Of a DNA stretch of 51,123 bases, positions 1 to 51,123 are shown piece by piece (positions within the stretch are counted from its first letter, which is position 1; each line of letters opens with the position of its first letter). The notes under the pieces were generated by a model. The model saw nothing but the letters and a program-made list of their open reading frames with translations, ran no database searches and had not been told where the DNA came from. Origin of the DNA: Octopus bimaculoides (taxonomy: Eukaryota); assembly GCF_001194135.2 (NCBI RefSeq), contig NC_068984.1, positions 58,397,490 to 58,448,612 of the forward strand. Reading direction: 5' to 3'. The translations under genes and the position numbers were made by a program.

Positions 1-322
1 GATCCAACCTCAGATTTATCATCGCATTGTCTCTCTACTACCTCTGTCAAATGAATCACCAAAATTGGCCTTTCATTATTTATAATTTGTAACTGTTTGT
101 TTGGTTACGAAATAAGATACACAAAAACGTGTTTCTGAATTACGTGTATTTACTTTATATACATATGAGTTGAAAACTTTCTTCTAGCATTCCACTTAAT
201 ATCTATGTTCCATGCTGGCATGGATTGGAGAGTTATTAATGTAGAAATATGGTATCGTAGCTACTAACAGTTGAGGGTTGCGTAGTCTAGACGGCGTTTT
301 TAGATTTCATTATTCTCTTTAA

Positions 323-350
323 CCCGGGCAACGCCGGGTGTTTCTGCTAG
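323..350 (+). mobile_element. Helitron-type 3' terminus
   Basis: GC hairpin CCCGG-GCAACG-CCGGG (323-338), then CTAG at 347-350 followed by T. This is the canonical Helitron 3' end; a near-identical copy lies at 14463-14491. 5' end not located. Confidence 0.7.
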
Positions 351-388
351 TAAACTATAAAATAAATTTTTATTTTCCAAAATGAAAC

Positions 389-832
389 TGTAGGGAAGTG
401 GTTATACACCATTAGGTGTATTCCGATACCGTACATTAAATTTCTTAAGGAAGAAAACGGAACGCAGACTCTAAACTAACAACACAACAATATTTTATTA
501 CAGTAGAATTCTGCTCACACTAGGAGGGAATTCGGTAGCATGTCGCCCTTTGGTTAGATGAGACGCCGTCAATGAAGTTGCGTGGTTAGAAGTCATTTTT
601 CTCCTCTCTGGTTATCTATGTGGCTCCAGTGTTGAGTTGTCGGAGAGCTGCTATTGTGACATCTAGCTTCCACGAAGTTCAGCGAGCAAAGAGAGCGAAA
701 GAAGTGGGAACGCTTGGATATGGATGACTACGCATGCGCATGAGACTATTCCTGTGTTCCTTCCGGAACTAGTCCCTGCGCATGCGTGGATAAACTCTCC
801 AGAAATGGTGACTGATATTAGGCGCCACTACA
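389..832 (-). mobile_element. Solo LTR, family A, inverted relative to the 2670-3059 copy
   Basis: Minus strand reads TGTAGTGGCG...CTTCCCTACA (TGTAG/CTACA termini). Aligns end to end with 2670-3059 plus about 50 bp of extra sequence. No PBS or PPT adjacent. Left flank AAAC recurs at 832-835, off by one base. Confidence 0.7.
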
Positions 833-1099
833 AACAAAATTCACGGTAAGATGGAAAATAATGTTTATTTTTGTATGCTTCCACTTATATTTGAAAAGTT
901 TTCTCCTTCATGTTCGATGTTATTGTTAAAATTAATTTTACGTGAAACTTCTGCTTCTATACTTAATAGAGATAAGGCATTATGAATATTATTTTAGCAA
1001 GTTTAAAGTGATTTCTTTCGTGCTGCAAACTATTTTCATTTCTGTGGTGCCTCCGTCCTTTGATGCCCTAAACACGTGCTTATTTTGTTTAATGGGTTA

Positions 1100-1520
1100 A
1101 TCCAGCGCTGCTAAAACCTCAGACCATGCTGACTGAGCAGGAACCCAGAGTTCAACAGTAGACCTCAAAATAAATTGCATGAAAACTAAATACATGCGGA
1201 CCGAAAATGTATCACAAGGCCGAATAGTGACTGAAAGCTTTAAAATTGAAGCGGTGTAGGAATATGTGTATTTAAGACAGAGATTTGATGTCTACCGAGA
1301 CATGAGCTGAAATTTCGTGAAGTGTAAGAGCAAGAATAGAAGGCATTTGCTTCAATTAAAGATTTACTCAAGCATGGCTGGACAAAGCTCTGCGCACTAA
1401 TCTCTTCAATAACAACGTCCTACATGCGCTCTAATTCCCAAATGAGCCATGCGCTACATCGGTTAGTTACAACAGGTAGAGTCATGAAAAGAGTTATGCT
1501 AGAAATATTATCTCTGAAAC
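1100..1520 (+). mobile_element. RTE-clade LINE remnant (end of RT and downstream region)
   Basis: Degenerate translation DLKINCMKTKYMR...IEAV*EYVYLRQ and LRTNLFNNNVLHAL; same family as 11990-12860. Confidence 0.75.
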
Positions 1521-1911
1521 TGTTGGGAAATTCGGACCCAAATTGAAGAGAAGGGTGCAACCAAAGGAAGAATGGAAGTGCATTGAGACCAGGATATACC
1601 GTATGTACGCGTGTAAAGTCGAATTTTTTAGCCCATTTTTAAGGTCAAATTTATGGGGTCGACTACTACATGGATACTACTTTTGAGGGGCTGAAATTCA
1701 AGCTAGAATCCGAAATGCCATACCAGCAGCAGAAGCCCAACTGATCTCTAAGCGAATAAAAACAAAAACACAATGAATTACAGTGATATTACCAATTCTA
1801 TGCATCAAAACACGCATCCTAATAAATAACAAAACCCATAAGAAAGACCACGTAGCTCTCATGTGCAGTTACCAGTAAATGTCCATAATGTGGTGTATTG
1901 TTAATCTGGAG

Positions 1912-2029
1912 CAGGGATGCTAAAAATATGTTCTGCAATACCTCAGGGTTCCCTGAAAGTTATCAGGGGTCCCACGTTTTTAAAAATAATGTCGAAGGAT
2001 TCTGCGGCAAAAAAGTTTGGGAACCACTG
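1912..2029. mobile_element. hAT/Charlie-like MITE
   Basis: CAGGG...GGGAACCACTG termini; flanks ATCTGGAG and ATCTAGCG match at 6/8, fitting a decayed 8-bp TSD with NTCTAGAN-type preference. Confidence 0.55.
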
Positions 2030-2393
2030 ATCTAGCGATTAACTAGATGTTTTTAGGCTTACCGAAGTCATGTCTCTGTACGAATTCATACAGTGGTGTT
2101 TGCTGTTGTTCGCCGATAGTGCTGTCTATGAAACACGTTTCTCATCATGTAAATAGACGAGCGTATGAAGCATGTGTTTATTGTGTTTGGAGATGAGGAA
2201 AATATAACGGTCGCATGAGAACCACTGATCTAGCGATTAATTGAATGTTTTTTAGGCTTATCAAAGTCATGCCTTTGTACGAATTCAGACAGTAACGTTT
2301 GCCAGTGCTCACCAATAGTGTTGTTTGTGAGACACGTTCCTCTCCATGTAAACAACGAGTGTATGATACATGTGCTTATTGTGCTTTGAGATG
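2021..2393 (+). repeat. Tandem duplication, period 198 bp
   Basis: GAACCACTGATCTAGCGATTAA... begins at 2021 and again at 2219; the copies align over about 175 bp with many substitutions. Confidence 0.85.
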
Positions 2394-2669
2394 TATGCAG
2401 GCTTGCGGCATATCCTGTGCATACATTTTAGTAATGGTAATGTAGCACCCATCACCAGATGTGTAGTGCTCGCCATTAAATGGTGTTTTACTATAAGCAC
2501 CGAGCATTCCATTATAAGCACCAAACATTCCACCTCTAGAACAGGCTACAAAAGGTAGCCACACAATTTTGTAACAGTGTTATTTCTACGTACAGTATAA
2601 TACGGTACCTTGGCTCACAAATGTTGTCCTGTTGTTCGGGAAATACTAGGACCGACTTTTATACGGAGT

Positions 2670-3059
2670 TGTAGTGACGTCTATAGCAGACGCCATTTCC
2701 GGAGAGTTTATCCACGCATGCGCCGGGACTAATTCCGGAAGGAATACAGGAAGAGTCTCATGCGCATGCGTAGTCATCGATATCCAAGCTTTCGCGCTTC
2801 TTTCATCCTCTTTGCTAGCTGACCTTCTAAGAGCCTGGACGTCACAACAGAGCTCTCTCACAACCCAGCACTGGAGCTACACAGAAAACCACGAACTTCA
2901 TTGACGGCGTCTCAGTAACCAAAGGGTGAAGTGCTGCCGAATTCTATTGTAATAAATATTGTTGTGTTGATAGTTTAGAGACTGCGTTCCGTTGTTTCTT
3001 CAAGAAATTTAATGTACGGAAGCGGAGTACACCTAATGGTGTATAACCATTTCCCTACA
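2670..3059 (+). mobile_element. 5' LTR, family A (Gypsy-like)
   Basis: TGTAGTGACG...TTCCCTACA termini; AATAAA at 2951; a PBS follows after a 2-nt spacer. Confidence 0.8.
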
Positions 3060-3061
3060 AC

Positions 3062-3090
3062 TGGTGACCCCAACGTGATTCGAACACGCA
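3062..3090 (+). promoter_or_regulatory. Primer-binding site complementary to the tRNA-Trp 3' end
   Basis: TGGTGACCCCAACGTGATTCGAACACGCA; reverse complement TGCGTGTTCGAATCACGTTGGGGTCACCA matches the metazoan tRNA-Trp T-arm, acceptor strand and CCA as I recall it (about 1 mismatch). Lies 2 nt after the LTR end. Confidence 0.85.
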
Positions 3091-3213
3091 TAGCTTCACT
3101 TAAAATGATGACTAAATCCCAGTATAGGACCAACCGTTCTTTCAGTTTTTTTCACTACAATGTTTTTTTGTTTCGTCTGTTTGTCTTCGACAAACCGACT
3201 GGTGCGAGGCTAG

Positions 3214-4188
3214 TGTAGTGAAACTAACCTCTATCACCATTATATACAAACAAATGCGAGCGTAGTACAAAGCAACTCTTTCCCGCCTGCTGTGTCATCA
3301 CCTGACTGACTATTCTTTGCGCGGTTAAATTATCTCCAGTCCGTTCACCCCAGGACGCAAACCGACCAACCGTAGCCCCTAATAAGGTCACGTGAGAGTG
3401 TTCTTCTGATGCTTCTCTGGAACCTATCTGTATCTATAAATAGCCTGCTAGATACCCGCCAATTCGTCGCGGCTCAGATCTTGTAGGATCTGGTCGTCTG
3501 ACCACACACACGCATAACACAGCACCAACCAACCAGCCAGTTTCCAGCGACGACATCAACAGCTTCGTTCAACTACGACTACCAGCATCGCCGCCAGAGT
3601 CAACATGACTCTACACGTACACAAGCTACCAACAGCTAACCAAACAACCACCGCAGCTTCTCGACCCTGCTTGTGTGATTTGCTCACCACGAAACCAATA
3701 ACCAGAATTCAGCCTGCGAAGAACATCTGTAGAAGCCCCAACATCACGACGAGTGACCGCTCTGCCTTAACCTTAAATTCTTATATACAGACACTTACTA
3801 CTGTGTACTCTAATTAAGAACTGGTAAATTCTAATTCGTGTTACTGACTCTTATCAATACTATGTATCTCTCGCATTCACATACATGTATTACTCGCACA
3901 CACTCTTTTGTTTACATGACGGCCAGTCTTATATTGTGTTTTATTATGTCGCATTCACACACACACAGACATACAGTTTAATGCTCCAATAAATCTTACT
4001 GTTATTCATCTTCATCGGTTGCGTTCCTATCTTGTATCTTACTGGCAAACTTCTTAGTTCTCTATGTTATAGAATTATAACATATTTATCATTTTATATT
4101 TTGTGTCGACCGTGTGACGCGTTTAAAAAAGGAGCCTGTTTTCCATTCGTCACCATTTCTCCTTTTGATTCGCACGGTCGTTCTTACA
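3214..4188 (+). mobile_element. LTR-like element, family B
   Basis: Starts TGTAGTG; TATAAATA near 3436; AATAAA near 3988; probable end TCTTACA at 4188. Patchy similarity to the reverse complement of 7727-8640. Right boundary uncertain (4155-4188). Confidence 0.6.
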
Positions 4189-4340
4189 GAGTCTATGGAA
4201 AATTTTCAATTTTTTGGCCAAGAATGGTGGGGGGTCAACTTTCACATGAGATTGAATCGACTATTACTCGAGTTTTTACGGTAAGTATATATATATATAT
4301 ATTATTAAGGAGGTTATTCACAATTTATAACCGAAAGGCA

Positions 4341-4903
4341 TAGTCGTCATTAAAGTGGCGGAGGGTGATAGTCAGCACCGGCATTGCTAGGAATAAGAGT
4401 CAAACAATTCTTAGCCACGTGAGAGCACTTTTCTAAAGACTAACAAGGGAGACAAGCTCCCTACGGCAAGCCAGATGGAGTCATATCATCAATGATTTCT
4501 GATTTCATTAATCTTCATCAGTGACCCATTACTTCCTCGCTGAGGGTTAAAGAACTTAACTCACCTTGTCAATCTTATAGAGAATACCATAGGAAGCATT
4601 GACTGATTCCGAAAATGGTGAAGTAAGAATTATAAATTATCAAGATGGTTATTCGCAGTTTACACCCGAAGGGTAACAAGTATAGTCATCACTAAAATGA
4701 TGGAGGGTGTTAGTCAGCACCAGCACTGATAGAAATAAGAGCCAAGACAACACTTAGCGACGTGAGAACACCTTTCTAACGACTGAGAAGGGAGACAAGC
4801 TCCTTACGGCAAGGAAGTGCTCTTACGGCTAAGAATTGTTTTGACTCTTATTCCTAGCAATGCCGCTGCTGACTAGATCCGTCCATCACTTTAATGACGG
4901 CTA
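4341..4903. mobile_element. MITE with about 90-bp terminal inverted repeats and an internal third TIR copy
   Basis: TAGTCGTCATTAAAGTG... (4341) is mirrored by ...CACTTTAATGACGGCTA (4815-4903); a diverged direct copy lies at 4683-4812. Terminal TA may be the TSD. Confidence 0.7.
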
Positions 4904-4935
4904 TACTTTTATATATATCTATACATACACATACA

Positions 4936-5095
4936 GGCGTGGTTGTGTGGTAGGACGCTTGCTTCCCAATTGCATGGTTCCGGGTTCAGTCCCACTGGGT
5001 GGCACCTTGGGAAAGTGTCTTCTACTATTGGCTCAGGCTGGCCAAATCTTTGCAAGTAGATTTGATAGACGGAAACTGAAAGAATCCCATCGTAT
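4936..5095 (+). mobile_element. tRNA-derived SINE with (AC)n tail
   Basis: GGCGTGGTTGTGTGGT (A-box-like)...GGTTCAGTCCC (B-box-like)...GGCACCTTGGGAAAGTGTCTT...GGAAACTGAAAGAA; same family at 27787, 35921 and 41366. Confidence 0.85.
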
Positions 5096-5108
5096 ACATA
5101 CATACATG

Positions 5109-5154
<46 letters not shown>

Positions 5155-5158
<4 letters not shown>

Positions 5159-5340
5159 GCGCGGTGAATAAATTGCCATCTAAATTACGCAAAAATGAAA
5201 ATAACACTGACATCTCATTTTAACACATGACTAGGTTCTCCTGCTTGTGTGACATGGTGCAGAGTCCTGTTGCCAAAAAGATTATGTCGGAAGTACAGGA
5301 AATTCTATCCGCCGCCGCTGTACAGTGCACCAGCAACAAA
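5155..5340 (-). mobile_element. Internally deleted Tc1/mariner (maT-like) remnant
   Basis: Minus-strand FWQQDSAPCHTSRRT* (second catalytic Asp motif) next to a TIR-like CAGGGCGCGGTGAATAAATTGCC. Confidence 0.55.
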
Positions 5341-5924
5341 TAGCTTCACCACAATATCAACAGATATATCTCAGCGAACATATTGACTTATGTGCTAAAC
5401 AATTGCAACCACAGTTCTATATATTTCCTCTAAGTGAATCCCAACACAAGTTCGTCTTAATAAAGAAGCCTCATTCATCCAGAAATATGAACCAGAACTG
5501 AACATTAATTCATTTTAGTAACAACCAGCCCTCACTAGTTCAGAACAACAATCAATTCTTCTCTCCACTCTTGAAATATTTGTAAATAACCCCCTAAAAC
5601 TTGTGTATATATCTCACACATCTGTATACATTAAGAATATCAGTCCAAAGACCCTAACAATACTTTGAAAGTAACTTGTAATTTTCAGATAAATTGAAGA
5701 GTTCCATCCCTTGACTGCAAAACTATTGCCAACAACAAAATTGGCGTCCTCATGAGTTAAAACTGAGACTTCGGAAGTTTGATAAGCGTAAGACGCGAAA
5801 CCGGTACGCCCAGTTTATTTTATTATATAATGTTGTAATACAACTCTTTGTTCCATTATGATATTAATATTAGCATACATTTTATTATACAAACCTCCTG
5901 GGCGTTTTTACATATATATTTTTT

Positions 5925-5957
<33 letters not shown>

Positions 5958-6572
5958 NNNNNNNNNNNNNNNNNNNNNNNNNNNNNNNNNNNNNNNNNNN
6001 NNNNNNNNNNNNNNNNNNNNNNNNNNNNNNNNNNNNNNNNNNNNNNNNNNNNNNNNNNNNNNNNNNNNNNNNNNNNNNNNNNNNNNNNNNNNNNNNNNNN
6101 NNNNNNNNNNNNNNNNNNNNNNNNNNNNNNNNNNNNNNNNNNNNNNNNNNNNNNNNNNNNNNNNNNNNNNNNNNNNNNNNNNNNNNNNNNNNNNNNNNNN
6201 NNNNNNNNNNNNNNNNNNNNNNNNNNNNNNNNNNNNNNNNNNNNNNNNNNNNNNNNNNNNNNNNNNNNNNNNNNNNNNNNNNNNNNNNNNNNNNNNNNNN
6301 NNNNNNNNNNNNNNNNNNNNNNNNNNNNNNNNNNNNNNNNNNNNNNNNNNNNNNNNNNNNNNNNNNNNNNNNNNNNNNNNNNNNNNNNNNNNNNNNNNNN
6401 NNNNNNNNNNNNNNNNNNNNNNNNNNNNNNNNNNNNNNNNNNNNNNNNNNNNNNNNNNNNNNNNNNNNNNNNNNNNNNNNNNNNNNNNNNNNNNNNNNNN
6501 NNNNNNNNNNNNNNNNNNNNNNNNNNNNNNNNNNNNNNNNNNNNNNNNNNNNNNNNNNNNNNNNNNNNNNNN

Positions 6573-6813
6573 ACCAATCACTGACAAGTATTCAGTTGTT
6601 TAGATTTACTCCTTTGGCTGATTAAGCGATGTAAAGCGTATTTAATCTCCATACCTTCGTTTTATTTGCTTTTTTCATTTTAAATTTGCTTTAACCCTAA
6701 CCCTAACCCTAACCCTAACCCTAGGGTTAGGGTTAGGGTTAATTGTTTCAGAATCGTTTGTTTATGTAGTCGGCACTTAATGTATATCGGCTGAATGGAC
6801 GTCAGTGATTGGT
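6573..6813. mobile_element. Foldback/MITE-like element enclosing the telomeric palindrome
   Basis: ACCAATCACTGAC (6573-6585) is the exact reverse complement of GTCAGTGATTGGT (6801-6813), with further partial pairing (ATTCAG/CTGAAT). The left end runs into a gap. Confidence 0.55.
6692..6741. repeat. Interstitial telomeric-repeat palindrome (TAACCC)5-TA-(GGGTTA)3
   Basis: Read directly from the sequence. Confidence 0.95.
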
Positions 6814-7490
6814 TGAAATTACAGAAATACGACAACTTTAACATGGAATAATTTATGGATTTCTTTTTTTTTTTAAGAAGACTAAGAGAAAAAGATGTTT
6901 TATATGACACATTCTACCAGTGTTCCAAGTTTCAAAGTGTTTCGTTAATGAAAAATGTGGCCCCCGTTTTAAAAAAGATCCATACATACATACATACATA
7001 GGAATATCAACAGTATAGCTGATGGAAAGCATTTCAGTGGGGTATTCAGCAAATATATGCATGCATTTGTTTGCATTTATATATCTACAAATAGCCACAT
7101 AAGAAACAGAGATTAGAATTCCCCAATAAATATTTTACAATAACGTAATGTTTCCAATCCTAACCTTTCCAAAATATCCGGTTCAGAGTTTCTCAAAAGG
7201 AATCTACTAACACTAACACCAACTCCAATCTCTATTTGACCAATGCTGTGTTGCAGATTGAACAGTATTATATTTAAACATACTTTTGTGAATCCTAAGA
7301 TATCAATAGGTTCAACTTTATATACAAAGAAAATGAATCACAAGAAAAACATCAACCAACATAAATCGTGACTTGAGTACTACATGTCATTTGACTCCAC
7401 TTTTCACACTCACTGAACCCTAAACTATAACAAAATTCACTCTCAAACTAGAATAACTGTCTCTACTGTACCCTTCTCGCATACATTCAT

Positions 7491-7527
<37 letters not shown>

Positions 7528-7726
7528 AATTTAGTAAATGGAGTAAAACGCATATGTTAAATGAATTCTTTTATTTCCAGCATACGTTTCGAAGATTACA
7601 AATTATACCTTTCATAGGATGTAATCTTCTCTTCAGGGAAATGCATGGGAACCAGCTTAACCGTAAGACATTTTAACCGAATAATATAATATAATATATA
7701 TATATATACGACGGGCTTCTTTCAGA

Positions 7727-8640
7727 TGTGAGGTGACGAGAATGGTTCTATAGTACCACATCACACGATCATTACAATAAAGAGAAATTAAATAGTACAA
7801 ATAAATGCCAGATGGAAAGAGACACAACTGCGTAAGAATGATTAAAAGAACAGCTATTGATATGATAACATGTGTGTCTATGTGTGCGTCATGTATACAG
7901 AAAATTGACAGGCCGTCATGAGAACAAAATGTATGTGTGTAGACATAGATGTATTACGTGACTAGTACATTTAAGGATGACAATGAAAGGGTCTATGCCC
8001 ATCGAAGTGAGAAGTAAGTTCATAGACACAAGTAAGATAATAATACCAGTTCGTAGTCAGTCGTACACGGTAGTTGAAATACTGTAGCGAGAAGTCGCAG
8101 TCATGATGCTGCCTGGGTCACTTGTACAGGAGTTTATGCAGGTTGTATATTCGCTGTTGATCTGTAGTGAAATAATTCACGAACAGTGAACTGTTGGAAC
8201 GTAGGTGAATTGCTTGCTGAGATGTGTACGTAGAGAGATGTTGTTGACGACATTAAGAAGGACATGTTGGTGGCGACGAAGGAGGCTATTCGTTGAATGT
8301 CATGGTGACGAAGTTGGTAAGTCTCAACGTAGTTGCTGAGGTAATGTTGTCGCTGGAACTGGATGTGTCTTTGTGGTCAGTGGCTAGACATTAAAAGGTC
8401 TGGAACCAAAGACACCGGAACGAGGAAAAGCCGAGTTTTTATGTGGAGCTGTAGGCTAAAACAGGGTAGTGCACAGGCTGTCCCGCGTGATCCTATTTAG
8501 AGCCTCTGACTGGTTATCCACGGCAAGTTGGCACAACCGAGTAAGAGACAAATTAACAATTGCGCCAATACCAACCAATCAGAGTAATGGACACAACGTG
8601 ATCCAAAATAGCGGCCAAAGGCTAGCTGTTCCCTGCTACA
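7727..8640 (-). mobile_element. Solo LTR-like element related to family B
   Basis: Minus strand TGTAGCAGGG...CGTCACCTCACA; shares blocks such as CCAGTT(T)CCAGCGAC, GAACTGGTA and CATGACGGCC with 3214-4188. No clear TSD. Confidence 0.6.
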
Positions 8641-9404
8641 TTCGAATGCACCTATATATAATAAATGGGAGAGATGAATGTCACCCGAGTCTACGTTACA
8701 CTCATATCTTTTTTATTCCTCTTCCTACACAATCACTTCCACTATCTGCTACACCACACTTTAATCTGCCAAAGGAACAACCTGCCAAAAACTATGTAAG
8801 GCCAGAAAGAACCTAAGTAAGCCATATTCTGATGACAGAAAGGAAGCCAACTGCGGAAATGTAGTAAATTAATTAGAGATATCAGCTATATGGCTGGTTG
8901 TAAATATTCTGGTGTGGCGTTCTGTGCACTAAATATATGAGTTATCACCACAGAGGAAGATCCTGTTGTAGTTGTATTTGAATTATCATGCAGAATACCC
9001 AGCACCCGCAGATATGCTTTCCATCCTCCAAATTCCTAATATTCATATTCAGACTCACTGTTTTCCCTCTATTTTTACATTTTTACATAACTTCGAAGTC
9101 TCGACAACTATATAGAAAATGTTTTGCTGAGAAGTTCTGATAAAACTGTAATTATTTAACCACGCCGCTGATACGTAAATTGGTATAACCTTTTCGGCTG
9201 GGTCCTATTCTGCATCTGGTTTAAATAGAGACTTCTATTGAATTCCGAAAAGTAGCCAATCAGGCATGAAACACATGTCAGGACAGACTCCTTTCTTTTT
9301 CTGTGTACGAGAGAGTAACAAGACGCATTTGCATTTGTTTGTTTTCGAAAGCGTAGGCCTAATAAACTTTAGGCTAGCGGCATTAAATATATTTTACATT
9401 TCGC

Positions 9405-9455
<51 letters not shown>

Positions 9456-9772
9456 CGTTTGTGCGCGCGCGCGTGTACGTGTACATACATACATATCAGA
9501 TCATGGATTAAGAGCGGGAAAAACATCTCACAGTCTCGAGAGAAAATTATCACTTAAACGAACAAGTATAACTCTTGCTTCTGGTGCTTAAGTTACGAAC
9601 CGGAGATTGTTGCTCTTCTTTTGACCTAATTCTGTCAAACCATAGAACACTTGTTGAAGGCTTACCTTTTATTTAGAGATTTTTTCCCCAGATTAACAAG
9701 CCAATTATCAAAGGCACTCCAGCTGAAACTATCCCGTTTTTTTCTCCTTCTTTCAGGAATAATACATACATA

Positions 9773-10430
9773 CAGTTGTTGAACAAGATAACGGAAGCAC
9801 TTTGTTAAATGAAAGTTTTTTTTAAAATAGAGTTGGTGCTTCTTAGACATCAGTCACAGCTTTAATACGTCGAGGAATTGACTTGTGCAGGTTCTGAACG
9901 GTTGTTAGAGGAATTTTTTGACATTCTTCAAGTAAAACCTATTTTAGCTCTTTCAGTAGCGATGGTATATGGGTGCTGCTTCTCACTTACTGATTCAAAA
10001 TACCCCGTAGGTGTTCAATTATTTTCAGATCCGGTGATTGTGGGACCAAACCAAGAGGTCTACTTCACTTTTGTGCTCTTCTTATCAATTTTGAAAAACA
10101 TTAACCGTGTGAATCGGTGGATTATCGTCTTGGAAGATTTCGCTCCCATCAAAGGACAATATTTGTACCTTGGAATAAATATGATCGACCAAGTTACTCA
10201 AATAAATATTAATGTTAATTGTGACATTGTAGAACAACTAATTGGCTGAGAGAATTTCTGTACTATAGCTACTCAAATCATCATAGAGACACCTCCATGC
10301 TGCACAATAGACGGGGTCAAACAGTCAAGATTGAAGGCTTCTTTTGGTTGTCTCCCCTAAAGTAGGAAGAAGGGTTCATCAGTGATGACATTTATTTCAT
10401 TGAGCCATTGACCACTTCTGAAAGTCTCGC
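9773..10430 (-). pseudogene. Tc1-family transposase remnant with 3' TIR
   Basis: Minus-strand RQPKEAFNLDCLTPSIVQHGGVSMMI, IFQDDNPPIHT, PQSPDLKIIEHL and SIPRRIKAV, with stops and frameshifts; TA-CAGTTGTTGAACAAGATAACGGAAGCAC TIR at 9771. Confidence 0.9.
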
Positions 10431-10544
10431 ACTATTTTTTTTTTCTACTTATCATTGTTGATAGGGGATAGAAGAGGTTTGGATGACAAGGCAGGGACTT
10501 ATATGCGTATATGCGTGTGTGTGTTTGTGTATGTGCGCGTGTGT

Positions 10545-10762
10545 GTCTGTATCTGTGTTTGCTCCCCTCCCACCATCGCTTGGCAACCGATGTTGGTGTG
10601 CTTACGTCCCTGTAACTTAGCGGTTCGGTAAAAGAAGCGCTAGAATAAATACTAGGCATGCAAAGAATGAGTCCTGGGATCGATTTCTTCAGCTAAAACC
10701 CTTTAGGGCGGTGCTCCAGCATGGTTGCAGCCAAGTGACTGGAATAAGTAAAAGAATAAGAT
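10545..10762 (+). mobile_element. SINE 3' portion
   Basis: CCATCGCTTGGCAACCGATG...GCGGTGCTCCAGCATGG...AAGTAAAAGA; an inverted homologue lies at 40935-41135. Confidence 0.8.
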
Positions 10763-10779
10763 GGACTCCCTCGTCCAAG

Positions 10780-11056
10780 ACGACGCATTACCATTCATCT
10801 TTTTGCCGAACGACCTGCACAAATGATTTGTCCATAGCGATCAAATGCTCGTGCTGCATTTTAGCTCACTCTCTCCAGGAAATCGACGTTGTCAGAGGTG
10901 CATTGTGTACCACGCATCAGGTAACGAAGTGATTGCAGAACAATGTGAGATGAATGTTTTTGCTGAAGAACGCAACGCACCACCCGGTCTAAGAACTGAA
11001 ATCACGATCTATCGATCGTGAGTGCAACACCCTGACCAATAAGGCATGCGCCTTCA
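10780..11056 (-). mobile_element. tRNA-derived SINE, degenerate
   Basis: Minus strand starts with a tRNA-like head (GTGAAGGCGCATG...GGGTGTTGCACTCACGATCG...GGGTGGTGCGTTGCGTTCTT). Confidence 0.6.
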
Positions 11057-11162
11057 CACACAATATGTAATTTATACGTGTGTGTGTGTGTGTGTTTGTG
11101 ATTGTGTCTGTGCACATATACGTGCAGGCGTGCACATACAGACGCACACGCACACACACATA

Positions 11163-11211
<49 letters not shown>

Positions 11212-11559
11212 CCACAGTGCAATGTTATAACTAATGTCATTCGAGAACTTTAACCGACCTACTTTCACTATTGGGATCTTCACTAAAATGGAAAAGACAT
11301 GACAAACAACAATATTACTCTGATTTGTTCAAGCATGCGAACAACTCATAAGTGTTGTAATTTACTTTTCTGTTTGTTTCGGGGTTTTTTGGTGTGGGGA
11401 GGTTTTTGTGTTGTTTTTTTTTGCAACTGCTTGAATGAGACATAATTTTAACACCACAGATGTAGTTTATGACCGGGATTTCCTGCGAGATGCACTTAAA
11501 TACTTAAAACTATGAGGATTCTGTTTTTCAAAGATAAGTATTATGGGATTAGTTACGAC

Positions 11560-11790
11560 ATAAGACTGGCCAAGCCAACGAAAAAAAGCACTACATAATC
11601 ACTTAACTTGGTAATTTGCTCGAAATAGCAACCACACCTCTATATAACCTCTCCCTGGCGTCTGAAAGTTGATCTTACTACACTGTGTCTAGAAAAAGAC
11701 GGGATGGACATGGTTGGAATGCCTTTACTCTTAGGGCTATTCGATTAAGACTGTCTTCGAACTAAACAACAATAACAAGAACTGCAGCAG
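11560..11790 (+). mobile_element. SINE-like repeat 3' part with (AAC)n tail
   Basis: GAAATAGCAACCA...GACGGGATGGACATGGTTGGAATGCCTTT...CTAAACAACAA; fragments recur near 30540-30720 and 39540-39670. Confidence 0.5.
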
Positions 11791-11989
11791 CAGAAAAAGC
11801 AATAACAACAATATGGCACTAATGAAGCCGATACGAGAGCTTTCAACCATTCATAAGCCAATGGGGAGCCTCAACGATTTCGCTCGATTGTCTACAAATA
11901 ACAGTCAAATCTCTCAAATTACACCCTACTATTAAAAAAAAAATTACTGCACCATTGTATTGATCAGGCTATCGGATGTTGTTGCACGT

Positions 11990-12860
11990 CACTGGTCACA
12001 ATGCTCTTCCAGTTCTTTCTTGATTGCACCGTTCTTTACCATCTTGGCCCAAATCGTATAACAAAAGCGTTCTCCCATCGTCATGGAGGCCTTCCGAATG
12101 GTCTTTTCCGATCTCTTGGATACCACTCGGTAACAGCACAAGTCCGCCTGTTGTCCGTGAACCTTGCAGCATGTCCAACCCATCAGAACTTGTGTTTTCC
12201 GTGTTCTGCGCACCGTTTTCGAATTATCTGCTTTTGGATAGGCTCTCGCAATGATATTCCTAGAATATATATTTCCATGGCTCTTTGCGTCATAACCAAT
12301 CGTTGTTATTCTCTCTTTGTAATAACCCACGTCTCACATGTATATAAGAGCGTATGTAGGATGGTGCTATTGCAAAGTTTGACACGTGTGTATGTGTTGA
12401 GCTTTGCTTTAAGCAGATCTTTTATTGAAGTAAATATCTTTTACCCTGCCCTTATTCTCTTCGAGATTTCAGCATTCATGTTTCGGTGCATATTCATCAT
12501 GTTCCCCAAGTGGATGTACTACTTTACCCTCTCGATTTATCGCTTTCCATCTCTATTTGGCCTTGTACTACGTTTCCAGACTGCATGTATTTTGTTATCA
12601 TACAGATCGTTTTAAGGCCTACGGATGAGCTATGGGTACCCAACTCTGTCAGCATGGTTTTCTGCTGATCTGTGGTTTGGGCGATGAGTACGAGTCATCT
12701 GCTAATCGGGAGTAAGCGAATAGCTCGCCGATGATATTCACACCACCTGTGTAGCTAATGTTTCTGATGACCACTTTTAGATATGCGGTGAAGAGCTTTA
12801 GCGAGATGATATTTCTTTGTTTGGTGCCCTTCCCACCAATAAGAGTTCCAAAAGGAAAAA
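11990..12860 (-). pseudogene. RTE-clade LINE, RT and C-terminal region, 5'-truncated
   Basis: KGTKQRNIISLKLFTAYLKVV...SRLADD (degenerate GVRQGD and YADD boxes) and WAGHVARFTDNRRTCAVTEWYPRDRKRPFGRPP; multiple frameshifts and stops. Confidence 0.92.
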
Positions 12861-12957
12861 GAAAAGAAATAACGTTGCACAAGTTAATGTAAGATATACG
12901 ATGTCCAAAAGAAACAGACGGCTGGAACGTTTATTATCCTGCTTTATCAGGATAGTG

Positions 12958-13052
12958 ATGATGACGACGACGACGACGACGACAACGGTGATGATGATGA
13001 TGTTTATGATGCAGGAGAGAAGGAGGAGAAGGAGAAAGACGACGATGACGAC
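12958..13052. repeat. Compound (GAT/GAC/GGA) trinucleotide microsatellite
   Basis: Read directly. Confidence 0.85.
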
Positions 13053-14462
13053 GTTCCTTTTTTAAGCATCCTGTATCTCGCACATTATTCTTTTTTAAGA
13101 TAATAGAGAAAATTTTCCCAATTGTGATCTTGCAGTAGCTTTCTCATTGACTTGACCAGTGTTGAGATCTTTTCTGTTTGACTGCACCTGTGGAAATCTT
13201 AAAGTTTAGTTAAATTTTTAAAATTTGGTATATTGATGTAATTTTCGACGCTGAATCTCAGGGACTATTCCCTTTGTCCAGAATTTTCATTTTTTTTTTG
13301 TTAATGTTACAGAGGTTTAAATTTTGATCATTTTTACCCAGTCAGAAAACAGGATTTGAAAGCTGTCATTTTGTGCATGACAGCACGTGTTGTCAGCTGC
13401 AAATAAATGAAATATTAGCAGAATTCTGCTTTACGTACGCCATATAACCCCCTCATAACTTTCTTATTATTTGGAATTTTCAGAAAATATTTGCGAATTT
13501 GTATTCTACATGCGGGAATTCATACAATTATGGAAAAATAAAAAAAAATTGAGGCGTGATTTACGGACTATGTAGCTGTTAATTTTAGCGCATCTCACGA
13601 CCACCTTATATCTCATGTTTTAAGCATCTAATAAGCGAAAAATGACCACGTGGTTGATCAGCTTGGTAATAGCTTGGCTTGTTACTATGGAAACAGGCAC
13701 CTATATGTCTGTGGTTTTCGATTGGCTAAAGTTACCCAAAATTTGCAAACTTTAAAAGCTATTAACTCTTTATTTATTGAATTATGGCGAAAATAAATTC
13801 CATGTCAATGATTACCATACAAAACTACGCTAATACACCAAATATTAAATCAATTGGGACAGAAATTGAAAAGTGACAACCAAACAGAACATCCTGTAAC
13901 ATCCCATAATACTTATCTTTCAAAAGTAGGATCCTCTTATTTTTAAATATTTCAAGTGTCCTGTAAGAAATCCCGGTTATAAACAACATCTGTGGTGTTA
14001 AAGATAAGAATAAGTTCCCCCATTCAAGCAGTTGTGAAGAAAACTTGAAAAATAAATGGTAACACTTATGAGCTGTTTGCATGTTTAAAGAAATCGGAGT
14101 AATATTATTGTTATCTGTCTTCTCCTTTTTCATTTTGGTGAAGATCACAACAGTGGAAGGGTGAAAGTAGATCGGTTAAAGTTTCTGGAAATTCGATAAT
14201 ATTAGATTATCGAAATTTTTGGAAGATAAAGACAATAGAAAAAAAAAAACTTTGTCTTCCAAGCAAATTCACGAAAGTAATAGAATGGAATATGTGCATA
14301 AAGATCAATAGTATGGGATACATGTCTCATGGCTAGAATTTTTTTAGGGTGTGTAAAAAGGGAAAGAACCCCCATGTGCAATTTTGATGAAATTCGAATC
14401 ATATGTATTCCAGTTCCTTACAGAAAATATAATAGAAAAATCTCATTCTTCAATTGCATGTA

Positions 14463-14491
14463 ACACGGGCAACGCCGGGTATCTCTGCTAG
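14463..14491 (+). mobile_element. Helitron-type 3' terminus
   Basis: ACACGGGCAACGCCGGGTATCTCTGCTAG followed by T; matches 321-351. 5' end not identified. Confidence 0.7.
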
Positions 14492-14529
14492 TATATAATA
14501 AAGGAGAGAGAGGAATTTCACTTGAATGT

Positions 14530-14641
14530 TCGCTACAATCCTTTCGGGTTCTATAAAACAAGTAGCAACTGAGTACTGGGGTCGATGTAATCAACTATCC
14601 CCCTCCCCTAAATTTCAGGCCCTGTGCCTATAGCAGAAAAG

Positions 14642-14677
<36 letters not shown>
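14530..14677 (+). mobile_element. SINE 3' fragment ending in (ATT)n
   Basis: AGTACTGGGGTCGATGTAATCAACT...CAGGCCCTGTGCCTATAG...(ATT)12. Confidence 0.7.
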
Positions 14678-14680
<3 letters not shown>

Positions 14681-15334
14681 TAGTTTTATTTTTATAACGT
14701 GCTTTCACTTCACTACCGAGCGCAGCTCTGTGCGCCTTGGGTATGTGCTGTGGTTTGCTGTGGTGCTCTTATGTTTACTGTATTGAAAGTGTTTTGCGTA
14801 GAATGTGTGCAGTACCCAGTAGTGCAATTTTCTGTATGTTATATATATTTGTAAGTCCTGGTGTTTTTGTTATGTATTTGTCTGAATATTTTTTTNNNNN
14901 NNNNNNNNNNNNNNNNNNNNNNNNNNNNNNNNNNNNNNNNNNNNNNNNNNNNNNNNNNNNNNNNNNNNNNNNNNNNNNNNNNNNNNNNNNNNNNNNNNNN
15001 NNNNNNNNNNNNNNNNNNNNNNNNNNNNNNNNNNNNNNNNNNNNNNNNNNNNNNNNNNNNNNNNNNNNNNNNNNNNNNNNNNNNNNNNNNNNNNNNNNNN
15101 NNNNNNNNNNNNNNNNNNNNNNNNNNNNNGTCTATTTGCCTTAATTTCTCTATCTGTGTGTATTGGCATATCCCAGAGTATGGTTGCTTTCTCGTTTTCT
15201 GTGACCTTTTCTGGCGTGTGTTTATACCATCTTTTTTCTGTTGCTATTCCATAATGTTGGCATAGCTTCCAGTGTATATAGGTCCCAGCTCTGTCGTGTC
15301 TGTGAATATATTCCTTCTTAGCCAGGACTGGGCA
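14678..15334 (-). mobile_element. 5'-truncated R4/Dong-clade non-LTR retrotransposon (restriction-like endonuclease region) in (TAA)n
   Basis: CPVLAKKEYIHRHD...IHWKLC...WYKHTPEKVTENEKATILWDMPIHTDREIKANR-[gap]-KIALLGTAHILRKTLSIQ* (stop 14775-14777); short 3' UTR; (AAT)n on both sides. Confidence 0.9.
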
Positions 15335-15365
15335 ATTATTATTATTATTATTATTATTATTGTTA

Positions 15366-15407
<42 letters not shown>

Positions 15408-15408
<1 letters not shown>

Positions 15409-15610
15409 GGCGAGCTGGCAGAATCGTTAGCACGCCGGGAGAAGTATTTAACGTCATTTCCTCCGTCTCTATGTTCTGAGTTCAAATTCCGCCGAGGTCG
15501 ACAAATAAGTACCAGTGAAACACTGGAGTCGATATAATCGACTCCATCCCCACATATTTCAGGCCTTGTACCTATAATTGAAAGGATTATTATTATTATT
15601 ATTATTATTA
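15408..15610 (+). mobile_element. tRNA-head SINE of the Nin/Deu-domain-like family, with an internal deletion
   Basis: GGCGAGCTGGCAGAATCGTTAG...GAGTTCAAATTCCGCCGAGGTCGAC...AAGTACCAG...(ATT)n tail; compare 21422-21661. Confidence 0.85.
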
Positions 15611-16513
15611 TTGCTTTCCCTATCGATAAACACTCGTCAATAAAGTAAGTGTAGAAATCGTTGTCAGACGACAGATGCACATTTATTTTCACAGTTGGAG
15701 ACTCGATGCTTTAGTAAGATCTGCAGCAATGACGTTATTGATCACTTATCTAGTATGTGAAATCCAGTTCATTAAAAGAAAGAAAACTCAACCAAAAGGT
15801 GTGATGCATGATAATGCAAAAGGTATTTGAACGACTACTGTGAAAATTTCAAATTGAAGATATTTAGTTTCTCAACGAATGGAAAATTTATTGAACATTT
15901 TGGTCAGATGGATAATCATGCATTTACGTGATTAAATACATAATTCTCTGTTCTCAGTGAAATCGTGATGAAGTAAAATTATGTGATATAGGTACGTACA
16001 AAGAAATTTCTTGAATGCAATTAAACTTAAGGCTTTTATCAAGTTGTAATATATAGAGTTATGTCCCTTGAAATACTTGAAATTTATTTCCAAATCATCT
16101 GATGACATAAATTTTGCAACACTCCAGTGTCTCTTCAGTCGTCGATGAGATACTAACAATGAGGGAATTACCGAGGAAAAATCTCCATCTAGCTCATAAC
16201 GGCTGTTTGAGAGATAACGCTTGAAGAAGAGTGCAGTTGGTATCACATCACCGGTAAAATATTGTGACAACTGTCAGAATATCGAATTCTCAATATCAAA
16301 TTCATCTAACTTTAAATATATAGTATTATAGAAAAGCACCTGCTCGCTGTGTAAATAGTGTGGACTCTGTATAGTGGGTAATTATTTGGGAACAGTACCC
16401 TTTTTATGAGGTCTGAGAAAAGTAGAACCAAAAACAAAATTCCCTTCTCGTGTCACGAAAGGCTGATTCCACCATAGAAACTTTGATTTTTACTAGCAAA
16501 GACCTCTACTTAA

Positions 16514-16721
16514 TCCTTTAGCATCTAAATTGGCCATACCCGGCCTAAATATGCTACCTATTTTATGTTCGAACTGGTCAGATCTAGTCTCTCACACCTA
16601 TCCTACAATATAGCCAATAACATCATCAATATCTCAACTCTATGATATAATACATGATTAATTCAAAATAATACGAATAAATAAGCTTTACATTTGTCAG
16701 AGTAATTTGAACACTAAAAGG
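16514..16721 (+). mobile_element. piggyBac-type MITE, decayed
   Basis: TTAA-TCCTTTAGCAT...ACTAAAAGG-TTGA; homologous to 43364-43583. Confidence 0.75.
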
Positions 16722-17535
16722 TTGATTTATTTCAAATCGATAGCAAAATATTTATCACGACGACGTTACTTTACAGAAAATGGCTAGTGAAGACAACAGA
16801 GAATTACACTAGTATGGAGAGACGAATTTTTCTGCAGTGTACTTTNNNNNNNNNNNNNNNNNNNNNNNNNNNNNNNNNNNNNNNNNNNNNNNNNNNNNNN
16901 NNNNNNNNNNNNNNNNNNNNNNNNNNNNNNNNNNNNNNNNNNNNNNNNNNNNNNNNNNNNNNNNNNNNNNNNNNNNNNNNNNNNNNNNNNNNNNNNNNNN
17001 NNNNNNNNNNNNNNNNNNNNNNNNNNNNNNNNNNNNNNNNNNNNNNNNNNNNNNNNNNNNNNNNNNNNNNNNNNNNNNNNNNNNNNNNNNNNNNNNNNNN
17101 NNNNNNNNNNNNNNNNNNNNNNNNNNNNNNNNNNNNNNNNNNNNNNNNNNNNNNNNNNNNNNNNNNNNNNNNNNNNNNNNNNNNNNNNNNNNNNNNNNNN
17201 NNNNNNNNNNNNNNNNNNNNNNNNNNNNNNNNNNNNNNNNNNNNNNNNNNNNNNNNNNNNNNNNNNNNNNNNNNNNNNNNNNNNNNNNNNNNNNNNNNNN
17301 NNNNNNNNNNNNNNNNNNNNNNNNNNNNNNNNNNNNNNNNNNNNNNNNNNNNNNNNNNNNNNNNNNNNNNNNNNNNNNNNNNNNNNNNNNNNNNNNNNNN
17401 NNNNNNNNNNNNNNNNNNNNNNNNNNNNNNNNNNNNNNNNNNNNNNNNNNNNNNNNNNNNNNNNNNNNNNNNNNNNNNNNNNNNNNNNNNNNNNNNNNNN
17501 NNNNNNNNNNNNNNNNNNNNNNNNNNNNNNNNNNN

Positions 17536-18036
17536 GTCAGGATTCTTTTTTTTTGGTTTGATGTCGGTATTGAAGGGATTACCAGACACCGGACAATACA
17601 GTGAGAGCAGCTTTCACTAACATCGTGGTATTCGATGCTGTGTACGTGTCTGTCGTGGTAAAATATGCCACTCCTTAACTGTCGCTTTGCCTTCATCCGT
17701 AGCACGAGGTAATTATAAATGTCATTATCTGTGAAATTCGGCAACTTACAAAGATCTTTAGTCCAATCTGCTGAAAGCAGATTGGGATCAGGCAATACTT
17801 CACCGAGAGGAGATATAAGCTTCTGCTTATTCCTGTCTGAAGTATCGTCCCATACTTCAGACTTATCGTCCGATGAATTTACTTTGTTGACATTCTTCTT
17901 CGACAGAATTTTTATACTTTTCAATCAAGTCCGCCTTTCTTCCAGTAACATACTGTCCATATAATCTTAAATATTTCTTTAACTCAGGCACAGTAAGTAC
18001 TTCGATAGCTGAATCATCGAACTGCTTTATATCCAT
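17536..18036 (-). pseudogene. Frameshifted ORF: N-terminal SAP motif plus a region resembling the SWIM/YqaJ-type second ORF of ISL2EU/Kolobok-like DNA transposons
   Basis: ATG at 18036: MDIKQFDDSAIEVLTVPELKKYLRLYGQYVTGRKADLIEK (SAP-like). After a frameshift near 17915: WTKDLCKLPNFTDNDIYNYLV...CIVRCLVIPS, running into the gap. Family call is from motif recall only. Confidence 0.55.
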
Positions 18037-18651
18037 AAGATGTAAAACAATAACAATAGCGTGGATAGTCTGCGGAAGTTTAATTGTCTACATGGAGCGC
18101 CGCCTAGCCAAGGGAGATAACCTACTTATAGAGAAGCCCTTATATCCACAGAGGTTTGTTGTTCACAAATGCAATACGTGTTGTTTGCGTGAATATCGTG
18201 GAATAAGCTAACATTCGCGGTTACGTCCCTTGCTTCAAGTATCCCACCTAATTTCAATTACTGTTTTTACGTGTTGTCAAGTTTGTCTCCATGTCAAGTT
18301 AGCTAATTTAACATAAGTTTGGTTAGATATTTATGTAATAAATCATTATTTGTAAAATATAAACTGGTTCCGGTGTTTCTTCTTGCATAAATTTGATTAT
18401 TAATATCCTTTTGTCCATAAATGAAATTTTGAAGGATGATTCATGTTGCTGTGTTGAGGAGTTCTTTGATCATAAAATATTCACATGAATCCGTTGATGA
18501 AGGTATCATATAGAAGACTTAGTTCTTATTACCTACGAAGTTGGAAGAAGCAAAGCCACTGCAATATATTTAAATCAAACTTCTTAGTCCTACAAATAAT
18601 AAACACAGTATCCACTCTTCCACCATTAATAGTAGTTATATAAAACACCAT

Positions 18652-18800
18652 CATCATCATTTAGCATTCGTTTTCCATACTGGCATGAGTTGGATGGTTC
18701 AACAGGGACTGGTGAGCCAGAGGGCTGTACAAAGCAGTTTCTACATGATTTAACATGGTTTCTACAACTGTATACCCTTCCAGATCCCATCTACTTTATG
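18652..18800 (-). mobile_element. Old copy of the (GAT)n-tailed retroposon-like repeat
   Basis: CATCATCATTTAGCATTCGTTTTCCATACTGGCATGAGTTGG..., diverged from 28425-28668. Confidence 0.65.
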
Positions 18801-19954
18801 GAGCGTGCAAAACCAGATGCAAAATAATTTGAATAATGCAATTTTTCTGATGTTCCAGTTGTTCTCAATAGCCATTTTCTGTAACGTGTCTTCATTTATT
18901 ACAGAAAATCAGCTGAGTCTTCATTTCTATAACTGACTCTTCATTTCAAACAGTTCTTCGAGTTTATTTATGTAAAGTAGGAATATTGGCAGAGTTAATA
19001 AAGTGTTAGGTAGAATGCTCTGCAGTATTTGTTCTCTTTCTATTTTGAGTTCAAATTACACCATGGTCTACTTTGCATTTCATCCTTTCGGGGTAAACAA
19101 AAAGTACCAATCCAAGGCAGTGGACAGGCAGAGAGTTAGTATGCCTGGTGGTATGTTCTGGCTCTTTGCATTCTGACAGCAAAACCTTACAATTGCCAGT
19201 CTTTTGCAGAATATCTTGCCTGGGTCTGTGCATACAGATACAACTAAATGGTCAATCCTGATGACAAAGACTTAAATAATAAATTATAATGATTTGAAAG
19301 CTTGGAAAAAGACATGAGCGTCACATCCTGTTTTTCATCTATTAAATATCTAATATTAATTGCTGGCAACTTCTCTTAAGCCATCTTAACTTTATCATGA
19401 TTTCAAGATTTGGAATTTTCACATTTTAATATCCCCCACTCCCCACTATATGACTAAATATTCTTAATTTCTTTAAACTGTTGATATTCTTGTTTTAATA
19501 ATGCTACTAACATCAGGACCTCTGTGGAAAAAACTATTAGAATAGTTTCCAGTTTCCTATTCCAACTCCATGTTACTTGAAATTTGGTTTTGTTAGGCTA
19601 TGGCGCTCTTGTTGCTGATAAAGATGTACTCTATTCATGACATCAAATAACAGCTAAGTGATCTTAGTCAGTAAAAAAATGTTTTGGTCACTGACATAAG
19701 AAATTCCTACTCCATCATTTATGATTGAGTAGGAATTGACTCTTTGCTCCCCATCCACCATACCAACCTCTGCAGTCTGACAGTCTATTCACTCAGCCAA
19801 TATCATAAATCTTAATTATCTGTACACAGGATTAAAACCAGCAGTTAATTTAGCATGGAAAGCATTTGTGGTTGTTCAAGGGAAGTGGAAATGTGGTCCA
19901 TTTATTTTTGTCTGTCGTGACCGTTGATGATATGCATGCTTGAGAAGTCCTGTG

Positions 19955-20360
19955 AAGCCAAGTGAAATTGTATTTGTGGCTGATGCCAGTGTCACATAAC
20001 AGGCACCCATGCCGGTGGCATGTAAAAAGCACCCTTTGAACATTGGGCTTCATGAAGGTGTTAAGTGACCAAGACCTTTGGTGATATGCTGTGCTTGACA
20101 AGACTCATCAAGCCAAGTGAAACTGTAGTTGTGACTAATGCTGGTGTCACATAACTGGCACCCGTGCCAGTGGCATGTAAAAAGCACCCATTACACACTT
20201 GGAGTGGTTGGCATTAGGAAGGACATTCAGCCTTAGAAACCATGCCAAATCAGATTGGTGTCTGATGCAGCTCTCCAGCTTACCAGTTTCAATCAAACCG
20301 TCTAAGCCATATCAGCATGAAAAGCAGAAGTTAAATGATGATGATGATGATGGTGATGAT
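19955..20360 (+). mobile_element. Old (GAT)n-tailed retroposon-like repeat(s)
   Basis: GGTGGCATGTAAAAAGCACCC twice, GAGTGGTTGGCATTAGGAAGG, ending GTTAAATGATGATG. Confidence 0.75.
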
Positions 20361-20363
20361 TAA

Positions 20364-20584
20364 CCCTTTAGCATTTAAACTGGCCTTACCCTGCCAAAAT
20401 ATTCTACCTGTTTTATTGTTCAAACTGGATTGATCAAGTCTTTCACACCTACCCTACAATGCCATCCTAAAAATAAACAGTCACATCGTCAAAATCTCAA
20501 AGCTATGAGATAATGCATGATTAATTCAAAACAATCTGATTAAATAAGCATCATATTTGATAGAGTAATCTAAGTGATAAGGGG
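20364..20584 (+). mobile_element. piggyBac-type MITE
   Basis: TTAA-CCCTTTAGCATTT...GATAAGGGG-TTAA. Confidence 0.85.
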
Positions 20585-21145
20585 TTAAAGAGTGAGTTCA
20601 TACAATAGAAGTCAGCCTTTCAGTCTCATTCAAAACTAAAAATCATTTTATTTATGTTGCTAATGTTGCTAGGAATTGCATACACATGGCTTGCTTTTTT
20701 TGCTAACAAATCTCAGGCTATATTCAAATGTAAGAAAAAATATATTATTTTCCAATTTCAGTCAGTACTAAGCAAGCAAGGAAATAATTTCTTAGTAGAT
20801 TCAATTAAAAAGTGTCATATTATGACACTTTTTAAACTTTCTTTTGTTACCATATTTTCATTGAAAAATAGTTTTTGTTTCAATTAATTTTGGAAATAAT
20901 GAAGAATTTAGGTGTTTGAAATATAAATTAACATGAAATTTTGATGGAAGGTTTTTAGATCACTTTAACCATTTATTTGCCTGACTTAAGTATTTTCATA
21001 AGTTTCTCTTAAACATTTATTCTTGTTTTACGACTTTTAGTTAGCCCTTGTTCCATACATTCTGAATAATATAAAACTTTCCTTTCATAAGTCCCAAGTT
21101 ACTCTGGCAAGTGAGAAAAAAAAAGGAAATGTTTATCATATATAT

Positions 21146-21413
21146 CGTTGCCAGTGCCCCTGGACTGGCTTGTGCGGGTGGCACATAAAAGACACCATTT
21201 CGAGCGTGGCCGTTTTCGTGCGGGTGACACGTAAAAGCACCCACTACACTCTCTGAGTGGTTGGCGTTAGGAAGGGCATCCAGCTGTAGAAACTCTGCCA
21301 AATCAGACTGGAGCCTGGTGTTGCCATCCGGTTTCACCAGTCCTCAGTCAAATCGTCCAACCCATGCTAGCATGGAAAGCGGACGTTAAACGATGATGAT
21401 GATGATGATGATG
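21146..21413 (+). mobile_element. Young (GAT)n-tailed retroposon-like repeat
   Basis: CpG-rich; ends GCATGGAAAGCGGACGTTAAACG(ATG)n; 207/210 identical to the inverted copy at 28459-28668. Confidence 0.9.
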
Positions 21414-21421
21414 GTACATGG

Positions 21422-21661
21422 TTGACGCGGTGAGCTGGCAGAAACGTTACCATGCCGGGCGAAATGCTTAGCGGTATTTCGTCTGCCGTTACGTTCTGAG
21501 TTCAAATTCCGCCGAGGTCGATTTTGCCTTTCATCCTTTCGGGGTTGATAAATTAAGTACCAGTTACGCACTGGGGTCGATATAATCGACTTAATCTCTT
21601 TGTTTGTCTTTGTTTGTCCCCTCTATGTTTAGCCCCTTGTGGGAAATAAAGAAATAAATAT
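21422..21661 (+). mobile_element. Full-length Nin/Deu-domain-like SINE with 11-bp TSD
   Basis: tRNA-like head; core GCCTTTCATCCTTTCGGGGTTGATAAATTAAGTACCAG; A-rich tail; ATGGTACATGG at 21411-21421 and 21662-21672. Confidence 0.9.
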
Positions 21662-21960
21662 ATGGTACATGGATGCCAGGGAAATGTGTCCTGTGTATCA
21701 CATGTGATTCACAGGACAGGCAAAGGATTAAAATGGGAAGTTTTTACAATTGAACAAGTGGGTAGTTTCAGGCAATTTGGTATCAAAAGCATTAAATGCT
21801 ATCAACTTTTCAGCTAATCAAATAAAAGAAAATTAAGCAAAATGCTTTTTTGTAAAATCCAATGATGTGATTATAAAAAAACTGAAGTTATATATATTAC
21901 ACATTATCTTCTAAAATGGTCTTACAAAATTTGTAGAAATGACAAAATTGAATATTGCTA

Positions 21961-22180
21961 AACACTAGCATTCAAATTATTCTGTCAAATGTAATGCTTA
22001 TTTATTCACATTGTTTTGAATTTATCATTCATTATTTTGTAGCTTCTATATTTCAAAGTTGTAATTGTTTATATTCAGAATGGCACAGTAGGGTAGGTTT
22101 GAGAAGCTTGACCTTGCCAGTTTGAATATAAAACCAGTAGAATATTTGGGCTTGATATGACTGGTTTGAATACTAGAGAG
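21961..22180 (-). mobile_element. piggyBac-type MITE, decayed
   Basis: Reverse-orientation homologue of 43364-43583, ending TACTAGAGAG-TTAA. Confidence 0.7.
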
Positions 22181-22249
22181 TTAATACAGTATTTTTTAAG
22201 GAAATTTAATTTTTTCTCCCCTTTAAACAATAACTTGGAAATTAAAAAC

Positions 22250-25200
22250 AAATCTTTATATTATTCAATGAAATATTTTATCAAATTTAATGATTTTTCA
22301 CATAAAACAATTCAGAAAATCAAATACATACAATAGAAAAAAAAATCAATAATATGATTACAACACTGGATCCCATTAAATCCAACAAAAGGTTCCAATA
22401 AAAAGTATAAAAATAAAAAATAAAATCATTGCATTGAGATCTCTTATAAAAGCTGATAACACTTGGAAGAAATTGGGAGTGTTCTTAATTTAAAATATGA
22501 AATACTTCAGTTTTAGTTTTTTTATAATTTTTTTTTTTACAATTTTATTTTGCCATGAGAGACAACCAATGAAATCTATATCTAAAAGGAAATCTTAATC
22601 ACAGAAAAAGAAATAATTATGACCAATTTGAAAGATAAAATACTATCAAGAAGTTTCAATGTTTTGTTTAGAGGAGACATTAACAAATGTTATTAACTGA
22701 CACTAACCAATGTTTCCTGATTAATTGATACAAATTAAATGTTTCTTACATTGATGAAAATATACAAAACTAAAAAAATATTTGCTTGGGTTTTAGTAAG
22801 TATTAAATAATGACAGCTTTCATTCAATGAGAAAAGAACAGATTTTACAAAACAGACCAGCACAATTATTCTTATATCACTGATTAATCTAAGTTGAAAT
22901 AAGCTAAATCTGGAGTAATCTCTGATGGTGTAAGACATAAGTGGAAATTCCTTAAACTGTACAAAAGTATTAATTCACTCAGTTCATTTGACTCAAGTTA
23001 AGGAAGAACAGTAAACTGATGCCATATAACAAACAACTATTAACATTTATACACTAAAATTGTTAATTAGTAAATATAGATTAAGATCTATTTTCACTTG
23101 CTTTGATTCTTAAAAAAGTTGTTTAAATTGTCTTAACTATCATAAATAATTGTCATGATTTTTCTTTCTAGTTTACTAACAAGATTAGGATTTTATATTT
23201 ATAATTTGAAATACGTTGTTAATGTTTAAATGACTTATGAACACGAAATAAGATCAAATTGACTAGATTCCATTTGTGTAATGAAAGTGAGGAAAATATT
23301 AGTTGAAATGTTTAGTTTACATAAATTCTTTTAGATAGGTTCTTACCAAACCCATGCTAGTGTGGAAAAACAGAAATTAAAATATATGATATTCAAATGA
23401 AAATAGATTGATCAAGAATATATTGTATGATTCCCTTTGTAAGAATATTTGAAACAGTAGCAAAATCTCTTGAATTATTTAAACATCATAAATTTTATAT
23501 CTGCTTTCCATATATCAGCTAACATAAATAATTTTTGATAAAGAGATCATTTGAAAATTTACCAATTAACAGTTTCAATGTCCAAAACAAGTACTTCTAT
23601 TTCAACAAAATTCTGTTAGATTATTCTTAAGAGCTAAAAAGAAAATAGGGGTTCAATGATAAGAGATCTGTGATATGTTTACAGACATTCAACGAGATTT
23701 AGGATCACAGAAGATCAGTTATAAGACATTTGAGGAAGCTATTATTGAAAGGAATTTGAAAACAGTAAGGATTTGCAATTCATCTCATACATACATAAAT
23801 GCATGCATGCAAAAGCATTTTAAGAATTTTATAGAAAAGCCAATGCAATAAATACTCAAAATTAAGTATTGATTGCACTACATCAATACTAAAATATGAT
23901 GAGGATTTCTATTATTATTAATTATCCATTGTTGTTATTGTTGAGACTAAACTAGAAGGAACTATTGAATAATTATAAATGGTTGTATCAGACAAACTAA
24001 GGAAAACTGAATAAGCAAAATGTCATTGCTGGATATTACTAGACAACTCGATAGTAAACAATTATATGTTTGGTATGAAAACATTCATACACTGTTAAAT
24101 ATTATGGACTATTTCAATATAGTAGCTAGAAAATGTTTCCTCACTGAAACTCGGATCCTGTCTGCAAAAGTTCAAATCATGTTCATTTTAAATGAGACTT
24201 GAATTTATTAATCTGTTGGGTATTCATACAGAATAGCAATGTTCAGAAAGCCAATGGAAAACGAAAATTAAACCCAGCTTCACAGTGGTTAAAAGCTCTC
24301 TTATTCATTTGTTCCCTGCCTTAAACTGCTACTATCTCACATAAAAAGTACCAGGTTATATAATGAACTATAAAGCGACGTTACTGCAACAAACAAATCA
24401 GTTGCTGCAGAAATAAATAGAAAATCAGCCATGATAAATATGATTGAAAACTGAACAGTAACATAACTTTACACATTGATGTGTACACTTAGCTTATCAC
24501 AAGTAAACTACGTTATGATCTGGATTTGAATTTATTTTTCGATTCCTAATAAAATATTATGAAATTGCAGAACAGTGGCTTTGAAAGGAATCCTAGCATT
24601 CTAAAATCTGTTTATATGTGTAAGCACGCACACACATACATATGTTTATACACATAGACACACACATATATATATGCAGATATATGTTTATATATATAAA
24701 CACATACACACACTCATATGCAAACATTTATATACACAAGCATCTTCAATCTTAAGGAAACATTCATTAAAATCTTTTAGTTATGTGAAACTTATATTAG
24801 TCTTTGACTTCTATATAACATGGAAGCCAAAATAGTAAAACATCATGATATGGAACTCCACATTACACCAAGATTTTCAGGGGAGCAAAGTTTCCATAAT
24901 GTGAGAATGCCCATATATATACATAAATACACACACACCATTTTAATGTCCACTTTTACATGCTGGCACAATATATATATATATATGCACACACGTGCAC
25001 ATATATGTATATATAAATACGAATTCAGACATGCGTATATGCTAATGCATACATACATGCACACATACTGTGTATGAATTATCATGCATATAAAAACATC
25101 TATGACTGTGTATTTGCACTTACATGACTATTTATGCACATTAATACACATATGAGAACACACTTTCGATATTCATTCAAAAATTTTATAATGCATAACA

Positions 25201-25951
25201 TGATATTCACTGACAGAATTTAAAACCTCAATGAATTGATTCTATAAACATATATATGAAATAATTAAAGTTAGTAACAGGTTACAAAACAAAGATGATA
25301 TGTAAGGGTTGAATAATATGAAAAGTTTAAAGCAAATATTAGCACTTTGTAGTTCAGTTGAGCTTTATAGTTATAAATTAATCTTCCCATGAAATAGCTG
25401 TGATGCATGATGTCTGTTGAGGAGTAATGAAAATTAATGGCCAAATAAATTATGAACTGTGATTTAAAACAATATCAGGATTTATGAATTTTTCAAATAT
25501 GCAATACATATATATATTATATTATATATATATAACATATTTTATATATATAATACATATATATGTTTACGTTATATGCATATTATATATTGAATATATT
25601 ATATATATCATTTATTACATATATTACATTATATATATATAACATTACATATATATTATAAACACTTTCAAGCTTAACCATTCATTGATGAATCACACAT
25701 ACTGTTTATTTACAAAGCCTCTGTCTCACACATTCAGTCATGGATGTGAAATAATCTGAGCAAATGTGAAAAGAACGTGGATTTCCTGAGAACATTGTTC
25801 ATGGAGAGAGAGAGAGAGAGAGAGAGAAAGATGAAATGAGATTATTCCATGACAACAAAATCATAGCACAGCAGATATCTGTTATTCTAGGCATGAGATA
25901 TTTGTGATATTTGTGATAACTGGGCAACAATTAAAACAGAGGAAGGTGTCC
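22250..25951 (-). other. Probable long 3' UTR of the PHD-SAM gene
   Basis: About 3.7 kb of very AT-rich sequence with no recognisable interspersed repeats directly after the stop codon; minus-strand AATAAA at about 22543-22548. The end point is a guess. Confidence 0.4.
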
Positions 25952-26104
25952 TTAATGCCCTGTACCATTCACATATGAACTCTGCCCAACAAGCTGAAGA
26001 TTTTGTACATGGGTGTACATTTTCAGTGCTGGACCTAATTTCAATGACAGACCTGTTAGGACATCACTTCTTTTCATCAACAGGAGAGATTTGCCGTCAA
26101 TCTC
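25952..26104 (-). CDS. Terminal coding exon: C-terminal half of the SAM domain
   Basis: ttttcag|[50 protein letters not shown]; closely resembles SAMD1 [30 protein letters not shown] as recalled. Confidence 0.95.
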
Positions 26105-28423
26105 CTGAAAAATAAATGACAAAATGATAAAAATGATAAATATATTTACAAATTGCAGTGGCTGATATAAAAATACCTTTATATTTCCAGAAAATATTAA
26201 CCTAAACATTTAAAATAACCAATAAATAACCAATAACATTTAAAATAACTGGAAGTTCCTATGGGACAACTTGTTAAGAGCCTTGGACCATGCCAGTCCT
26301 AGGGTGATGTGGTGGAGGAATAGGGTAGTTGACAGGGCCATTAGAGCCAAGAAACATGCTTGGAAGGACTGGAAATGTGGTGGTAGCAAGAAGTTATATT
26401 AGGCAGCTGGAAGGGAAGCTAGGAAGCAGGTATACTTAACCAGAAGTGAAGCAAAAAGGAAGAAGTTTGGCAATGTCTTACAGCATGAGGACGAGAGCCT
26501 TAAAGTGTTTTGGCTTGCAAGACAGTGTGCTAGGGAAAATGTGATGTGGGAGAGAAGTGTGTTTGCATGGATGATAGTTCACTTGCAGCTTTTGTCAGTT
26601 ATTGCATTCTTTAGTCACGAATCATTACTAATCAAGCAGATCAAAAGCAATCCAGTCAAGACCATCCCATCTATTTAGATATCTGGGATATGTAGTCCTT
26701 TGTGTTTTTAAGATAGTGGCATGTGAGCTGAGAGAGAGAGAGAGATTAGGCTGCTATTTCTAGCAAGTAATTGGCTTGTTCTATACCTTTTACCTTTGAC
26801 TTGTTTCAGTCATTGAACTGCAGTCATACTGGGGCACTACCTTGCAGTGTTTAATTGAACAAATCAAACCCAGTACTTTTCTTTATATAAAGTTTGGTAC
26901 TTATTTTATTGGTCTCTTTTGCCAAACTGTTAAGTTACAGGGATGCAAACAAACCCACACTGATTGTCAAGTGGTGGGTAACAAAAACACTCTCATAAGG
27001 TTTTGGTTAACTTGGGACTGTTGTAGAAGACACTGGGACAAGATGTCATGCAATGGAACTGAACTCAAGGCCACATATTTGGGATGGAAGCTTCTTAACC
27101 ATAGTCATGCCTGCACATATAATTAGCATTATTATTATATATTTGTATATAGTCATAAAAGTATCGTTGATTTTTCTGTAAAAGAACCTGGAATTGAACT
27201 TACCTGTTCACGAAAAGCTTCTGCTTGTGTTACAAAGCCAGCAGATTTAAAGAAATTCACAACATCATCAATACTCCAATTTGCAGCATCAGGATAGGGA
27301 CCTTGAAAGTCTCGTAACATTGGTAATGAGACAGGTTCTTCTTTAACACTGAAATCAGTTAAATAAAACAGACTCAAAATGATCTAAGTGAATTAGATGA
27401 GGCATCAACACTTTCAACATCAACATAATTTAATGAAATCAACTCAAATATAAACATTCAGTTTAGATAGGAATTGCATTAATAAAAGAACTTGAAACAA
27501 TCTCAAATTCAATGCATGTTAATATCTTCCTTTTCTCTGTTTTTAACGTCCACTTTTCCATGCTTGCATGGGGAAGACAGAATTTTGTTGAGGCAGATTT
27601 TCTATGACCAGGTGCCCTTCTTGTTGTCAACCCTCACCTGTTTCCAAGAACAGTAATATATCTCCAGGCATGTTTTCATGGAAGATCGGAAATGAAGAAC
27701 ATAGTTTACATGCCAGTAACATTCGTTTACAACTATCACACAATGTCAAGGCAAGAAGACAGTAACACACACACACACACACACAGAGGTTTCTTTCAGA
27801 TTTCATCTGCCAAATCCACTCCCATGGCTTTAGTCAGCTTAAGGCTATGGAAGATACTTATCCAAGGTGTCAAGCAGTAAGTGGTTGGGAAGCAAACTTC
27901 TTAATACACAGCTTAGAACAACATTATCCAATATATTCTTCTATATCTTTTTTTTTTAATGGTAGAGGGTTTATTTGAGGAAGGTTTGTCAGCAAGTTAT
28001 ACTTGGTCTAACACCCAAATAGAATTGCTTCAATGATGGAGAGGAGTGATTAAGGTAATGATGATGATATTTTGTCTTATGTGAAATGGCACTTATAATC
28101 TTTCATACTATAAACATGCTTTGTAAACCCTGCTTTGAAAACCATATGAAAGTAAACTAAATGCATTTAAAATATCAAATATGTTAAACTTACCATGGTT
28201 TGTCCTCAGGTTCAGGTTGAGCTGGAGAATCTTGAGGAGTTGGAAGACCTGGTGGGCTTGTTGTTTCCATGTTGTCCCGATGGTTGCCTAAAGTATGATG
28301 AGTATGATGATGTAAAAATTATTTTCATTATACACAACAGCTTTTGAGGAGATAGTAAGAAATATAAATTAGATGGAATTTATTGAAACGATTTCAAGTT
28401 GATAACAGACCATATATATATAT

Positions 28424-28459
<36 letters not shown>

Positions 28460-31400
28460 GTTTAACGTCCGCTTTCCATGCTAGCATGGGTTGGACGATT
28501 TGACTGAGGACTGGTGAAACTGGATGGCAACACCAGGCTCCAATCTAATTTGGCAGAGTTTCTACAGCTGGATGCCCTTCCTAACGCCAACCACTCAGAG
28601 AGTGTAGTGGGTGCTTTTACGTGTCACCCGCACGAAAACGGCCACGCTCGAAATGGTGTCTTTTATGTNNNNNNNNNNNNNNNNNNNNNNNNNNNNNNNN
28701 NNNNNNNNNNNNNNNNNNNNNNNNNNNNNNNNNNNNNNNNNNNNNNNNNNNNNNNNNNNNNNNNNNNNNNNNNNNNNNNNNNNNNNNNNNNNNNNNNNNN
28801 NNNNNNNNNNNNNNNNNNNNNNNNNNNNNNNNNNNNNNNNNNNNNNNNNNNNNNNNNNNNNNNNNNNNNNNNNNNNNNNNNNNNNNNNNNNNNNNNNNNN
28901 NNNNNNNNNNNNNNNNNNNNNNNNNNNNNNNNNNNNNNNNNNNNNNNNNNNNNNNNNNNNNNNNNNNNNNNNNNNNNNNNNNNNNNNNNNNNNNNNNNNN
29001 NNNNNNNNNNNNNNNNNNNNNNNNNNNNNNNNNNNNNNNNNNNNNNNNNNNNNNNNNNNNNNNNNNNNNNNNNNNNNNNNNNNNNNNNNNNNNNNNNNNN
29101 NNNNNNNNNNNNNNNNNNNNNNNNNNNNNNNNNNNNNNNNNNNNNNNNNNNNNNNNNNNNNNNNNNNNNNNNNNNNNNNNNNNNNNNNNNNNNNNNNNNN
29201 NNNNNNNNNNNNNNNNNNNNNNNNNNNNNNNNNNNNNNNNNNNNNNNNNNNNNNNNNNNNNNNNNNNNNNNNNNNNNNNNNNNNNNNNNNNNNNNNNNNN
29301 NNNNNNNNNNNNNNNNNNNNNNNNNNNNNNNNNNNNNNNNNNNNNNNNNNNNNNNNNNNNNNNNNNNNNNNNNNNNNNNNNNNNNNNNNNNNNNNNNNNA
29401 TGGTAGCAGGGCGTGTTAGAAATAGCAGCCAAATCTTTGGAGGTGAGATATGTTGAATGCACTCAAAAAAAAAAAAACTACGGAAAAAAATTATTTCACA
29501 CCAAGTTTATGGCCTTTTACGAAATATTTACCGTATTTTTAAAGTCATTTTCACTTTAAAATATTTTAAAAATATGCCAAAAAAATTTTGTAATGGTATT
29601 CACTTGAAAATAATTTAAAAAGACATTAAAATATTGTCTGTTTAAAGAAAGCTAAAATATAAATACTTACTGTCCAAACAACTTACATTTTTGGAATCAC
29701 ATTCACTTAAAAATTGTGTTTAACAAAGGCGAAAATAGAAACATTTACTGTAAAAAACAAATTGTATTTTTTCGTTGTCAAGTCTCTGTGACTAATCAAA
29801 AGGCAAGAGTTTCTTCCCTTTCAGGATGAAGTTAATTTCAGAGAATTTTCCTATTATGCACAATGTTGGGTATTTATACCCCGAAAACCTGGCCACTTGT
29901 CTGATTGTCTGGTTTTATTCCATTCATATTTACATTTCAGAGGAAACTTAATTCATAGTATTTTCTCATTATGCACCAGTTTGGCTGGGTAAAATTGCAA
30001 GCAAGCAAGCTGGTTTTTAATATATTATAGATATATCCATATTAAATATTTTAACAAAATTTCCTCCTAATTCTCATGTTACATATTTTGTGTTATCATT
30101 ATTTATTGATTTAAAAGGATCTGCAGACTGGCAGAATTGTCTAGCAATAGACTACAACATAGTGTTTTGTTACAACCCTTTCCATTCTGTAAAATTTTCC
30201 CAGAATCAATTTGCTTAGTATCCTTTTGGAGTAGTCAAAGTAAACACGAGGTAATTATTGAGGTTGATATAATTGACTATGCCCTACTATACTTTACCTC
30301 GAATATTTTGCAACCTTAGAAACCATTATTATTTAATGTCAACAAAGAGCATCATTATTAGCACTATTTACATCACTCAAACTTAGATCTTTGAATTTGC
30401 TTGTGCTATAATCCTGACAATACTCTCCAGGCTCTCTTTTAACTGCAAGTAGGCATCAGAGAGTAAAAAAGGAGTTCTATTTTAAAGGTAGGATATGAAA
30501 AAACATATTTTATATGAGCAAATGAAGGAACCTCTATGTAGTCGTTTACTAGAAATAAGAGCCAAATTTTCCTTAAATTATATCTTAGTGTTTTTAGAGA
30601 GGATGAGTATTAAGGATGTGATTATAAATGCATTGTATCTATAAATAAGACAGGATAGTCATAGCTGCAATGTGTTTGATGATAGATTTGATTGATCAAG
30701 GTGAGCTGGAGCTAAACAGTGACTACCATCATATTTTATAATATTGATTGAACATGTATATCTTTATATATATTTCTGAGAGGAGGAACTTTTCAGATTA
30801 TGTATTATGTTCTAAGTTGATTTTACCTTACATAAATTCTGAGATTGATAAAATAAGTACCATTCAAGTAACAGAATTGCTACAATCAACTTTTCCTTTC
30901 ACCCAAATTTGAGGCTTTGTGCCTATGAAACAAATCAACATTATCCATTATAATAAACCTTAATTCCAGTTAGAAATACATCTATTTTCAGACGTAATAT
31001 TCCCACTATTAATGGGTAAAATAAATGTTAATGTTATTGTTAATGATGTAGTTAGCCCCATATTAGCACATATTGAACAGATCTATAATCAAAGATCAGA
31101 TGAAACCATTCCTTCTTTTTGAATGTCATTGACTATACTGTCTGATATATCTAAGCTTCTTCATTTAAGATAGTAGGATGTGAATTCGGATGCTATTGAT
31201 GTGAATTTGGCTGTTATTACTAGCAAATCAAACGACTGAACAGTGACACTATCGATGGCTCTTAGAAGCAATATATGTTATCCAATAGTATAGATTTATG
31301 AGAAAGTCAAAAATCTTATCGACCATGATGTATATAATGTATAGACTTTAGAAAATTGAATGTTGAAGTAACTAGTACAGTAATTTATCACTGACTTACA

Positions 31401-34400
31401 AGATATAAAAATAAATCATTTACTTTATTAGATATTGTGAATATAAATCACCATTATACATATTGATTTCTTACATTGGCACAATGCCACAAACATAAGA
31501 AAACAGTGTAGGTAGTCAAATCAACTGCCTAGTACTTGATAGTTTTCACTCTAGTGGGATGGAAGTCAAAGGGGATCTTATCAGGATTTGTAAAAGGATA
31601 AAACTAAATATCATCAAGAATTTGTCTGACATTTTCTCCACTTTAAAATCCTCAGTATGTATTAACTATTGATTTCCTATTTGGGCAAATGACCAATTGC
31701 TGAAAGTGTAGAAGTGGGTGAAAATCAATTTAATATCACTATATTACTATTATATATATTTTTCTGTCCTCTATCCAAAGGCAACGGAAAACAGACTCAG
31801 CCCTAGCAAAATTTGAACATAGAGAAACAAATCAAATGTTACAAGCACTGAGGGAGCCTTCATATAGTCATTAGAAATAACAGCCAAATTTCCTCAACTC
31901 CTAGAGATAGAGATGAACAGTTAGACAAAGGTATATAGGAAAGAATCACTACTTGAGTTTGTTGTTTGACACAAAGTATTTATAGGAAGTAATTGAAAAT
32001 TATTACCATTGGTGGTTGGCATTGAGGTCTCTTCTGGAGTTGCGGTTTCGAATTCCATTGGCTGAGGTAGACAATTTTCACTTTCTGATGCACATTGACC
32101 ACACACCCACTTTCCTGCAATAAAAACAATCAACTTGGAGATTAATATAAAGAAGTTTCTGCCCTCTTTCATGTAAAACTCTCTCCCTCTCTCTCTCTGA
32201 CTGAGTAACCATGTACCTTCTCTACAGCAAGACAACTGCTTCTGTCTCACTGTCACACTCTAACCATTCCTCATCAGACACAAAATCACCTCCTCCAATG
32301 CCCCCTCCCCTCTCAAAAGTTCCTTGCCTTACAAAGTTATTTGGTGACCCTGCCAGTGCAGGTGTCACTTAAAAAGCATGCAATCCACACTCTAAAGTGG
32401 TTGGCATTTGGAAGGGCATCCAGCTGTACAAGCCATTGACCTTACCTATGTTGGTGCCACATTAAAAGCACTCAGCTCACTCTCTGGAGTGGTTGGTGTT
32501 AGAAAGGGTATCCAGCCATAAAAAAAACATGCCAAAACAGACACAGAAGTCTGGTACAATCTTCTGCCTGACCAACTCCAGTCAAACCATTCAACCCATG
32601 CCAGCATGGAAGAAGGATGTTAAATGCTGATGATGATGATGGAGTATAGCAAAACTGCCGAAACCTAAATTAGAGAAAAGTACTTTTTTTCACATTGAAG
32701 TGTTCTGAATGGTTCAGAGCATGTGCAGAAGAAAAGAGCGATAGTTATGCTCAGTTATATNNNNNNNNNNNNNNNNNNNNNNNNNNNNNNNNNNNNNNNN
32801 NNNNNNNNNNNNNNNNNNNNNNNNNNNNNNNNNNNNNNNNNNNNNNNNNNNNNNNNNNNNNNNNNNNNNNNNNNNNNNNNNNNNNNNNNNNNNNNNNNNN
32901 NNNNNNNNNNNNNNNNNNNNNNNNNNNNNNNNNNNNNNNNNNNNNNNNNNNNNNNNNNNNNNNNNNNNNNNNNNNNNNNNNNNNNNNNNNNNNNNNNNNN
33001 NNNNNNNNNNNNNNNNNNNNNNNNNNNNNNNNNNNNNNNNNNNNNNNNNNNNNNNNNNNNNNNNNNNNNNNNNNNNNNNNNNNNNNNNNNNNNNNNNNGT
33101 ATGTGTGCACGCTCGTATGTGTGCACGCACTTATGTGTTCATGCTTATATGTAAGTATGTGCGTCCATATGTGTGTTTGTAACAATATCGTTCATATCAG
33201 ATAAGATAGAGACTTTGGACTTGGTTTTGGTTTCCTTTCTGTTATTTTCTGTTTTCTTCGTAAAAGCATCTTTTTTATTTACGTTCACATTCTGTATTTT
33301 ATGTGTGAACAACGTCTAAAACCATGGGGTAATTGTAAGGCTTTTATCTACGTGTAATTGCTATTCAAAATTGGTCGTGTTTCCGTTATGAGGACTGACT
33401 CTTGTATTTGCCGTAGCGATGCTTTACCGGGGTGTCTAGACAGGATTTCTATGCTAATCCAGTCCAGTACACCACCATGTTGTTCTTTGGCATGCTGGTA
33501 TAGCACCGAGGTTTGTTTGTGATTCTTATAGTCCCGCCAATGTTTACTTACACGCTCAGCCAAACTTCTTGCCATTTCACCTATGTATGCCGTGTTTCCG
33601 TTTTTACAATCACCATCCATACAGCTTATTTTGTAAACCACATTTCTGGCTTTGCAGTTGATACCAGGACTATATTTGCACACAATGCAATTCTCAATGC
33701 GAGAAGTTTGGCTGAGCGTGTAAGTGAACATTGGACCATTTTTATGATACCCTTCTACAGGCTACCACAAAGACAAGTGGCAATGACCTCATCTTTGCGG
33801 CTGGAGATTTTAATGGGCATGTTGGACAGCAATCCAGTATCTTCACTGGTGTATACAGGAGCCATGGTATTGGTTCCCGAAATGAAGAGGGAACTAGGCT
33901 ACTGGAGTTCTGTGATGCATGTAGCTTAGCCAAATTCAATGAAGAATTTAGGAGGAACGAGTGGTATGGGATAACATAAAATCAGCAAGTTCAGCAGAAC
34001 ATTGGAGTAAGGGGATGTTTGTTTGGGGATTTTGCAGAGAAGAGGGATGCACTATTTATTCCTCTTTTAGGTATGTTGCTGGTGCAATACTTCAATCACC
34101 ATTCGTTTCAGTTATCTGCTGGAGTTATGTCATGGACAGAATCTGATTATGTCTGAGTGGAGTGTTGTTTGGCTGATGTGATCAGAAGATCAAATTTGTA
34201 TGTATAAACATATACAAGTACCTAAGAACATACATAGGTTAATGTCTAAGCATATGTTTGCACATTTACTTGCATGGACCAAGTTCTTAGCCCTTTGTTG
34301 GTCTTCTGTTGCATATAATTTCTAAAGCTTTTGTTTTGTTTCAAAGTAACTATCAGGAATCAATCCTTTTACATTAGTAATTGTTCCATTATTCTAGGTT

Positions 34401-34558
34401 TCAGATCATAATCTTATATTCTCATACTGCCTTCTGTCTATGTAAACCTTCAAACAAAACAGATTATAATGCTTACCTTTTGGTTTCTCATTCACACGTG
34501 GAAGATGGCATTTCATGTGATATCCTTTATCACAGGCATCGCAAAATAACATGCAGTC
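25952..34558 (-). CDS. SAMD1: Partial spliced gene: KAT6/DPF-type PHD finger plus SAMD1/SAMD13 (atherin)-like SAM-domain chromatin protein (5 coding exons, 193 aa, 5' part missing)
   Basis: Exons of 82+108+94+145+153 = 582 nt join with consistent phases 1,1,2,0 and no internal stop; all introns are GT-AG. The symbol is a family-level call from the SAM domain; orthology not tested. Confidence 0.85.
26270..26585 (+). mobile_element. RTE LINE fragment (EN-RT linker), intronic
   Basis: Degenerate [22 protein letters not shown]...EKCV motif. Confidence 0.7.
26790..26995 (-). mobile_element. Decayed SINE, intronic
   Basis: TTGTTTCAGTCATTGAACTGCAGTCATACTGGGGCAC...AAGTTACAGGGATG; inverted homologue of the 10545 family. 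Confidence 0.7.
27204..27348 (-). CDS. Coding exon: N-terminal half of the SAM domain
   Basis: atttcag|(C)[48 protein letters not shown]|gtaagt; phase 0 into the terminal exon. Confidence 0.95.
27535..27650 (-). mobile_element. Old (GAT)n-tail family fragment
   Basis: TTTTAACGTCCACTTTTCCATGCTTGCATGGG...AGGTGCCCTTC. Confidence 0.6.
27787..27913 (-). mobile_element. tRNA-derived SINE, intronic
   Basis: TTTCTTTCAGATTTCATCTGCCAAATCCACT...GGTTGGGAAGCAAACTTCTTA; inverted homologue of 4936-5095. Confidence 0.75.
28194..28287 (-). CDS. Coding exon: Pro/Ser/Thr-rich linker
   Basis: ctttag|(G)[32 protein letters not shown]|gtaagt; phase 1 in and phase 2 out, matching both neighbours. Confidence 0.88.
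28425..28668 (-). mobile_element. Young (GAT)n-tailed retroposon-like repeat, intronic, running into a gap
   Basis: Reverse complement of 21183-21413 with 3 substitutions in the 210-bp core. Confidence 0.9.
32007..32114 (-). CDS. Coding exon: end of the PHD finger plus linker
   Basis: ttattgcag|(G)[36 protein letters not shown]|gtaata; W-x-C-x2-C completes the PHD. Confidence 0.9.
32340..32640 (+). mobile_element. Old (GAT)n-tailed retroposon-like repeat
   Basis: GTGGTTGGCATTTGGAAGGGCATCCAGCTG twice; ends GCATGGAAGAAGGATGTTAAATGCTGATGATG. Confidence 0.75.
33348..33695 (-). mobile_element. Penelope-like element GIY-YIG endonuclease remnant
   Basis: NVVYKISC...[16 protein letters not shown]...[11 protein letters not shown]...[17 protein letters not shown], the GIY-YIG pattern typical of Penelope-like elements. 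Confidence 0.85.
33735..33930 (+). mobile_element. RTE LINE apurinic endonuclease fragment
   Basis: [29 protein letters not shown]...[16 protein letters not shown] (GDFN motif). Confidence 0.88.
34477..34558 (-). CDS. Coding exon: core of a DPF/KAT6-type second PHD finger
   Basis: ttttctag|[28 protein letters not shown]|gtaagc; resembles KAT6A [28 protein letters not shown] as recalled. Confidence 0.93.
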
Positions 34559-34669
34559 CTAGAAAACATACAATAAATCCATTATAGTTCTGATAGAGAA
34601 TATTTACAACTGTTAATATCAAACATATAAACTCATACAGTTGATTCTAGTTAGTACTTAGATGGGTGA

Positions 34670-35618
34670 CACCAGCATTGAAAACAAATCTAGGTCAGGA
34701 AGCCCTTCTGTTGTGAAAGATGAGGCCTTGCTTGAAATGGTTGAATAACAGCCAAGCACAAGCACTTGTACATTGTCAGTAGAAGTCGGTCCTTTATGAA
34801 GCACTATCAATCAACATCTCCATAAACTTGGCTTTGAGAACAGATACTGTTGAGAAGCACCCAATGAACTGTCCAATGACTAGGCTCAACAACATGTAAA
34901 CATTTGCAAACAACTGCTGGCAGTTCCTCAAGATTCCCTGTTTTTGGTATAGCATTATGACTGGGGATGAAAAATGGATCTATTTTCATAATCTTAATAA
35001 AAGAAATCAGCGACATTGTTCTGGTGAGGCTTCAGAACCTGTTCTCAAACAAGGTGGGTTGAACAGGTCGTGCTTTGAGTTTGGTGGAATTTCAGTGGGG
35101 TGTTGTACTTTGAGTTTGTCGCAGACGGTCATGCAATGAATGCTAACCATTATGCTCAACAACTGCAGTGAGTATATGAGGCTTTGAAAGCCCACTAAAT
35201 GGCATTGTTCAATCAAAGATGTGCACTCCTATAGCATGACAATGTTCCAAGCACATATTGCCAATGTGAACAAGTGCAGACTTAAGGAACTTGAGGGCTG
35301 CAAGTGCTGCCTCACCCTGCCTACAGTCCAAGCTTTGCACTATCATATTACCCCTTTCCTGAGCCATGGCTCACTTACTGCACAGACAGAAATTCAATAA
35401 TATGGATAAGGTTGAAAATGGTTGCAGAGAATTTTTTGCTTCTAAACCAGCCAAATGGTATGGTATAAGCATGGGCTTGAGCTTTTGGTACAATGATGGC
35501 AACAGACAATAAAATATAATAGGATATATTTTTGATGAATAAATGCTTTTTGTATGTAATTTATCTGAACTATTAATTAAAGTTTGAAATAGAAAAAATC
35601 TTTTGATTCAACATGATA
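34670..35618 (+). pseudogene. Mariner transposase remnant with 3' TIR, intronic
   Basis: MTGDEKWIYFHN, WWNFSGVLYFEFV, LL*HDNVP, VLPHPAYSPSFA and EFFASKP; TIR-like TTTTGATTCAACATGA-TA. Confidence 0.9.
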
Positions 35619-35920
35619 CAATTATATACAATGAATTTCTGCAGTTTCCAACAACTAAATTTTACTGACAACTGACAAAGTTTTGGCCAATGCTATGTGG
35701 TAGAAGATATATGCTCATCTGTCATATGGCTGTGAAATGAACCTGCTAATCAGACAACCATGTCTGCACCTACAAGTATATGTCATCCTTGTTTTAAAAA
35801 AATCAATGGTTTATCTGTCTCACATGTCCATTGCAATGAATATTTTTACTGTCTCACAACAGACACAATTTTGTATAATGTAATATACTATGCAGTATAA
35901 CAGGTGCAAATATAACTATA

Positions 35921-36085
35921 GGAGCAGGTGTGACTATGTGGATAAGAAGCTTGCTTCCCAACCACGTGCTCAAGAGTTCAGTCCCACTGTGCAGCACCTT
36001 GGGAAAATGTCTTCTAGTAAAGCCCCAGGGCAACAAAATTCATGTGAGTGGAATTGGTAGATGGAAACTGAAAGAAGCCCATCAT
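35921..36085 (+). mobile_element. tRNA-derived SINE with (TA)n tail
   Basis: Homologous to 4936-5095. Confidence 0.85.
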
Positions 36086-36124
36086 ATTCATATATGTATA
36101 TATATGTATATATATATATGTATA

Positions 36125-36165
<41 letters not shown>

Positions 36166-38039
36166 NNNNNNNNNNNNNNNNNNNNNNNNNNNNNNNNNNN
36201 NNNNNNNNNNNNNNNNNNNNNNNNNNNNNNNNNNNNNNNNNNNNNNNNNNNNNNNNNNNNNNNNNNNNNNNNNNNNNNNNNNNNNNNNNNNNNNNNNNNN
36301 NNNNNNNNNNNNNNNNNNNNNNNNNNNNNNNNNNNNNNNNNNNNNNNNNNNNNNNNNNNNNNNNNNNNNNNNNNNNNNNNNNNNNNNNNNNNNNNNNNNN
36401 NNNNNNNNNNNNNNNNNNNNNNNNNNNNNNNNNNNNNNNNNNNNNNNNNNNNNNNNNNNNNNNNNNNNNNNNNNNNNNNNNNNNNNNNNNNNNNNNNNNN
36501 NNNNNNNNNNNNNNNNNNNNNNNNNNNNNNNNNNNNNNNNNNNNNNNNNNNNNNNNNNNNNNNNNNNNNNNNNNNNNNNNNNNNNNNNNNNNNNNNNNNN
36601 NNNNNNNNNNNNNNNNNNNNNNNNNNNNNNNNNNNNNNNNNNNNNNNNNNNNNNNNNNNNNNNNNNNNNNNNNNNNNNNNNNNNNNNNNNNNNNNNNNNN
36701 NNNNNNNNNNNNNNNNNNNNNNNNNNNNNNNNNNNNNNNNNNNNNNNNNNNNNNNNNNNNNNNNNNNNNNNNNNNNNNNNNNNNNNNNNNNNNNNNNNNN
36801 NNNNNNNNNNNNNNNNNNNNNNNNNNNNNNNNNNNNNNNNNNNNNNNNNNNNNNNNNNNNNNNNNNNNNNNNNNNNNNNNNNNNNNNNNNTATATATATG
36901 TATATATATATATGTATATGTATGTATGCTTGTCTAGACATCACACAATAGTTGTAAATGGGCATCATCATCATCATGCATGTCATTTATTTCCAATCTG
37001 CCATGGAAAACATATTGTTTGGAAAACAAATGAGGGTTGATGACAGAAAGGGTATCCAGCCATAAAAGTCTCCTGCTACAAATTCTGTTTGACCCTTACA
37101 TGCATGGTAGAGTAGATGTCAAATGATGATGATGATATATATATAATTTTGTGAATAAAAATACAATCAACTAACAATGTATTACACTAGGAAAATACAA
37201 GAGAGCTTCTTTCTTACAAAATTACAATGCTCCATAATTCATCTGTAATAGCATTACATCTAAAAACATTTGGAATGATTATTTAACTCCAGATTTAGAT
37301 TGATATTAGATAATGTATTATTTTCTTCCATCCTTGTGGAGTATCAGAGTGTATGGGTATGGTGATCAGAAGAATAACAATGAACTCTACCTCTCAAGAA
37401 GGTTAGCCATTTAGTATGAACTTATAAAGAGAAAGAAGCCATACAATTCCATTTCAAATACCTAAGGACAATTATTTTGTATTATTAGGAAATTTTTGAA
37501 ATAAACACAAACATTATCCAAAATGCATCTTGTGAGTATTCCTGGCATTTTGCCACCAGCTCTATCCTGCTGTCTCCCATTCACTCTCATTCTCCTGCAC
37601 TTCCCTCAGGTTGGGTAGCCATGTATTTCCTTTGTGGTAGCGCACCTGTTTCTGTTTTCTTTCCTGATCTCTCTCTCCGGCTGGGTAACCTTGTATTTCT
37701 TCTACAGCAGGACACCTGTTTTTGTCTCTCTGTCTCACTATAACTTTTCATCATCCAATACAAGATCACCTCCTTCAATGTTCTCTCTCCTTTTGAAGTT
37801 TTTTTTTTTTTTTTTTTTTTTTGTCTTGCCAGTACTTGGTGACCCTGTCAGTGCAGATGCCACTTAAAAGTGCCCAGTCCACATTGTAAAGATGGTGATG
37901 ATACTGTAGTTCTAGATACATTCTAAAAAGATAAAATAGTCACAGTTCCAGTGACATTGGTCATAGATACACTCACTCAAGGTTAAACATCAACCAACTA
38001 AAAGGCTTTACAGAATCACACATCACTCATTTGTTCATT

Positions 38040-38205
38040 CATTCACTTTGTATCACCTTTTTTCATGCTTGCATGGGTTTGCATGGAAATTCAAGCTCCA
38101 GTGACTACTTCATCATGGTTTTTATGACTGGATGCCCTACCTAATGCCAACCACTTTACAGCATGCACTGGGGCTCTTTATGTGCTACCAGCTCTAGTGA
38201 GATCA
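38040..38205 (-). mobile_element. Old (GAT)n-tail family fragment
   Basis: CATGCTTGCATGGGTTT...GACTGGATGCCCTACCTAATGCCAACCACT. Confidence 0.6.
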
Positions 38206-38351
38206 CCATGCAGATTGCAAAATTACAAACCCCAAATGGATGGGAATTGACTTTATGATAGGAGGTGAGGGGTTGAATTATGAGAGAGGAGACAGGCCAG
38301 ATTCTTGTTGTAGAGAAGCTTCATCATTACTTCCATTTAGAAGAGAAGCTA

Positions 38352-38397
<46 letters not shown>

Positions 38398-39269
38398 NNN
38401 NNNNNNNNNNNNNNNNNNNNNNNNNNNNNNNNNNNNNNNNNNNNNNNNNNNNNNNNNNNNNNNNNNNNNNNNNNNNNNNNNNNNNNNNNNNNNNNNNNNN
38501 NNNNNNNNNNNNNNNNNNNNNNNNNNNNNNNNNNNNNNNNNNNNNNNNNNNNNNNNNNNNNNNNNNNNNNNNNNNNNNNNNNNNNNNNNNNNNNNNNNNN
38601 NNNNNNNNNNNNNNNNNNNNNNNNNNNNNNNNNNNNNNNNNNNNNNNNNNNNNNNNNNNNNNNNNNNNNNNNNNNNNNNNNNNNNNNNNNNNNNNNNNNN
38701 NNNNNNNNNNNNNNNNNNNNNNNNNNNNNNNNNNNNNNNNNNNNNNNNNNNNNNNNNNNNNNNNNNNNNNNNNNNNNNNNNNNNNNNNNNNNNNNNNNNN
38801 NNNNNNNNNNNNNNNNNNNNNNNNNNNNNNNNNNNNNNNNNNATGTTCATATGATGATATCTCCACAATGTGTTGATGAGAAAAACATGTAATCGCGACC
38901 AATTTAGCAAGAGATTTCTCTGCAAAGGTCTAAAGTAGACTCCTTATGGATCGATCTCCTTGGTTATATATATATATATAAAACAAGTTTACAATATAAG
39001 AAAATTTCTGGATTTTGATCATTTTATCAACATTTAAAGAGATAATGAGAAAAAATAAAAAGAACCTCCGTTGGATTTCATCTCATAACGAGAATATCAT
39101 ATTTTGAATATTGTACAGAGTTTGTTTAATTGATGGTCCTGTTGTTCACCACAAATCTAATCCAAATAAGAACATCAAGTGAAACTGCTGAAATTTAATT
39201 CTTTTCTTCTACAAAGAAAAAATAAGCTGTTTTTTACCCTTATTCTTTCATGATGGACAGCACTTTAAT

Positions 39270-39740
39270 TCCATACTAATATCACAATTACCTGCATCAT
39301 CACAAACACCACTATCATCATTACCATCCACTTCACAACATCACCATAACCAAGAGCTAATTTCACCACCATGTCTACCACCAAAATTAACACTATCACC
39401 TTTCTCACAGGACCAATCCTACAATAACCATGATAAACACCACCACATTGACAATAACAACAACAATTATTCCAACACCATGAAAACACTCATGACTACC
39501 ACCACCATCACCCTGTCAACACTGCTTGACCTGCATAAAAGACAAAGAAAGGGCACATTGGATAAATTAGTCCTAGATATACAAAGACATGGATGGACAT
39601 GATTGGACTTCCTTTGATCATAGGTCTAGAAGATCAGAGTTGACCATAGGCTAAACAGCAGCTTCAACAACAACACTACCATCAACTTCACTATCACCAT
39701 CGTCATCACCGCCACAATCATCACCTCTCCCACTCCCACC
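39270..39740. repeat. Degenerate (CAC/CAT/CAA)n low-complexity tract with an embedded SINE fragment
   Basis: Read directly; 39540-39660 resembles the 11560 family. Confidence 0.7.
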
Positions 39741-40226
39741 ACAACAGGACAAAGTAAAATGCATATGATTAGGTAAAATGTGAAGTGGGTGGGTGGGGNN
39801 NNNNNNNNNNNNNNNNNNNNNNNNNNNNNNNNNNNNNNNNNNNNNNNNNNNNNNNNNNNNNNNNNNNNNNNNNNNNNNNNNNNNNNNNNNNNNNNNNNNN
39901 NNNNNNNNNNNNNNNNNNNNNNNNNNNNNNNNNNNNNNNNNNNNNNNNNNNNNNNNNNNNNNNNNNNNNNNNNNNNNNNNNNNNNNNNNNNNNNNNNNNN
40001 NNNNNNNNNNNNNNNNNNNNNNNNNNNNNNNNNNNNNNNNNNNAACAGGTAACTAACAAAGACCTGCTGCTCCCTCTGCTACAGAAACCCTGTCCCAAAG
40101 CAATTTCTGACTGACTAATAATGAATGACAAGTAATCAATGTTACTAATGCTTTTCAATAAATGGTGGTGGCTTAAATGTTCTGTCGTTTATTGTCACTT
40201 CCATAATATGTCTCTGTAAATCATGA

Positions 40227-40260
<34 letters not shown>

Positions 40261-40934
40261 CTGGGTGTATGTGCATGTGTGTGTATGTATAACTAACCAA
40301 ATAGTGTGTGTTATACAAAATCAAATTGGAAAAGAATATACAACAAAGAACTGCTTTCATAGATATACATCGGTATATACATACATACAAACACACACAC
40401 ACATGTATGCACACTTGCACATATACACAAATACACATGTGTGGGTGAGTAAATGTAAATATATATGAATGCATGTATGTATATATGATGTGTGCATGCG
40501 TACTCAGACACATAAGAATAACCAGGTTTAGTTTGGAAGTGTGTCTCTGTACATGTGTTTTTATTGATGCTTCTTTGGTGAGCCAATGCGTATGTATTAA
40601 CTGGTCATAAAATGCTTTGTTAGTCAGTAAAGTTAATCACAATTCGTCTCTATCCTACACAATCCACCAGCAACGATACATTAGAATAAATCTAATTATG
40701 TCCTATCCTTACAGATTTTACTCACGAGAGAGAATTTTGTTTGAAGAGTGTACTATTTCAATTTTACCATGCTAGAGCCATTTCACTATTGAAAAGCTGC
40801 CTCTATACATTTATAAATATTCATTATATGGTATATTGTTTACAAAACCATTAACCACAGTTGATTGTCTTGTACACAATCCTTCAACTCTTCTATTTTA
40901 ATTAGATTAATCATGGATCTCTTATTCTTTTATT

Positions 40935-41135
40935 TGTTTAAGTCATTTGACTACGGCCATGCTGGCGCATTGTTTTTTAGTCGAAGAAATCGACCCCAGG
41001 ACTTATTCTTTGTAAGCCTGGTTCTTTTTTCTATTGTTTTTTTTTACCAAACTGGTAAGTTACAGGGACATCAGACGCACCAACATCAGTTGCCAAGCAA
41101 TGGCAGCAGGGACAAACACAGATACACACATTGCA
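40935..41135 (-). mobile_element. SINE 3' portion, intronic, CpG-decayed
   Basis: Reverse-complement homologue of 10545-10762. Confidence 0.85.
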
Positions 41136-41282
41136 AAGATAATCTGGAACTTGACTGAGGAAAGAAAACTCCGAATGACCTGTCCTTGTTTTCTTTGTAA
41201 TGTCTATCTGGATGTTTTTTTGTCCCTTTTTTGTATCACCTAACTGTCTGGATGTTTTGTGTTCTTGTCCAATTTTGTATTT

Positions 41283-41360
<78 letters not shown>

Positions 41361-41365
41361 CATAC

Positions 41366-41500
41366 ACAATGGGCTTCTTTCAGTTTCCATCTACCAAATC
41401 CACTTACAAGGCTTTGGTCAGCCTGAGGCTACAGTCAAAGACACTTGCCCAAGGTGCCATGCAGGTTGGAAAGCAAGCTCTTTACCACACAGCCACACTT
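41366..41500 (-). mobile_element. tRNA-derived SINE, intronic
   Basis: GGGCTTCTTTCAGTTTCCATCTACCAAATCC...CACTTGCCCAAGGTGCC...ACCACACAGCCAC. Confidence 0.85.
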
Positions 41501-42055
41501 GTAACTTATATTAATTTAAAGCACATAACATACATGGTTAAAGTGAATCCTAAACAAGTTTGGGTTTAAAAGCTATAGTTCTGACAGTGTGGCTTTCTTA
41601 TATTATTTATTAAAGAAGTTACAAACAATTAGGCAAAACACAAAACTTACAAAATTAAAAGAGGTTGTTCTCATCAAAAAGTTACCAACTTAAAAGGATA
41701 TGAAAAAAATTCTTTAAATACTAAGAAAGAAAATCAGGAATATTTTTATTTACCAGTTATAAAAATCTAAAACACATCAAAGTTAAAACTAAAAGATTGA
41801 ACACTTAAAGCAACTTAGCAAATAGCTATTTTAGAAAAATGAAACTATCAGAAAACCAATCCTTTTCCAGATTTAAACATTGAATGTACAATTTAAGTGA
41901 ATGTAAGGTAAAAGATTATATTCAATGAAATAAAAATTATATTATAAAATGTGGAAAAGTCTATCCCAAAGGAAAATGCAAAACCATATTTACTAACATC
42001 TTATTTTTAGAAACAAAATTACTTCTACCAGAACCCTCTCATTAGAATACCTTAA

Positions 42056-42275
42056 CTCTTTAGCATTCAGATTACTTTGTCAAATGTAATGATTATTTAT
42101 TCACATTCTTTAAAGTTAGAACTGTGTTGTCTTGCAGCTTTAAGATTTCAAAGTTATGACTGTTTATTTTTAGAATGACATTGCAGGGTATGTGTGAGAG
42201 ACCGAATCTGGTCAGTTTGAAGATAAAACAGGTAGAATATTTGGGCCAGATATGGCCATTTTAAATGCTAAAGGT
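42056..42275 (-). mobile_element. piggyBac-type MITE
   Basis: TTAA-CTCTTTAGCATT...AATGCTAAAGGT-TTAA. Confidence 0.85.
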
Positions 42276-42689
42276 TTAAATTTGATTATTTGATTTCAGA
42301 ACAAAGAACAAAAATAGTTAAATTAATATCTGTGAAATTGGAAATTCAACATCGTATTTCAATTTACATTAAGCTGAAATCAGTACATTTAAACCAACTC
42401 ATATAGGTTAGCATTAATTTTAACATGATATCCCAGCATGGCCAACGCCATGTGGCTGAAACCAAAAAGAAGCAAAAAGATTATCAAAGATTTCCATCTT
42501 ATATTCATAGCCTTAAGTTCACGTATAGCAATGTAGATGCTATAGGTTAGCTTTACCTATGCCAGGATACATGGTGATGCTTTGTTACTCAAAATACTAT
42601 ATATTCTTTTTAAAATTATAATACAACTGAATATAAATGATGCATGCATATTAATAGAATTTCCTCTCATATGACCCAATCCTAAAATG

Positions 42690-44215
42690 GAATTAAAATG
42701 GTTCCCATGAGAACAGATCAACATTACTGCAGATCCTTACCCTTAGAAGAATCATAGAGGATATCAGAATCTCCAAGTACAAAAAACATCAATTGTATTT
42801 GTGGATTTCTTCAAGGCATTTGACAGTGTCAACAGGAGAGTACATACTGTTTTGAAATATGGTATCTCAGATGATATGGTCAAAGCCATCACCACTATGT
42901 ATAAAAACTCATCAAGGTCTGTGTAAAGCATAAATGATCCAAGAGGAATACCCCAGGGAGACTCTAGCTCCTTTTCATTTTATGATTGTAAGTGGACCAC
43001 ATCATTAGTCAATGTTTTGATCCAATCCAAAGATCTCATCATCAAGCTGAAGCAATCAAAACAACAGCAGAGCTTGTATCTCTGATAGGGATTATGTTGA
43101 TGATTTTCCCCTCATGGCTCATCAACCATGTAATGCACAAGACTTGTGAATATTCCTTGAGAATACTGCAACTAAAGTTGGCCTGTTTCTCAATACAAAG
43201 ATGACAGGATACATGGCCATCAATGAAAATGAAAGTCAGCTGCCAATTTGTTTGAACGATGGCATCTAACTCAAGAGAGTCAAAAATTTCAAATACCTTG
43301 ATCTTTTGCAACCAATCTGCCTGAGACTACCCCTGGTTCTATGGTACAGACTCCTTGTTTTAACCCTTTAGCATTTAAACTGGCCATATCCGACCCAAAT
43401 ATTCTACCTCCTTTATGTTCAAACTGGTCAGATCCAGCCTCTCATACCTATCTGACAATGTCATTCTTAAAATAAACAGTCACATCATTGAAATCTTAAA
43501 GCAATGAGATAAAGGATGATGAACTCAAAAGAATGTGAATAAATATGTATTACATTTGACAGAATAATGTTAATGCTAAAGGGTTAATGGGATCTAAATT
43601 AACACTTCCATAAAAAAATTTCTTGCTAATTTATGTTCTGAATATTAGCTTAACAATGACAGTTATTTTACAAAATTCTTCATTATTTTCAAAATTAATT
43701 GAAACAAAATCAGTGTAATTCAGAGATATGGCAACAAAAGGGTTCAATCCTATGTTGCTGAAAGTACTGTAAGAAAGACTTCCTGACATGTAAGGGATAA
43801 GCCTGGGGTACTTGCAACAAACTTCTGAATATCTAGGAATCAAACAGCACAAAGTCAATAAGACCTGGTCTTCTTCAGGGCATGTGTAGAGAACATTCTT
43901 CTCTATGGAGTTGAAACCTGAACTTTGATGAAGGAGCTTCAAAATCAAATTAAACCAAAAATGAGATTTATGGGTACATTCTACCCATCCCTACTATTTT
44001 TGTTCAATGCAAGGTAGTATTTGCTGACCATTGCTTAAATACTGAACAAAACAAACCATAATTTGATGCCATACTTTGGAAACTTCCACACCCTGAGAGA
44101 AGATGAAGACCACTAAACTCCCTTGATGTTGTTGGCAGAGAAACATAACATGAAACTAAGGACCTACCAAAGTTAATGGGGGGACTAAGATTCCTGGTGT
44201 ATCGTGGCAAAATAC
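42690..44215 (+). pseudogene. RTE/RTEX-type LINE RT remnant, interrupted by a piggyBac MITE
   Basis: VFVDFFKAFDSVNR, QGD-TLAPF, DYVDD, VGLFLNTK, RVKNFKYL and FFRACVENILLYGVET*TL; many lesions. Confidence 0.88.
43364..43583 (+). mobile_element. piggyBac-type MITE, best-preserved copy
   Basis: TTAA-CCCTTTAGCATT...AATGCTAAAGGG-TTAA: perfect 12-bp TIR and TTAA TSD. Confidence 0.92.
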
Positions 44216-45761
44216 AACTCAGATGCAGTCACTAGAAGATGTATTTATAAATGGTTAAAGTCACTATCAAGATGCATGATCTAGTTTCAGTATACAATTC
44301 CATATCAAACATCTTGACATGGAAGCAGAACAAAAGAACTTTATCTTTAGATATTTTTCTTCAGCTTTTATATGATTAGAAATTTCAAACTAATAAAATT
44401 AAGTTTTCTTAACCAGGATTAAATGCAGAAAAAAAAAAAAAAATTGAAATCAGAACATAAACTCAATATTGAAACTAAAGCCAACAGGAAATATTTCCTT
44501 TGAAATTAAAGCTTCAATAAAAATTGATTTAAGCTTTAATTTCAGTCTCATTTTAAAAACATATTTTGATTTTATTCACCACAGGATTTGTTTCAGTTTA
44601 TGAAAGCATCAGCTTTATATCATTCTGTAATTTTAAATTAGAAGAAAAGAAAAGTAACTGGGGCTAAAATTTGAACTGAAATTTCTATTTCTAATTTGTT
44701 TACATTTTTAAAGTTTTATTTTTTTAATTCTAGTGTACAGTTGTTTCTCTGTTTTTCTAATATAAATGATATAATTGAAGTATAATGGATCCAACCAGTG
44801 ATCACAATATTCTGCAAAGCCAAAACCAAATATGTCTAACAGAATCTGATTGTGTTAGTACAATTATAATTTTTCAAACTATTAATCTAACATCATTAAC
44901 AAGTTGTAGAAGCCTGAAGAAGATTGGAAACCAAATCAATCAGAACATGGTGCAAATGTAAATATTGTATAAACATTTATTCTCAAGAAATAAAGTTTGA
45001 AAAATCAATGAATTCAAAGATCTATGAGAAGAAAAAAGCTAAATTGTGAGGTTTGTGTGGTCCCCAAGCAATATTTGGCATAATGATTTCAGATTCTACT
45101 GCTTTACTTTGATAATAATGGTTTGTAATTTGGTTTCAAATTTAGGCCCAAGGTTTCAAATTTTGAACACTGGCATAGTTGAATTACAATCATATATACA
45201 ACATCAATTTCCTGGAACGATTAGTTCTAAACCGGGGGTAGTCACTTCTAAATTAAACAAATATTAAATTTACTTAGATAATTAAATTAAACACAAGTAC
45301 CTGTACATGGTACTGTGAAACAGAGACACCCAGTACACTAGTCTGGTAGCTGCAGGAATTTGAAGTTCCTGCTCATGAATCAGCATGGGTTATAAGAGGT
45401 TCTGGACTATCAAGGTCCAGAAAGTCAGTGTTGTATTTGTACTAGACAGTTTCTGTCAAGTACTTATTATTATATAACCCTTAAAAGATAAAAAGCAAAG
45501 TCAACTTCAGCAGCCTTTTTGATAACTTGCAATGTAAAAGGCTATAACTAAATAAAATAGGGCAATTTAGCCAAATCTCTAACAACCCTGTCAATTAATA
45601 ATAATGTCCACAAGAAATAGTCAGCAAAAGGTATTTTCATTTATAGTGCAATATATAATGTGTATGTATACTTATATATAAATATAAATGTAAGAATGTA
45701 TATATAAATATTATACATATATGTATGCATGTATTTATACATATGTGTGTGAGTGTGTGTG

Positions 45762-45834
<73 letters not shown>

Positions 45835-47041
45835 ACACAATATGCTAAAAATACCCTGTGTTATTTGATTACATTCCTGTAACATCCTTTTGTGCTCACA
45901 TCAACTTTACTGCAGCACCTTATGAGGATGATAAAAACATAAATACCTAACAAAGTATTCAAGTTGATACAATTGACCAAAAAATCCACAAAAACAATGC
46001 TCCAGCATAGCCACAGTTTAATGCTTGAAACCAGCTTATATATACTTTTAGAATAAAAGAATATTTAAACTAATCTTTAGAAAAATGAAATAAAACCTAA
46101 AAGAATTCATTTTATTTCTAAGGATTTTTGTTCTCAAGAAAAAAAAAATGTCCAAAAAACATATTAGATTTAAAAGCTACAATATAATATGCATTCAGCA
46201 CACTGAAGAATGTTACTTAGTTATTTATAATAGAAGGTCTTATAGAATCAATATTATAGAATATAGGACAGCATAATGCCATTAATGGAGATGCTTTTAA
46301 CACAAAAAAGCAATATATCTAATAAGTTGAATCATTCTTTAGAAGTATTTACAAATAATAATGATCATCAACAAAGAAGTTAATGGCAAGTATTATCACC
46401 ATGTTGTCAATCACATCACTTTCGATGGTACAAACTAAAAATTTTACTTTAAAGAAAAAAAAAAAGAAGAAAGAGAACAAGCCTAATGCCAGCCAGAGGA
46501 GAAATAGAAAAAAAAAACTGAAGAATAATGATGCATAGAAGCTAAAAAGATTTTTAGAAAAACTATTACAAAAATTTATTTGATGCGTTATTATGCATTG
46601 TATTATATTATACTATTATGTATTATATATATTATATATATANNNNNNNNNNNNNNNNNNNNNNNNNNNNNNNNNNNNNNNNNNNNNNNNNNNNNNNNNN
46701 NNNNNNNTATATGTATATACACATTATCCACAATAGCTGAATTCTGAGAGAGATACATTAGAACTAACAAGTAATTAATCTATCTATCTATCTTCATCAC
46801 ATACAAACATTCCTAGAAGTATTTACAGCAAAGTTACATAAGAATGATCAGGTAATGATGAAGAAATCATTTTGAAAAGAAGCAACTTAAATCTAATGAG
46901 TGGTGTGAGTTTATTCTATCTATATTGATAGAGTAGTAGAATATGACAACCAGGAATCTTAGCTGTGGATAAAGCAATTCGGAAAGCAACCAATACAATC
47001 AAGAAGTAGAGATTTACTGCAAAATAGGAGTGAAGAGAAGA

Positions 47042-47088
<47 letters not shown>

Positions 47089-47938
47089 AATTGTTACTAT
47101 GAAGGTTGTTTATAAGCATGCATGTATGTGCCTACATGTATGTAAGTGTAAAATACCAAGTTTACAGAATTCATAATTGTCTGGGTTAGTTGTACAGAGA
47201 AAGCAGAGCATACAGCTGTAAACATACAGTATAACAATGTAAGATGGAGAGAAAGAGAGAGAGAGAGGGGAGGAGTGAGAGAGAGAGAGAAAAGATAAAG
47301 CGGTAGTAAACACCTGTTCATAACAGATGAAAAAGATACAAAAACAAAGCCTTAAGTACATACAGTAAGGAATATTGTAATTAAAGATCTAAATATGAAT
47401 GAGAAAATAACAGTAAAGAATAATGAAAACAAGGAAATGTGGCCAGAATTTGGCAGTTAAATCTTATAGACAGTTCAAGTGCTATCAGTTTCGTTTTATT
47501 AGACGCAAATATTGTAGGTAGGAGAGGGTTACAATCAAGTAAATCAACCCCAGTATATTACTGTTACTTATGTTTTTTTTCTTCTTTCCACCACCCCTCA
47601 CTCTCATCACCTCCTGAATGGAGACAAGAGAAGCCGACTGCTTTAACAGGATTTGAACTCAGGAGAGTGGGATTATAAATTAGTTGTGGTATAGTCAAGT
47701 CTCCTATCTAACAATATTTTACCATTTGTTGCAGGTCATAGGGAGCAGTCAAAGACAAAGTGGGTTTGTCTAAGAAGTCAATTCATAACAACTTAATGAA
47801 CTATCTTTACATGTCTTCTGTACAGATGGTTTAAGAGCTTACAGACCTTTGATTTTAATAAAAAAATATTATATAAAGAGCAGAAAGGAAAGAAATAAAA
47901 AGATATTCTCATGTGCCTATGTATATGTATAAATGTAT

Positions 47939-47979
<41 letters not shown>

Positions 47980-48339
47980 ACACAAACGTACATAGAGAGA
48001 AACCAGAAAAAAAAAAATATACAGCAAACACCAGAAGTGAGAGAAAATGGATTGAAAGTCAAGTTAAGAGGAATCACTTACCCAAACAACCGAGAAGAAA
48101 AGAAGAAAGTAAATGATGTTTAAGGGACAGGAATTTACTAGAATCTAATAATCGTTTGTGTCTAATAGTCTTTCAATTTGAATTTTTTCCTAAAAATATG
48201 AATAAAATGCTTTACACAAATTAAAGCATTGAAGCTAAAATTTCAAGAGCTAGTTGAAAATTCCATTGTAGAAAAAAAAGATTTGTGTGTGCATTTATTT
48301 ACATATATATATATATATATATGAATGATAATAACCTTA

Positions 48340-49280
48340 CTTACTCACACATTTCTACTGTTGTTATTGTTACTGGAGTTATTGCTGCTGCTGCTTCTTA
48401 TGTTGTTATCACTGCTAATAATAATGATAATAATAGTGTTGTTGTTATCGCTGCTGCTGCTGCTAAGATGTGTTCATCTTCATTTGACTTTTTCCAAGAA
48501 CTGCTACCATATTCCTGCTGGTTTTGCCTGCATGAAGAACTACATCTCTGCTACTACTGCTGCTGTTTTTACAACTGCTGCTGCTGCTTCTGTTACAACA
48601 ACTACTACTACCACTGCTGCTGCTGCTGCAATGTTAGCTGAGCTGATCACAAAGAACCAGGAACACCTTCAGGACTGACTGTAATTAATGCCAACTTTAC
48701 CCTCTCCTGCTGTCCCCAACTAACTATGCTTCCCCACTCCAACATATTACACTGTCTATTACTCAGCCACTAAGACTAGCCATAGCAGTAGTGGTAGTAG
48801 CAGCAGCAGCAACAGATGTAGTAGCAGCACTAACAGTTATAGTATTAATTGTAGCAGTAGCAGTTATAGTAGTAGTAGTAGTAGTAGTAGTGGCAGTAGT
48901 AGTAGTAGTAGTAGCATAGATGACAGTAAATGGCAGAGATGAGGGGAGGAGGGAGGCAGAGAGAGATAGAGTAATACGAGAGTAGGAGGAAGGGGAGGTG
49001 AAATAATTGTTGTGCAAGTGATAATGCAGTGTGCTATAATAGTTGATTGAATATTTGGTCATGTGACCTAGTATTTATACCTAAAGAGAGCTGGTATCAC
49101 CTCAAATTACTCACAGGTAGTAGTAGTGGTGGTGGTGGTGGTGGTAGAAATAGTAGTACTAGAAGTAGCAGTAGTAGTGGTTATGGTGGTAGTAGTTGTA
49201 ATAGAATATTAGTTGCAGTTGTAGTGGTTACTAACAGCTGTTGTAGTTTTAACTGCAGTAGTAGAAGTAGCAGCAGTTAG
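48340..49280. repeat. Extended mixed trinucleotide low-complexity region (CTG/TAG/GTA/GGT)
   Basis: Read directly; the minus-strand frames I translated (48340-48690) contain stops. Confidence 0.8.
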
Positions 49281-49321
49281 GGGAAACATCCTTAACTTTA
49301 AGTTCCCCCCAACCAGCACCA

Positions 49322-49353
<32 letters not shown>

Positions 49354-49558
49354 TCCCCCCTGCTTCCTTGAATCTCAGACATCTCATCCCATCCTATTTC
49401 ACCATCCAGAAACCACCTCCTACCCACCCTACCCTTATGTAATACATCTCACCTTCTCATGCTTTTTATTCTCCTCACTAACATCAGTGATTAATTAGTG
49501 GTGGTGGTGGTGGTGGTGGTAGGTGCAGGGAGGGAAAGAAAGTTGGTTCATCCTAGAT

Positions 49559-49806
49559 CAGTGCTTCTCAAACTACATGATGCGGTGTACCAGAAGTTTT
49601 TTTTTCCCAATGTGCCAGGGACCGGTAATATTTCTTAGTAATAGTAATTTATACCAGAAACAATATAAGTTGACAATTTTTTTATCTTACATTTATTTTT
49701 TAAACAAATAATACAATATTACATAAGCATTTTATAATGTTTCTTTCTTTTCTGGAAACTTGCCATGTACCGGCAACGGTCTGTGGACCACCACTTTGAG
49801 TAAATA
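49559..49806. mobile_element. hAT/Charlie-like MITE
   Basis: CAGTGCTTCTCAAACT...GGACCACCACTTTGAGTA termini. Confidence 0.65.
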
Positions 49807-51090
49807 TAAATAACACTGAAGATAGCTGGATCTCCCCTACTCCCATATATCCTTATTTAGATTGTGTGAGAGAACAGTAACAAGGGGAAAAAACAACAAA
49901 TATTTACAGAAATGAATTAGAAAAGAAGAAAAAGTAGGTTTTATATTTTGCGTGAAGTTGAGGGGTGGAGGCAAAGTAGAGAGAGAGAGAGAGAAACACC
50001 TTTGTGTCAGAGAGAGATACAAAGAGGAAAACAAACAAAAGATTACATATCTACTAATACAACAACAGGGTGGGGGAATGATTCTCCTCTTCACTAACAT
50101 TTGTAATCAAAGATGACTTGGTACCAGAATATACCATATTTTAACTTTATGAACTAAAGGTATGTTTCTGCCAATGTTTACTTCGATAAGCATGCTCTAT
50201 AACCGTGTTTACAAGGGGATGTTTAGAAAAAACAATAAAAAATACTTCACAATTACAGAGATGACAAAATTCCTTGCCTTTATCATAAGGGAACGAAATG
50301 GAGAGAATCAACCAATCTAAATTAAATTGTTTATTATGGTCTTTTACCAAATTAATCTACTAAGCCCTGTATGGTTATGTTTATTACTATCCCTAAATGC
50401 AGAGTAATGATTAGAAATTATTTTAGATAACTGAGAAGAACTACCTATATAAAAAATACATCGGTATCTGAAGTAATTTTACACTGGTATATAGAGTTTT
50501 TAATCTTTGAATTACAAGACATAAACTTAATTCTGTTGGAATTGACTTCAGAGACAATAACCTTGTTATTAATATTTCTAGTGGGAGGGATGGTATTAGC
50601 TAAATTAATGTTAGTATTAGACAGTAAAAACAAACGGTGAGGGCTGTTGAGCCAAGACAATAGAAAAATTATTATGAACGCTAGGTAGACGTGCCATGAG
50701 AGAAGAGACAGAAAAAACACATCCTTTCTTCAGGAAGGCAGTGGACAGAGAGATCCCTTTTCGTCATGTGTTAGCAATGAGAGCGTCAAGGAGGAAGAGT
50801 GAGAGAGAGAGAGAGAGAGAGGGAACAGTGAAAGGGAAAGAAGAATAGGGAAAGGGATGGAGACTGTGTTGTTTTCAGTGTCCTGTTCTTGTTAACACTT
50901 TAACTCTCAGCAAAAAATTCCAAATTTTATTTAATTTGCATTGCCGGAAGGACTGTTCCAATGAAGTTGCGTATTGTCCTTGCCTTTCAAACGTGGAGTA
51001 GATGGAACAGGGACAACTGATGAAGGGAAATATTCTTTATGTTGCATGTCTCGTTTCTCTGTTTTTTTCGTTGTTCGAAAAAAACTTTGT

Positions 51091-51123
<33 letters not shown>

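What the first reader, a model, noticed from the sequence alone, without database searches (positions are those of the whole stretch)
25952..34558. KAT6/DPF-type PHD finger and SAMD1-type SAM domain in one protein
Seen: the spliced product is [18 protein letters not shown]...GKWVCGQC, a linker of about 90 aa, then the SAM domain. Established: vertebrate SAMD1 is winged-helix (binds unmethylated CpG) plus polymerising SAM, without PHDs; SAMD13 is essentially SAM only; KAT6A/B share the SAMD1-like winged helix and carry a double PHD reading acylated H3K14, but have a MYST domain and no SAM. Inference: this gene may keep a WH-DPF-SAM architecture linking the two families, i.e. a histone-reading, self-polymerising repressor-like protein. 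I cannot tell whether this architecture is already described in invertebrates.
Basis: partly seen in the sequence, partly recalled or inferred. Interest (0 to 1): 0.75.

Follow-up and report, generated by a model that had tools for sequence, protein, structure and literature searches.

The report
Octopus SAMD1/Lint-O-family gene, 3' half

Summary
Five minus-strand exons (34558-34477, 32114-32007, 28287-28194, 27348-27204, 26104-25952) have canonical AG/GT borders. They join in frame to 193 codons plus a stop. They encode the second half of a PHD finger, an 82-aa linker with a conserved LPTPxDSP motif, and a complete SAM domain. Both flagged gaps lie inside introns, and a spliced transcript from a relative is colinear, so no exon is missing there.

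The SAM is SAMD1-type (PDB 6LUK, E 1e-22), and all 14 SAMD1 polymer-interface residues are identical. The full double PHD finger of the closest relative matches KAT6B/KAT6A best (E 1e-28).

That relative's full-length protein (940 aa) also carries an N-terminal SAMD1-type winged helix. The WH, PHD1 and first half of PHD2 exons are not in this window.

Drosophila Lint-O (two PHDs plus SAM, an L(3)mbt co-repressor) is the studied member. Shark SAMD13 keeps a decayed PHD relic. The likely function is a SAM-polymerising repressor adaptor for L(3)mbt-type proteins that binds CpG and reads the H3 tail. Verdict: a new member of a known kind, of moderate interest.

The parts
34477..34558 (-). Exon encoding the middle of PHD finger 2 ([28 protein letters not shown]). 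It contains the two Asp of the CDxCD 'acidic pocket 1' and the Zn ligands C-x2-C and H-x2-C. It is the first exon of this gene visible in the window.
   Evidence: Acceptor TTTTCTAG, donor GTAAGC. tblastn against P0382 residues 745-773 gives 86% identity, E 6e-13. The alignment to KAT6A/B '[13 protein letters not shown]' is. The two conserved Asp are described in PMC8538644.
32007..32114 (-). Exon encoding the end of PHD2 (KWVCGQC, the last Zn pair) and the start of the linker.
   Evidence: Acceptor TTATTGCAG, donor GTAATA. The phase joins G|GA to the previous exon. tblastn E 3e-9 against P0382 residues 772-810.
28194..28287 (-). Linker exon with the conserved LPTPxDSP motif ([17 protein letters not shown]).
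   Evidence: Acceptor ACTTTAG, donor GTAAGT, in phase with both neighbours. The motif is conserved from annelids and arthropods to shark SAMD13 (alignment A1).
27204..27348 (-). Exon with the SLPML motif and the first half of the SAM domain ([26 protein letters not shown]).
   Evidence: Acceptor GATTTCAG, donor GTAAGT. tblastn E 7e-23 against P0382. The SLPML stretch also aligns with mammalian SAMD13.
25952..26104 (-). Last coding exon: the second half of the SAM domain ([37 protein letters not shown]), a short tail and the TAA stop (25954-25952).
   Evidence: Acceptor TTTTTCAG. 98% identical to P0382 residues 890-940, E 5e-26. All 14 SAMD1 ML/EH interface residues are identical (Q486 I488 D489 S492 L495 M496 R498 D500 L502 L505 L509 G510 L513 K514; residue list from PMC8115922, alignment).
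28669..29399 (.). Assembly gap inside the intron between the linker exon and the second PHD exon.
   Evidence: The orthologous mRNA has no extra residues at this junction.
32761..33098 (.). Assembly gap inside the intron between the two PHD exons.
   Evidence: KPKG|KWVC is contiguous in P0382 and in all relatives.

Best explanation
The window carries the 3' part (last five exons, 193 codons) of an octopod gene of the SAMD1/SAMD13/Lint-O family. The full-length product is inferred from the orthologous 940-aa transcript. Its order is: N-terminal SAMD1-type winged helix, small helical (H15-like) domain, double PHD finger of the KAT6/DPF type, linker with an LPTPxDSP motif, and a C-terminal SAMD1-type SAM domain.

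Most likely mode of action, by analogy with studied relatives and therefore inferred:
- The WH binds unmethylated CpG-containing DNA.
- The DPF docks on the unmodified H3 N-terminus and possibly acylated H3K14.
- The SAM self-associates head-to-tail and binds the SAM of an L(3)mbt/L3MBTL3-type protein.

The protein would thus nucleate or stabilise a repressive L(3)mbt-type complex on chromatin.

Shown here: the exon structure, the reading frame, the domain identities, purifying selection, and the family-wide architecture.

Inferred: that this locus has the 5' exons, and every biochemical activity.
For: Gene structure and frame.

SAM: best PDB match is SAMD1/Atherin (E 1e-22) against Polyhomeotic at 8e-12. 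All 14 SAMD1 polymer-interface residues are identical.

DPF: the orthologue's DPF matches KAT6B/KAT6A at about 1e-28, then DPF2, DPF3 and PHF10. The acidic-pocket Asp pair lies in the window's own exon.

Orthologue P0382 is WH + 2 PHD + SAM. Its WH matches the SAMD1 WH at 2e-19 against KAT6A WH1 at 2e-4. Eight of nine SAMD1 DNA-contact residues are conserved.

Family: roughly a hundred representatives cover the DPF-SAM profile end to end, typically 430-620 aa. Named examples come from Cnidaria to Cephalochordata, with Pfam SAMD1_WH + PHD + SAM.

Orthology and constraint: the window and P0382 group with 100% bootstrap support. Vertebrate SAMD1 and SAMD13 form a clade at 75%. dN/dS is 0.11 or lower.

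Function of relatives: Lint-O binds L(3)mbt through SAM-SAM contact and co-represses germline genes (PMC9535798). SAMD1 needs both WH and SAM for chromatin binding and recruits L3MBTL3 and KDM1A (PMC8115922).
Against: - No exon for the WH, SHD, PHD1 or first half of PHD2 was found in the 16.5 kb upstream of the PHD exon. They must lie beyond position 51123 or in one of four upstream gaps, so the full architecture is not demonstrated for this locus.
- There is no cDNA from the source species. The supporting transcripts come from an unnamed relative at about 80% nucleotide identity.
- In Lint-O, mutating eight PHD cysteines did not abolish repression, although deleting the PHDs abolished L(3)mbt binding. 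Zinc-dependent histone reading may therefore not be essential.
- In the cephalopod orthologue the aromatic 'wall' of the acyl-lysine pocket (F in KAT6 CSFC; F or Y in most family members) is Thr (CVTC). K14-acyl reading may be weakened in this particular gene.
- I could not compare with the D. melanogaster Lint-O sequence directly.
Confidence: 0.85

Rival explanations
1. This locus is a truncated or partial copy. Only the 3' exons exist here, giving at most a short product (half a PHD plus SAM, or SAM only, like tetrapod SAMD13), and the WH and DPF belong only to relatives.
For: No upstream exon was found in 16.5 kb. Short models are common: P0380 (194 aa, starting at MLFCDAC) occurs on 10 Logan contigs. 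Vertebrate SAMD13 is mostly SAM-only. L001 has an in-frame stop upstream of the DPF.
Against: The first visible exon opens at a splice acceptor in the middle of a PHD finger, so it needs an upstream exon. The PHD part is under purifying selection, dN/dS 0.11. In the O. sinensis paralogue the equivalent upstream intron is 10.6 kb and the preceding exon only 111 nt, small enough to hide in a gap. The short Logan models are explained by ORF callers starting at the first Met of partial contigs. The 5' end of L001 looks like retained intron ending in ttatcag.
Confidence: 0.08
2. The PHD exons and the SAM exons belong to two different neighbouring genes or transcripts.
For: No transcript from the source species is available. 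Two assembly gaps separate the exons.
Against: All four junctions are in phase with canonical splice sites. The linker exons are conserved. A spliced transcript from a relative runs through all five exons. Hundreds of homologues in many phyla have a PHD and a SAM in one ORF.
Confidence: 0.03
3. It is a KAT6 (MOZ/MORF/Enok) histone acetyltransferase gene or a fragment of one, as the automatic NCBI names of relatives ('KAT6B-like') suggest.
For: The DPF matches KAT6A/B best. The WH-WH2-DPF order is shared with KAT6 (PMC9881136).
Against: The ORF continues from the PHD through a linker into a SAM and a stop codon, and no MYST domain follows. No full-length relative has a MYST Pfam hit. The WH is far closer to SAMD1 than to KAT6A, 72 against 25 bits.
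Confidence: 0.01

Closest known systems
Drosophila Lint-O (CG2662), L(3)mbt co-repressor (PMC9535798)
   Same: Two PHD fingers followed by a C-terminal SAM. The SAM is of the SAMD13/SAMD1 type, and the paper names SAMD13 as the BLAST orthologue. Insect relatives (beetles, wasp, moths, mosquito, Bradysia) were retrieved with the family profile.
   Different: Lint-O is 446 aa and is described without a winged helix. The cephalopod orthologue is 940 aa with an N-terminal SAMD1-type WH, an SHD and long low-complexity spacers. The Lint-O sequence itself was not available for direct comparison.
Vertebrate SAMD13
   Same: SAM domain 69-75% identical over about 63 aa. The SLPML stretch is shared with mammals. 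Shark long isoforms have WH + SHD + LPTPSASP motif + SAM in the same order.
   Different: SAMD13 has no functional PHD. Sharks keep a recognisable PHD2 relic with the Zn ligands lost (BLASTP E 7e-8 over the internal region). Tetrapod and teleost proteins are SAM-only, about 100-170 aa.
Vertebrate SAMD1 (Atherin)
   Same: WH (orthologue against 6LUI, E 2e-19), small helical domain, and polymerising SAM (window against 6LUK, E 1e-22, all interface residues identical). SAMD1 has a repressor role with L3MBTL3 and KDM1A.
   Different: SAMD1 has no PHD fingers. It has a Pro/Ala-rich disordered region in place of the DPF and linker. It is described in the literature as vertebrate-specific (PMC8115922).
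KAT6A/KAT6B (MOZ/MORF), Drosophila Enok
   Same: The N-terminal half is colinear: SAMD1-like WH1, H15-like WH2, then a DPF. The DPF is the best structural-database match, 103 bits.
   Different: KAT6 continues into a MYST acetyltransferase domain and long C-terminal regions and has no SAM. Its WH1 is much more distant, 25 bits.
DPF1-3 (BAF45) and PHF10
   Same: DPF-type tandem PHD, 81-93 bits.
   Different: These are subunits of BAF/PBAF with Requiem/C2H2 or SAY domains. They have no WH of the SAMD1 type and no SAM.

Membership tests
SAMD1/SAMD13/Lint-O family (WH-SHD-DPF-SAM) | C-terminal SAM domain of the SAMD1 type with an intact ML/EH interface | tested here: met
   The window SAM against 6LUK/6LUJ gives E 1e-22; the next family (Ph) gives 8e-12. 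14 of 14 interface residues are identical. SAMD13 hits are 69-75% identical.
SAMD1/SAMD13/Lint-O family (WH-SHD-DPF-SAM) | Double PHD finger (DPF) upstream of the SAM in the same ORF | tested here: inconclusive
   The window encodes only the last 35 residues of PHD2, in frame with the SAM. That fragment alone does not discriminate between PHD types. The orthologue P0382/L001 has the complete DPF.
SAMD1/SAMD13/Lint-O family (WH-SHD-DPF-SAM) | Conserved linker motif (C)LPTPxxSP between the PHD and the SAM | tested here: met
   GLPTPQDSP is encoded at 28194-28287. The motif is conserved in A1 from annelids and arthropods to shark SAMD13.
SAMD1/SAMD13/Lint-O family (WH-SHD-DPF-SAM) | N-terminal SAMD1-type winged helix (PF21524) | tested here: inconclusive
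   The WH was not found in the window. It is present in the orthologue P0382 (6.6e-26), in the Octopus paralogue P0385, and in many phyla.
SAMD1/SAMD13/Lint-O family (WH-SHD-DPF-SAM) | SAM-dependent binding to L(3)mbt/L3MBTL3 and co-repression | not testable with these tools
   This is known only for Lint-O and for SAMD1.
SAMD1/SAMD13/Lint-O family (WH-SHD-DPF-SAM) | Direct sequence similarity to D. melanogaster Lint-O | not tested
The link rests on shared architecture, dipteran relatives (P0322, P0359) and the paper's statement about SAMD13.
KAT6 / MYST acetyltransferases | MYST catalytic domain C-terminal to the DPF | tested here: not met
   The ORF runs from the PHD through the linker into the SAM and a stop. 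There is no MYST hit in P0382, P0385, P0122, P0169 or P0190.
KAT6 / MYST acetyltransferases | DPF of the KAT6 type | tested here: met
   This was tested on the orthologue's DPF: KAT6B 103.1, KAT6A 102.9, DPF2 93.3, DPF3 89.3, PHF10 81.1 and KMT2C 57.4 bits.
BAF45 (DPF1-3) / PHF10 | Requiem/C2H2 or SAY N-terminal region with a terminal DPF | tested here: not met
   The DPF is followed by a SAM. The N-terminus of the orthologue is a SAMD1_WH.

The most novel reading that the evidence does not exclude
The WH-SHD-DPF-SAM protein is the ancestral metazoan form from which vertebrate SAMD1 and SAMD13 both derive by loss of the DPF. Shark SAMD13 would be caught mid-decay, and at least dipteran relatives (by Pfam; Lint-O as published) lack the WH.

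On this reading SAMD1 is not vertebrate-specific, and there is a seventh DPF-reader family beside MOZ, MORF, DPF1-3 and PHF10. That family couples CpG binding, H3-tail reading and SAM polymerisation to L(3)mbt-type repression.

I found no paper stating this. The SAMD1 papers call SAMD1 vertebrate-specific, and the DPF review lists six proteins. The proteins themselves are in public databases.
Probability: 0.55. Interest if true: 0.5.

Novelty: new member of a known kind. Interest (0 to 1): 0.38.

Why it matters
For this window, the result is a clean annotation. It holds the conserved 3' half of an octopod SAMD1/Lint-O-family gene that appears to lack a correct public gene model: no identical protein was returned.

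More broadly, the family ties together three separately studied chromatin regulators:
- SAMD1, a CpG-island repressor.
- Lint-O/SAMD13, partners of L(3)mbt/L3MBTL3.

If the ancestral protein combined a CpG-binding WH, an H3K14-acyl/H3K4me0-reading DPF and a polymerising SAM, invertebrate members could show how L(3)mbt-type repression is targeted. They could also show what vertebrate SAMD1 and SAMD13 lost with the DPF. The automatic names 'KAT6B-like', 'atherin-like', 'PHF10-like' and 'ubi-d4-like' given to these proteins are misleading and could be corrected.

Tried and rejected
- **Upstream exons.** I searched for them in 34559-51123 with regular expressions for PHD/WQC patterns on the minus strand. 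I also ran tblastn with ten full-length relatives and with P0382/P0385, at word size 2-3 and E up to 10. Nothing was found. A weak plus-strand hit at 49933-50040 (E 0.27) was rejected as chance.
- **PHD fragment alone.** I tried to classify the window's own PHD fragment. CHD4, DPF2, KAT6B, lid and KAT6A all fall within 4 bits of each other, so it is uninformative. The classification rests on the orthologue's complete DPF.
- **Lint-O by sequence.** I tried to retrieve D. melanogaster Lint-O with an insect profile and by length among the representatives. P0322 is 446 aa but turned out to be a mosquito protein. It was not obtained.
- **Octopus sinensis 'atherin-like' P0204/P0385.** I considered it as the window's own gene and rejected it. 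It is only 44-65% identical in PHD2 and SAM, so it is a paralogue.
- **NG86 dS for the SAM part.** It is saturated and undefined, so I report identities instead.
- **Intronic ORFs in Pfam.** GIY-YIG scores below its cut-off, and three other ORFs have no hit.
- **Structure prediction.** I did not run it, because the sequence matches to solved domains were already decisive.
Full report
**What the window is.** The window is AT-rich (35% G+C) eukaryotic DNA with nine N gaps. It shares many SINE-like repeats, at 80-92% identity, with an Octopus sinensis locus (142 HSPs). The source is therefore an octopod. This is an inference from the repeats, not a named record.

**Checking the observation.** tblastn with the closest database relative, P0001, mapped five colinear exons with E-values from 1e-28 to 1e-4. 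The exact borders are:
- 34558-34477
- 32114-32007
- 28287-28194
- 27348-27204
- 26104-25952

Every acceptor is AG and every donor is GT, and the phases fit. The joined sequence is 582 nt, that is 193 codons plus TAA:

[193 protein letters not shown]

Pfam finds PHD (33.3 bits, cut-off 24) and SAM_1 (28.1 bits, cut-off 23). The linker is 82 aa.

**The gaps.** Both flagged gaps (28669-29399 and 32761-33098) are inside introns. The exons on either side join in frame. A spliced contig from a relative (L001, about 80% nucleotide identity) runs through all five exons with no extra residues at either junction. No exon is hidden there, and the order and orientation across the gaps are consistent.

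**Selection.** Against that relative, the PHD part has dN/dS 0.11. The SAM part is 96.7% identical in protein at 79% nucleotide identity, with dS saturated. This is a constrained, functional coding sequence.

**Domain identities.**
- The window's SAM matches the solved SAMD1/Atherin SAM (6LUK) at E 1e-22. The next best matches are Polyhomeotic (8e-12), PHC3 and L3MBTL3.
- The 14 residues that Stielow et al. list as forming the ML/EH polymer interface of SAMD1 are all identical in the window (PMC8115922; alignment).
- The PHD piece in the window is only the last 35 residues of a finger. On its own it scores about equally against CHD4, DPF2, KAT6B, lid and KAT6A.
- The complete tandem PHD of the orthologous transcript is clearly DPF-type: KAT6B 103 bits, KAT6A 103, DPF2 93, DPF3 89, PHF10 81. 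The best non-DPF tandem PHD scores 57.
- The two Asp of the DPF 'acidic pocket 1' (CDxCD) lie in the window's first exon (PMC8538644).

**The whole protein.** P0001 is a 229-aa ORF call on a partial transcript. The same 90% cluster holds P0382, 940 aa. P0382 has an N-terminal SAMD1_WH (Pfam 6.6e-26), long Ser/Thr/Asn-rich spacers, an H15-like helical region, KRGRP basic stretches, the DPF, the LPTPCDSP linker and the SAM. The window's 193 residues are 79% identical to P0382 residues 745-940, and the two group with 100% bootstrap support.

The WH of P0382 matches the SAMD1 WH (6LUI) at 2e-19 but KAT6A WH1 only at 2e-4. Eight of the nine SAMD1 DNA-contact residues are conserved (R43, R45, K46, R48, Y87, K88, S92, R94), with R56 changed to His.

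None of the first 744 residues is encoded in the window. In the O. sinensis paralogue the corresponding upstream intron is 10.6 kb and the preceding exon is 111 nt. The missing exons may therefore lie beyond 51123 or inside one of the four upstream gaps.

**The family.** A profile of DPF-SAM proteins retrieves about 190 representatives at E below 1e-30. Most cover the profile end to end at their C-terminus and are 430-620 aa long. Named examples with Pfam SAMD1_WH + PHD + SAM include:
- chiton, scallop, oysters, mussels and limpet
- Lingula
- crinoids, a sea cucumber and a brittle star
- Ptychodera and amphioxus
- spiders, horseshoe crab and scorpion
- sea anemones

Ticks and a scorpion also have a THAP-DPF-SAM variant. 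Octopus has a second, divergent paralogue (P0385, 657 aa).

Shark 'SAMD13' long isoforms are WH + SHD + SAM. Between the SHD and the SAM lies a stretch that still aligns with PHD2 and the LPTP motif (BLASTP E 7e-8), but it has lost four of the six PHD2 zinc ligands that fall in the aligned stretch. In a small NJ tree of the SAM, vertebrate SAMD1 and SAMD13 form a clade (75%) and the invertebrate proteins fall outside it. This suggests the invertebrate proteins are co-orthologues of both vertebrate genes. The tree is short and weakly resolved.

**Literature.**
- Drosophila Lint-O (CG2662, 446 aa) is described as two PHD fingers plus a SAM. It binds L(3)mbt through SAM-SAM contact, is stabilised by it, co-occupies and co-represses germline/piRNA genes, and its loss gives sterility and brain tumours. 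SAMD13 is named as its BLAST orthologue lacking the PHDs (PMC9535798).
- CG2662 also appears among the SAM proteins found with Sfmbt (bioRxiv 2022.04.29.490092).
- SAMD1 binds unmethylated CpG through its WH, polymerises through its SAM, and recruits L3MBTL3 and KDM1A. It is called vertebrate-specific (PMC8115922).
- The 'SAMD1-like WH' group is given as SAMD1, KAT6A, KAT6B and ZMYND11 (PMC9881136).
- A DPF review lists six DPF proteins, none of them SAM-linked (PMC8538644).

The short architecture (DPF-SAM) is therefore published, and the long one is in sequence databases under automatic names. In the papers I could search, I did not find the long form discussed as the bridge between SAMD1/SAMD13 and KAT6.

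**How it most likely works (inferred).**
- The WH brings the protein to CpG-containing DNA.
- The DPF binds the H3 tail. The acidic pocket for R2 is conserved. The acyl-lysine pocket keeps W, L and I, but in the cephalopod orthologue the aromatic wall is Thr, so K14-acyl reading is uncertain.
- The SAM forms homo-oligomers and heterotypic contacts with an L(3)mbt-type SAM, giving multivalent, repressive chromatin binding.

One fact counts against a strict need for histone reading. Lint-O with eight PHD cysteines mutated still repressed its targets, although deleting the PHDs abolished L(3)mbt binding.

**Verdict.** This is a new (octopod) member of a known family, with only the 3' half in the window. 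The evolutionary bridge is neat and perhaps not yet written up, but it can be read from public domain architectures. Interest is moderate.

Noticed in passing
window 34950-35520 (+), intron upstream of the PHD exon: A decayed mariner/Tc1-type transposase with several frameshifts and stops. It matches Pfam Transposase_1 (PF01359) at E 2.7e-11 and has the typical DEKWIYF and HDNxxxH stretches.
   Followed up: partly
window 33348-33731 (-) and 33731-33979 (+), intron between the two PHD exons, next to gap 32761-33098: A 127-aa ORF with a weak GIY-YIG match (17 bits, below cut-off), possibly a remnant of a Penelope-like element. It abuts an 82-aa ORF that looks like a retroelement endonuclease fragment but has no Pfam hit.
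   Followed up: partly
window 21145-21660 and 28432-28635 (inverted copies; the second abuts gap 28669): SINE-like repeats of about 200-230 bp, present many times in an Octopus sinensis locus (L002) at 85-92% identity. This places the window in an octopod and may explain why the assembly broke at 28669.
   Followed up: partly
L001 1-75 (Logan SRR19578112 contig): The 5' end of this otherwise spliced transcript carries an in-frame stop and ends in ttatcag just before ...RFKKTPGPEFE. P0382 reads KRKRFKKTPGPEFE at that point. This looks like a retained intron or an internal start, and it could hint at short DPF-SAM isoforms.
   Followed up: no
P0202, P0221, P0017, P0028, P0212 (shark and chimaera SAMD13): Cartilaginous-fish SAMD13 has long isoforms with SAMD1_WH + SHD and a decayed PHD2 relic (FLNCDTYKKSRGMNGH...DQWLYGEC) plus the CLPTPSASPV motif. 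This is a visible intermediate in the loss of the DPF.
   Followed up: partly
P0176, P0178, P0154, P0161, P0175 (ticks, scorpion): A variant architecture, THAP-DPF-SAM, in which a THAP zinc finger replaces the winged helix as the N-terminal DNA-binding module. The scorpion also has the WH form (P0137).
   Followed up: partly
L002 (O. sinensis CM016881.1:3832060-3878758); P0385, P0204: Octopus has a second, divergent paralogue (WH-DPF-SAM, 657 aa in O. vulgaris) with an odd insertion in the SAM (GLRDYICLGPALK). Exon borders around PHD2 and the SAM appear the same as in the window's gene. Bivalves (Sinanodonta, Tegillarca) and Lottia also have two copies, and some of these are adjacent genes.
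   Followed up: partly
P0356 (beetle Diorhabda, 'polyhomeotic-like protein 2'): This model has SAMD1_WH + SHD and the family's SAM but skips most of the DPF. It shows that insects outside Diptera keep the winged helix, and that DPF-less splice forms or model errors exist.
   Followed up: no
window 16809-17924 (-), interrupted by gap 16846-17535: An ORF of at least 129 aa (…FTDNDIYNYLVLRMKAKRQLRSGIFYHDRHVHSIEYHDV…) with no Pfam hit. It is probably transposon-derived.
   Followed up: partly
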